In this document: positions 1 through 64,000 of the stretch, one piece after another
Layout: each line of letters opens with the position of its first letter
Numbering within the stretch: the first letter of the stretch is position 1
Assembly: GCA_028826165.1 (NCBI GenBank)
Contig: JAPDFW010000053.1
Span: forward strand, 186,001 to 250,000
DNA length: 64,000 nt
DNA from: Anaeramoeba ignava BMAN
Lineage: Eukaryota; Protista; Anaeramoebae
Reading direction: 5' to 3'
Translations under genes and position numbers: made by a program
Notes under the pieces: generated by a model
Seen by the model: the letters and a program-made list of their open reading frames with translations, nothing else
What the model was told of the DNA's origin: nothing
The model's database searches: none

Positions 1-262
1 TATATTTATATTTATATTTATATTTAGATTTTGATTTTTGATTTATATTTATATTTATATTTAGATTTAGATTTTGATTTAGATTTAGATTTAGATTTAG
101 ATTTAGATTTAGATTTAGATTTAGATTTAGATTTAGATTTAGATTTAGATTTAGATTTATATTTATATTTATATTTAGATTTAGATTTAGATTTAGATTT
201 AGATTTAGATTTAGATTTATATTTAGATTTTGATTTAGATTTAGATTTAGATTTAGATTTAC
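1..262. repeat. (TTTAGA/TTTATA)n microsatellite inside the GPCR intron
   Basis: Hexamer repeat visible directly; lies 3' of the GT donor at 262-261 on the minus strand. Confidence 0.9.
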
Positions 263-774
263 AATAAGAAGAGCTCTTTCAGTTGAAAAACACCTTTTAA
301 AAAAAAAAGAAAAAATTTTTAAATAATTAATTAAAAAATTTTTAAAATAATTACTTACCAATAAGTCTTTGAATCATCAGGATCATTAAGAAAAGCAGCA
401 AAAATAACAAAAAAAATAACAGTTATCCACATAAATAAATGAAGAAATTTAGGGATTTTATTTAAAAAATTGACAGGATAAGATTTAACAATTTTCAAAT
501 AAGATAATAAAGAAATAGAAGCAGACCAAAATTGTGAACTTGTCCCGAATCCAGCAATTAATTCAAATTGAATCCTACAAATAACTTTATTTGAATGGCC
601 TGGCAAAAAATAACTTATTGATTGAATAAAATCATAAACTGATAAAATAAACACTAATTTTCTATAGAAAAATCTTGTTTCTTTAAAAAATAAATAGACT
701 AAGATTATTAATAAAGCTCCAGCCATTCCAAAACTTGCTCCAATTATTGTACATACTTCTTCTGAATTAGTCAT
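263..774 (-). CDS. cAMP-receptor-like (Dicty CAR/Crl family) 7TM GPCR, 5' part; gene continues past the window start
   Basis: Exon 1 774-359 (MTNSEEV...RFFYRKLVFILSVYD...C.IQ...SQFWSASI). GT-AG intron 358-294. 31-nt exon 293-263 (WCFSTERALLI), then GTAAAT donor into a (TTTAGA)n intron. Paralog of 1140-3865 with the same exon structure. Confidence 0.8.
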
Positions 775-1139
775 TTGAATTTTTTTTTTAAAAGTGAATT
801 TTTTTTTTTTGATTAAATCTTATTGATTCAAATAGAAAAATAAAAATTTAAATGAAAAATGAAAAATCAAAAATTATCAAAAAAAATTTTTCTCTTTGTA
901 AATAAATAAATAAATAAATAAAGATTATTCAAAGGAATTTATAAAATGAAAATGAAAGAAGATAAAAATGGATCAAAATATTTTTTCCACTTTTTTTTTT
1001 TAAAATCAAAATAGAAAATTGAAAATTGTTTTTATTTTGAAAATCAATTTAGAAAGTAAAATTGAACAAAAAAAAAAAAGAAAACAAAAATAATTATAAA
1101 AGAAAAAATATTGAAAGAATTTTTTTCATCCAAAAAAAA

Positions 1140-3865
1140 TTAATTTGAATCAGAATTTAAATTTAAATCTTGAGAAACTTCAGTGAGATTTTTTCCATCG
1201 CCAATTAAAGATTCATTGATATTATTTTCAGTGAAATTTTGAAAACTTGAAATTTTCTCAAATGATTGATTTTTTTGAGGAATTTTTTTAGTTAATTTTG
1301 TTCTTATTTCTGGATCAAAAATAACAAATATCAAAAAATCCCAAAATCCTTGTGAAATTGAAAGTAATCCTTGAAGAACATCAATAAATGTTATTTCTGA
1401 AGCATTTGGATATGCCAAATTTCTAATTCTCTTTTTTTTTTTTTTTTTTGAATTTAATTTTATATTTTGATTTTGATTTTGATTTTGATTTTGAAATTGA
1501 TTTTGAAATTGAAATTGATTTTGAAATTGAAATTGATTTTGAAATTGATTTTGAAATTGATTTTGATTTTGAAATTGATTTTGATTTTGAAATTGATTTT
1601 GATTTTGAAATTGAAATTGAAATTGAAATTGAAATTGATTTTGAAATTGAAATTGAAATTGAAATTGAAATTGATTTTGATTTTGAAATTGAAATTGATT
1701 TTGAAATTGATTTTGAAATTGATTTTGATTTTGATTTTGAAATTGAAATTGAAATTAAAATTAAAATAAATATCAAAAAAGATATACTCTAAATGATGTT
1801 GGAATAAAAATTATAATATAAATTAAAGGAACAAAACTCATTCTTAATTCAATCCAAAATTTATTAAGTTGACTAATTCTTTTGTTATAATTTCCCTTGA
1901 TATTTTGTTGATAAAACTTTTTTAATCGAATAAATATTAAAATGCAAAATACCAAACAAACCAATAAATAAAACCAATTAAAGGCATAGAGCGGCTAAAA
2001 TAAAATAATTTGGAAAGAAAATGTAAATTTTAATTTAGATTTTGATTTTGATTTTGATTTTGATTTTGATATTGATTTTGAAATTGAAATTGAAATTGAT
2101 TTTGAAATTGAAATTGAAATTGATTTTGAAATTGATTTTGAAATTGATTTTGAAATTGAAATTGAAATTGATTTAGATTTTGAAATTGATTTTGATTTTG
2201 AAATTGAAATTGAAATTGATTTTGATTTTGAAATTGATTTTGAAATTGATTTTGAAATTGATTTTGAAATTGAAATTGATTTTGAAATTGAAATTGAAAT
2301 TGAAATTGATTTTGAAATTGATTTTGATTTTGATTTTAATTTTAAATTTTGATTTTGATTTTGATTTTGATTTTGATTTTGATTTTGAAATTGATTTTGA
2401 TTTTGATTTTGAAATTGAAATTGATTTTGAAATTGATTTTGAAATTGATTTTGAAATTGAAATTGATTTTGAAATTGATTTTGATTTTGAAATTGATTTT
2501 GATTTTGATTTTGATTTTGAAATTGAAATCGATTTTGAAATTGATTTTGATTTTGAAATTGAAATTGAAATTGATTTTGAAATTGAAATAGAAATTGATT
2601 TTGATATTGAAATTGAAATTGAAATTGAAATTGAAATTGAAATTGATTTTGAAATTGATTTTGATTTTGAAATTGATTTTGAAATTGAAATTGATTTTGA
2701 AATTGATTTTGATTTTATATTTTGAAATTGATTTTGAAATTGATTTTGATTTTATATTTTGAAATTGATTTTTAAATTGATTTTTAAATTGATTTTGAAA
2801 TTGAAATTGATTTTGAAATTGATTTTTAAATTGATTTTTAAATTGATTTTGAAATTGAAATTGATTTTGAAATTGATTTTGATTTTGAAATTGATTTTGA
2901 TTTTGATTTTGATTTTGATTTATATTTTGAAATTGATTTTGAAATTGAAATTGATTTTGATATTGAAATTGAAATTGATTTTGAAATTGATTTTGAAATT
3001 GAAATTGATTTTGATTTTGAAATTGATTTTGATATTGAAATTGAAATTGATTTTGATTTTGATTTTGAAATTGAAATTGAAATTGATTTTGAAATTGATT
3101 TTGATTTTATATTTTGAAATTGATTTTTAAATTGATTTTTAAATTGATTTAGATTTTGAAATTGAAATAGATTTTGAAATTGAAATAGATTTTGAAATTG
3201 ATTTTGATTTTGATTTTGAAATTGATTTTGATTTTGATTTTGATTTATATTTTGATTTTGATTTTGATTTTGATTTTGAAATTGATTTTGAAATTGAAAT
3301 TGAAATCGATTTTAATTTTGAAATGGAAAAAGAGTTATAAAAGAAGTGATACAATAAGATATTTTTCTGAAGTAGAAATACACCTAAAAATTTAAAAAAC
3401 AATTCAAATTAAAAAAAATCAATCTAAAAATTAAATTTCAAAAAAAAAATACCAATAAGTGCCTGATTTATTTGGATTAGGCAGAAAGAAAGAGAGAATA
3501 AATAATGGAGTAACAGTAACCCACATAAAAATATGAAAAAAAATGTAAAGTTTATGAAGAAATTTTTCATGAAAAGATTTCACAACTTTCAAATATGACA
3601 AAATTGAGATCGCTGCAGACCAATATTGAGAAGTGGTTGCAAAAAGTGCCACTAATGTAAATTGTGTTCTACATATTCCTGAACCTTTTTGTCCAGGCAA
3701 AACAAAGGTTAATGATTGAAGTAAATCGTATACTGATAAAACGAAAATTAATTTTCGATAAAATATTTTGGTTTCTTTAAAATAAAGATAAATGATTATT
3801 ATGCAAAGTGCTCCTAATATTGCTAAAATTGATCCTATAAGTGTTGCTATTTCTTCAGAACGCAT
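1140..3865 (-). CDS. cAMP-receptor-like 7TM GPCR, complete, 4 exons
   Basis: Exons 3865-3453, 3383-3353 (WCISTSEKYLI), 1994-1788 (PLYAFNWFYLL...FIPTSFR) and 1430-1140 (RIRNLAYP...SQGFWDFLIF). All joins are GT-AG and in frame. The TM7 QG motif is typical of the CAR/Crl family. Confidence 0.8.
1445..3310. repeat. (TTTTGA/AATTGA)n microsatellite filling introns 2 and 3 of GPCR 2
   Basis: Blocks at ~1460-1770 and ~2030-3310; source of many spurious low-complexity ORFs. Confidence 0.9.
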
Positions 3866-3974
3866 TTTTTATTAGTTATTTTTTTTGTTACAAATTGAAA
3901 ATTAAAATTAAAAAAAATGAAAAAAAGGAAAAAAATGGAATAAAAAAATTTTTTTATTAATTTTAAGATTTCAA

Positions 3975-5410
3975 AATTGATTAATTGATTGATTTAAGAT
4001 TGATTGATTGATTTATTAATTTTAATTGATTGATTAATTGATTGATTAATTGATTGATTAATTGATTGATTGATTAATTGATTGATTGATTGATTGACAA
4101 TTGATTTATTGACAATTAATTGATTGATTGACCAATTAATTGGTGAATTTAATTGATTTGGATTAATTATTGATTTAATTAATTGACAATTGATTGATTG
4201 ATTATATTAACAATTATTGATTGATTAATTGAAAATTATTGACAATGAAATTGAAAATTGATTGACAATTGATTGACAATTGACATTGACAATTGGACAA
4301 TTTGATTGTAATTTTGCCATTGTAATTAATAAATTGGTATAATTTGAATGGACAATTGACCAATTGGTAATTTGACATTAATCAATTCAATTTGGTATTT
4401 TAAAATTTTGGAAAATTTCAAATTTTTTTCATTATCATCAATTTATTGACAAATTAATGATTGTAAAATTATCAAATTATTGGTGAATTTATTGGTAATT
4501 GAAATTGATGAAATTGATTAATTGATTAATTAATTAATTGATTGATAATTGATTAATTGATGAATTGAATAAAGCCAATTGATTAATTTTATTAATTACA
4601 TTTGAAATTTTGACAATTTATGACAATTTTGACCAATTGACAATTGAATAAATTAGTATTTTGACAATTATTGGTGATTTAATTGATTGAATTCCAATTA
4701 AATTTCTAATTGACAATTGATTATTTAATTTATATTTTTGGATTATCAATGAAAATTGGACAATCATTAATTTATTTGATTGCCAATTTGGTAAGATTGG
4801 AAATTAATTGAAAAATTGAAATTAATTATGAAATAATAATGGTGATTATTAAATTAAATTATTTGGTAATTTATAATTTTTACAATTTGATTCATTATTT
4901 TGAAAATTGATTTAAAAGCCCATTTTAATTATTGGTTTTTGAATGATTGATTATTGATTTATTATTATTCATTGATTTAATAATAGGTTAAATTTTAAAT
5001 TTTTCAATTTTGGTTTTCTATTTTTGGATTTAAATTGAAATTAAATTGGACAATTGAATTGAAATTGATTTTGGACATGGTTGAATTTAAATTGAAATTA
5101 ATTAAATATTTTTGATTAATGATGAATAATTAAATGATTTGATTAATTAAATATTGGATTTTATTGATTATTTTTATGATTTACCTTCATTAAAAGATTA
5201 TTGATTTAAATTGCCCAACATTATTGATTTTTGAATATAATTGATTATTTGGGAATTGATTATTCATTGATTTATTTGATTGGTTCAATTCCTTTAAATT
5301 TTGATTTGATTTTGTTTTTATTTTTGGATTTTGATTGGAAATTGATTGAAATTGGAATTAATTGATTGATTGATTTTGGAATTAAATTGAAATTGATTAA
5401 ATATTTTTGA
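3975..5410. repeat. (ATTG)n satellite grading into garbled copies of the ARM exon-intron unit
   Basis: ATTG repeats at 3975-4250. Recognisable ARM-unit fragments at ~4910-5030 (aaagccc...taataggtt) and ~5180-5330 (ttaccttcattaaaaga...gcccaaca...gggaa...ggttcaattcc). Confidence 0.6.
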
Positions 5411-5491
5411 TTGGTGATTAAAAAAAATAAAAAAAATAAAAAGAAAAGAAATCAAAATCAAAATGAAAATGAAAATTAAAATTGATTTGAT

Positions 5492-8400
5492 TTAATTGTT
5501 TTGTAATTTTTCTAAAGCCCATTTTCCTTTTTCTTGAATATCTTGATTATTTGGGAAATTATTCATTGATTTAATAATAGGTTCAATTCCTTTTAAATTT
5601 CTAATTTCAATTTTGTTTTCTATTTATTTGAAAATTGAAATTGAAATTGAAATTGAAATTGAAATTAATTATTTTTGGATTTTTGGAAATAAATTGAAAT
5701 TGATTAAATATATTTTTGATTAATAATTAATAATAAATAATTGATTAAAATATTTGGATTTTTGATTATTTTTATTTACCTTCATTAAAAGACAGATTAT
5801 TTAAAGCCCAACATCCTTGTTTTTGAATATCTTGATTATTTGGGAAATTATTCATTGATTTAATAATAGGTTCAATTCCTTTTAAATTTCTAATTTCAAT
5901 TTTGTTTTCTATTTATTTGAAATTGAAATTGAAATTGAAATTGAAATTAATTATTTTGGATTTTTGGAAATAAATTGAAATTAATTAAATATTTTTTTGA
6001 TTAATAATTAATAATAAATAATTGATTAAAATATTTGGATTTTTGATTATTTTTATTTACCTTTATTAACAGCAATATTCGATAAAGCCCAACATCCTTT
6101 TTCTTGAATATCTTTATTATTTGGGAAATTATCCATTGATTTAATAATAGGTTCAATTCCTTTTAAATTTCTAATTTCAATTTTGTTTTCTATTTTTTTG
6201 AAAATAAATTGAAATTAATTTTTTTTTGGATTTTTTTGGAAATAAATTGAAATTAATTAAATATTTTTTTGATTAATAATTAATAATAAATAATTGATTA
6301 AAATATTTTAATTTATAATTTTATTTATTTTTTATTTTTATTTACCTTCATCAATAGCAATATTCAATAAAGCTCCACATCCATATTTTTGAATATCTTG
6401 ATTATTTGGGAAATTATTCATTGATTTAATAATAGGTTCAATTCCTTTTAAATTTCTAATTTCAATTTTGTTTTCTATTTTTTTGGAAATAAATTTGAAA
6501 TTGAAATTGAAATTGAAATTAATTTTTTTTGGAATTTTTTGGAAATAAATTGAAATTAATTAAATATTTTTTTGATTAATAATTAATAATAAATAATTGA
6601 TTAAAATATTTTAATTTATAATTTTATTTATTTTTGATTATTTTTGATTTACCTTTATTAAAAGACAGATTATTTAAAGCCCAACATCCTTTATATTGAA
6701 TATCTTGATTATTTGGGAAATTATTCATTGATTTAATAATAGGTTCAATTCCTTTTAAATTTCTAATTTCAATTTCGTTTTCTATTTTTTTGGAAATAAA
6801 TTGAAATTGAAATTGAAATTGAAATTAATTTTTTTTTGGATTTTTTTGGAAATAAATTGAAATTAATTAAATATTTTTTGATTAAATTAATAATGAATAA
6901 TTGATTAAAATATTTGGATTTTTGATTATTTTTAATTACCTTTATCAACAGCAATATTCGATAAAGCCCAACATCCATATTTTTGAATATCTTGATTATT
7001 TGGGAAATTATTCATTGCTTTAATAATAGGTTCAATTCCTTTTAAATTTCTAATTTCAATTTGGTTTTCTATTTTTTTTGGGAAATAAATTGAAATTGAA
7101 ATTGAAATTGAAATTAATTTTTTTTGGATTTTTTTGGAAATAAATTGAAATTAATTAAATATTTTTTTGATTAATAATTAATAATAAATAATTGATTAAA
7201 ATATTTAGATTTTTGATTATTTTTTATTTACCTTTATTAAAAGACAGATTATTTAAAGCCCAACATCCTTTATATTGAATATCTTGATTATTTGGGAAAT
7301 TATTCATTGATTTAATAATAGGTTCAATTCCTTTTAAATTTCTAATTTCAATTTCGTTTTCTATTTTTTTGAAAATAAATTGAAATTAATTTTTTTTTGG
7401 ATTTTTTTGGAAATAAATTGAAATTAATTAAATATTTTTTGATTAAATTAATAATGAATAATTGATTAAAATATTTGGATTTTTGATTATTTTTAATTAC
7501 CTTTATCAACAGCAATATTCGATAAAGCTCCACATCCATATTTTTGAATATCTTGATTATTTGGGAAATTATTCATTGCTTTAATAATAGGTTCAATTCC
7601 TTTTAAATTTCTAATTTCAATTTGGTTTTCTATTTTTTTTGGGAAATAAATTGAAATTGAAATTGAAATTGAAATTAATTTTTTTTGGATTTTTTTGGAA
7701 ATAAATTGAAATTAATTAAATATTTTTTTGATTAATAATTAATAATAAATAATTGATTAAAATATTTTAATTTATAATTTTATTGATGTTTTATTTTTAT
7801 TTACCATTATCAGCAGCAATATTCAATAAAGCCCAACATCCTTGTTTTTGAATATCTTGATTATTTGGGAAATTATTCATTGATTTAATAATAGGTTCAA
7901 TTCCTTTTAAATTTCTAATTTCAATTTTGTTTTCTATTTATTTGAAAATTGAAATTGAAATTGAAATTGAAATTAATTTTTTTTTGGATTTTTGGAAATA
8001 AATTGAAATTAATTAAATATTTTTTTGATTAATAATTAATAATAAATAATTGATTAAAATATTTTAATTTATAATTTTATTGATGTTTTATTTTTATTTA
8101 CCATTATCAGCAGCAATATTCAATAAAGCCCAACATCCTTGTTTTTGAATATCTTGATTATTTGGGAAATTATTCATTGATTTAATAATAGGTTCAATTC
8201 CTTTTAAATTTCTAATTTCAATTTTGTTTTCTATTTATTTGAAAATTGAAATTGAAATTGAAATTGAAATTAATTTTTTTTTGGATTTTTTTGGAAATAA
8301 ATTGAAATTAATTAAATATTTTTTTGATTAATAATTAATAATAAATAATTGATTAAAATATTTGGATTTTTGATTATTTTTTATTTACCATTATTAAAAG

Positions 8401-11400
8401 CAGCAATATTCTTTAAAGCCCAACATCCTTGTTTTTGAATATCTTGATTATTTGGGAAATTATTCATTGATTTAATAATAGGTTCAATTCCTTTTAAATT
8501 TCTAATTTCAATTTGGTTTTCTATTTTTTTTGGGAAATAAATTGAAATTGAAATTGAAATTGAAATTAATTTTTTTTGGATTTTTTTGGAAATAAATTGA
8601 AATTAATTAAATATTTTTTGATTAATAATTAATAAGAAATAATTAATTAAAATATTTGGATTTTTGATTATTTTTTATTTACCATTATCAACAGCAATAT
8701 TCTTTAAAGCTCTACATCCTTTATATTGAATATCTTGATTATTTGGGAAATTATTCATTGATTTAATAATAGGTTCGATTCCTTTTAAATTTCTAATTTC
8801 AATATTGTTTTCTATTTTTTTGGAAATAAATTGAAATTGAAATTGAAATTGAAATTAATTTTTTTTTGGAATTTTTGGAAATAAATTGAAATTAATTAAA
8901 TATTTTTTGATTAATAATTAATAAGAAATAATTAATTAAAATATTTGGATTTTTGATTATTTTTATTTACCATTATCAACAGCAATATTCTTTAAAGCTC
9001 TACATCCTTTATATTGAATATTTTCATTATTTGGGAAATTATTCATTGCTTTAATAATAGGTTCGATTCCTTTTAAATTTCTAATTTCAATATTGTTTTC
9101 TATTTTTTTGGAAATAAATTGAAATTGAAATAAATTGAAATTGAAATTAATTATTTTTTTGGATTTTTTTGGAAATAAATTGAAATTGATTAAATATTTT
9201 TTTGATTAATAATTAATAATAAATAATTGATTAAAATATTTTAATTTATAATTTTATTTGTTTTTTATTTTTATTTACCATTATCAACAGCAATATTCAA
9301 TAAAGCCCAACATCCATATTTTTGAATATCTTCATTATTTGGGAAGTTATTCATTGATTTAATAATAGGTTCAATTCCTTTTAAATTTCTAATTTCAATT
9401 TTGTTTTCTATTTTTTTGGAAATTGAAATTGAAATTGAAATTAATTTTTTTGGATTTTTGGAAATAAATTGAAATTGATTAAATATTTTTTTGATTAATA
9501 ATTAATAATAAATAATTGATTAAAATATTTTAATTTATAATTTTGTTTTATTTTGATTTAATTACCATTATCAATAGCAATAAACCCTAAAGCTCCACAT
9601 CCTCGATATTGAATATCTTCATTATTTGGGAAATTATTCATTGATTTAATAATAGGTTCAATTCCTTTTAAATTTCTAATTTCAATTCTGTTTTCTATTT
9701 TTTTGGAAATAAATTGAAATTGAAATTAATTTTTTTTTGGATTTTTTTGGAAATAAATTGAAATTAATTAAATATTTTTTGATTAATAATTAATAATAAA
9801 TAATTGATTAAAATATTTGGATTTTTGATTATTTTTTAATTACCTTCATTAAAAGACAGATTATTTAAAGCCCAACATCCTTGTTTTTGAATATCTTCAT
9901 TATTTGGGAAGTTATTCATTGATTTAATAATAGGTTCAATTCCTTTTAAATTTCTAATTTCAATTTGGTTTTCTATTTTTTTGGAAATAAATTGAAATTG
10001 AAATTAATTTTTTTTGGATTTTTTTGGAAATAAATTGAAATTAATTAAATATTTTTTTGATTAATAATTAATAATAAATAATTGATTAAAATATTTGGAT
10101 TTTTGATTATTTTTTAATTACCTTCATTAAAAGACAGATTATTTAAAGCCCAACATCCTTGTTTTTGAATATCTTGATTATTTGGGAAATTATTCATTGA
10201 TTTAATAATAGGTTCAATTCCTTTTAAATTTCTAATTTCAATTCTGTTTTCTATTTTTTTGATATTTTTTTTTTGGAAAATAAATTGAAATTGAAATTGA
10301 AATTGAAATTGAAATTAATTTTTTTTGGATTTTTTTGGAAATAAATTGAAATTAATTAAATATTTTTTGATTAATAATTAATAATAAATAATTGATTAAA
10401 ATATTTGGATTTTTGGTTATTTTTATTTACCATTATCAACAGCAATATTCGATAAAGCTCTACATCCTTGTTTTTGAATATCTTGATTATTTGGGAAATT
10501 ATTCATTGATTTAATAATAGGTTCAATTCCTTTTAAATTTCTAATTTCAATTTTGTTTTCTATTTTTTTGGAAATAAATTGAAATTGAAATTAATTTTTT
10601 TGGATTTTTGGAAATAAATTGAAATTGATTAAATATTTTTTTGATTAATAATTAATAATAAATAATTGATTAAAATATTTTAATTTATAATTTTGTTTTT
10701 TATTTTGATTTAATTACCATTATCAATAGCAATAAACCCTAAAGCTCCACATCCTCGATATTGAATATCTTCATTATTTGGGAAATTATTCATTGATTTA
10801 ATAATAGGTTCAATTCCTTTTAAATTTCTAATTTCAATTCTGTTTTCTATTTTTTTGATATTTTTTATTTTTGGAAAATAAATTGAAATTGAAATTGAAA
10901 TTGAAATTGAAATTAATTTTTTTGGATTTTTGGAAATAAATTGAAATTGATTAAATATTTTTTGATTAATAATAAATAATAAATAATTGATTAAAATATT
11001 TGGATTTTTGATTATTTTTTATTTACCTTTATTAAAAGACAGATTATTTAAAGCCCAACATCCTTGTTTTTGAATATCTTCATTATTTGGGAAATTATTC
11101 ATTGCTTTAATAATAGGTTCAATTCCTTTTAAATTTCTAATTTCAATTTGGTTTTCTATTTTTTTGGAAATTGAAATTGAAATTGAAATTAATTTTTTTG
11201 GATTTTTGGAAATAAATTGAAATTAATTAAATATTTTTTTGATTAATAATTAATAATAAATAATTAATTAAAATATTTGGATTTTTGATTATTTTTATTT
11301 ACCATTATTAAAAGCAGCAATATTCGATAAAGCTCCACATCCTTTTTCTTGAATAACTTGATTATTTGGGAAATTATTCATTGATTTAATAATAGGTTCA

Positions 11401-14400
11401 ATTCCTTTTAAATTTCTAATTTCAATTTTGTTTTCTATTTTTTTGGAAATAAATTGAAATTGAAATTAATTTTTTTTTGGAATTTTTTGGAAATAAATTG
11501 AAATTAATTAAATATTTTTTTGATTAATAATTAATAATAAATAATTAATTAAAATATTTTAATTTATAATTTTATGTTTTTTATTTTTATTTACCATTAT
11601 CAGCAGCAATATTCCATAGAGCTCCACATCCTTTATATTGAATATCTTCATTATTTGGGAAATTATTCATTGATTTAATAATAGGTTCAATTCCTTTTAA
11701 ATTTCTAATTTCAATATTGTTTTCTATTTATTTGAAAATTGAAATTGAAATTGAAATTGAAATTAATTTTTTTTTGGATTTTTGGAAATAAATTGAAATT
11801 AATTAAATATTTTTTTGATTAATAATTAATAATAAATAATTGATTAAAATATTTTAATTTATATTTTGATTTATAATTTTATTTATTTACCATTATCAAC
11901 AGCAATATTAATTAAAGCTCCACATCCTTTTTCTTGAATATCTTCATTATTTGGGAAATTATTCATTGATTTAATAATAGGTTCAATTCCTTTTAAATTT
12001 CTAATTTCAATTTTGTTTTCTATTTTTTTGATATTTTTTTTTGGAAAATAAATTTGGAATTGGAATTGAAATTAATTTTCTCATTTCATTTTATAAATTA
12101 AATTTTTTAAAATTTTTGATGAGAATTAGAAATGTAAAAATTATGGAAATAAATATTTGTTTTTTCTTATAAATTTTCTTACCTGAATTAATTGCAATAT
12201 TAGTTAAAATTGAAATAGATTTTTCTTGAATAATTTGATTATTTGGATAATTATTGATTGTATTAATAATTGTTTTAATTCCATTTAATTTAGAAATTTC
12301 AATTCCTTGTAATTTCCGATTTTCTATTTCTTCAGCTTTTTGTTTTGTGAAAGAAGAAAAAGAAAGAGATTTAAATTTGCAAATAATTCATTTTCTTTTT
12401 TTTTTTGATTTTTGATTTGTTAAAAAAAGAAATTAATTTACTTTTTAATCCTCCTGAAAATATTAATAAAGCTTCAGATGCTTTTATTTGAATATCTTCA
12501 TTATTTGGGAAATTATTCATTACATTTATAAGAGGTTCAATTCCATTAAATTTTTTTATTTCTATTTGATTTTCTTTAAATTTCAATTATTATTATTATT
12601 ATTATTTTTAATATTATTATTCAAAAATTGTTTCAAAAAAATAAATATTTTACCTTCATTTTCTTTTGCAAATTTTTGTAAAATAAAACATCCATTTTCT
12701 TGAATAATTTCATTATTTGGAAATTTATTCATACATTCGACAATAAAAGGAAAATTAAATTTCAATTTAATTTTTGGTTTAAATTAAATTAAATTAAATT
12801 AAATTAAATTAAATTAAATTTTCTTTTTTTTTTGTTTTTGAGTTTGATTTACTTTGATCTTGTTGTTGAATTGAATTTGAAAGATCTTGTAAAAAATTTG
12901 TTGTTTTTTCTGGTGATTGAAGAATTTCTATTTTTAATTTTTGATTTTCAATTTCATTTTGAATATTTTTGATTTGTGGATTAATTTTTGAATAAAATTC
13001 ATTTTTTCTTTTTTCAATTTCATTGTTAAAATCTTGAATTATTTTTTCAATTTCATTTAAATTTTCATTTTTAATTTCAATTTCTTGAATTTTCTTTTCA
13101 ATTTTTTCTAAATATTTATTTTTTTTAAATTTAATCTTATTTTTTATTTCTTGAATAATTTTTTCTAAATTTTCATTTTCATTTTCAATTTTGTTTTGTT
13201 GAATAAATTCTTTAAATTCTTGAATTTCTTTCTTTTTTTTTTGTTCAAATTCATTCTTAAATTGTTGAATTGTTTCTTCAAATAATTTTAAATCTTCTTC
13301 TGTTTTTAATTTGGGAAAATTTATTAATTCTTGATATTTTTTATCAATTTCTTCCAAATTTATATTCTTTCTTTTTTTAAATTTATTTTGAATTTCTTCA
13401 ATTTTTTTTTGAAAAATTTCTAAATCTTTTTTTCTATTTTGTTCAAATAAATCTTTCAAATTAATAATTCTTTTATTAAATTCTTGTAAATATTCTTTTT
13501 TCATTTTTTCATCATTTTGAATTAATTGTTGAAATTTTTCTTGAATTTCTTTTTTCCATTTTTCATATTCTTCTTTAATTTCTTCAATTTCTTTTTTAAT
13601 TTTTTCTAATTTTTCTTTTTCTTTTTGGATTATTCTTTTTTTCTCATAAAGTTGATTAATTTGAAATTCTGTTATTTGATTTTCTTGTTCAAATTCTTGA
13701 ATATTTGAATTTAATAAAACAGTTTTATTTTGGAGTTGGGAAATGAATTTATTTTTGATTTGTTGAATTTGAAATTGATTAATTGATTTTGTTTGTGAAA
13801 TTTGATTTAATAAATTTGAAAAAGAATTTTCATTTTCATTTATTTCATTTTCATTTTCATTTTCATTTTGATTTGTTTCAAATTTAATTAATTTTATCAA
13901 TTTTTTTTGATTATTTTGATTCCATTTTTGTTCAATTTGTTGAATAATTTGAAGTTGATTTGGAATATTTTGATTTAAAGAAATTAATCCAATAAAATTG
14001 TAAATTTGATTTTGATTTAAATATTTATCAAAATTTGGATTTGAAATGATAAATTGAATATTTTGGAAAATAAATTTTTCACAATTTTGAGAAAGATTTT
14101 GTGAATTAATTTCTTGAGATTTGAAATAAATTTCCAAAATATTTTGAATATTAAAAATTGATTGAATTTCAAGTTCAATTTTGAATTGAATTTCTTTTAA
14201 TTTAATTTGATTTGCAAATTTAAAATATTCATCAAATTTTCGTTTATCAAATTTAAATTTTCCATTATAAAAAAATTTAATAATTGGTTTAACAATTTCA
14301 GAACTAAAATTATTAAAATAAATTGAATTAAATTTATTTTCTCTTCTGTTTATCATAAAATATTTTGAACGAGCTTCTAAAATTGATTTATGACAAGGAA

Positions 14401-15259
14401 TTGAAATTTTATCTTTTCCACAATAAATTTGAAAATCTGAAGTTTTTTTATTTCCAAACATTAAACCAATTTGTTTATTTGCTTGTTTTATTAAGAATTT
14501 ATTGAATTTTTTAATTTTGGATTGAATTTCTTCATTTTGATTTTGATTTTGATTTTGATTTGATTTTGATTTTGATTTTGAATTTGAATTTGAATTTGAT
14601 TTTGATTTTGGCTTATGCTTTGAATGATGTTTTGATTTTGATTTTGAATGATGTTTTGAATGATGTTTTGAATGATGTTTTGAATTTGAATTTTGTTTTG
14701 AATCAATTTGTTTTGAATCAATTTGTTTTGAATGATGTGTTGATTTTGATTTTGATTTTGATTTTGATTTTGGCTTATGCTTTGAATGATGTTTTGAATG
14801 ATGTTTTGAATGATGTTGATTTTGATTTTGATTTTGATTTTGATTTTGATTTTGATTTTGATTTTGATTTTGATTTTGCTTTGAATGATGTTTTTGAATG
14901 ATGTTTTGAATGATGTTTTGAATGATGTTGAATGATGTTTTGATTTGATTTTTGTTTTTAATTTTTTGATTTTGATTTTTGTTTTTTGATTTTGATTTTG
15001 ATTTTGATTTTTGATTTTCAATTTGATTTTGATTTTGATTTTGATTTTGTTTTTTGATTTTATTTGATTTTGAATTTGATTTTTAATTTGATTTTGTTTT
15101 TGATGTTTTTTTGATTTTGATTTTTGTTTTGAATGATTTTTTTGAATGATGTTTTGAATTGATTTTTGGATTTTTCTTTTTGATTTTGATTTTGATTTTA
15201 ATTTGATTTTTTTTATTTCATTTTTTTTTGAATTAATTTTTTTTTGGAGAATCACTCAT
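5492..15259 (-). CDS. BTB/POZ - coiled coil - armadillo-repeat protein, one ARM repeat per exon (~26 ARM exons)
   Basis: Large exon ~14530-12852 has a BTB (SDFQIYCGKDKISIPCHKSILEARSKYF...FFYNGK) and a long E/K/Q coiled coil. Three divergent ARM exons follow (~12760-12654, 12573-12442, 12335 or 12323-12183), then 22 near-identical ARM exons, then terminal exon 5619-5492 ending QEKGKWALEKLQNN*. Probable start ATG at 15259 (MSDSPKK), followed by a low-complexity N-terminus with indels. No canonical AG is visible for the exon ending at 12654. Confidence 0.8.
5780..12019 (-). repeat. Tandem array of 22 exon+intron units (~270-310 bp); each exon 129 or 132 nt, phase 1-1, one armadillo repeat
   Basis: Exons: 5780-5908, 6061-6189, 6346-6474, 6653-6781, 6940-7068, 7232-7360, 7501-7629, 7805-7933, 8102-8230, 8389-8520, 8683-8811, 8971-9099, 9279-9407, 9566-9694, 9844-9972, 10122-10250, 10431-10559, 10718-10846, 11027-11155, 11303-11434, 11595-11723, 11891-12019. 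Each is flanked by AATAG| and G|GTAA. Consensus ENxIEIRNLKGIEPIIKSMNNFPNNQDIQxxGCxALxNIAxxx. Confidence 0.92.
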
Positions 15260-15652
15260 TTTTCTTTTTATTTTAATTTTATTTTTAAAAAGGAAAATTA
15301 TTTTTAATTGGAATAAATAAAATAAATATTTGAGAAATAATAATAAATCAATAATAAAAATAATTTTCTTTTCATTTTTATTTTGGAATTAAATTTAAAT
15401 TGTAATTTTTTATTGATAATTTTTTGTTTAAATAAAATTTGAAAATTTATTTTTCCTCTTTTTTTGTTTATTGAAATAATAATAGATTAATAAGTAATTA
15501 ACAATTATTTTGTTTTTATTTCATTTATATTTTATATTTATATTATTATTTATTATTAAATTTGATTTTTATTTTGTTAAATTAAATAATAAAAAAATAT
15601 TTACTTAATTTTAAATTTTGAAAAGAAAAAAATGAAAAAAAATAAAAAATGG

Positions 15653-15960
15653 AATAAAGAATATTAAATAGTTAAATTTAGAATTAATCCTATTTTATAT
15701 ATTTTATTAATATTTCTTTATTTAAAATAATATAAAATAATTCCCAATAATTTAATAAAATTAATAAAATATTTTAATTAATTTATTTCAAAAATGAATA
15801 AAGAATATTAAATAATTAAATTTAGAATTAATTCTATTTTATATATTTTATTAATATTTCTTTATTTAAAATAATATAAAATTATTCCCAAAAATTTAAT
15901 AAAATTAATGAAATATTTTAATAAAGAAAAAATTGAATAAAGAATATTAAATAATAATTT
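15653..15960. repeat. ~144-bp AT-rich tandem repeat (2+ copies); inverted homolog at 29521-30070
   Basis: Unit starts aataaagaatattaaata at ~15653, ~15797 and ~15937. Its reverse complement matches 29521-29645. Confidence 0.75.
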
Positions 15961-16044
15961 AAATTGGATTTCTTTTATTTTAAACTGAATTAAATTTTTC
16001 ATTTAAAAAATTAATATTTTTATTTTATTTTTTATTTATTGATT

Positions 16045-16610
16045 AATATTGAAAAGAAAATATTTAAAAATAAAACAATAAATTATTATTTTTAATAATA
16101 AAATTGAATTATAAATTATTTTTAAATTAATTTATAAATTAAATATTAAATTAAACTTATTCTTATTTTTTATATTTCGATTGTTTTAATATTGAAAAAG
16201 AAAATATTGAAAAATAAAACAATAAATTATTATTTTAATAATAAAATTGAATATTAAATTATTTTTAAATTAATTTCTAAATTAAATATTAAATTAAACT
16301 TATTCTCATTTTTATATTTGATTTTTAATATTGAAAAAGAAAATATTGAAAAATAAATTAATAAATCATTATTTTAATAATAAAATTGAATATTAAATTA
16401 TTTTTAAATTAATTTATAAATTAAATATTAAATTAAACTTATTCTTATTTTTTATATTTGATTGATTAATTTTGAAAAAAGAAAATATTGAAAAATAAAT
16501 TAATAAATTATTATTTTAATAATAAAATTGAATAATAAATTATTTTTTAAATTGATTTCTAAATTAAATATTAAATTAAATTTATTCTCATTTTTTATAT
16601 TTGATTGATT
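16045..16610. repeat. ~140-bp AT-rich tandem repeat, 4 copies
   Basis: gaaaa(a)gaaaatatt...ttaaatattaaattaaacttattc recurs at ~16051, 16193, 16333 and 16474. Confidence 0.8.
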
Positions 16611-16846
16611 AATTGAATTTTATTTTTTTGGATTTTGATTTTTTTTGGAATAAAGAAAAAATAAAAAATAATAAAAGAGGGGATTAGAAAATGAATTATT
16701 TTGAATTAAAAGAAAATAAGGAGAATTTTGTTTATTGATTATTTTTTTGATCAAAAAAAAGAGAAAAAAAAATTTATTTTAGGGGATTTAAAAATTAATT
16801 GAAAAATTTCATTTTCATTTTTATTTTTATTTTCATTTTTAAAAAA

Positions 16847-17404
16847 ATGCTTTCAAGAATAATTCCAACAAAACCAATCAAAACACAAACAAAAACAATT
16901 TTTATTAATAAAATTGAAAGATTAATGCATGAAGAATATAAATTAAGGAAAAAGCAAAAAGAAATGAAAGATCGAAAAGAAATTGAAGAAGTGATTGAGA
17001 AAAGCAAAGTATGTCGATTAGGATTATCAGTTGAAAACAAACCTTATGTAGTTCCAATGTCATTTGGATATGCAAACAACACATTATATTTTCATTCAAA
17101 TCCAAAAGGGAAAAAAATGGAATATTTGAAAAAGAATAGTTATGTATGTTTTGAGTTTGATTCCAATGTTAAAATTGTTGAAGAAACTCTTCCTTGTCAT
17201 TGGACTTGCCATTTTGAAAGTGTTATTGGTTATGGTCATGTTTCTTTTGTTGAGGATGTTGATGAGAAAAAGAAAGCTATGGATATTATTATGAAGCAAT
17301 ATGGATGGGAAAGTAAATCTAATCTTTATGATCCACAATCTTTTAAAGTAGCGAAAGTTTTTAAATTGAAGATAGATAGTATAACTGGGAAAAAAAACAA
17401 ATAA
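16847..17404 (+). CDS. NimA-like / pyridoxamine 5'-phosphate oxidase-family flavin-binding protein with N-terminal extension
   Basis: Intronless. Motifs [53 protein letters not shown] and ITGKK match the bacterial NimA/Pyridox_ox_2 family. ATG at 16847 begins [17 protein letters not shown]. Confidence 0.85.
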
Positions 17405-17475
17405 GAAACAAAGGAAAAGAAAGAAATATTTTTTTTTTACTTTTAGGGATTTTTTTTTTAATTAAAAAATATTTT

Positions 17476-17515
17476 TTTCATTTTTTTCATTTTTTTCATT
17501 TTTTTCATTTTTTTG
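17476..17515 (+). promoter_or_regulatory. Tandem TCATTTT initiator-like motifs upstream of the PRP22 ATG (representative example)
   Basis: Four TCATTTTT copies lie 10-45 nt before the ATG. The same motif precedes nearly every gene in the window on the coding strand. Confidence 0.5.
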
Positions 17516-17523
17516 TTTTTAAA

Positions 17524-20500
17524 ATGCAACAACTAAAATTCATTTCTTTAATTTCAAAAGTTTGTACTGAACTTGAAAATAATGTTGGAATTAAACAAAA
17601 ATTTGTTGCAGAATTTATTGTAGAAATTTGGGAAAATTCAAAAACATTGGAAGAATTTAAACAAAATTTAAAAGAAAAACAAGCAGAATTTCCAGAAAAT
17701 TTTGTAACAAATATATATAATATAATAAGTAGATTACATCCGAATGCAAAAAAGAAAGAAAATTTAAAAGAAAATTTAAAAGAAAATTTAAAAGAAAAAG
17801 AAAATTTAAAAGAAAATGATGTAATTCTAAATAAGAATGACTCAACTTTAGATCAAATTAATTTAAAAGAAAATGAACATAAACCTCATTCTCATCATTC
17901 ACATTCACATCATTCTCATTCACATCATCATTCACATTCACATCATCATAATGACCATAATCATTATAAGGAAAATAATTCACGACACAGAAATACTCAA
18001 AACCGTTGGGATCAAAAAGAAAAAATAGAGAAAAAAATTGAAGAAGAAGATGAAGTGAAAAAAAATGCGCATTTTTATAACGAAAGGGAAGCCATTGATG
18101 AAGAGCCCATACAATATAAAATATATTCAGGAGAAGTTACTGGAATAAGAGACTTTGGGTGTTTTGTGCGACTTGATGGAGTTCGTGGAAAACGAGAAGG
18201 GCTCTGTCACATCACGCAAATGAAGAAAACTGGAAGAGTTTTAGATCCACATGAAATTGTACATAAAAAGCAGAGAGTGTTTGTGAAAGTTCTTGCTTAT
18301 GCGGGAAGTAAAATTAGTTTATCAATGAAGGAGGCTGATCAATCAAATGGTGAAGATCTTTTTCCAAGAGAAATTGTTGATTCTGAAAAGAAGACTTCTT
18401 TATATGATCCATTAAGAAGTAATCCAACAAGACCTAATGATTTGAATGAAGGCGCTATGGCGTTAAGCATGTATGCATTTAACAAGGAGAATCAAAACGA
18501 ATTTTATTTATTTCAGGAATTTATATTGAATTTGAAATTCAAATTGAATTTAAAAATATTATTGAAATTTATATTTATTTTGATTAAAACGAAAATCGGA
18601 AAAAAAAAACAAACAGTCATCAAACATAAAAATTTCTATTATATTATTATTATATTATTATTATTATATTATTATCATTATATAACAACAAAATATCGCA
18701 ACTGCATAATTTTTTTTTATTCGCAAACAAAAACAATCAGGCAAGAAAAAAAGCACACAAAACGAGACCTTCCAACACCCGAAAGATGGATCCAAAAGCA
18801 GCTTGAGTCTGCAGGGGTTCTAGACATTCGTGAGCAAACAAACTACAACGAAGAAACAGGAGTACTTGATCTAGATATGGAAGACGAGATGGAGGAGGAT
18901 CTAGAAATCGAGCTTAACGATGAAGAGCCGACATTTCTGCGGGGACAAACACGGCACACAATGGCGCTATCGCCGATCAAAATCTTGAAAAATCCTGATG
19001 GATCACTTGTTCGCGCAGCAATGACCCAAGTTACGTTGGCAAAAGAACGCAAGGAAGTTCGAGAGCAGCAAAGAAACCAAATGCTGGAAAGTATCCCCAA
19101 AGATATTAACCGTCCTTGGATCGATCCACTTCCGGAAGAAGGAGAACGCCATTTGGCACTGGATCTGCGCGGATTGGGTATGGCACAAGAAGATCTTCCA
19201 GAATGGAAAAAATCCACTTTTGGGAAAACAGTCGCATACGGAAAGAAGACCAATTTGTCAATTAAGGAGCAGCGCGAATCACTGCCGATCTTCAAGCTGC
19301 GAAACGAACTGATGAGCGCAATTAGGGACAATCAAGTGCTGATTTGCGTAGGAGAAACAGGATCAGGAAAAACAACGCAGATCACGCAATATCTTGCGGA
19401 AGACGGATATGCAAAAGAAGGACGGATCGGATGCACGCAGCCAAGACGAGTCGCCGCAATGAGCGTTGCGAAGAGAGTTAGCGAGGAGTTTGGCTGCCGT
19501 TTGGGTCAAGAGGTTGGATATTCAATCAGATTTGAAGATTTCACAAGTAATGAAACCGTGATCAAATACATGACGGATGGAATGCTTCTTCGGGAGTGCT
19601 TGATAGACCCTGATCTGACTGGATATTCCGTTGTAATGCTTGATGAAGCGCACGAACGTACGGTGCACACTGATGTTCTTTTGGCCTTCTTAAAGAAACG
19701 GTGAAAAGAAGACCTGATCTAAAATTAATTGTTACTTCGGCAACACTGGATGCAGAAAAAGTTTTCCGATTTCTTCTTCGAATGTCCCATCTTCACCATC
19801 CCAGGTCGCAACTACCCCGTTGAGATCTTATACACAAAAGAGCCCGAATCAGACTATCTCGACGCAGCGCTCATCACAGTCATGCAGATCCATCTGGCAG
19901 AGCCACCGGGAGATATCCTATTGTTTTTAACAGGACAAGAAGAAATCGGCACTGCTTGTCAGATTCTTTTTGAGCGTGTAAAATCACTTGGTCCAAAAGC
20001 GCCTGAGCTGATGATCCTCCCCGTTTATTCTGCACTTCCTTCTGAGATCCAAACCCGAATTTTCGAACCAACACCAAAGGGATCAAGAAAGGTTGTTATC
20101 GCAACAAACATTGCGGAGACTTCATTAACAATTGACGGAATATATTATGTGATCGATCCAGGGTTTGTGAAGCAGAAATGCTACAACCCAAGATTGGGGA
20201 TGGATTCGCTTGTTGTAACACCGATCTCACAGGCAGCAGCAAGACAGCGCGCAGGGCGAGCCGGAAGAACAGGTCCTGGAAAATGTTTTCGACTTTACAC
20301 AGAATCTGCTTATCATAATGAAATGTTCCCAAATACAATTCCCGAGATCCAGCGCACAAATCTCGGCACAACTGTTCTCACCCTCAAAGTGCTTGGAATC
20401 AACGATCTCCTCCACTTCAATTTCATGGATCCGCCGCCGACTCAATCCCTCGTTTCCGCCATGGAACAGCTCTACATGCTCGGCGCTCTCGATGAGGAGG

Positions 20501-21263
20501 GTTTGCTTACGAAATTGGGAAGACAAATGGCTGAATTCCCCCTCGATCCTCCTTTGTCTAAGATGCTTATTTCCTCCGTTTCTTTCGGTTGTGCTGAGGA
20601 AATTCTTACCATCGTCTCAATGCTTTCCGTTGAATCCGTTTTTTATAGACCAAAAGAAAAACAGGCTCAAGCTGACCAGAAAAAAGCAAAGTTTATTTCT
20701 CCTGATGGCGACCATCTTACTCTCCTCAATGTCTATGAATCCCTGGAAAAAGAAATAAATTCAGTAATCCTTGGTGCTTTGAGAATTTTATCCAGCCAAG
20801 ATCCCTCAGAAGAGCTCAAGAAATCAGAAAGCAAATTCTCCCAATTTTGGATCGGCAAAAATTGGACGTTGTTTCTTGTGGAACTGCAACTGTTCCTATT
20901 ATCAAATCAATTGTTTCTGGCTATTTTACAAAAGCCGCTAAAAAAGACCCTCAAGAAGGTTATAAAACCCTTGTTGAAGGTCAAACTGTTTATATCCATC
21001 CAAGCTCAGCTCTTTTCCAAGTTAAACCTCAATGGGTTGTTTATCACGAACTCGTTCTTACTTCAAAGGAATATATGAGAAATGTTTCTTTTATTGACCC
21101 TAAATGGCTCGTTGAATTCGCCCCAAAGTTTTATAGAATTGCTGATCCTACTAAATTGACTAGACGTAAAAAATCTGAAAAACTTTTACCTTTATGGGAT
21201 AGGTTTCTTCAAAATCAAGATTCTTGGAGACTTTCTAAACAAAAGAGGATTAGAAGAAATTAA
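17524..21263 (+). CDS. PRP22: Pre-mRNA splicing DEAH-box helicase Prp22/DHX8
   Basis: N-terminal [10 protein letters not shown]1 domain, [35 protein letters not shown]2 and OB domains. Intron 18471-18740. Homopolymer frameshifts at ~19682, ~19760 and ~20742-20755. Confidence 0.95.
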
Positions 21264-21284
21264 AATACAAACAAAAGAAAAAGA

Positions 21285-22310
21285 AAAACAAATTTAGAAA
21301 CAAATTTAGAAACAAATTTAAAATCAAATTTAGAAAAAAATTTAGAAACAAATTTAGAAACAAATTTAAAATCAAAATCAAAATAAAATTTAGAAACAAA
21401 TTTAGAAACAAATTTAGAAACAAATTTAAAATCAAATTCAAAATCAAAATTAAAATCAAAATCAAAATCCAAATCAAAATCAAATTCAAAATCAAAATCA
21501 AAATCAAAATCAAAATCAAAATCAAAATCAAAATCAAAATCAAAATCAAAATCAAAATCAAAATCAAAATCAAAATTCAAAATCAAAATCAAAATCAAAA
21601 ATCAAAATCAAAATCAAAATCAAAATCAAAATCAAAATCAAAATCAAAATCAAAATAAAAATCAAAATCAAAATCAAAATCAAAATCAAAATCAAAATCA
21701 AAATTAAAATCAAAATCAAAATCAAAATCAAAATCAAAATCAAAATTCAAAATCAAAATCAAAATCAAAATCAAAATCAAAATCCAAAATCAAAATCAAA
21801 TTCAAAATCAAAATCAAAATCAAAATCAAAATCAAAATCAAAATCAAATCCAAAATCAAAATCAAAATCAAAATCAAAATCAAAATCAAAATCAAAATCA
21901 AAATCAAAATCAAAATCAAAATCAAAATCAAAAATCAAAATCAAAATCAAAATCAAAATCAAAATCAAAATCAAAATCAAAATCAAATCAAAATCAAAAT
22001 CAAAATCAAAATCAAAATCAAAATCAAAATCAAAATCAAATTCAAAATCAAAATAAAAATCAAAATCAAAATCAAAATCAAAATCAAAATCAAAATCAAA
22101 ATAAAAAATCAAAAAAAATAAAAATAAAAATCAAAAAAAAAAAATAAAAATCAAAAATCAAATTAAAAAAAAAATCAAAATTCAAAATCAAAAATCAAAA
22201 ATCAAAATCAAAATCAAAATCAAAAATCAAAATCAAAATCAAAATCAAAATCAAAAATCAAAAATCAAAATCAAAATCAAATTCAAAATCAAATTCAAAA
22301 TCAAAATCAA
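21285..22310. repeat. (AAAATC)n microsatellite preceded by AAATTTAGAAAC 12-mers
   Basis: Directly visible; intergenic, 3' of PRP22. Confidence 0.9.
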
Positions 22311-22525
22311 AAAATTGAAAAAGAAAAGACAAAAAAGGAAATTTTATCAAAATTTTTCTTCTTTTTCTAAATAAAAATTTTTCCTTTTTAAAATCTTTTT
22401 CATTTTTTTACTTTTTAAAAACAAAATCAAAAACACAAAAACACAAAAACACAAAAAATACAAAATCAAAATCAAAAACAAAAACAAAAACAAATGAAAA
22501 AATCAAAATAAAAAAAAATAAAATC

Positions 22526-22556
<31 letters not shown>

Positions 22557-23599
22557 AATCAAAATCAAAATCAAAAGATAAATAAAAAATCAAATAAAAA
22601 ATAAAAAAGATAATAAAAATCAAAATAAAGATATTCATAAAATCAATATTAAAGATAATAAAGAAATAAAAAATCAAAATCAAAAATAATAAAAAATTAA
22701 AAAAAATAAAATCAAAGAAAAAGGAAAAAAGAAAAGATATTAATAAAAATTTAAAATTTCTTTTTAAAATAAAAAGATATTCAAAATTTTCAAAAGATAT
22801 TAAAAAGAATTTTCAATTTTTCAATCAAAAGATTAAAAATATTCAAAAATAAAAAAGAAAACAAAAACAAAAAAAACAAAAAGAAAATAAAGATAATAAA
22901 AAAAACAAACAATAATAAACAAAAATAAAAACATAAAAACATAATAAAAATAAAATTTAAAAACAAATTCAAAAATAAAAAAATAAAAGATAATAAAATA
23001 AAAAAAAAATAAAGAAATAAAGATATTAAAAGATAAAGAAATTCAAAAAGATATTAAAGATATTAAAGATAATAAAAATAATAAAGATAATAAAAATAAT
23101 AAAGATAATAAAGATAATAAAGATAATAAAATAATAAAAGATAATAAAGATATTAAAGATAATAAAGATATTAAAGATAATAAAGATATTAAAGATATTA
23201 AATAAAGATATTAAAGAAAAATTTAAAAGAATTTTAAAGATTTTTTAAAAAGAATTTAATCAAGATCCAAAAATTTGGAAAAACAAAAACCAATTTTGAT
23301 TTAAAAATAGAAAAACAAAAACAATTTCCAAAAATTAAAACAAAATTGAAAAAATGAAAAAATCAAATAAAGATAATAAAAATAAAAAAAAACCATAATT
23401 TTTAATTTTAAAGATTTTGCAATAGAAAAACAAGTTTAAAGAAAATATAATTCAATTTTGATTTGAAAAAAAAGATGCTAATGAAAATTTTATTGAAATA
23501 TTGCTTAAAAAAAAAAAAAATCCAAATATTTCAATTGAAATTATTAAATATTTAAAAACAAATCAGGAGCTTTGATATTATTAAAAATTGAAAATAAAA

Positions 23600-26500
23600 A
23601 TGAAACAATTCAAAAACAAACATATCAAACATGCTTGTTTAAATCCAAATATTTCAATTGAAATTATTAAATATTTAATTTCATCAGGAATTAATATTAA
23701 TTCAAAAACAAATCAAAATCAAACAGTTTTACATATTGCTTGTAGAAATGAAAATATTTCACTTGAAATTATTAAATTTTAATTTCATCAGGAATTGATA
23801 TTAATTCAAAAATAAAAGATAAAAATAAAACAGCTTTACATATTGCTTGTAAAAATGAAAATATTTCACTTGAAATTATTAAATATTTAATTTCATCAGG
23901 AATTGATATTAATTCAAAAACAGATTGGGGTTGGACAGCTTTACATATTGCTTGTAAAAATGAAAATATTTCACTTGAAATTATTAAATATTTAATTTCA
24001 TCAGGAATTGATATTAATTCAAAAACAAATTTAAATGAAACAGTTTTACATATTGCTTGTTTAAATCCAAATATTTCATTTGAAATTATTAAATATTTAA
24101 TTTCATCAGGAATTGATATTAATTCAAAAACAAATTATAATCAAACAGTTTTACATTATGCTTCTTTAAATCCAAATATTTCACTTGAAATTATTAAATA
24201 TTTAATTTCATCAGGAATTGATATTAATTCAAAAACAAATTTGGGTTTAACAGCTTTACATATTACTTGTAAAAATGAAAATATTTCCATTGAAATTATT
24301 AAATATTTAATTTCATCAGGAATTGATATTAATTCAAAAACAAAACAAAATAAAACAGCTTTACATATTGCTTGTAAAAATGAAAATATTTCACTTGAAA
24401 TTATTAAATATTTAATTTTATCAGGAATTAATATTAATTCAAAAACATATCTAAATCAATCAGCTTTACATTATGCTTGTGAAAATAAAAATCCAAATAT
24501 TTCACTTAAAATTATTAAATATTTAATTTCATCAGGAATTGATATTAATTCAAAAACATATTGGGGTTGGACAGCTTTACATATTGCTTGTAAAAATGAA
24601 AATATTTCCATTGAAATTATTAAATATTTAATTTCATCAGGAATTGATATTAATTCAAAAACAAATCAAAATGAAACAGTTTTACATTATGCTTCTTTAA
24701 ATCCAAATATTTCACTTGAAATTATTAAATATTTAATTTCATCAGGAATTGATATTAATTCAAAAACAAATCAAAATCAAACAGTTTTACATTATACTTG
24801 TTCTAATCCAAATATTTCATTTGAAATTATTAAATATTTAATTTCATCAGGAATTGATATTAATTCAAAAACAAATCAAAATGAAACAGCTTTACATTAT
24901 GCTTGTAAAAATGAAAATATTTCCATTGAAATTATTAAATATTTAATTTCATCAGGAATTGATATTAATTCAAAAATAAAAGATAAAAATGAAACAACTT
25001 TATATATTGCTTGTAAAAATAAAAATATTTCACTTGAAATTATTAAATATTTAATTTCATCAGGAATTGATATTAATTCAAAAACAAATCAAAATGAAAC
25101 AGCTTTACATATTGCTTGTAGAAATAAAAATATTTCATTTGAAATTATTAAATATTTAATTTCATCAGGAATTGATATTAATTCAAAAACAAATCAAAAA
25201 TGAAACAGCTTTACATTATGCTTGTAAAAATGAAAATATTTCCATTGAAATTATTAAATATTTAATTTCATCAGGAATTGATATTAATTCAAAAATAAAA
25301 GATAAAAATGAAACAACTTTATATATTGCTTGTAAAAATAAAAATATTTCACTTGAAATTATTAAATATTTAATTTTATCAGGAATTGATATTAATTCAA
25401 AAACAAATCAAAATGAAACAGTTTTACATATTGCTTGTGAAATAAAATATTTCACTTGAAATTATTAAATATTTAATTTCATCAGGAATTGATATTAATT
25501 CAAAAACAAATCAAAATGAAACAGTTTTACATATTGCTTGTAAAAATAAAAATGTTTCACTTGAAATTATTAAATATTTAATTTCATCAGGAATTGATAT
25601 TAATTCAAAAACAAATCAAAATGAAACAGCTTTACATTATGCTTGTAAAAATGAAAATATTTCACTTAAAATTATTAAATATTTAATTTCATCAGGAATT
25701 GATATTAATTCAAAAACAAATCAAAATCAAACAGCTTTACATATTGCTTGTGAAAATAAAAATATTTCACTTGAAATTATTAAATATTTAATTTCATCAG
25801 GAATTGATATTAATTCAAAAACAAATCAAAATCAAACAGCTTTACATATTGCTTGTGAAATTCAAATATTTCACTTGAAATTATTAAATATTTAATTTTA
25901 TCAGGAATTGATATTAATTCAAAAACAAATGAAAATCAAACAGCTTTACATATTGCTTGTTCTAATCCAAATATTTCACTTGAAATTATTAAATATTTAA
26001 TTTCATCAGGAATTGATATTAATTCAAAAACAACTCGAAATGAAACAGTTTTACATATTGCTTGTGACAATTTAAATCAAAATATTTCACTTGAAATTAT
26101 TAAATATTTAATTTCATCAGGAATTGATATTAATTCAAAAACAAATAAAAATCAAACAGCTTTACATATTGCTTGTTCTAATCCAAATATTTCACTTGAA
26201 ATTATTAAATATTTAATTTCATCAGGAATTGATATTAATTCAAAAACAAATCAAAATCAAACAGTTTTACATATTGCTTGTGACAATAAAAATATTTCAC
26301 TTGAATTTTTTGGATATTTAAATTCATCAGGAATTAATATTAATCCAAAAACAAATGAAAATGAAACAATTTTGGATTATACTTGTAAAAATAAAGATAT
26401 TTCACTTGAAATTATTAAATATTTAATTTCATCAGGAATTGATATTAATTCAAAAACAAATCAAAATATAACAGCTTTACATATTGCTTGTTTAAATAAA

Positions 26501-27637
26501 AATATTTCACTTGAAATTATTAAATATTTAATTTCATCAGGAATTGATATTAATTCAAAAACAATTTGGGGTTGGACAGCTTTACATATGGTTTGTGAAT
26601 ATCGAAATATTCAATTTATCAAGTTATTAATGAAGAATGATGTAAATATTTTTGATTTAGAAGATTATCGAATTAATAAAGAAATAATTAATTTATTTCC
26701 AAAAATTTATTCAATTAATGAAGATTTAAATAATTTTTTAAAATCAAGTCAAAATGAAAATGAAAATGAAAAATTTACAGATTTAGAAATTAAAACAAAT
26801 GATTATTTCAAATTTAAAGTTCATAAAATAATTTTATTAACAAGATTTGATAATGATAAATTAATTTTACAAAAATTTATCAATATTTGTAATAGAAAAC
26901 CAAAAAGAGATGTTCAATTAGCTTTAAATTTTCTTTATACTGGATTTACTAATTTTGATTATTTTATTCAAAGATTTCAAAATTTCATCAATTATAAAAA
27001 TCAAATGAAAGAAATTGATGAATCAAAACAATATCCATATCCATATCCATATCCATATCCATTTCAAAATGAAAATGAAAATGAAAAAATAAAAAAATTT
27101 GAAAATTTAAGAAAAACAGAAATTGAAAAAGAAAATGAAATTGAAGAACAAGAAAATGAATTAATGAAAGATATTTTTGAAAAAATTGGAATTGAATCAA
27201 ATTGGATTGAAACAAAAAAAGGAAGAAAAGGAATAATAAAAGATTTATCAAAATTATATCAACAAAATGAAACAAAAGATTTTAAAATAATTTGTTCAGA
27301 AAATGAAAATGAAATTCAAAATCAAAATCAAAATAAAAAAGAAATTAAAGTTCATAAATTAATATTAATAATAAGAAGTGAATTATTTAAAGGAATGTTT
27401 TTAAATGTTCAAGATCAATCAAATCAAGTTCATGATTATTCACGAAAATCATTTGAAACAATAAATCAATTTATTTATTTCCTTTATCATGATGAATTTG
27501 AAGAAGAAACAAAAATAACAAAAGAAAATCTTGAAGAATATGTTGATATAAAAGATTATTATCAATTAAATCCAAAATCATTAATTGGAGAATTATTACT
27601 TGATTTTGATTATTTTAAAAATATTTTTTTCAATTAA
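23600..27637 (+). CDS. Ankyrin-repeat (~28 near-identical 35-aa units) + C-terminal double BTB-like protein; start unresolved
   Basis: 105-nt coding unit (SSGIDINSKTxx[N/G]xTALH[I/Y]ACxNxNISLEIIKYLI) from ~23630 to ~26600, with no introns. C-terminus has FTDLEI..FKVHKIILLTR and KDFKII..KVHKLILIIRSELFKGMF..FLYHD. Frameshifts at ~23779, 25200, 25441 and 25860. 5' region 23350-23600 is garbled. Confidence 0.85.
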
Positions 27638-27638
27638 T

Positions 27639-27641
27639 TAA

Positions 27642-27697
<56 letters not shown>
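27639..27697. repeat. (AAAG)n microsatellite
   Basis: Directly visible between the ANK-BTB stop and the BTB-TLDc start. Confidence 0.9.
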
Positions 27698-27765
27698 ATT
27701 TCAAACCATTTTCTTTCCATTTTTTTTTTCATTTTTTTTTTCAATTTTTCAAAATTTAAATAAAA

Positions 27766-29214
27766 ATGGAAAATTATTTAAATTTAGAAAAACTTTCAAA
27801 TGATTTAAAAAATTTATTTCAAAATCAAAATCAAAATGAAAACCAAAATGAAAGTTATTTTGATTTTGAAATAATTTGTGAACAAAATCAAATTTCATTT
27901 AAAACTCATAAATCAATTCTTTCTTCAAGAAGTTATTATTTTAAATCTCTTTTCAATTCAAAAATGAAAGAATATCAAGAAAATAAATTAATTTTAAAAG
28001 ATGTTTCAAGTTCAATTCTATCTTCAATTTTAAATTATTTTTATTCAGGAAAAATTGAAATTAATTTAGAAAATGCAATAGAAATTTTAATTTTTTCATC
28101 AAAATATTTAATTGATGAATTAATTGAAATTTGTTTAAATTTTATCAAAAATAATTTACAATTTGAAACTATTATTGATATTCTTAAATTATCTGAATCA
28201 ATGAACTTAAATCAATTATTAGATTCTTCTTATCAATTTATTTCTGAAAATTTTGAAGAATTTATTAAAACTCCATTTTTTCTTGAACTTGAAGAAAATC
28301 ATTTAAAATCAATTTTATCAAATGATGATATTTTTATGAATGAATTTAAAATTTTCCAATCAATAATAAAATGGGGAAAACATAAATCAAATATTAATCA
28401 AGAAAAAGAAGAAAAAGAAGAAAAAGAACAATTACAAAATCAAATTTCAAATATTATTGATAAAATCAGATTTATTGATTTTTCAAAACAAGAACTTAAA
28501 GATACTTTAAAAGAAGATTTAATTCCAAATCAAATTTCAGAAAAATTAATTCAATTCCAAAAACTTCAAAATGATACAAAACAATTAAATCAATTTATTG
28601 AAAAAGAAAATTCATTCATTTTCAAAACAAGATTTAGATTTAAATCAAAAATTATTCAAGAAAAAGAACATTTCAATAAATTGAAAGAATGGATAAATGA
28701 TGAAGAATTCTGTTCCAAAATGAAAAAAGGATTTTCAGCCAAAAAAGATGGATTTGATTGTAAAAAATGGCATTCAATTTGTGATAATAAAGGAAAAACA
28801 TTAATTATTATTCAAACCAAAGATAATTTTATTTTTGGAGGATTTACTCAAATTGGATTTACAACTGATAAGTCAAAATGGAGTGAAAATTGGAGAGATA
28901 GTGGACATATTAGAGATTCAAATGCATTTATTTTTTCATTAAGAAATGATAAGAATGATAGAAACCCTGAAAAATTTCCAATTCAAAAAAAGAAAGAAGA
29001 ATTTGCAATTTTTTATGTATCAAATGATGGACCAAGATTTGGTGAATTTGATGATATTTGGATTGATGCAGATCTTTTAACAGGAGGAACTTTTTTTGGA
29101 AATTCATATAAATTACCTAAAGGAATTCATTATGAAACCGAAAAAGCGAATAGTTATTTAGCTGGTTCTTATGATGATTGGGAAATTGAAGAACTTGAGA
29201 CTTATTTCATTTAA
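27766..29214 (+). CDS. BTB-BACK-TLDc protein, copy 1
   Basis: BTB (FDFEII..FKTHKSILSSRSYYFKSLFNSKMKE), BACK (FLELEENHLKSILSNDD..KW) and TLDc (FSAKKDGF..H..CDNKGKTL..IFGGFT..AFIFSL..GPRFG..EELETY). Intronless. Confidence 0.9.
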   Translation: MENYLNLEKLSNDLKNLFQNQNQNENQNESYFDFEIICEQNQISFKTHKSILSSRSYYFKSLFNSKMKEYQENKLILKDVSSSILSSILNYFYSGKIEINLENAIEILIFSSKYLIDELIEICLNFIKNNLQFETIIDILKLSESMNLNQLLDSSYQFISENFEEFIKTPFFLELEENHLKSILSNDDIFMNEFKIFQSIIKWGKHKSNINQEKEEKEEKEQLQNQISNIIDKIRFIDFSKQELKDTLKEDLIPNQISEKLIQFQKLQNDTKQLNQFIEKENSFIFKTRFRFKSKIIQEKEHFNKLKEWINDEEFCSKMKKGFSAKKDGFDCKKWHSICDNKGKTLIIIQTKDNFIFGGFTQIGFTTDKSKWSENWRDSGHIRDSNAFIFSLRNDKNDRNPEKFPIQKKKEEFAIFYVSNDGPRFGEFDDIWIDADLLTGGTFFGNSYKLPKGIHYETEKANSYLAGSYDDWEIEELETYFI

Positions 29215-29520
29215 AAACTTTTTTCCATTCTTTTTTAAAATTTAATTCAATTTTCTTTTACTTTCAATCAAATAAAATTCTTCAAATTAATAAATATGAA
29301 ACAAACCAAATTTCAAATAATTTTAAATTAATTTAAAATTATTATTAAAAATTTTGAAAAAAAAAATGAAAAATTATTTTTTTAGATATTAAAACAAAAT
29401 AAAAATTGGGAATAGAAATTAATAATGATTAAATTTCAATTATTTATTATTAGATAAATTTATAATGAAAACAATTATAATTTATTATTAAAAACTATTC
29501 AAATTCAATTTTTCTCTTTA

Positions 29521-30070
29521 TTAAAATATTTTATTAATTTTATTAAATTATTTGGAATAAGTTTATATTATTTTTAAATAAAGAAATATTAATAAAATAT
29601 ATAAATCAAGATTAATTCTAAATCTAATTATTTAATATTCTTTATTTAATTTTTGAAATAAATTAATTAAAATATTTTGTTAATTTTATTTAATTATTTG
29701 GAATAAGTTTATATTATTTTAAACATAAAATTAAATCTTAATTTAATTTTTAAACTGATTTCCAAATTAAATATTAATTCAAATTAATTTTCATTTTTTA
29801 AATAAATTAATTAAAATATTTTATTAATTTTATTAAATCATTTAGAATAATTTTATATTATTTTAAACATAAAATTAAATCTTAAATTAATTTTTAAACT
29901 GATTTCTAAATCTAATTATTTAATATTATTTATTTAAAATTTGAAATAAATTAATTAAAATATTTTATTAATTTTATATAATTATTTGGAATAATTTTAT
30001 ATTATTTTAAACATAAAATTAAATCTTAAATTAATTTTTAAATTGATTTCTAAATTAAATATTAATTCAA
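29521..30070. repeat. ~145-bp AT-rich tandem repeat, ~4 copies, inverted relative to 15653-15960
   Basis: ttaaaatatttt(a/g)ttaattttat...ggaataa recurs at ~29521, 29667, 29811 and 29955. Confidence 0.75.
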
Positions 30071-30131
30071 ATTAATTTTCATTTTTTTCATTTTTTTCAT
30101 TTTTTTCTTTTCATTTTTTGTTTCTTTTTAA

Positions 30132-31813
30132 ATGTCAAAAAATATTGAAATTGAAGAGAAAACTTTTTTAATTCATTATCTGTAATTAAAATAGAATTAA
30201 CATTTAATTCAAATTTATTAAAAAACAAAAAACAAAAAACAATCGAAAAATAAATTAATTTTTGAAAAAAAAAAAGTCAAAAACAATTTTCAATAAAATT
30301 AACAAGTTCAAATTTACCGAAATATGAATCAATGAATAAATCAACTTTAAAACAAGAAATTATAAGTTTATTAATGCAAATGAATCGAATTAATGTAGAT
30401 CAAGCAACAAGAAAATTAGATTCAGAATTATTTAATTATTTTACAAAAAGAGCCAAAGATTTAGTAGTTTTTCAATTAATATTAAAATTAAAATTCATTT
30501 CGAAATTAAAATTCATTTTGAAATTAAAATCAAATTTAAAATTAAAATTAAAATTAAAATTAATATTAAAATTCATTTTGAAATTAAAATTCATTTGAAA
30601 ATTCATTTTGAAATTAAAATCAAATTTAAAATTAAAATCAAATTAAAATTAAAATTAAAATTCATTTTGAAATTAAATTTAAAATTAAAATTAAAATTGA
30701 AATTGAAATTAAAATTAAAATTAAAATTAAAATTGAAATTAAAATTCATTTTGAAATTAAAATTCAAATTAAATTTAAAATTAAAATCAAATTTAAAATT
30801 AAAATTCATTTTGAAATTAAAATTAAAATTCATTTTAAAATTAAAATTCATTTTGAAATTAAAATTCATTTTGAAATTAAAATTGAAATTAAAATTAAAA
30901 TTAAAATTCATTTTGAAATTAAAATTCATTTTGAAATTAAAATTAAAATTGAAATTAAAATTAAAATTAAAATTAAAATTCATTTTGAAATTAAAATTAA
31001 TATTAAAATTAAAATTAAAATTCATTTTGAAATTAAAATTCATTTTGAAATTAAAATCAAATTTAAAATTAAAATTAAAATTCATTTTGAAATTGAAATA
31101 AAAATTAAAATTCATTTTGAAATTAAAATTCATTTGAAAATTCATTTTAAAATTCATTTGAAAATTTAGATCGAAAAAAATCAAAATAATATCCCTTTAG
31201 TTGATCGAATTCTTGAAAAACAAATTAGATCAACTAAAGGAAAAATTCAAACACAAAATATCGCATCACTTCAACAAATCAAAAGAATATTAGAAGTAAA
31301 AGAAGTAAAAAATCCACGATTTGTAATCGAACATCTTCTCAATTTTGAACAATACATTTCGAAATCTAAACCAAAAACAGAAAATGAAATTTATAAACAT
31401 TTCATTTCTCTTCCAAAACTTCTTTTGCAAAATGAAGAAATGCAAACAAAATTGAGAAATTTAGTTTTTCCTTTAATTAGTGAAATTCAATTTGGAAATG
31501 AAAATTTATTATTTGAAATTTCCGCTCAAAATTCTCAAGAAAATAAAGAAAAAAATTCCATTTTGCAAAATGATTTAGAACAAAATTCAAATGAAAATGA
31601 GGTAAATAATTTCCGTTATTTTTTTTTAAATGAAAACAAAAGAAATTTTTTTTGATTTTTTTTTGTTCCACTTTTTTTTTTTTAATTTTTTTTTTCTTTT
31701 TTTAGGCTTTTCTTAGTTATGAAGAAAATGAAAAAATTTTAAGAGAAGAATTATTGAGACAAATTAGTAGAAATAAAAAGAAAAGAAAAATTGAATCAAA
31801 TTTATCAAATTAA
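30132..31813 (+). CDS. Hypothetical protein, 4 exons
   Basis: In-frame GT-AG joins: ~30132-30181, ~30277-30464 (..MNKSTLKQEI..KRAKDL), 31170-31601 (IEKNQNNIPLVDRILEK..NE) and ~31706-31813. Intron 2 is an (AAAATT/ATTCAT) satellite. No family recognised. Confidence 0.55.
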
Positions 31814-31912
31814 AAAAGAAGAAAAATGGAAAAAAAAAAAATATTTTTTATTTTTTTGAAAATTTTTTTCATTTTTTTTTTCATTTTTTTTTAAAATAAA
31901 AGAAATTAAAAA

Positions 31913-32910
31913 ATGACAAATATAGAACAAGCAGAACTTTTTAAAGTATTTTAAATAAAAGAAAAAAAATAAAATAAAAAAAATAAAAGAAAAAAAAACG
32001 TATGAATAAATTTTTTTGTAAAATATTAGATTTTAATTGTTGGTGCGCCTGGATGTGGAAAAACAAGTATTATAAGAAGATATACAGAAGGACATTTTAC
32101 ACCTAATTATAAATCAGTTAAAATTTTTAATTTAAAATTAATTGAAATTTTTTAATTGAAATTTTTAATCAAAATATCGAAAAAAAACATTTACTTTTAA
32201 AGACCATTGGCGTAGATTTTGCAACTAAGGAATTGTCGCTATCCAAACATAAGATTACTCTTCAATTATGGGATATTGCTGGTCAAGAACGGTAAGAAAA
32301 TAAAAAAAAACAAGAAAACACAAATGATCCGCAATTTGCTCAAAAAAATTGTTTCATTTTTAATACACATATTTAATTTGAATTATGCAAAGTTGTGGAG
32401 CCATGACACACATTTATTATAAAAGCGCCGCGTTTGCGATTATTGTTTTTGATTCTTCAAGAAAACAGACTCTTGAAGAAGCGGCGAAGGTATATCATTT
32501 TTTTTTTCAACTGCCATTTAGCATGTAGTTTATCAATAATAATTATAATCACAACATCTAATATTTTAGTGGAAAAATGATGTTTCTGGAAATGCGTTTC
32601 TTCCAAATGGAAAACCTATTCCAATGTTTTTGTTTGCAAACAAAGTTTGAATTTCAAAAGGAAAAATAATTGATAAAAAAAGAAACAATATAAATATTAA
32701 TATAAATAATAATATAAATAATAATAATAATAATAAATATTTGGATAATAATTTAGAGTGATTTAGAACCTGAAGTGAGTCAAGAAAGTATTGAGGAATT
32801 TTCACAGCAAAATGGGTTTGTTCGTTGGTTTTTCACTTCTGCAAAAGAAGATACAAATATTGGTAATTTTTTGGATTGTTTAAATTTAATTAAAAAATTT
32901 TTTTTTCTCA

Positions 32911-32941
<31 letters not shown>

Positions 32942-33075
32942 TTTTAGATGAAGCAATGAGAACTTTAGCACAAGATCTTATAGAATTAGATATTCATCCT
33001 ATTAATAGAGAAGGTGTTAATTTGAGAGATAATTCAGATCAAGTTAAAAAGAAAACTAATAGTGGTTGTTGTTAA
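31913..33075 (+). CDS. RAB32: Rab32/38/29-subfamily small GTPase, 7 exons
   Basis: Spliced product: GAPGCGKTS, YKSTIGVDF, WDIAGQER (Rab32/38 signature), WKND..LPNGKPIP..ANKSD, WFFTSAK, C-terminal GCC prenylation motif. Confidence 0.85.
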
Positions 33076-33373
33076 TGAACTAACTTATTATTTTTATTTA
33101 CTTCTAATTCTTGAAATATTCATTTCCTTTTAAAATTCATTTTAAATTTCGTTTTAAATTGAATTTGAAATTCAATTAAAATTTATTTTTTTTTTTTTCC
33201 GATTTTTGTGAATATTCAAAAATTCGAGAAAAGATTTTATTTTTTAAAACAAAGAAAATTAAATTTGAAATAAAAAAATAAGAAGAATTTTTTAAAAACT
33301 ATTAATTTGATTTTCTTTTAAATAAGAACTAAAAACAAAGAGAATTATTTTTGTTTTTGTTTTTTTTTTTTGA

Positions 33374-36031
33374 TTAAATTAATTTTCTTTTTTCATAATT
33401 TTGTTCCATTTCTTTTAATTTTTGAATAACATTTTTAAATTCTTGAAATAAAGAAGAAATATCTTGCATTTTTAGTTCTTTAACTGAATTAACATTCATA
33501 AATTTAAATTGAGATTCAAATTTTGATAAATGAGATTTTTGGTCAAGAGAAATCATTTTTTCATTTTTATGAATTTTAATTTTTGTATGAGAAAGTTGAG
33601 GGAAAATAATTTCCTCGTCAGTAGATTGTGAAGTAGAATCTTTTTCTAAATCTTTTTCTAAATCTTTTTCTAAATTTTTATTTGAATTTTGATTTGAATT
33701 TTGATTTGAATTTTCTTTTGAATTTTCTTTTAAATTTTCTTTTGAATTTTGATTTAAATTTTGATTTGAATTTTGATTTAAATTGTTTTCTAAATTTTGA
33801 TTTAAATTTTGATTTGAATTTTCTTTTAAATTTTCTTTTAAATTGTTTTCTAAATTTTGATTTAAATTATTTTCTAAATTTTCTTTTAAATTACTTTCTA
33901 AATTTTCTTTTGAATTTGTTTCTAAATTGTTTTCTAAATTTTGATTTAAATTGTTTTCTAAATTGTTTTCTAAATTGTTTTCTGAATTTTCTTTTGAATT
34001 TTCTTTTAAATTGTTTTCTAAATTGTTTTCTAAATTTTGATTTAAATTGTTTTCTAAATTGTTTTCTAAATTGTTTTCTAAATTGTTTTCTAAATTGTTT
34101 TCTGAATTGTTTTCTAAATTGTTTTTTGAATTGTTTTCTAAATTGTTTTTTAAATTGTTTTCTAAATTGTTTTCTAAATTTGTTTCTAAATTTTCTTTTA
34201 AATTGTTTTCTAAATTGTTTTCTAAATTGTTTTCTAAATTTTCTTTTGAATTTTCTTTTGAATTTTGATTTGAATTTTGATTTGAATTTTCTTTTAAATT
34301 GTTTTCTAAATTTTGATTTAAATTACTTTCTAAATTGTTTTCTAAATTTTGATTTAAATTGTTTTCTGAATTTTCTTTTAAATTATTTTCTAAATTTTGA
34401 TTTAAATTGTTTTCTAAATTGTTTTCTAAATTGTTTTCTAAATTGTTTTCTAAATTTTGATTTAAATTGTTTTCTAAATTTTGATTTAAATTTTCTTCTA
34501 AATTGTTTTTTAAATTGTTTTCTAAATTATTTTCTAAATTGTTTTCTAAATTTTGATTTAAATTGTTTTCGAAATTTTGTTGTAGTCTTTTTCTCTTTTT
34601 CGCTTCTAATTCTTCATAATACCTTTTTTCTCCTAAAGAATATAATCTCATAAATTCTTCAGAATCAATACTAATATCATCACTTGTTAAATTTTCAAGA
34701 AAAGATACACTTGAAACAAGATTTGTAAAATAATAACCAGCTTCAGTCATCATCAAAATACGAGGATTTCTAAAATGGGAAATAAAATTGATATTTGTAT
34801 GAAGATTTTTGACATTCGAATGCAAAACAACATAAATCAAAATGGGAAGTAATTCATCAGCACCAGAAGATTTTTCATTTTCATCAAAAATATCCTGAAT
34901 CAAGTGGCAACACTCAACAACGCAATTGAGCTTATCTTTTGGAGTCTTCCACTTGTTAATTTGGCAAAGAGTGTCTTTAGCTTTTTGTATTTTTGAATGA
35001 TGTAAAATTTCCTCAGAAATATTCAAGTGTTTTCCGTTAATAAAAGATAACGCCATAAATTTTCTTTTCAAACGAGCATTTGATTGCACATAAAATTGTT
35101 CATTTGGTCCGAGGACAAAGTTGTAAATTCTAAACATAATAAATTGCTCAAAAAGCTCGTAAATTCTTAAGCTTCGCTCGTCTTGCATTTCAAGAAGATA
35201 AGTATTTTTTGCAGACTCGTTGTCGAATTGCTGGGAATTAGGGTCGTCTTGCGGCAAGAAAAATAACGGGCATGAGATGTATTTCTGAACAAGTTGCGAG
35301 ACGACTTGGTTCGTGTGCTCGCCTGCTTGAGTGAATGTGAACCGCCGCTGTGCAAACGATTCAATCGCAAGATTTAAATCTGAAGAAATTTCACTTTCGG
35401 GGAATTTTGACACAAAATCTTCGAATTGAGAATAAATTGAAACACGGAATTTGGAGAATAAGTTGTCGTTGTTCTTGTCCGTTGAGTCCAGTTTGCGGAA
35501 ATTGAGCGTCATCTCGGAAGAATAGCTCGGCATCTCGCTCCACCAACACCCGATGAATTCAAGAGGTTTTGAAATGACAACAAAATTGCAAACGGGAATT
35601 TCTCGACTGAAGTAAATGCGAGTTTTTTGTAAAACATAAGATTTGGGTAGTTTTTTTGAATCAACGGTTTTTTTCTCATCCAATAAAAAGATGTTGTTTT
35701 TTTGCTTCTTCATTGATTGAACCAAGTTTTTTGGATGCATTTTGGCTTGTTTTTTTATCACTTGAAGAAATGTGAACTTGTGTTGCTTTAAGAATCTTCC
35801 AATCACTCCGTTTAAAGACACAAACTGTCTTGGATTTAATTGGTGAATAAGAATCAAATGTGTTTCGATAAACTCCCGCGTTATTGATATCGATTCTAGT
35901 GTTTTTGATTGTGGAGCTACAATGATTAAGTTGTATTTTGATATTATTTGATTTAAATCTTCGAATTCTTTGTTTGTTTGCAATGCATTTAAAAGCGGGT
36001 TATTTTGAATTTCAAATTGAATAATTTCCAT
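33374..36031 (-). CDS. VPS9-domain Rab5-family GEF with a long NLEN/NQNL tetrapeptide repeat
   Basis: KTPKDKLNC, SGADELLPILIYVVL, NINFISHFR and EAGYYFTNLVSSVSFLE are VPS9 motifs. 12-nt coding repeat at 33640-34575. Confidence 0.9.
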   Translation of the reverse strand: MEIIQFEIQNNPLLNALQTNKEFEDLNQIISKYNLIIVAPQSKTLESISITREFIETHLILIHQLNPRQFVSLNGVIGRFLKQHKFTFLQVIKKQAKMHPKNLVQSMKKQKNNIFLLDEKKTVDSKKLPKSYVLQKTRIYFSREIPVCNFVVISKPLEFIGCWWSEMPSYSSEMTLNFRKLDSTDKNNDNLFSKFRVSIYSQFEDFVSKFPESEISSDLNLAIESFAQRRFTFTQAGEHTNQVVSQLVQKYISCPLFFLPQDDPNSQQFDNESAKNTYLLEMQDERSLRIYELFEQFIMFRIYNFVLGPNEQFYVQSNARLKRKFMALSFINGKHLNISEEILHHSKIQKAKDTLCQINKWKTPKDKLNCVVECCHLIQDIFDENEKSSGADELLPILIYVVLHSNVKNLHTNINFISHFRNPRILMMTEAGYYFTNLVSSVSFLENLTSDDISIDSEEFMRLYSLGEKRYYEELEAKKRKRLQQNFENNLNQNLENNLENNLENNLKNNLEENLNQNLENNLNQNLENNLENNLENNLENNLNQNLENNLKENSENNLNQNLENNLESNLNQNLENNLKENSNQNSNQNSKENSKENLENNLENNLENNLKENLETNLENNLENNLKNNLENNSKNNLENNSENNLENNLENNLENNLENNLNQNLENNLENNLKENSKENSENNLENNLENNLNQNLENNLETNSKENLESNLKENLENNLNQNLENNLKENLKENSNQNLNQNLENNLNQNSNQNLNQNSKENLKENSKENSNQNSNQNSNKNLEKDLEKDLEKDSTSQSTDEEIIFPQLSHTKIKIHKNEKMISLDQKSHLSKFESQFKFMNVNSVKELKMQDISSLFQEFKNVIQKLKEMEQNYEKRKLI

Positions 36032-36112
36032 TTATTTTTTGAATTGATTTTTAAAACAAAAAAAAGGAAAAAAATGAAATTATTTTTTTCTATTTTTTTT
36101 TTTTCTTAATCT

Positions 36113-37240
36113 TTATTGGCTCATCAATTCTTCTATTGAACGGTAAATATCTCCTTCATTTCTCTTTAATACTTCATAATTTAATCTTCGATCATGAAAT
36201 CCCATTTGATTTAATTTGTTTATTTGCTGTTGAAATTGAAATTTTTTTTTTTCGAAATTGATTTTTGCTTTTTTTTCTTTTTTTGATATTTTCTCATTTA
36301 AATTTTCCAATTCGTTTTCTTCTTTTTCTTCAATTTGGAAAAGTTCATCATCCTCTTTTTTTGTTAATTTTTTTGGCAAATTAGAGTGTATTTGTTGGTC
36401 AAAATGAAGTAATTCTTGTGATTCAAAAATTTTTGGATCGTTTTGAGGATTTTCTTTTAAATTCAAAAAGAAATTATCATTTGGATTAATTTTTGATTCT
36501 TCTAGTTGATTTTCTTGAAAAATAACTTGTTCTTTGTTTTCAAATTCCTTTTCAATTTGATTAATTTTTGGAACAGTTTTTTTTTCTTGTAAAATTTCAT
36601 TATTAAAAAGGGATGGATTAAAATTAATCAGAGAATTTAAAAGGATGTTTTCTTTCTGAAAGTTTTCTTTTTGTGAATCGATTTGATTTAATTTGAAATC
36701 AAAGCAATTTGATAATTCGGTCCAAAACCATTTTATGATCTCAATTATCAAATGATTTTCAATAGATTTTGAAGTTGAATTTTCTAGAATTATTTTTTCC
36801 ATTTTTTCTAGAAGATTTTCGTGTTGGAATTTGAATTGAATTATTGGAAAAAATTGTTGAATGAAATGATTGAATAAATTAAGGAAAAAAGGGGAATTTA
36901 ACGAATTGAAAAAATTGATTAAAAAATGATCAATATTTTGGGTTTTTGAAGAATTATTTGTTTTTAAGGAATTGTTTTCATGTTGAATTTTTAGTTTCAT
37001 TATTTGAATGTTATTTTGGTTAAGGATTTGAATTGCTGAATAAAATTCTTGTTCTGTTGAAATTTTTATCCAATCTTCTTCTTCATCTAAAAATTCTAAT
37101 GAATAATTTATTGGATTGATTTGGAATGTATTAGAAATTGTTTTTTGTAAATTCTCGAAAGAAAAATCTGTGTTTATTTTAGTTCTTTTGATTTGATTTT
37201 GGAAGAAGAATTTAATCCAAAATGGGTTATTTTTTTGCAT
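36113..37240 (-). CDS. PB1 + C-terminal UBA protein (p62/SQSTM1/NBR1-like selective-autophagy receptor)
   Basis: Likely ATG at 37240 (MQKNNPFWIK). PB1 with OPCA motif YSLEFLDEEEDWIKISTEQEF. UBA QINKLNQMGFHDRRLNYEVLKRNEGDIYRSIEEL. Confidence 0.8.
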   Translation of the reverse strand: MQKNNPFWIKFFFQNQIKRTKINTDFSFENLQKTISNTFQINPINYSLEFLDEEEDWIKISTEQEFYSAIQILNQNNIQIMKLKIQHENNSLKTNNSSKTQNIDHFLINFFNSLNSPFFLNLFNHFIQQFFPIIQFKFQHENLLEKMEKIILENSTSKSIENHLIIEIIKWFWTELSNCFDFKLNQIDSQKENFQKENILLNSLINFNPSLFNNEILQEKKTVPKINQIEKEFENKEQVIFQENQLEESKINPNDNFFLNLKENPQNDPKIFESQELLHFDQQIHSNLPKKLTKKEDDELFQIEEKEENELENLNEKISKKEKKAKINFEKKKFQFQQQINKLNQMGFHDRRLNYEVLKRNEGDIYRSIEELMSQ

Positions 37241-37429
37241 TTTTTTTTCAAAGCAACTAAAAGAAATAAAACGAAATAAAACGAAATAAAACGAAATAAA
37301 AACAAGAAATAAAAACAAGAAATAAAAACAAGAAATAAAAAGAAATAAAAAGTGGAATTTAAAAAAAAAAATCTTTTCTTTTTCAATCCAAAAATTAATC
37401 AAAGTCAATTTCAAACAATTTAAAAAATT

Positions 37430-38600
37430 GATCAAATAAAAATATTAATCAAAGTCAATTTAATCAAATAAAAATATTAATCAATTTCAATTTAATTAAA
37501 TAATTGGAATAAAATTGGAATAAAAATATTAATTAATTTCAATTTAATTAAATAATTGAAATAAAATTGAAATAAAATTGGAATAAAAATATTAATCAAT
37601 TTCAATTTAATCAAATAATTGGAATAAAAATGGAATAAAAAATATTAATAAAAATCAATTTAATTAATTAAATGGAATAAAAATATTAATTAATTTCAAT
37701 TTAATTAAATAATTGGAATAAAATTGGAATAAAAATATTAATCAATTTCAATTTAATTAAATAATTGGAATAAAAATGGAATAAAAATATTAATTAATTT
37801 CAATTTAATTAATTAATTGGAATAAAAATATTAATTAATTTCAATTTAATTAAATAATTAAATAATTGGAATAAATAAAAATATTAATCAAAGTCAATTT
37901 AATTAAATAATTGGAATAAAAATGGAATAAAATATTAATTAATTTAATTTAATTAATTAATTGGAATAAAAATATTAATTAATTTCAATTTAATCAATTG
38001 GAATAAAAATATTAATTAATTTCAATTTAATCGAATAAAAATATTAATTAATTTCAATTTAATTGGAATTAAAAATATTAATTAATTTCAATTTAATTAA
38101 ATAATTGGAATAAAAATATTAATCAATTTCAATTTAATTAAATAATTGGAATAAAATTAATAATCAATTTCGAATTTAATTAATTGAATAAAAAATTAAT
38201 TAATTGGAATAAAAATTGGAATAAAATTAATAATCAATTTCAATTTAATTAATTAATTGGAATAAAATTAATAATTAATTTCAATTTAATCAAATAATTG
38301 GAATAAAAATATTAATCAATTTCAATTTAATTAAATAATTGGAATAAAAATATTAATCAATTTCAATTTAATTAAATAATTGGAATAAAAATGGAATAAA
38401 AATATTAATTAATTTCAATTTAATTAAATAAAAATATTAATTAATTTCAATTTAATTAAATAAAAATATTAATCAATTTCAATTTAATTAAATAATTGGA
38501 ATAAAATTGGAATAAAAATATTAATTAATTTCAATTTAATTAAATAATTGGAATAAAAATATTAATCAATTTCAATTTAATTAATTAATTGGAATAAAAA
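37430..38600. repeat. AT-rich minisatellite (AATTGGAATAAAAATATTAATCAATTTCAATTTAATTAAAT-like units)
   Basis: Irregular ~40-50 bp units, directly visible, intergenic. Confidence 0.85.
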
Positions 38601-38751
38601 TTAAAAATTAAAAAGAAAATTGAAGGTAAATTGAATTCATTTCTCAAATTGATTGAAATGGGAAAGTAAAAGTAAAAGTAAAAGTAAAAAAATTGGGAAA
38701 AAAAAAATCAAATTAGAAAAAAAAAAAGAAAAAAGATTTGGAACGATTTGC

Positions 38752-39177
38752 CTAGCAAAGACCTAAATATTGGCAAATTTGTTGAGGAGTAACATCATCC
38801 AAGAACCATTGAATCAAATCAGGTCCATATTGACTAACAAGCAAATTGCATTCATCAACGTATTGTGAAGGAAGCATTCCACATACTTTTTCAAGTGCGG
38901 TTATAATTTCATCTTCAGTTCTTTTATCTCCAATAATTTTATCAACGATTTCCATCATAATTTCACAAATTGTGCAAGGAATTGCATCAACATCTATTTT
39001 TTAAATTATTTTTTTATTTTTTAATTTATTTTATTTTATTTATTTTTTAATTATTTTTTTCAAATGGTGAAAATTAATCACTTTTTAAAAATTGTTTTTT
39101 TTTTTTAATTTACTTTGTTTTTCTGAAGAAACAACAACGAAAAGAACAAGTAAAAGTGCAAAGAAAAAGAATTTCAT
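38752..39177 (-). CDS. Secreted single-domain saposin-like protein (amoebapore/SAPLIP-like)
   Basis: Exon 1 39177-39114 is a signal peptide (MKFFFFALLLVLFVVVSSE). Exon 2 ~38994-38752 has the six-Cys SapB pattern CTIC..VC..EC..YGP..PQQICQYLGLC. Confidence 0.85.
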
Positions 39178-39442
39178 TATTAATTTGTTTTTAAATTTGT
39201 TTTTTTTTAAAAGAAAAAAAATGAAAAAAAAGAAAAAAAATTAAAAAAAAATAATTATTATTCATTTTTTCTATTTTTTTACTAATTATTTTTATTTTTT
39301 ATTAATTTTTTTTTTAATTAAAGAAAAAAATTTTTTTTTTAATTTCTTTTTCATTTTTTTTCTTTTAATTTCTTTTAAAACAAAAAAAAAAAGAAGGAAA
39401 TTTATATTCAAATAAATTCAATTAAAAAAAAAAAATAAAAAA

Positions 39443-40656
39443 ATGGAAGATATTAAAAAACAAAAAGAAAAAGATACAGCAACACCAGAAAAAACACATC
39501 ATATTCGAGTTACTTTAAATGGAACTGATGTGAAAACAATTGAGAAAGTTTGTACTGATTTAGTTCAAGATGGAAAACAAAAAGGTTTACAAGTTAAAGG
39601 ACCAGTTAGAATGCCAACAAAACGTTTATCAATTACTACTAGAAAAACTCCTTGTGGAAATGGTATTTTATATTAAATTTTATTTAAAAATTAAAATTAA
39701 AATTCATTTATAAAATTAAAATTAAAATTAAAATTCATTTATAAAATTGAAATTAAAATTCATTTATAAAATTAAAATTAAAATTAAAATTAAAATTAAA
39801 ATTAAAATTAAAATTAAAATTAAAATTAAAATTAAAATTAAAATTAAAAATTAAAATTAAAATTAAAATTAAAATTAAAATTAAAATTAAAATTAAAATT
39901 AAAATTAAAATTAAAAATTAAAATTAAAATTAAAATTAAAATTAAAATTAAAATTAAAATTAAAAATTAAAATTAAAATTAAAATTAAAATTAAAATTCA
40001 TTTATAAAATTAAAATTAAAATTAAAATTAAAATTAAAATTAAAATTAAAATTAAAAATAAAATTAAAATTAAAATTTATAAAATTAAAATTAAAATCAA
40101 AATCCATTTAAAAATTAAAATTAAAATTAAAATTAAAATTAAAATTAAAAATTAAAATTAAAATTAAAATTAAAATTAAAATTAAAATTAAAATTAAAAT
40201 TAAAATTAAAATTAAAATCAAAATCCATTTATAAAATTAAAATTAAAATTAAAATTAAAATTAAAATTAAAATTCATTTATAAAATTAAAATTCATTTAT
40301 AAAATTAAAATTAAAATTAAAATTAAAATTAAAATTAAAATCAAAATTAAAATCAAAATTCATTTATAAAATTAAAATTCATTTATAAAATTAAAAAATT
40401 TGAAAAAAAGGAACTAATACTTGGGATAGATATGAAATGAGAATTCATAAAAGAATAATTGATTTCTACAGTCCAACAAGTATTGTTAAACAATTGGTAA
40501 ATTAATTAATTTTAAATTAATTATAAATTCATTCTCTTATTTATTTATTAATTTATTTATTTATTAATTTATTAATTTATTTATTAATTTTATTAGACAA
40601 AAATTACAATCAAACCAGGAATTGATGTTGAAGTTACAATTCTAGAATCAAATTAA
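39443..40656 (+). CDS. RPS20: 40S ribosomal protein S20 (uS10), 3 exons
   Basis: [23 protein letters not shown]|[17 protein letters not shown]..|[15 protein letters not shown]. Intron 1 (39663-40410) is (AAAATT)n. Confidence 0.97.
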
Positions 40657-40900
40657 ACAAAAATTAAGAAGAAATTATTAAAAAAGTTTTTTTTTTTCAT
40701 ATTTTCCTTTTAAATTCAATTCAATTTCATTTCTCTTTCTTTCTTTCTTTTTGGGTGAAAAAATAGATAATGAAAAAGATCCAAATTTTAATTGATTTTT
40801 CTTCTAAAAAAAAAAACAAAAAAGAAATAAACTTTCTCATTAAAATTCAAAATTAAATTTATTTTTTTTTTTCATTTTTCTCTTTTTAAAAAATTAAAAA

Positions 40901-42790
40901 ATGAAAAGTAAAAGAAAATTAAAAAAACAAAATAGAAAAAAAAATAGAAAACAAAATCAAAATCAAAATCAAAATCAAAATCAAAATATAAATCAAAATC
41001 AAAATCAAAATATAAATCAAATGAATGATATTTTCTTTTTTGGTGAAAATAATGTTTCTCAACTTCTTGTTAGCGAAAAAATAAAAGAACCAATTCAATT
41101 TAAATTTGGAAATGAAAATGAAAATGAAAATGAAAAACAAATTAAACAAATTTCATCAAGTGATTTTTCAACAATTTTCCTTTTTAAAAATGGAAAAGCA
41201 ATTGAATATACAATTGAAAAAGTAAATCCTGCAAAAATCCAAATTGAAAATATTCAAAAAGTAACTGTTGGATATCGAAATGAAGCTATTTTAACAAAGA
41301 AGGAAATGTATTTGCCAAAGGAAAATGCATTAATTCAAATAATCCAAAACAATTTATCAATATTTCATCATTAATTGAAGATACAGATGATAGAATAATT
41401 GAAGATATTGTTTCTGGAAATCGTTCAATTTACTTATTAACTTCAAATCAAAATGCTTATGGAATTGGTTTAAATGATTGGAGTCAACTTGGTTTTGATT
41501 ACGAAACACTTAAAAAAACAGAAAAACCAATTTTAATGATGAATAATGTTTCTAAAATATTTTCATCAAATTCTTCAGATTCTGTTTTTCTTTTAGATTC
41601 AAATCAAAGATTATTTGCATGCGGAAATAATCAATTTAGTCAACTTGGATTAGGAAAATCAAGAAAAGGAGAACGGAAAATCAAAAAATTAACCAAAATC
41701 CAAAATATTCCAAAAGGTAAAATAATTGATATTCAATCTGGATATCTTCATTCAATAATGTTGATTGAAAATGAAGATGAAAATCAAAATCCAAAAAGAA
41801 AACTTTATTCATGTGGATACTCTCGATTTAATGAATATGATGAATATGAAGATGAAAATACTTATGAATTTACTGAAATCAAATCATCTTTATTTGAAAA
41901 TGATGATAATATTCTTGAATTTTCTGTTGGATATGAACATACTTTGATTTTAACATCCAAAGAGAAATTAATTGGATTTGGAAATAATTCTCATGGTCAA
42001 TTAGGAACTGAAAAAATAAGATATTACCAACAAATTCCAATTCAAATTGAACTTCCTAAATTAAGATTTAATGAAGATCTTTCTAATTATCATATTTCTT
42101 GTGGATATCACAATTCATTTCTTTATTATTCTCCTCCTATTTCCAATCTTGAAGAAGATTTGATAAAACTATTTAGAAGAAAAGAATTTTGTGATATTTC
42201 ATTTAAAACCGAAAATGGAGAAATAATTGAAGCTCATAAATTAATATTGAAATATAGATTAAATCAAAATCAAAATCAAATTGAAAAACTTCAAGAAATT
42301 ATTTCAAAAAAATCAATTAAAGAATCAAATCAAATATTTGAAATTATTTATTCAAACAATTCCAAAATAAAACCGAAATTATATTTTGAAATTAAAGAAA
42401 TTATAAATTCAAATGAAAAAATTGAAGAAACAATGAAAAGAATTTATTTAAATGAAAATGAAAATGAAAATGAAAAAGATTTTATTATTGAAAGAAAAGA
42501 AAAACAATATAAATTTCCAAAATTAATATTAATAATGAGAAGTGAATTATATCGAGGAATGTTTTTATCTGTTACAAATGATACTTCTAATAAAGTTACA
42601 GATTATAGTGAATTAAGTAATAAATCATTTCAAATTTTTGAATATTGGATTTATTCAAATCAAATTAAAGATGGAATTCAAATTACACAAGAAATCAATT
42701 GATGAAATTCAAATTGGAATTGATTATTTTCAATTAAATCAAACAAATCCAAATTTATTTGATTTATTAATTAACAAATTTAATAATTAA
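40901..42790 (+). CDS. RCC1-like repeat + C-terminal double BTB-like protein
   Basis: RCC1 motifs GNNQFSQLGLG, SGYLHS, SVGYEHTL and GNNSHGQLG. BTB EFCDISF..IEAHKLILKYR, plus KDF..PKLILIMRSELYRGMF. Single-base frameshifts at ~41299 and ~42698; corrected stop at 42788-42790. Confidence 0.85.
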
Positions 42791-42844
42791 AATTAAAATT
42801 ATTTTCATTTTTTCATTTTTTTCTTTTCCAAAATTTTAATAAAA

Positions 42845-44290
42845 ATGGAAAATTATTTAAATTTAGAAAAACTTTCAAATGATTTAAAAAAATTATTTCA
42901 AAATCAAAATCAAAATGAAAACCAAAATGAAAGTTATTTTGATTTTGAAATAATTTGTGAACAAAATCAAATTTCATTTAAAACTCATAAATCAATTCTT
43001 TCTTCAAGAAGTGAATATTTTAAAACTCTTTTCAATTCAAAAATGAAAGAATATCAAGAAAATAAATTAATTTTAAAAGATGTTTCAAGTTCAATTCTAT
43101 CTTCAATTTTGAATTATCTTTATTCAGGAAAAATTGAAATTAATTTAGAAAATGCAATAGAAATTTTAATTTTTTCATCAAAATATTTAATTGATGAATT
43201 AATTGAAATTTGTTCAAATTTTATCAAAAATAATTTACAATTTGAAACTATTATTGATATTCTTAAATTATCTGAATCAATGAATTTAAATCAATTATTA
43301 GATTCTTCTTATAAATTTATTTCTGATAATTTTGAAGAATTTATCAAAACTTCATTTTTTCTTGAACTTGAAGAAAATCATTTAAAATCAATTTTATCAA
43401 ATGATGATATTTTTATGAATGAATTTAAAATTTTTCAATCAATAATAAAATGGGGAAAACATAAATCAAATATTAATCAAGAAAAAGAAGAATTTGAAAA
43501 AGAACAATTACAAAATCAAATTTCAAATGTTATTGAAAAAATCAGATTTATTGATTTTTCAAAACAAGAACTTAAAGATACTTTAAAAGAAGATTTAATT
43601 CCAAATCAAATTTCAGAAAAATTAATTCAATTCCAAAAACTTCAAAATGATACAAAACAATTAAATCAATTTATTGAAAAAGAAAATTCATTCATTTTCA
43701 AATCAAGATTTAAATTTAAATCAAGAATTATTCAAGAAAAAGAACATTTCAATAAATTGAAAGAATGGATAAATGATGAAGAATTCTGTTCCAAAATGAA
43801 AAAAGGATTTTCAGCCAAAAAAGATGGATTTGATTCAAAAATTTTTCATGAAAAAGTTGATAATAAAGGAAAAACATTAATTATTATTCAAACCAAAGAT
43901 AATTTTATTTTTGGAGGATTTACTCAAATTGGATTTACAACTGATAAATCAAAATGGAGTGAAAATTATGGAGATAGCGGATATATTAGAGATTCAAATG
44001 CATTTATTTTTTCATTAAGAAACAGAAGAAATGATAGAAAACCAGAGAAATTCACAATTCAACAAGATCTTTCACAATTTGCAATTGCATATAATTTGAA
44101 CCAAGGTCCAACTTTTGGAGGAGGATATGATTTTTATTTAAATTCTAATTTACAATCAGGCCATTCAAGTTTTGGTTTTAGTTACAATCTTCCTAATGGA
44201 ATTATTAAATTTTCAGATGAAGCAAAAAGTTATTTAGCTGGTTCTTATAAATCATGGATTGTTGAAGAAGTTGAAGCTCTTTTCATTTAA
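42845..44290 (+). CDS. BTB-BACK-TLDc protein, copy 2
   Basis: Near-identical to 27766-29214 over the first ~390 codons; divergent TLDc C-terminus. Confidence 0.9.
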   Translation: MENYLNLEKLSNDLKKLFQNQNQNENQNESYFDFEIICEQNQISFKTHKSILSSRSEYFKTLFNSKMKEYQENKLILKDVSSSILSSILNYLYSGKIEINLENAIEILIFSSKYLIDELIEICSNFIKNNLQFETIIDILKLSESMNLNQLLDSSYKFISDNFEEFIKTSFFLELEENHLKSILSNDDIFMNEFKIFQSIIKWGKHKSNINQEKEEFEKEQLQNQISNVIEKIRFIDFSKQELKDTLKEDLIPNQISEKLIQFQKLQNDTKQLNQFIEKENSFIFKSRFKFKSRIIQEKEHFNKLKEWINDEEFCSKMKKGFSAKKDGFDSKIFHEKVDNKGKTLIIIQTKDNFIFGGFTQIGFTTDKSKWSENYGDSGYIRDSNAFIFSLRNRRNDRKPEKFTIQQDLSQFAIAYNLNQGPTFGGGYDFYLNSNLQSGHSSFGFSYNLPNGIIKFSDEAKSYLAGSYKSWIVEEVEALFI

Positions 44291-44368
44291 ACAACTTATC
44301 AAAAAAGAAAATCAAACTTTCATTTTTTTCTTTATTTAAATTAAATTAAATTAAATTAAATTAAATTA

Positions 44369-46607
44369 TCAATTAAATTTATTAACAATATCTTCAAAAG
44401 TGGGTCTTTTTTCTGGATCTTTTTGAAAACATTGAACCATGATTTGCAAAATTTCTTTATTACAAGAACCAGCATCATTTGAAACCAAATCAAACAACAC
44501 ATTATTTTGATTTTTTTCCGATTGATAAAATTTCTTCAATTTTGAATAAAAAGAATTTGGTTGTTGTAAAGAAACCATTTCAAACAACAACAAACCATAA
44601 TGAAAAACATCAGTTTTTTGAGTGAATTGGTTTTGTTGGAAATTATTAAGTGATTCAGGTGGATTCCAACATCCAAAAAGTGAAGTATTTTGTTCATCAA
44701 AATTTTGTTCAATTTTTTGATTTGAAATTGCGAATCCAAAATCACAAATTTGGATTCTGTCATCCTCAGTGATTAATAAATTCCATGATTTAAGATCGCA
44801 ATGTATTATGTTTAGTTCATGAATAAATTTCATTCCTGATGCAATATCTTTTGCATATTGTGTTATTTTTTCTTCAGAAATTTTTTGTTTTTTGGTTCTG
44901 AGTTGATGATATTTATCAAATAAAGATCCTCCAGAAACAAATTCAAGAACAATAAAATTTGTTGATTCAAGAGAATGACTTAATTCTAAGAATTGTTTTC
45001 CGTTTGAAGTTTCATGATAGCCGATCATTTCAACAATATTTTCATGATGAGCTTTATTTTGCAGATGACTTTTTTTTTTGGAAATTTAATTACAAATTAA
45101 AATTGATATAAAATTAATATAAAATTGATTTAAAATTGATATAAAATTGATATAAAATTGATATAAAATTGAATTAAAATTGATATAAAATTAATATAAA
45201 ATTAATTTAAAATTAATATAAAATTAATATAAAATTGATTTAAAATTGATTTAAAATTGATTTAAAATTGATTTAAAATTTATTTAAAATTGATTTAAAA
45301 TTGATTTAAAATTGATATAAAATTAATTTAAAATTGATTTAAAATTGATATAAAATTGATATAAAATTGATTTAAAATTGATATAAAATTGATATAAAAT
45401 TGAATTAAAATTGATTTAAAATTGATATAAAATTAATTTAAAATTGATTTAAAATTGATTTTAATATAAAATTAATATAAAATTGATATAAAATTGATTT
45501 AAAATTGATATAAAATTAATATAAAATTGATATAAAATTGATTTAAAATTGATTTAAAATTGATTTAAAATTGATATAAAATTAATATAAAATTGAATTA
45601 AAATTGATATAAAATTGATTTTAAAATTAATTTATAAAATTGATTTAAAATTATAAAATTGATATAAAATTAATATAAAATTGATTTAAAATTGATTTAA
45701 AATTGATTTAAAATTGATTTAAAATTGATATAAAATTAATATAAAATTGATTTAAAATTGATTTAAAATTGATTTAAAATTGAATTAAATTGATATAAAA
45801 TTAATTTAAAATTAATATAAAATTAATATAAAATTAATTAAAATTGATTTAAAATTGATTTAAAATTGATTTAAAATTGATATAAAATTGATTTAAAATT
45901 GATATAAAATTGATTTAAAATTAATTTAAAATTAATATAAAATTGATATAAAATTGATATAAAATTAATATAAAATTGATTTAAAATTGATATAAAATTG
46001 ATTTAAAATTGATTTAAAATTGATATAAAATTGATATAAAATTGATTTAAAATTAATATAAAAAATTTAAAATTAATTTAAAATTAATTTAAAATTGATA
46101 TAAAATTGATATAAAATTGAATTTAAAATTAATATAAAATTGATTTAAAATTGATATAAAATTGATATAAAATTGATATAAAATTAATATAAAATTGATT
46201 TAAAATTGATATAAAATTGATTTAAAATTGAATTTAAAATTGAATTTAAAATTGATATAAAATTGATATAAAATTGATATAAAATTAATTTAAAATTGAT
46301 ATAAAATTGATATAAAATTGATTTTTAATTTAAAATTGATATAAAATTGATATAAAATTAATTTAAAATTGATTTAAAATTGATATAAAATTAAAATTGA
46401 TTTGATTTTGGTTTTTTTTTTCAATTTAAAAATAACTCACGTTAAAATTAAAATTTCATTTCTAAATTCTTTGCATGATCTTTCAAAAATTTTTATAACA
46501 ACTTTTTGATTTTTAAAAGTTCCTGCATATATTTTTCCAGTTGCTCCCCTTTTATATATTTCATCAATTTGAATATCTTTTGGTTGTATATAATAATTCT
46601 TTTCCAT
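44369..46607 (-). CDS. Tyrosine-kinase-like (TKL) protein kinase, non-RD, 2 exons
   Basis: Exon 1 46607-46441 (MEKNYYI..RGATGKIY..VVIK). Intron 46440-45069. Exon 2 has HHENIV, LEFVSGGSL, HCDLKSWN, DFG, WNPPE, DVFHYG and KRPTF. Confidence 0.85.
45100..46400. repeat. 11-bp minisatellite (AAAATTGATAT/AAAATTGATTT)n filling the kinase intron
   Basis: Directly visible. Confidence 0.92.
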
Positions 46608-46955
46608 TTTAAAGAAGAAAAAATGAAAAAATGAAAAATGAAAAATGAAAAATGAAAAATGAAAAATTGAAATTTTTTTTAGTTTTTTTTTCAATTTAGG
46701 GAAATATTTTGATTTAGAATTTCTTAATTTTTAATTATTTCTAATTAAATTAAAATAATTTTATATTGAAAAAATAATGGAAATTGATTTATTTCTTTTT
46801 ATTTTTTTAAATAAGATAAAAAGGAGAAAAAAAAATAAAAGGAGAAAAAAAATTATTTAAATTTACTTCATTTTTCCTTTTTTTCCTTTTTCATTTTTCA
46901 TTTTTCATTTTTCATTTTTCATTTTTCATTTTTTTTTAAAAATTATTTATATAAT

Positions 46956-49472
46956 ATGGCTTCTCATACAAATCGTTTATCAAGAGAAGATTTTCATAAA
47001 CAAAAAGAATTAGAACAAGCAAGAAAAGATGGAACAGCAGCACCGTATGCAAAAATAGAAATAAAACCATATAAAATTCATTTATAAAATTAAAATTCAT
47101 TTATAAAATTAAAATTAAAATTAAAATTAAAATTAAAATTAAAAATCAAATTAAAATAAAATTCATTTAAAATTAAAATTAAAATTAAAAATCATTTATA
47201 AAATTAAAATTAAAATTAAAATTAAAATTTTAAAATTAAAATTAAAATTAAAATTAAAATTAAAATTAAAATAAAAATCAAAATCCAAATTAAAATTAAA
47301 ATTAAAATCAAAATTAAAAATTTATTAAAATTAAAATTAAAATTTAAATTCATTTATAAAATTAAAATTAAAATTAAAATTTAAATTAAAATTAAAATTA
47401 AAATAAAATCAAAATTCATTTATAAAATTAAAATTCATTTTATAAAATTAAAATTAAAATTCATTTATAAAATTAAAAATTAATAGAGAAAAAGATGAAG
47501 ATGGAGCAGAAATTAATCCACATATTCCACAATATATTGCACAAGCACCATGGTATTTAAGTTCAGGACGACCAAGTTTACGACATCAACGATTAAACAA
47601 ACCACAACAAACAGGAGTTTCACTTGATCAATGGTATAAACGAGGGAAAACAACAACACAAGCAACAAAATATCGAAAAGGAGCATGTGAAAATTGTGGA
47701 GCAATGACTCATTCAACAAAGGATTGCACAGAACGCCCACGAAAACGTGGAGCTAAATGGACTGGCTCAGATATCAAACCTGATGAATACTTGCAAGCTT
47801 TTGATTTGGATTATGATTCTAAACGAGACCGTTGGAACGGTTATGATCCTAAATATCATTCTGAAGTCATCCGCAAATTTGAACTTTTAGAAGATGAAAG
47901 AAAAAAAATTCGAGAGAAAGAATTGAAAGAAAAAGTCGAGAATTCTGTTGTGGATTCTCCTAATGTTGATGAGGATTTGGAAGACGGAAAAGTTGTTCCT
48001 TTCCAAAAATTGGATGTTAAAACAAGAACTACTGTTCGTGATCTTCGTATTAGGAAGACACTGCTAAATATTTATTAAATCTTGATGTGAATTCTGCATT
48101 TTATGATCCTAAAACAAGATCTATGAGAGAAAATCCTTTGGCAAATACACCAAATGATCGATCAGTAAATAATATTAAATAAAATCAAAAAAATATTTAA
48201 AAATATTTAAAAATATTTAATAATAAATGAAATAATATTTAATAATAAATGAAATAATATTTAAAAATATTTGAAAATATTTAAAAATATTTAAAAATAC
48301 ATGAAATAAATTAAATCAAATTAAATCAAATATTTAATAATACATGAAATAATATTTAAAAATACATGAAATAATATTAAATCAAATATTTAAAAATACA
48401 TGAAATAAAATTAAATCAAATATTTAATACTATTAAATAAAATAATATTAAATCAAATATTTAATAATACATGAAATAATATTAAATCAAATATTTAAAA
48501 ATACATGAAATAATATTAAATCAAATATTTAAAAATACATGAAATAATATTAAATCAAATATTTAATAATACATGAAATAATATTGAAATAAAATTAAAT
48601 CAAATATTTAAAAATACATGAAATAATATTAAATCAAATATTTAATAATAAATGAAATAATATTTAAAAATACATGAAATAATATTTAAAAATATTTAAA
48701 AATACATGAAATAATATTTAAAAATATTTAATAATAAATGAAATAAATCAAATATTTAAAAATATTTAAAAATAAATGAAATTATATTAAATCAAATATT
48801 TGAAATAATATTTAAAATATGAAATAATATTAAATAAAATATTTAATAATAAATGAAATAATAATAAATCAAATATTAAATAATACATGAAATAATATTA
48901 AATAAAATCATATTAATTTTAATTTTAATTTTAATTTTTAAAAATATTTAGAATATTAACTTCTTTGGTGATAATGAAAAAGATATAAAGGTGATGCAGT
49001 AAAATTTGTTGAAACTCAATTTTTTGCTTGGGAATCTTCAGAAAAAGGTCATGGAAATATTTTACAAGCTGCTCCAACTCAAACAGAATTAGGTCATCAA
49101 GAAATACAAAAAAGAAAAGAATTATTAAAACAACAAAAAAGACAAAAAATGATTGAAAAATATGGAGGAAAAGAACATTTACTTGATGGTACTAAATCAA
49201 GTTTAATTTTTGGACAAACAGAAGGATTTGTTGAATATACAAGAGATGGAAGAATTATAAAAGGAAGAGATATGCCAAAAGTTATTTTACGAGACAAACA
49301 AGAAAAAGAAAAAGATGAACAAAAAGAAAAAGATGAGCAAAAAGAAGAAAAAGAAAAAGAAAAAGAAAAAGATGAACAAAAAGAAAAAGATGAACAAAAA
49401 GAAAAAGATGAACAAAAAGAAAAAGATGAACAAAAAGAAAAAGATGAACAAGAAAAGGATGAAAAAAATTAA
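46956..49472 (+). CDS. SLU7: Pre-mRNA splicing factor Slu7
   Basis: [13 protein letters not shown]|[20 protein letters not shown], zinc knuckle [34 protein letters not shown](RED)[28 protein letters not shown]. Introns 47045-47486 and ~48164-48951. Frameshifts at ~48053 and ~48980. Confidence 0.95.
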
Positions 49473-49659
49473 AATCAATTTATTTCTTTATATTTCTTTA
49501 TATTTCTTTATATTTCTTTAAATTTCTTTATATTTCTTTAAATTTCTTTATATTTCTTTGTATTCAATCCCCAAATTCTTTTCAATAAAATTAAAATAAA
49601 ATTAAAATAAAATTAAAATTAAAATAAAATTAAAATAAAATTAAAATAAAATTAAAATT

Positions 49660-52600
49660 TTAAAGTATTTTTTTTTGTTCAGGAAATAATTTTAAATGTT
49701 CACATGATCCAAAATTAACTTCTTCAAAAAAATAAGTTTTCATCCAATCAACAACATATTTAATCTGAAAAAATTGAAGAGCATTTGAATAATAAGTTCC
49801 AGTATTAAAAGGATTAAAATGAACATCTCCAACCCAAAAATGAGAATATCTTTTTGAATTAATAATTTCATTTGCAGTTTGATTTTTAGCAATTAAAACT
49901 GAATGTTGACGGAAAAGAAGGAAATTCCAACCACAAAAAAATATATCCATACAAATAATACAAAACATCCAAGTTTCATAAATAAAAAAATCAATAAAGA
50001 AATTATAAAAAGAAAAAAAGTGGAACGGACGAATTTGAGGATTTTGTAAAAGTGTAAGAAAAGTAAATATCACGTAAATAAATTCTGATATGAACACTGT
50101 AACAAGAAACAAGTAGAAAATTGCATGGTTTTTATATCCCACTGGATTGATTGTCCATGGGCAAAAATGATCAAATCTTGCTACACATTTTCCTGATTTT
50201 GCATCATGTTTTGATCTTAAAGGTCGAATTATTTGACATGTTTCACAAAATTTATCTTCTATAATATCACTTGGATATTTTCCCATCCATGTATTTTTGT
50301 TTGTTAAACTTTCTTTCGTCACTTTTTGTTCATCTAAAAATCCTGGGTTTTTTACTATTGATTGATAATATGCCCAAAACATGATAGCACTAGTTGTCAA
50401 AAAAAATATTGAAAAAATTGGATAACTAATAAAAATTTGTAATCAATTTGTCAAAGAAAATTTTTTTAATTTTAAATTTTAAATTTTAAATTTTAAATAA
50501 TTTTAAATAATTTTAAAAGGATATTAAAAGACATCTTCCAAAAATAAGTTCCATAAATCATTAATAAAAAACCAGCTGCCATTCCTAAAGCAGTAGGATT
50601 TTTAACAAAAATTAATTCAACTTCTCTTGCTTGGATCATATAAGGAGCAAAAAGAATCGGGGAAATCAATAGACAAGCCAATAATGAAAAATTGGAAATT
50701 AAAACAAAGAAAATTCCAGCTAATAAAGAAGGCATTATCATGTAAAAATAATGTTTCGAAAAATATCCGAAAATTTTTTTTCTAGCAAGAAATTGAGATT
50801 TTTGAGTGAGTTCAATTCTTCTTAAAATTTGAAAGTTGCGGTTTTCGATGAGAATATCAAATACAGTTTGGTCGAAATTATCTCTAATTGAAACATCAGC
50901 AAAAGCTTTAATTAAAAGGATAGTTATTTCAGAATGTGACATTAATGCTGCCCAATGAAGTGCTGTACATCCATCGTTATCTTGCAAATTTAAGTTGCAA
51001 TTTTGTTGAGTAAGATATCTTACGATTGAAATATTGCCTTGGATTGCTCCCCAATGAAGAGCTTTAAATCAAAAAAAAAAAAATCAAAAACAAGAAATCA
51101 ATTAAATATTTTATACTTTTCATGTTTTTGGAAAAAATTTTGTGTTTTTTATTTTGTTTTTGATTATTACCAGTTCTTGATTGACCATCTAGATCGTTTA
51201 CAGATATTCCTTCTTGTACAAATATATGCAAAAGAAGTGGGTGATTATATTGTGCTGCTAGATGTATTGCAGATAAGCCTTGTGAATTTTGAATAAATTT
51301 ATCAATGCTTTTTGATAAAAGTAAGATTGCAACTCTAAGAGAACCATGAATTGCAGCAAAATGCAAAGGGGTTTGTTTGTAGTCTCCTCCTTGGATATCT
51401 GGGTCTGCACCTTGTTGTATAAGAAGGTTTGCAATTTCGGAATAATCTGAGATTGAGCAATAGTGAAGTGGAGCCAAATCTTAATAATTTGCAACAAAAA
51501 TATTGAATTGAATATTGAATTGAATATTAAATTAAATTGAATTGAATTGATTTGAATTGAATTGAATTGAATATTGAATTGAATTGAATATTGAATATTG
51601 AATATTGAATATTGAATTGAATTGAATTGAATTGAATATTGAATATTGAATATTGAATATTGAATTGAATATTGAATTGAATTGAATTGAATATTGAATT
51701 GAATTAAATATTGAATTGAATTGAATTGAATTGAATTGAATTGAATTGAATTGAATTGATTTGAATTGAATTGAATTGAATATTGAATTGAATTGAATAT
51801 TGAATTAAATATTGAATTGATTTGATTTGAATTGAATTGAATGGATTTGAATTGAATCGAAATTGGGTGAATATTGAATCAAATATTTGAGGTAAATATT
51901 GAATGAAATTTGAATATTGATTTGAATTTGAATGGTGGTGGAATTGGGTAAATATTGATGGAATCGGAATTGGAATATTGAATATTGAAAATATTGAATA
52001 TTGAATATTGAATCAATTAAATTGAATATTGAAAATTGGAAAAATTAAATGGGTAAATTAAATTGAAATGGAATTGAATAGAAAATTGAATTGAATGGAA
52101 TGAATATGGAGGAATTGAATATGGAAATTGAATTGAATTAAATTGAATTAAAATTAAATATTGAATTGAATGAATGGTGAATTGTAAAATTGAATTGAAT
52201 ATGTATTGAATATTGAATTGAATTAAATATTGAATATTAAATTGAATATTGAATTAAATTAAATATTGAATATTGAATTAAATTAAATATTGAATATTGA
52301 ATTGAATTGAATTGAATATTGAATTGAATATTGAATTAAATATTGAATTAAATTGATTTGAATTGAATTAAATATTAAATATTGATTTGAATATTGAATA
52401 TTGAATTGAATTGAATTAAATTGAATTAAATATTGAATTAAATTAAATATTGAATTGATTTGAATATTGAATTGAATATTGAATATTGAATATTGAATAT
52501 TGAATTGAATATTGAATTGAATTGAATTGAATATTGAATTGAATATTGAATTAAATTGAGAAAGATAATCTACTGTATTCATCTTTTTCATTAACATTTA

Positions 52601-52715
52601 TTTTTTTTTGTTTTAAAAGAGCAAATGCTTCTTCTTTTCTTTTAGTTTTTAAAAGATGATTTAATGATGATCCATTGAATAAAAATAATAAAGAATCATT
52701 TCCAGACTGTTCCAT
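49660..52715 (-). CDS. Ankyrin-repeat DHHC palmitoyltransferase (Akr1/ZDHHC17-like), DHFC variant, 4 exons
   Basis: Exons 52715-52574, 51479-51171, 51061-50533 and 50425-49660. Ankyrin repeats (TPLHFAA, ALHWAA), TM segments, and CETCQIIRPLRSKH..CVARFDHFCPW, NQTANE, NPFN. Confidence 0.9.
51500..52560. repeat. (AATTG/AATATTG)n satellite in DHHC intron 1
   Basis: Directly visible; garbled middle section at ~51840-52200. Confidence 0.85.
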
Positions 52716-52811
52716 TAAAATTTCCAAAAAAGAAAAAAAATGAAAAAAAATGAAAAAAAAATGAAAAATAATTTTTTAAATTCATTTTTTTATTTTTTTA
52801 TTTTTTTATTA

Positions 52812-54213
52812 ATGGATAATTTTTCTTGTTTTCATTCTTCTGTTGGATGGCAAAGAATTGATTCTTCTTCAGGACTTTCACCAATTCCTGTTACTAAATG
52901 TGGAATTGTAACCTTAGGAAATTATATGTATATTTTTGGTGGAAGGTAATTAAAATTAAAATTAAAATTAAAATTAAAATTAAAATTAAAAATTAAAATT
53001 AAAATTAAAATTAAAATTAAAATTAAAATTAAAATTAAAATTAAAATAAAAATTCAAATTAAAATTAATTTAAAATTAAAAATTAAAATTAAAATTAAAA
53101 AATTAAAATTAAAATTCATTTATAAAATCAAAATCGGATAAAAAATTAAATTTAAAAATTAAAATGAAAAGTCCTGAAATAAATGATTCGGAATCAAATC
53201 AATTTTTCGCATTTGATTTAATCACAAAAGAATGGATCGAAATCAATGCAGAAGGAGAATGTCCAACACCAAGATGCGCACACGCAATGTGTGGATTTGA
53301 AGATAAAATCTGGTTATTTGGAGGATCAGGAACATCAAATTATCTTAACGATTTTTATGAATATGATGTTGAACAAAATAAATGGAAAAAAATACAAACA
53401 CAAAAACATCCAAAAGCAAGATATTCACATTCACTAAACTATTGCCAAGGAAGGCTCATTGTTTTTGGAGGAGTTCCTGAAGAAGGAGAAAGATTAAATG
53501 ATACTTGGATTTTTGATTTGAAATCACAAAATTGGAATAAATTAAAAATTTCAAGTGAAATTCCTATTGGAAGATCATCTCATACTTCCATTATTTTTGA
53601 GAATAAACTGATTATTTTTGGAGGTTATGGCGCTGATTCTCGGCGTCATCAAGATTTATGGGAATTAAATATAAAAACGGATCAATGGAAACAAATTCAA
53701 ATTGCAAATGATTTTAATTCAAAAGAAGAAAAAATGAGATTTTTGAGAAAATTTCGATTCCAATTATTTAGCGATTATTATGACACAGAAAATAAAAAAC
53801 CCTTTTATGATTGTCATATTCCTCTCGAGATGAGTGGAGCTGTTGCAATGATTTATCAAGAAAGATATCTTGTTATTTTTGGAGGTGTTTCAAGTTTGAT
53901 TGGAACTCATAATTACACTTTTATATTTGATTTTGAAACAAATAAATGGATGAATTATGACAAGCTCTTGAGAGATTTTTCTCGTTATCATTCCGAGATT
54001 GATTCTCCAGTTAAAGATCAGCAAAAAGTGGATCAAAATATTCAAAAACCTCCACCTCGTTTTGGACATGTTGGTGTTCAACATGATGTTAATCAACTTG
54101 TTGTTTTTGGTGGTGATCATTATCAAAATGATGTTTGGATTCTTGTTTTGGAACCGAATATTGTTTTAGATTTAAGATTATTTTTACAATCAAAACAATT
54201 TTGTGATTTTTGA
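52812..54213 (+). CDS. Kelch-repeat beta-propeller protein ending in a BTB stub
   Basis: Exon 1 52812-52945 (..YMYIFGG), (AAAATT)n intron, exon 2 from ~53172. Kelch motifs PRCAH..WLFGG, ARYSH..VFGG, GRSSH..IFGG and PRFGH..VFGG. Ends NIVLDLRLFLQSKQFCDF*. Confidence 0.85.
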
Positions 54214-54305
54214 AAAGCAAAAAAAATAAAGCAAAAAAAATTAAAGCAAAAATTTTTTTTCATTTTTCTTTCTTTCTTTCATTTTTTGGATAATTAAAAA
54301 AAAAA

Positions 54306-55576
54306 ATGTCACAAACAAAATCACAAGAAGATGTTCCATATTTTTTACAAATGCAAATTAAAGTAATAAATTGATAAATTAAAATTCTTAATTGAAACTA
54401 AAAAGAAAAAATTAAATAAAAGGTTTTTACAAAATGGTTGAATAAATATTTAAAAGAAGCAAAAGAATCAATAACAGATTTACAAAAAGAATTTGAAGAT
54501 GGAGTAAAATTGATAAAATTAGCTGAAGTATTAACAGGAAAAGCGTAAGAAAGCAAAATTAAAATCAAAATCAAAATCAAAATCAAAATTAAAATCAAAA
54601 TCAAAATCAAAATCAAAATCAAAATCAAAATCAAAATTAAAATAAAAATTAAAATAAAAATCAAAATCAAAATCAAAATTAAAATCAAAATCAAAATCAA
54701 AATTAAAATTAAAATTAAAATCAAAATCAAAATCAAAATCAAAATCAAAATCAAAATCAAAATCAAAATTAAAATAAAAATTAAAATCAATATTAAAATC
54801 AAAATCAAAAATCAAAATCAAAATCAAAATCAATATTAAAATCAAAATCAAAATCAAAATCAAAATTAAAATCAAAATCAAAATCAAAATTAAAATCAAA
54901 ATCAAAATCAAAATCAAAATCAAAATCAAAATCAAAATCAAAATCAAAATCAAAATCAAAATCAAAATCAAAATCAAAATCAAAATCAAAATTAAAATCA
55001 AAATGAAAATCAAAATGAAAATCAAAATTAAATAGAATTTCAAGATATATTAAAAATCCAAAAATGAGAATCCAAAAAATTCAGAATCTAAACCTTGCAT
55101 TGAAACATCTTCAAACAGAGAAAAAAATTAAATTGATAGGAGTTTCATCAGAAAATTTTATTGATGGAAATTTAAAAATGATATTAGGATGTATTTGGGA
55201 AATTATTTTAAAATGTTCTATTGAAGAAATTTCAGTTGATAAAGTTAAAGGAAAAGAAGCATTACTTTTATGGTGTCAAAAACAAACTCATGAGTATAAA
55301 AACGTTAACGTGACTGATTTTACATCAAGTTGGAAAGATGGATTAGCATTGGCAGCAATTCTTAATCAAAATGAACCTTCAATGGTTCAGTTTAATTTTC
55401 TTGATCCAAAAAATGAATCAGAAAATTTTATGGTTGTTTTTGAAGCAGCAGATCAATTAGGAATTTATCAAATGCTTGATGTTGAAGATATGCTTGTTGA
55501 TGTTTTAGATGAAAAAGCAATGATGGTTTATTTGGCTGAATATTATCATTTTTTTACAAATCGGGAAAAAAAATAA
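54306..55576 (+). CDS. Stand-alone tandem calponin-homology (alpha-actinin-type actin-binding domain) protein
   Basis: MQIK|VFTKWLNKYL..DGVKL..|..RIQKIQN..LKMILGCIWEII..KEALLLWCQ..FTSSWKDGLA..DEKAMMVYLAEYY, then stop. Same two intron positions as the downstream actinin. Confidence 0.85.
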
Positions 55577-55930
55577 TTTTTTTTTTTTAAAAAGTGGATT
55601 CCATTTAATTTTTTAATTTTTAATTAATTTTTTTCAAGATTAAATTAAAAAATCAAAAGAGAATAAAACAAAGGAAAAAAATTAAATTTAATTTCAAATT
55701 AAAAATTAATTTAAAAATATTAAAATTTTTGCTTTTTTTTTTTGATTTTTTTTAATTTAAAAAAGAAAAAAAATTTTTTTTTAATTTTTATTTTTCATTT
55801 TTCTTTTAAACACAAAAAAAAAAGAAAATAAAACACAATTAAGTAAATTTAAATTAAAAAAATTTTTTTTTTTTTTTTCGTAATAAATAAAATTAAAATT
55901 AAATTTTAAATTAAAATTAGTTTCAAAAAA

Positions 55931-58900
55931 ATGTCAAAAGGAGGAAAAGAAGAATTACCAGATTGGGTTAAAATGCAACAAAAGGTAAAAAATAAATAAA
56001 TAATAAATAAATAATAAAAAAAATAAATTCCAGTTGTTTTATTTTGATCATTATCATTATCATTATTATATTTATTTTTTTTAATTTAAAAAAATTTTTT
56101 TTTTCTTATTGATTTTTTTTTTGCCTTCTTTTTAAATTTTTTAAAAATAAAAAAAATAAAAAAAAATAAAAAATAGACTTTCACTCGTTGGTTTAATAAA
56201 CATTTAAAAAGAGTGAAAGAATCAATAACAGATTTACAAGAAGGACTTGAAGATGGATTAAAATTTATAAAATTTGTTGAATTAGTAACAGAAAAAAAGT
56301 AAGAAAGCAAAAAAAAAATTTTAATTTAATTTTAATTTTAAATTTAATTGAATTTTATAATTTAATTTTAAATTAATTTTATTTTATAAATGAATTTTAA
56401 TTTTATAAATGAATTTTAATTGAATTTTTAATTTAATTTTTTATTTTGTTTTTATTTTAAATAGAATTAATCGATATAATAAAAGACCAAAATTGAGAAT
56501 CCAAAAAATTGAGAATATAAAAATTGCAATGGAACAAATTCAAAATGAAAAAAAATTTCAATTTGCAAGTATTGGACCTGAAGATATTGTTGACAAGAAT
56601 TTAAAACTGATATTAGGATTTGTCTGGACAATCATTATGAAGTGTTCTATTGAAGACATTTCCGTTGAAGAACTAACAGCAAAAGAGGCGTTATTATTAT
56701 GGTGCAAAAAACAAACAGCAGGATATCAAAACGTTAACGTTCGAAATTTCACATCAAGTTGGAAAGATGGCTTAGCATTTGCAGCAATTATTCATCACAA
56801 CAAACCATCGATGCTTGATTTTTATTCGCTAGATCAAAAAAAACCGGCAGAAAATCTCGAAACAGCATTTGAAGCGGCGAACCAATTGGGAATTGACAGG
56901 TTTCTTGATGTTGAAGATATGCTTATTGACATTCCTGATGAAAAAGCTGTCATGGCTTATTTGGCTGAATATTTCCAGTACTTCTCATCTGGTGCTAAAC
57001 AGCAAAACGCTGCGCGAAGAATTGGAAAACTCATGGATTTCACACAAGCAAATGATGAGTTGAAACAGGAATATAACCGCTTGGGAGAGGAATTATTGAA
57101 ATGGATCGAGAAAAAAACCGACGAGTTAAATCAACGAGAATTTCCGAATACAAAGGAAGAAATGGAGAAGTTAATCAGCGAATTTGCGGAATATAAAAAT
57201 CACGAGAAACCTCCAAAGGCAACGGAAAAAATCAATTTGGAAGCACTTTATAATACAATTGCAAGAAAATTGGAAGCGCATCAACGGCCAAAGTTCATCC
57301 CAACTGGGCCGAGCGTTGAGAAGATCCAAGAGAAATGGGACGAACTTGAGGAGGCAGAGAAATTGCGGGGAAAGATCCTGAATGAAGAGCTTGGACGCCA
57401 GGAAAGAATTGAGGGTTTGCTGTCGAATTTCAATAACAAAGTGAAAAAATTGGAACAGTTTCATAAGGATAAAAAAAATTATCTAACTTCACCACATGAA
57501 GTTTCAACACTTATGGCCGCGAATCAAGAACTCAAACGTCTCGATGCGTCGGATGATGAGTATGAGAGAAGCAAGAAGAGACTCGAGGAAGTGAAGGAGA
57601 TTGGCAAGAAAATTGTGGAGGAAAATTACAAAGATAAAGATGAAGTTATTGAAAAAATGAAGGAACTTGATGATAAATGGGATGAATTAAAATCACTTTC
57701 GGAAAAACTTCGTGAGAAGCTCGAGAACGACAAGAAACGCGAAGAGAGAAAGGAGTATTTGAGAAAGAAATGGGGCCAACTTGCAAAGGATTATACCCGT
57801 TGGATTAAGGATGAATCGGATTCAATTCGTGTTTATGAATTCGGTTACACTTTGGAAGCCGTTGAAAAATACAAGTCTCCTATGGAGGAAAATGAGAAGA
57901 ATTACCGCAATCAATCCGATGGAAAATATCAAAAACTCGAGAAATTATGGAAGAAAATGCAAGATATTGGAATCGAAGATAACCGTTATACTGCCTTGAC
58001 TTTGGATGATGTTAAAGACGTTCATAAACAACTTGAAGATGAATTGGAGAAAAGAAATCAAGCGTATAAAAAGGAACTTGAAAGACAGATTGCGATGGAT
58101 GAGAAAAGAAAAGAGTTTGCAAAAGCTGCTGATGATTTCTTGGAATATTTAAAGGAGCATTTGGAAGAAATCAACAAACCAACTGGCGAACCACAACCAC
58201 TTATTGAAGCCATTAAAGGAATTCATCAAGATGGCGCACCAAGTAAGGAAGAACTTGAGAAGGTCATCAAAATTGACCAGGAAATGCGGGAAATGGGAAT
58301 CCCTGATAATAAATACACTGAACACACTGTCGCCTCTCTTGGATCAAAAAGAACCCAAGATATCGATCTCTATGTCGATAATTACATCGCTGCGCTTAAT
58401 GAAGAACACAAACAAAAAGAGCTCTACAAACTCCGCGCAACCAAATGGATCGAAGAAGTTAACGCCATTATTGAAAAATTGCAAGCGTTAAGTTTCGATA
58501 ATACTCTTGAAGATGCTCGCGCTAAAACTGCAGACTTTGCTGAATATATGAGCACTCAACACTCAGAAAAATCCGCACAAAAAACTTTGATCGAAAATCT
58601 TGCAGATGATATCAGCAAGTATTTGAAGGCACAACCTTATAACAGACCCGAATTTGTGTATGAAGATGGATTGTCACTCGAGGATATTGAAGCGAAATGG
58701 AAAGAATTAGAAAAAGAAGAAGCAGATCACAAGAAGAAAATAGACGACGAAGTTAAACGACAAGAATTATGTGATGAACTTCAAAAACGGTTCCATGATC
58801 GCGCAGCAAATCTTCAACGATATATCGATGCCTCATCGCATTATCTCAAGGCAAACGAAGAAATCAAGACTATTAATCTTGCTCAGACTCAAATCAACCG

Positions 58901-61900
58901 ACTGGAAAATTTCAAGAAGGATCTTGAAGAATCAAAGGAACTTGTTAGTGATCTTAAGGAATTAAAGAATCAACTTGAAGAGAATAAATATCATAAAATT
59001 TCCGAAATTGCAGAGAAATTAGAGAAATTAGAAGAAGAATGGAAAGCGTTATCTGGACTTCAAGACGAGAAAAAGAAACGACTTGATGATATTTACGAGA
59101 AAATGGATGAGAAAAGAAAAGAATTTGCAAAAGCTGCTGATGATTTCTTGGAATATTTAAAGAAACATTTGGAAGAAATCAACACACCAACTGGCGAACC
59201 ACAACCACTTATTGAAGCCATTAAAGGAATTCATCAAGACGGCGCACCAAGTAAGGAAGAACTTGAGAAGGTCATCAAAATTGACCAGGAAATGCGGGAA
59301 ATGGAAATCACAGACAATAAATACACTGATCACACTGTCGCCTCATTGTCGTCCAAACGCGCAAGAGATATCGATGGTTATGTCCATAATTACATCTCTG
59401 CATTGAATGAAGAACAACAGCAAAAAGACTTCTACAAACAACGCGCAACCAAATGGATGGAAGATGTTAACGGAATGATCCAAAAATTGCAAGCGTTAAG
59501 TTTCGATAATACTCTTGAAGATGCTCGCGCTAAAACCGCAGACTTTGCTGAATATATCAACACTCAACACTCAGAAAAATCCGCGCAAAAAACAACAATC
59601 GCAAATCTGTCAGACAACATCAACAGCTATCTTAAGCATCAACCTTACAACAGACCCGAATTCGCGCATCCCGAAGGATTATCACCTGATGATCTTGAGA
59701 CAAAATGGAAAGAATTACATCAAGAAGAATCAGAACACAGGAAGAAAATAGACAAAGAACTTAAACGACAAGAAAAATGTGATGAACTTCAAAAACAGTT
59801 CCATAATCGCGCAGCAAATCTCCAACGATATATCGATGCTTCATCGCATTATTTCAATGCGGAAGAAGAAATTCAAACTCTTCAAACTGCCCAAATCCAA
59901 CTTCGTAAGCTTGATAACTCCAAGACAGCACTTGAAAACAGCAAGAGCAACGTTGATAAACTCAAAAAAATTGAGAATGATTTAAAAGAACATAATTATC
60001 ACAAGATTGATGATATTTCTGATGAAATGAATAAATTGGAAAGTGCTTGGAATTCTTTGTTTGAACTTCACGACGCAAAGAAAAAGCGACTTGATGATGC
60101 TCTTGAACGTGAGCAACACAAAGATTCTTTGCGCAGAGAATTTGCCGAGAAGGCTGGCTCATACCGCGTCTGGTTTAGAAAGGCTGGTGCTCAATGCAGA
60201 GACTTTTCTTTCGGCAGATCTCTTGAAGAGGTCAAAGCTTTTAAAGAAAAACTTGATCAAGCAAACCAGGAAATGACAGAGAAATCTCAAGAATTTAAAT
60301 CGGAACTTTCTGATCTTGACCAGAAAATGAAGGAGTTGAATGTTACAGAGAATAGATTCACTCGTATTACTTTGGATGATGTTAATAATTTCAATGATGA
60401 ACTTTTAGGATTGATTAAAAAGAAGAATGATGCTTATGATACTGAGTTAGCACGACAAGAGGCTATGGAAGGTTAATATCTATTAAAATTCAATTTAATT
60501 TAAAAATTTATTTAAAATATTTAAAAATTAATTTAAAAATTTATTAAAATATTTATAAATTTAATTTAAAATTTTATTTAAAAATTTATTTAAAAATTTA
60601 TTTAAAAATTTATTTAATAATTTATTTAATAATTTATTTAATAATTTATTAAAAATTTATTAAAAATTTATTTAAAAATTTAAAATATTTAAAAATAGAA
60701 AAAAGAATCGAATTCGCTAAAGAAGCTGATAATTTCGTTAAACTTCTCAACGAAAAAAAAGAACAATTCGACCAAATCACAGGAGAACCAGAAGAAAAAA
60801 CTGAACAAGTAAACAAAATCTACGAAGAAGGAAAACCAACAGATGAACAATTCACAAAACTTCAACAACTCGACGCAGAAAGTAAAGCAATGAAAATTGT
60901 CCAAAACAAACACACAGAATTGGACATGCAGATCTTAAAAACAAAGAAAAAATGGTACGATAACTTCGTTGCTAATTTACTTGCTTCAATCGAAGAAGAA
61001 AAAAAAATGAAGGAACGTGCTGCTCAACTCCAAAAAGAATGGGAATCTAAAAGAAAGAACGAGGAAATGATCCAGGAATACGCAGCAAAATCACAAGAAC
61101 TTAACTCATGGATCGAGATTGCCACAGAAAAAATGACAGAACCAATAACATCTACAACTCCTCAAGAAAACGAAACCCTTAAGAATGAATATGACCAATT
61201 TTTGCCTCAAAAAGAACCCCGTGAAAATGAATACAAAGAACTCCAAGACCTCGCAAACAAAATGAACGAGGCAGAAATCACGAACTTTTCAGGTTTGCCA
61301 ATCGAAACCGTTGCCGGAAAGTGGAACGAAATTTCGACTTTAATTGAACAAAGAAAAGACGATCTTGAAAAAGATGCTCAAAAACAAGAAGCTCACGAAA
61401 AACTCAGAATCCAATTCGCAGACATGGCAAATGATCTCCATGAATACATGACAAAAACCAAGAAAGACGTTTCAGAGCTTTCAGGCAATCTTGATGATCA
61501 ACTTGAAGTCGTCAAGAAAATCATCAGTGAACTCATTTCCAAAAAATCTGTCATCGATTCACTTACTGATCTTGAATCCGAAATGGAGGCTCAACATATC
61601 AAGCAAAACCCTCATACCGCTCACACCGTCCCTGAAACAAAACAAACATATTCGCAACTTATGGATTTCGCCAACAAACAACAGGACGAAATTACAAATC
61701 AAAATCTCGAATCACAAGGAAAGAAAGTTACCGAACAGCAAATGAAGGAGTTCCGTGAGGTCTTTGACCACTTCGACAAAAACAAATCAGGCTCTCTTGA
61801 TAAACTCGAATTCTCTGGTTGTCTCAAAAGTCTTGGTGAGGATATGAGCGATGAGGAACTTGATAAAGTTTTCCAACAAATTGATACCGATAAATCTGGT

Positions 61901-62137
61901 AAAATTGAATTTGATGAGTTTGTTACTTTTATGGCTTCAAGAACTGTTGATATGGATACTAAAGACCAAATTCTTGAGTCTTTTAGAGACCTTTCTAAAA
62001 CACCGGGAATTATTACTGAGCAAGAATTCCAAGATTATTTCTCAAAAGAACAAATTGAATACTTTAAACAACATATGCCTCAAGAAGGTGATGGTTATAA
62101 TTATGAGAAATGGACTCAAGATGTTTTTGATCGATAA
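55931..62137 (+). CDS. Giant alpha-actinin-like protein (~1873 aa): CH-CH, extended spectrin-repeat rod, EF hands
   Basis: Exons 55931-55984, 56177-56298, 56465-60471 and 60699-62137 join in frame (5622 nt). ABD motifs at the N-terminus; EF hands DKNKSGSLDKLE and DTDKSGKIEFDE; actinin-type C-terminus. Confidence 0.9.
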
Positions 62138-62461
62138 ATTCAATTCAAAACAAACAATTTAAAACAATTTAAAACAATTTAAAAAAATTCAAAATTCAAT
62201 CAAAAAAATTCAAAACAATTTAAAACAATTTAAAACAATTTAAAACAATTTGTACTGGTTTTCTTAACTCAACAGAACAAAAAAAAAACAAATGAACTTT
62301 TTCCGTTTTTTTTTCACTTTTTTTCTTTCTTTCAAAATTTCAAAACAAAACAAAACAAAACAAAACAATTTTTTTTTCAATTCAAAAAAAAAAACAAAAC
62401 TAAAAAAAAAACAAAATTCATTCATTTTTCATTTTTTTCATTTATTTTTTTGCTTTTAAAA

Positions 62462-64000
62462 ATGTTAAGAAAAAGTTCTTCTCAAAAACCTAAAAATACT
62501 CCTTTTAGACAACAAAAACTTAAAGCTTGGCAACCAATTTTAACTCCAAGAATTATTATTCCTTGTAGTTTTATTTTTGGTTTTTTTTTTCTTTTAATTG
62601 GTATTTTACTTGTTGTTTCTGTTAATTCAGTTGTTGAATTTTCAAAAAGATATGATAATCTTTGTGCTGAAGGTGCAAATTGCACTATTACTATTGGTAA
62701 ATAAAGTTTCATTAACCATTCATTTTTTAATTTCAATTTACCATCAATTTTAATTTTATAAATGAATTTTAATTTTAATTTTAATTTTAATTATAATTTT
62801 AATTTTAATTTTAATTTTAATTATAATTTTAATTTTATAAATGAATTTTAATTTTAATTTTAATTTTAATTTTAATTTTAATTTTAATTTTAATTTTAAT
62901 TTTAATATTAATTTTAATTTTAATTTTATTTTTAATTTTAATTTTAATTTTAATTTTAATTTTAATTTTAATTTTAATTTTAATTTTAATTTTAATTTTA
63001 ATTTTATAAATGAATTTTAATTTTAATTTTAATTTTAATTTTAATTTTAATTTTAATTTTAATTTTAATTTTAATTTTAATATTAATTTTAATTTTAATT
63101 TTAATTTTAATTTTAATTTTAATTTTAATTTTAAATGAATAATTTTAATTTTAATTTTAATTTTAATTTTAATTTTAATTTTTAATTTTAATTTTTAATT
63201 TTAAATTTTAATTTTAATTTTAATTTTTAATTTTAATTTTAATTATAATTTTAATTTTAATTTTAATTTTAATTTTAATTTTAATAATTTTAATATTAAT
63301 TTTAATTTTAATTTTAATTTTAATTTTAATTTTAATTTTAATTTTAATTTTAATTTCAATTTTAATTTTAATTTTAATTTCAATTTACCATCAATTTTAA
63401 TTTTAATTTTAATTTTAATTTTAATTTTAATTTTAATTTTAATTTTAAATTTTAATATTAATTTTAATTTTAATTTTAATTTTAATTTTATTTTTAATTT
63501 TATTTTTAATTTTAATTTTAATAATTGATGATTTAGATATTTCAAAAAAGATGAAACATCCTGTATATTTTTATTATGAATTAACAAATTTTTATCAAAA
63601 TCATCGAAGATATGTAAAATCACGATGTGATGAACAACTTAGAGGTCAAAGTGTTACTTATAATGATATGAAAGATTGTAAACCAAAAAGATCAAGAAAT
63701 GATAAAGATAATCCTGATGATTTTTATTTACCTTGTGGTTTAATAGCTGCTTCAAATTTTAATGGTAATTTAATTTTTTTTATAAATTCTTTTTCATTTA
63801 AATATTAAAATTTAAAATTTAAATTAAATTTAAAAAGATACTTTTACAATTAAAAATCAAGCTTCAGAAGTTGTTGGATTTGATTCATCAGGAATTGCTT
63901 GGAAATCTGATTTAGAAAAAAAATTTAAAGTAGAATCAAAATCCAAACTCAAATTCAAAATCAAAATTAAATACAAAATTAAATTCAATTCAAAATTAAA
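62462..64000 (+). CDS. CDC50: CDC50/LEM3 family P4-ATPase beta subunit, 5' part
   Basis: KPKNTPFRQQKLKAWQPILTP, TM segment, PVYFYYELTNFYQNHRRYVKSR, PCGLIAASNFN|DTF, GIAWKSD. Intron ~62697-63536 is (TTTTAA)n. Runs off the window end. Confidence 0.93.

Follow-up and report, generated by a model that had tools for sequence, protein, structure and literature searches.

Does a long run of short repeats in the genome of Anaeramoeba ignava, an anaerobic amoeba with sulfate-reducing symbionts (PMC11550330), encode a diversified receptor, and if so, what does that receptor read and how does its diversity arise? The run lies in a window of 64,000 nucleotides (strain BMAN, contig JAPDFW010000053.1, positions 186,001 to 250,000) with an A+T content of about 80%, where TRF describes it as a 289-bp tandem array of 22.4 copies at 5513–12030. 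An initial annotation, made from the letters alone, had read the array as 22 exon–intron units, each exon 129 or 132 nt long, bounded by AG and GT, in phase 1 at both ends, stop-free and encoding one armadillo (ARM) repeat. It had proposed that the units are attached to an upstream BTB and coiled-coil exon as a Cullin-3 (Cul3) substrate receptor reprogrammed by splicing or recombination.

Layout of the armadillo array and its gene

Parsing of the minus strand bears out the exon architecture. The array resolves into 22 exons, from 12019–11891 down to 5908–5780, 20 of which are 129 nt long and two (those starting at 11434 and 8520) 132 nt; 19 of the 22 are distinct in sequence. All 22 are preceded by TAG and followed by GTAA, are in phase 1 at both ends, lack stops and encode a single ARM repeat each. 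The 21 introns within the array are 140–180 nt long and roughly 90% A+T, vary in length by indels, and carry stops in every case if retained. As had been remarked, the ORF track passes over the array, with no ORF of at least 120 aa in the window's list beginning inside it. The capping exon with its stop was likewise recovered, at 5619–5492 with TAA. Upstream, the BTB domain is confirmed by a Pfam match (E 1e-9) in the ORF at 14461–12809, while the coiled coil of that exon, a long charged helical region, was judged from sequence alone. Three divergent ARM exons between head and array were absent from the earlier list. The elements of the gene are the following:

14462–15259, minus strand: N-terminal region of low complexity, 798 nt (a multiple of 3), with the probable start codon at 15259; frame broken by compensating indels in the assembled copy
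12853–14461, minus strand: BTB domain, 3-box-like helices and long coiled-coil-like region (Pfam BTB, SPOP alignment), with a phase 1 splice donor after base 12853
12654–12770 (start approximate), minus strand: divergent ARM exon a; acceptor AG missing in the window copy
12442–12573, minus strand: divergent ARM exon b, 132 nt, phase 1-1; counterpart exon in the C69 and C33 paralogues
12183–12335, minus strand: divergent ARM exon c, 153 nt, phase 1-1 (exon parsing)
5780–12019, minus strand: 22 near-identical ARM exons and their introns (TRF, exon parsing, Pfam)
First bases of array exons 1–11, minus strand: 12019, 11723, 11434, 11155, 10846, 10559, 10250, 9972, 9694, 9407, 9099
First bases of array exons 12–22, minus strand: 8811, 8520, 8230, 7933, 7629, 7360, 7068, 6781, 6474, 6189, 5908
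5492–5619, minus strand: terminal capping ARM exon ending in TAA; similar caps close arrays on C61, C81 and C123
4880–5340, minus strand: two decayed exon-like copies 3' of the stop, with frameshifts and stops; relics or poor consensus

The spliced product would be a BTB/3-box/coiled-coil head followed by about 25 ARM repeats, by arithmetic a protein of roughly 1,900 aa. An internal in-frame AG located 30 nt into each exon was considered as the main acceptor and rejected, because the first 30 nt keep frame in 103 parsed exons (a set chosen for the outer acceptor, which bears on this rejection); the same 30 nt are included in public models of paralogues. A 254-aa ORF at 14491–15255 was set aside as a by-product of the low-complexity region. 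Beyond the cap, at 3975–5340, degraded copies resembling ARM exons grade into ATTG-type low-complexity sequence, reflecting either decay or poor consensus.

Compensating indels, beginning with one in an A-run, separate the ATG at 15259 from the frame of the BTB domain; the equivalent start is in frame with BTB in paralogues on C123, C69 and C33. The acceptor AG of divergent exon a, missing in the window copy, is present in all eight paralogues examined, and skipping this exon preserves frame. The indels in the start region and the missing acceptor may be consensus errors or real lesions.

ARM repeats are units of about 42 residues, folded as three helices that stack into a superhelix, with a conserved Asn in helix 3. 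This Asn is found in 20 of the 22 array exons. In searches run exon by exon, a single array exon exceeds the cut-off of Pfam Arm, at 21.8 bits and E 2e-4, and weak matches to Arm or ARM_LRRK2 come from most of the rest of those tested; a Vac8 match to the ARM repeats has an E value of 1e-27. A fold predicted from a single sequence was discarded (pLDDT 46). The structure prediction that the initial annotation had called for was obtained for four repeats of a paralogue, P0005 (residues 665–835), using 120 aligned relatives. This AlphaFold model (pLDDT 97.6) shows three-helix ARM units, with three helices per 43 residues, and it matches importin-alpha, catenins and designed ARM proteins with Z of 21–23 and rmsd of 1.7–2.4. 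Judged by these matches and by the paralogue model, the predicted fold of the repeats is armadillo, as had been claimed.

Elsewhere in the window, Pfam identifies these genes:

17524–21078, plus strand: S1-DEAH helicase (Prp22-like)
27766–29214, plus strand: BTB-BACK-TLDc
33374–36031, minus strand: VPS9
36113–37435, minus strand: PB1-UBA (NBR1/p62-like)
56493–60476, plus strand: CH-spectrin

At 23632–27637 on the plus strand, about 28 near-identical 35-residue ankyrin repeats run into a BTB domain, with several frameshifts as assembled. Variation among the 13 of these repeats that were read is highest in the last four residues, the hairpin loop, and the ankyrin array is a second case of a repeat with constant scaffold and variable face on a BTB head. 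Two tandem membrane-protein genes, GPCR-like by eye, occupy 1–3865 on the minus strand; their introns contain long stretches of hexamer repeats that reach as much as 1.3 kb. Between genes, tandem repeats with a period of 143–144 nt lie at 15645–16607 and 29520–30086.

Related arrays across the genome and the probable output of their heads

The array had been treated as a single locus, a view that a search of the genome for other loci, also recommended at the time, does not sustain. One array exon used as query gave 150 scored matches among 1,443 candidates, and a 27-nt pattern from the exon core has 257 matches genome-wide, compared with zero for the control. Counted from the coordinates of the listed matches, the A. 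ignava genome holds at least 30 arrays. Sequences of 40 loci entered the analysis, further matches being covered by their coordinates. Nineteen sit just downstream of a related BTB head, and two, on C68 and C110, come after a RING-kinase exon and an SH3 exon (P0005, P0155). The 129/132-nt exon, its splice sites and the cap recur in 15 paralogous stretches with parsed exons, among which the array period varies by locus from about 223 to 370 nt. Older relatives consist of a BTB domain with a few divergent ARM repeats, or of an ARM-RCC1-BTB arrangement. Because arrays are found on both BTB and RING-kinase-SH3 heads, the repeat module is attached to at least two ligase-type heads; and because the window's array belongs to a set of 30 or more, a large share of the diversity lies in the germline, distributed among paralogues. 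The public protein set yielded no more than two annotated proteins with near-identical ARM repeats, and most family members appear to be absent from it.

The two RING-kinase-SH3 genes that end in an ARM exon array are located at C68:277179–282000 and C110:50242–54400, and for the RING-kinase head as such there are dozens of paralogues. In P0033, a RING-kinase protein, a different and divergent ARM-like unit of 38 residues has been amplified about 14 times with little variation; here the first divergent repeat has been amplified on its own account. The genome has a very large BTB complement, with 3,711 first-look candidates, and about eight cullin loci, counting cullins of any type.

What would such a head do with a bound protein? 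Cul3 adaptors use the alpha3-beta4 loop of the BTB domain together with a 3-box (PMC3597819), and the ARMC5-CUL3-RBX1 ligase establishes that a protein with ARM repeats and a BTB domain can be a Cul3 substrate receptor (PMC9226510). The head in the window can be aligned with SPOP as far as and including the 3-box region (E 3e-5). Its alpha3-beta4 loop is four residues shorter than that of SPOP, and the position of the key hydrophobic residue (Met233 in SPOP, Phe130 in KLHL11) is occupied by Arg, with the next Glu kept and the register across the gap uncertain. The short loop and the Arg are common to all nine close paralogues read. Pfam BACK has no match in the window protein and has one in the relative P0010. 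Of the Cul3 adaptor proposed at first, the BTB domain is thus confirmed and the 3-box putative, while the loop departs from the pattern, and given this atypical Cul3-contacting loop we do not file the head as a Cul3 adaptor. Considering that the alternative head has a RING and that ARMC5 offers a precedent (PMC9226510), the head nevertheless probably works like one.

The same residues could be taken to mean that the family consists of variable binders whose output is not ubiquitination, with the BTB and coiled coil confined to dimerisation or scaffolding and the protein acting as a sensor or a sequestering trap. The Arg stands where SPOP and KLHL11 insert a hydrophobic residue into Cul3, the loop is four residues short in nine paralogues, and other members bear a kinase and SH3, all of which would suit such an output. 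We consider it unlikely, however, since a 3-box-like region and the following Glu are retained and the RING of the alternative head makes both head types ligase-type modules.

Diversity of the predicted groove and how it probably arises

The initial annotation had emphasized that any exon could be skipped, duplicated or swapped without breaking the frame. All exons are indeed phase 1-1, and this interchangeability stands; symmetric phase is needed for any tandemly duplicated internal exon, however, and is therefore no sign of cassette splicing. The corresponding proposal is that the array is a cassette library, from which alternative splicing or frequent mitotic rearrangement would produce many receptors per locus among cells or clones. 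It could draw on the in-frame interchangeability of every exon, on a number of repeats (22) that surpasses the need of one short peptide, and on brown-algal ROCO LRR exons of like design, which are alternatively spliced (PMC11378527). A further point comes from P0035, a transcript-derived protein in EukProt that is identical to the C74 paralogue across the BTB head and the first ARM exons, evidence that in an older family member splicing joins such exons to the head. Inside an ARM repeat, P0035 changes locus and continues with C24-like sequence (C74:232252–234218; C24:230376–230916), as a library might predict; the switch is probably an assembly chimera, a join in assembly being its simplest cause, with a recombinant allele as the alternative. 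Against the library, RNA structure across exon, intron and exon was not significantly above shuffles (z −0.94, one intron folded), the near-identical introns leave little for choosing among exons, and dozens of paralogues already provide diversity. We regard a cassette library as quite unlikely. If it did exist, exon skipping and mitotic rearrangement within a cell or clone would supply an anticipatory form of intracellular recognition controlling symbionts or invaders, and this, too, we think quite doubtful.

The residues that differ between repeats cluster on the predicted groove, whose positions we take to be 4, 26, 29, 30, 33, 36, 37 and 40 in designed-ARM numbering. They map to exon codons 3, 27, 30, 31, 34, 37, 38 and 41, assigned by sequence register and helical wheel, a choice that was made after seeing the exon translations and was not blind. 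Positions 29, 30 and 33 line the selected pocket of designed ARM binders (PMC11228518), and on the helical wheel the variable positions of helix 3 fall within one arc of 20–140 degrees. The eight groove codons account for 12.2 of the 16.0 bits of total entropy in the array exons, and entropy is 1.52 bits at groove positions compared with 0.12 at other polar positions (p 9e-5). Nucleotide diversity at codon positions 1 and 2 of the groove codons is 0.352, a 12- to 14-fold excess over the yardsticks of 0.029 (framework positions 1 and 2), 0.024 (framework third positions) and 0.025 (intron core), and the diversification expected of a predicted binding face is thereby borne out. At groove codons, 23 extra amino acids were counted and zero synonymous variants, the framework having 6 and 3, respectively (Fisher p 0.017); over 103 exons this contrast has a p of 0.006, and 90 different groove combinations occur among the 103 exons parsed. 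These tests of selection are counting methods, the Nei-Gojobori pS at groove codons having been inflated by multi-base codon changes and replaced by the direct yardsticks. Since relaxed constraint would leave diversity near the neutral yardsticks and the observed value is twelve times above them, the data support diversifying or balancing selection on the groove residues. The placement of the variable residues suggests that the predicted groove may bind an extended peptide.

The same excess bears on whether the repeats simply turn over in the absence of selection for new specificities, with a groove that is merely unconstrained or a copy that is a pseudogene of a once-functional family. The lesions of the window copy (start indels, missing acceptor) and the broken exons of some paralogues, such as C61 and C33, are what this account would predict. 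Yet groove diversity far exceeds the neutral yardsticks instead of equalling them, all 22 exons are intact whereas the array introns hold many indels, and the genome assembly combines Nanopore R9 reads and Pilon polishing (PMC11550330), a procedure that is indel-prone in A-runs. Turnover or decay of this kind is therefore very unlikely.

Introns are near-identical along the array, and identical or near-identical units occur both side by side and apart (14/15, 16–17/18–19, 5/9). Similarity between units does not drop with distance. By site incompatibility the array exons are recombinant mosaics: incompatible site pairs make up 17% within 10 nt and 54% beyond 30 nt, and a PHI-like test, which recurrent selected changes can inflate, gives p 0.014 in the window and 2e-4 across all loci. 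For 10 of the 22 exons the nearest neighbour is equally close or closer in another locus, and none is identical between loci. Together, the near-identical introns, identical units and mosaic exons are in keeping with gene conversion or unequal crossing-over inside single loci and perhaps from one locus to another, and the earlier suggestion of recombination among units is upheld. That the array is itself an assembly expansion or a mosaic of paralogous repeats is scarcely credible: it is a many-copy repeat assembled from long reads and contains identical units (14/15, 5/9, 17/19), but its 19 distinct in-frame exons have codon-structured differences, no exons are identical between loci and the period is locus-specific (about 223 to 370 nt), although the copy number could be slightly off.

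We therefore favor, with a probability of roughly 55%, the reading that this locus belongs to a large and young A. ignava family of germline variable intracellular ARM binders, grown by unequal recombination and probably feeding ubiquitin ligases. In such a family, splicing would join the BTB/3-box/coiled-coil head to the 25 or so ARM repeats, units of exon plus intron would multiply and be kept alike through gene conversion or unequal crossing-over, and selection would hold differing residues at the helix-3 groove positions. Neighboring runs of repeats would then form different peptide-binding pockets, as ARM structures suggest. The head would most likely link bound proteins to ubiquitination, through a cullin in BTB members and directly in RING members, and the driver would most likely be conflict with foreign proteins of bacteria, symbionts or viruses. 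Diversity would be germline, built up over generations.

Comparison with known systems

The literature searched, which excluded subscription papers, contains no description of the A. ignava ARM array family, and the family is not described in the main text and supplements searched of the genome paper (PMC11550330). Database entries for A. ignava relatives bear the label 'protein aardvark', after a beta-catenin-like protein of Dictyostelium with which they have the ARM repeat type in common; the label is automatic, given by similarity, and is silent on the exon arrays and their variation.

Among known receptors, the closest in design discussed here are the brown-algal ROCO (LRR) and NB-ARC-TPR candidate receptors, in which, likewise, each exon encodes one repeat, exons are shuffled, the repeat domain is under diversifying selection and multigene birth and death takes place (PMC3341825, PMC11378527). 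Their heads are ROC-COR or NB-ARC, whereas the family in A. ignava, an unrelated lineage, combines an ARM scaffold with BTB or RING-kinase-SH3 heads. Having no LRR or TPR and no ROC-COR or NB-ARC, it resembles the brown-algal type and is not a member of it. Alternative splicing has been reported for the algal receptors and is hypothetical for the A. ignava arrays.

ARMC5 and plant ARIA/ABAP1 also carry ARM repeats and a BTB domain in one chain, a likeness of domain content. These proteins are single or low-copy and conserved, with ARM before BTB; in the A. ignava family BTB comes first, and the repeats are about 90% identical and hypervariable. The expanded F-box and MATH-BTB adaptors of nematodes and plants have a constant part that docks to the ligase and a substrate-binding part under positive selection, and have been proposed to target foreign proteins. 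Their diversity lies between whole genes, whereas that of A. ignava lies also between the modular exons of one gene. Dscam has tandemly duplicated exons that encode variable binding modules, spliced in a mutually exclusive fashion through docking-selector pairing. What the A. ignava arrays visibly share with Dscam is the gene layout.

Designed armadillo repeat proteins (PMC11228518) share with this family the fold (Z 21.8 to 5mfd) and a series of near-identical repeats varied at the helix-3 pocket. They are engineered, with a 42-residue repeat, whereas the A. ignava repeats are natural, 43–44 residues long, and their peptide binding is predicted. The family would be a natural counterpart of the designed armadillo libraries, its scaffold staying constant while the pocket positions that engineers randomise vary. 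It would add to the known exon-shuffled variable receptors a case with a new scaffold and a ligase-type output, in a protist that houses symbionts, and would offer a testable handle on the recognition of foreign proteins by single-celled eukaryotes.

Follow-up and report, generated by a model that had tools for sequence, protein, structure and literature searches.

Does a run of about 28 closely similar ankyrin repeats ending in BTB domains, found in an anaerobic protist, encode a binding protein whose surface is being diversified, an ordinary repeat expansion, or a gene that has recently died? The question is raised by a locus on the forward strand of a 64,000-nucleotide stretch of an Anaeramoeba ignava BMAN contig (JAPDFW010000053.1), referred to below as the window, which is AT-rich and eukaryotic and whose own numbering is used for all positions. 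The first-pass annotation had proposed a natural counterpart of a DARPin array, hypervariable at its binding positions and renewed by recombination within the gene. In what follows we think it somewhat probable that the gene encodes a substrate adaptor of a Cul3 ubiquitin ligase, the units of which are homogenised within the gene while their concave face is diversified by selection. The features on which the argument draws are collected in Table 1.

Table 1. Features of the ankyrin-BTB-BTB locus, in window coordinates
Feature	Positions	Strand	Basis or remark
Garbled remnant of N-terminal cap repeats (left border approximate)	23260..23629	+	Paralog comparison
Ankyrin array: half unit, 27 full units of 35-37 aa, divergent last unit	23630..26659	+	
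Frameshift 1, unit 1: loss of one base from an A/T stretch	23777..23778	+	Probably assembly error
Tandem duplication of a three-unit block (24859-25176 and 25177-25493)	24859..25493	+	
Frameshift 2, unit 15: A-run with one base more than that of its twin, unit 12	25196..25200	+	Probably assembly error
Frameshift 3, unit 17: adjacent A-runs two bases short	25440..25447	+	Probably assembly error
Frameshift 4, unit 21: A-run lacking one base	25858..25860	+	In-frame in short-read contigs
BTB1, divergent; long helical insertion at model residues 99-175 (~26954-27184)	26678..27217	+	Pfam BTB, E=0.01
BTB2, with phi-x-D loop (V-Q-D); stop codon at 27635-27637	27218..27637	+	Pfam BTB, E=3.9e-11

Extent and composition of the ankyrin array

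TRF reports a 105-nt array at 23632-26564, with 27.8 copies and 89% matches. When the units are split at their INSK anchor, which sets the borders used throughout, the intronless array of about 28 repeats described at first pass is recovered as 27 full units (23708-26560) that abut one another directly, with a half unit before them and a divergent last unit (26561-26659) after them. The full units comprise 18 of 105 nt, three of 108 nt, two of 111 nt, and four that are frameshifted (units 1, 15, 17, and 21, of 104, 106, 103, and 104 nt, respectively); the longer indels preserve the frame, and all unit counts given below use the 23 in-frame units, with the four frameshifted ones excluded. The scaffold IIKYLISSGIDINSK is matched exactly in 20 of these 23, and codons 19-35 show no synonymous change at all, yet no two units are the same in protein, the mean pairwise identity being 79% for amino acids and 90% for nucleotides. 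Every one of the hairpins and helix-1 ends listed earlier is present in the array, although the label of hypervariability has to be tempered: the units do differ, but only moderately, with NQNE or NQNQ making up 8 of the 23 hairpins. Among the A. ignava family proteins, as divided by a crude repeat splitter, this is the longest homogeneous array seen.

Integrity of the reading frame

The four frameshifted units, together with a garbled 5' end, are what would be expected of a recently dead pseudogene, that is, a relic adaptor of a birth-and-death family in which the frameshifts and the decay are real. At the 5' end, a tblastn comparison of paralog N-termini with the flank gives an alignment that runs through stops and gaps, in which FAIEKQV at 23416 corresponds to residues 39-45 of paralog P0050. 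Because this remnant of the N-terminal cap lies upstream of the ATG at 23600, that ATG is probably not the start, and the real one probably lies further upstream. The frame downstream is in a different state: from 25859 it is open for 592 codons, through seven repeats and two BTB domains, to the stop that ends at 27637, no unit contains an in-frame stop, and none has arisen through the 50 codon changes among units (p 0.003-0.02).

The four frameshifts within the array are all indels of one or two bases, each located in A/T runs, and indels of the same kind occur in the S1-DEAH-HA2 helicase gene of the window (17524-21078), which we take to be of the Prp22-like, spliceosomal type and essential, and which has two such indels in homopolymers, both located between the DEAH and SAT motifs. 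At 25857 the in-frame form is carried by contigs from the short-read runs X1 and X3 (one sample); such a contig could stem from another copy of the unit. The short-read contigs over the array are indeed short, with none spanning it and 1038 of 1511 (X1) fitting more than one unit; the read evidence concerns one of the four frameshift sites, intact-copy contigs having been placed on the twin units, and the 5' flank is without reads. Since the indels sit in A/T runs, one site is in frame in contigs, the helicase shows the same indels, and stops are missing, we hold with considerable confidence that the frameshifts are probably long-read or assembly errors, which bears on the doubt, raised at first pass, that they might be real.

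Misassembly at homopolymers within a repeat array of this kind has been reported for a fungal NLR (PMC12222747), and published Anaeramoeba assemblies, to which the window may belong, are described as Nanopore-based (PMC11550330). The pseudogene reading can also draw on the database search with the C-terminal part, in which a protein matching the window gene itself was not found, and on the many family members that are annotated as truncated (e.g., P0115, 79 aa). With the open 3' frame, the confinement of the indels to A/T runs, and the restoration of one of them in reads standing against it, we nevertheless regard it as very unlikely. Assembly frameshifts may also have kept the family's most repetitive members out of gene sets.

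Where the units vary, and whether selection is responsible

An AF2 model of units 3-9 (pLDDT 96.8) places helix 1 at unit residues 7-13 and helix 2 at residues 19-27, and it superimposes on the DARPin 6mol with a TM of 0.88 and an rmsd of 1.8. The classic DARPin set of randomised positions comprises 2, 3, 5, 13, 14, and 33, and variation among the units is enriched there (p=0.002). It is enriched as well at the positions randomised in a published ankyrin library (2, 3, 5, 10, 13, and 33; PMC4308713), where entropy is 1.49 bits against 0.36 elsewhere (exact p=0.0004). The earlier statement that the binding positions vary therefore stands as an enrichment and not as a rule: positions 14 and 33, both randomised in DARPins, are invariant in the array, whereas codon 15 in the inter-helix loop and the hydrophobic codons 7 and 19 are variable too.

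Site-wise dN/dS on the aligned units, the analysis proposed at first pass, points to positive selection. Under F3x4 codon models, M2a is preferred to M1a (LRT 25.2), with codons 3, 5, and 13 selected at an omega of 6.2; the result is unchanged on a second tree, the removal of units 16, 25, and 26 gives an LRT of 31.7 and adds codon 10 to the selected sites, and none of 37 null simulations with recombination exceeds an LRT of 6.3. Counted without a tree, replacement steps at the six library codons number 21, and synonymous steps over the full 35 codons number 4, which corresponds to an omega of 5.8-7.8 at the library codons (p<=2e-4 in five mutation models, including one with strong AT bias). 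Pairwise piS at variable codons was set aside as a path-averaging artefact.

These figures have to be weighed against the possibility of an ordinary long array, in which amplification makes the units alike, the binding face is merely the least constrained part, and omega is raised by AT bias, a thin baseline, and multi-nucleotide changes. Several codon changes in the array are in fact multi-nucleotide, and such changes can mislead site models. Moreover, the GC3s of the BTB-family genes in the window is only 0.03-0.06, the other 29 codons also reach an omega of 1.0-2.2, and the replacement excess over the whole unit is weak once AT-corrected (p 0.02-0.43), being not significant under strong AT correction. 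Long ankyrin arrays are, besides, generally built of similar units, the more so the longer they are (PMC7314423). What tells against an ordinary array is the scarcity of synonymous change where it could occur: these genes do employ A/T-neutral synonymous codons (ACA 31/ACT 25, TCA 107/TCT 34), but almost none vary in the array, and although synonymous differences are likewise few between two paralogous BTB-TLDc genes of the window (21/89), the array has fewer still (4/50 changes; Fisher p=0.023). The signal is, in addition, kept by the F3x4 codon models and the null simulations, and we consider the ordinary array unlikely. The contrast between site classes is solid, but the absolute omega may be inflated because the synonymous baseline consists of 4 events and the remaining codons have an elevated omega themselves; the variation at binding-face positions looks positively selected.

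Duplication and homogenisation of the units

The multi-unit duplication noticed at first pass is present as a three-unit block in tandem (Table 1). Between its two copies, which share an exact stretch of 180 nt, there are 3 substitutions and 3 indels of one base each, and every one of these indels puts the second copy out of frame. This shows that multi-unit copying has occurred in the array. Paralogs P0003 and P0008 each have a constant scaffold of their own, which implies that homogenisation acts within genes. The evidence for recombination between units is only suggestive: incompatible site pairs amount to 19/64 within 6 nt and 98/236 beyond 12 nt, the PHI-type test on the 23 in-frame units is not significant (p=0.098), and the similarity of units does not clearly fall with distance (Mantel p=0.088). 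Of the proposed intragenic tandem recombination, one clear block duplication is thus what can be seen, ongoing reshuffling being unsupported by the PHI-type test, and we infer the recombinational diversification of the array. Other module combinations appear at 20 contig joints, and many contigs match at 95-99%, but they are not counted as shuffling because other loci, alleles, or errors could produce them.

Two other sources of variation were considered. Import of alleles from paralogs is disfavoured: the 53 paralogs (protein level, annotated loci) have no WGW hairpin and lack 10 of the 17 hairpin types. Adenine hypermutation of the DGR type was rejected, since changes run both ways (23 AT>GC, 14 GC>AT), many A-rich codons do not vary, and a Pfam scan of 18 ORFs in the window detected no reverse transcriptase.

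The BTB module and its possible relation to Cul3

The fusion of the array to BTB domains is borne out by Pfam, by modelling, and by fold matches, all of which point to two intact tandem BTBs. The AF2 model of the module (pLDDT 87, pTM 0.86) contains both, and its best Foldseek match is the tethered Miz1-BCL6 POZ pair 4u2m, to which model residues 11-319 align with Z 13.0 and rmsd 4.2 over 204 aligned residues (VIA-align). This alignment suggests that the two BTBs may fold as an intramolecular pseudo-dimer, with 4u2m tying with single BTBs at a Z of about 13. BTB2 by itself matches the BTBs of BCL6, KLHL26, and KEAP1, likewise at a Z of about 13. After BTB2 there is no 3-box or BACK, with no BACK detected by Pfam and the chain stopping at the same point as the BTBs of KEAP1 and SPOP in structural alignments, and in the two long open frames only ANK and BTB are credible by Pfam, NACHT and NB-ARC being absent.

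Binding of Cul3 by the protein is inferred. The Cul3 loop of KEAP1 and SPOP is phi-x-E (PMC10564622), while BTB2, with its loop placed by sequence motif, has D where that motif has E; an acidic phi-x-D/E loop is kept in 48 of 53 paralogs (phi-x-D in 47, phi-x-E in 1), the pattern being missing in 5. The nearest Atlas clusters are those of ABTB1, YIL001W, and At2g04740 (similarity of features, score 0.95). The substitution of D for E and the lack of a 3-box leave room for a diversifying binder that works without Cul3 contact of its own, its tandem BTB serving to scaffold or oligomerise, or reaching a ligase through a partner such as the BTB-BACK-TLDc gene next to it, which has a canonical M-K-E and a BACK and recurs beside X-BTB-BTB genes; the best fold matches also include non-ligase zinc-finger BTBs, tied with Cul3 adaptors. 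The conservation of the acidic loop among paralogs argues against such a binder, as do the SPOP BTB, which binds Cul3 on its own at 1 uM (PMC10564622), and the same layout in fission yeast, where binding to the Cul3 homologue is reported for BTB-ankyrin proteins, of which Btb3 requires both of its BTBs (PMC1257465). We rate it as quite improbable and retain the reading of the gene as a likely Cul3 adaptor.

Another neighbour in the window is a BTB gene with an armadillo exon array. The BTB module studied here has no tblastn match to the BTB of that gene, which fits the independent origin suggested at first pass for a second BTB receptor, the role of receptor itself being putative.

Relatives of the gene

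All matches to the C-terminal part (39 and 49) are named Anaeramoeba ignava or A. flamelloides. ANK and BTB are carried together by 53 distinct A. ignava proteins, none of which matches the window gene itself, and an exhaustive search for the family yielded 545 clusters at 50% identity. From the 150 clusters listed, 56, mostly long, were chosen, comprising 44 with ANK, 8 with RCC1, and one each with WD40, Sel1, SKICH, and BTB only; Ras fusions occur in the tandem-BTB family too, and the ten family matches that were looked up are all (10/10) from A. ignava. Internal repeat identity is at least 0.70 in 6 of 64 A. ignava proteins, as judged by a crude splitter that overlooks divergent repeats, and 0.80 in the window array. 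These observations point to a large tandem-BTB family, of which we found no description, fused to ANK, RCC1, Sel1, WD40, SKICH, and Ras.

Proposed mode of action

For the adaptor that we favour, unequal crossing-over and gene conversion within the gene would copy and homogenise the units, which would keep the helix-2 scaffold nearly constant, and selection would retain variants at positions 3 and 5 of the hairpin and at 10 and 13 of helix 1, with the result that the long concave surface would offer many different patches. The BTB pseudo-dimer would dock on Cul3, and the proteins bound by the array, possibly those of symbionts, parasites, or viruses, would be ubiquitylated. A role in defence is plausible because anaeramoebae house bacterial symbionts (PMC11550330); one Anaeramoeba species is reported to carry an effector-rich Legionellales symbiont (bioRxiv 10.64898/2026.04.11.717937). 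A broader and more tentative conjecture, which we think rather unlikely as it stands, is that Anaeramoeba maintains a repertoire of immune-like, Cul3-type BTB receptors whose surfaces are renewed by shuffling near-identical units, ankyrin repeats in this gene and armadillo exons in its neighbour, and which police symbionts and intracellular parasites. If it were true, a single-celled anaerobe would possess a DARPin library of natural origin, coupled to the proteasome.

Comparison with known systems

In the literature outside subscription journals, we found no description of a homogenised array joined to a tandem BTB, or of a BTB expansion in Anaeramoeba. The main text of PMC11550330 does not mention BTB, POZ, or ubiquitin, and its supplements gave no BTB match with files 8, 13, 14, and 15 left out; these four files may list expanded families. 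Each ingredient, on the other hand, has a precedent, namely in the arrays of fungal NLRs, in the ANK-BTB-BTB layout, and in the fast-evolving BTB adaptors of nematodes.

Designed ankyrin proteins offer the structural parallel. In DARPin and ANK-N5C libraries (PMC4308713, PMC8229355) the framework is constant while positions 2, 3, 5, 10, and 13 vary, as is the case here, and the array model matches designed ankyrin folds with a TM of 0.81-0.88. The natural unit differs from theirs in its 35 residues, with a two-residue insertion between the helices, in its fixed positions 14 and 33, in a much lower diversity per site, and in the number of internal repeats, which is about 28 rather than 2-5.

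The domain order, ankyrin followed by two BTBs, is that of the ANK-BTB-BTB Cul3 adaptors (S. pombe Btb3, human ABTB1/BPOZ, YIL001W, and At2g04740). For proteins of the Btb3/ABTB1 type, the literature gives two ankyrin repeats plus a C-terminal region that is long and helical (PMC1257465), in contrast to the roughly 28 homogenised repeats, the absence of a tail after BTB2, the phi-x-D loop, and the more than 50 members found here, and the likeness is one of features. Like the present family, the nematode MATH-BTB and F-box families are large, evolve by birth and death, and consist of putative cullin adaptors whose substrate-binding part is under selection; a role in defence has been proposed for them (as cited in PMC4334554). 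Their diversity lies between genes, whereas that of the window gene lies also among the repeats within one gene.

An evolutionary parallel exists with the sensors of fungal NLRs. The ankyrin domain of Podospora Pa_3_8560 and the WD40 domains of HET-E and HET-D consist of near-identical tandem repeats, as here, and long arrays with assembly errors within them are likewise known, such as the Chaetomium protein with 21 ANK repeats (PMC4986451, PMC12222747). In these proteins, homogenised ankyrin arrays differ in repeat number, and positive selection acts on their hairpin and on the inner helix (PMC4986451). The fungal HiC criterion for repeats is an identity of at least 85% over at least 100 aa; the in-frame units of the present array agree with their consensus at 86% (693/805 residues), as compared with the mean pairwise value given above, and the selected codons 3, 5, and 13 (with 10 in the subset) fall on hairpin and inner-helix sites in the model, as in HiC-type selection. 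The window gene thus appears to evolve in the manner of the internally conserved sensors of fungal NLRs, but it is not an NLR: it is without NACHT or NB-ARC. Its host is a metamonad, and the position of its array, N-terminal to tandem BTBs, makes ubiquitylation the likely output rather than cell-death signalling as in fungal NLRs. Concerted evolution combined with diversifying selection in repeat arrays is best known from those sensors, and a signature of this kind in a putative Cul3 adaptor of a symbiont-bearing anaerobic protist suggests a form of self/non-self recognition that would end in degradation.

Gene Pairs and Divergence of Their Members

A gene ending in the tandem BTB1-BTB2 module is followed, after a gap of 128-142 bp, by a BTB-BACK-TLDc gene, an arrangement that is found twice in the window (see the table) and of which P0115 and P0090, two database proteins whose genes lie on an A. 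ignava contig of 61,815 bp, represent a further instance, with P0090 being identical at 464 of 481 positions to the BTB-BACK-TLDc neighbor of the ankyrin-BTB-BTB gene. Another database protein, P0016, is a fused model of this arrangement, whose two genes may constitute a co-duplicating or functional pair. When the two BTB-BACK-TLDc paralogs of the window are compared, differences affect 14 of 229 BTB-BACK codons and 73 of 192 TLDc codons, and replacements account for 56 of those 73; from these codon counts, it is possible that TLDc, as the substrate-side domain, is evolving faster than BTB-BACK. The BTB module also occurs in P0118, an A. ignava protein of 1234 aa, where its fusion partner gives SKICH/HECW_N-like matches; this protein is another candidate repeat-built binder.

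Repeat and paired features of the window
Feature	Position	Strand	Details
Ghost copies flanking armadillo exon array	4900-5400		garbled, A-rich, array's own sequence
Armadillo exon array	5492-14461	minus	BTB + coiled-coil exon, then ~22 near-identical exons; 289-bp period
AT-rich units	15645-16613		~143-144 bp, 2-4 copies
Homopolymer indels (two)	19680-19765		between helicase DEAH and SAT motifs
Ghost copies flanking ankyrin array	22400-23600		garbled, A-rich, array's own sequence
Gene pair 1	26588-29214		BTB-module-ending gene + BTB-BACK-TLDc gene
BTB-BACK-TLDc paralog	27766-29214
AT-rich units	29520-30087		~143-144 bp, 2-4 copies
Gene pair 2	41536-44290		BTB-module-ending gene + BTB-BACK-TLDc gene
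BTB-BACK-TLDc paralog	42845-44290

Assembly Quality

Contig JAPDFW010000053.1 carries assembly error, since the homopolymer indels break a Prp22-like S1-DEAH-HA2 helicase (17524-21078). The ghost copies beside both repeat arrays probably reflect poor consensus.

Armadillo Exon Array

Each near-identical exon of the minus-strand gene encodes one armadillo repeat (Pfam Arm). Among ten 129-nt exons of the ~22, picked by strict pattern parsing, variation falls mostly at codons 29-42, with 20 replacement alleles and 1 synonymous allele. The signature is shared with the ankyrin array, whereas the BTB type differs.
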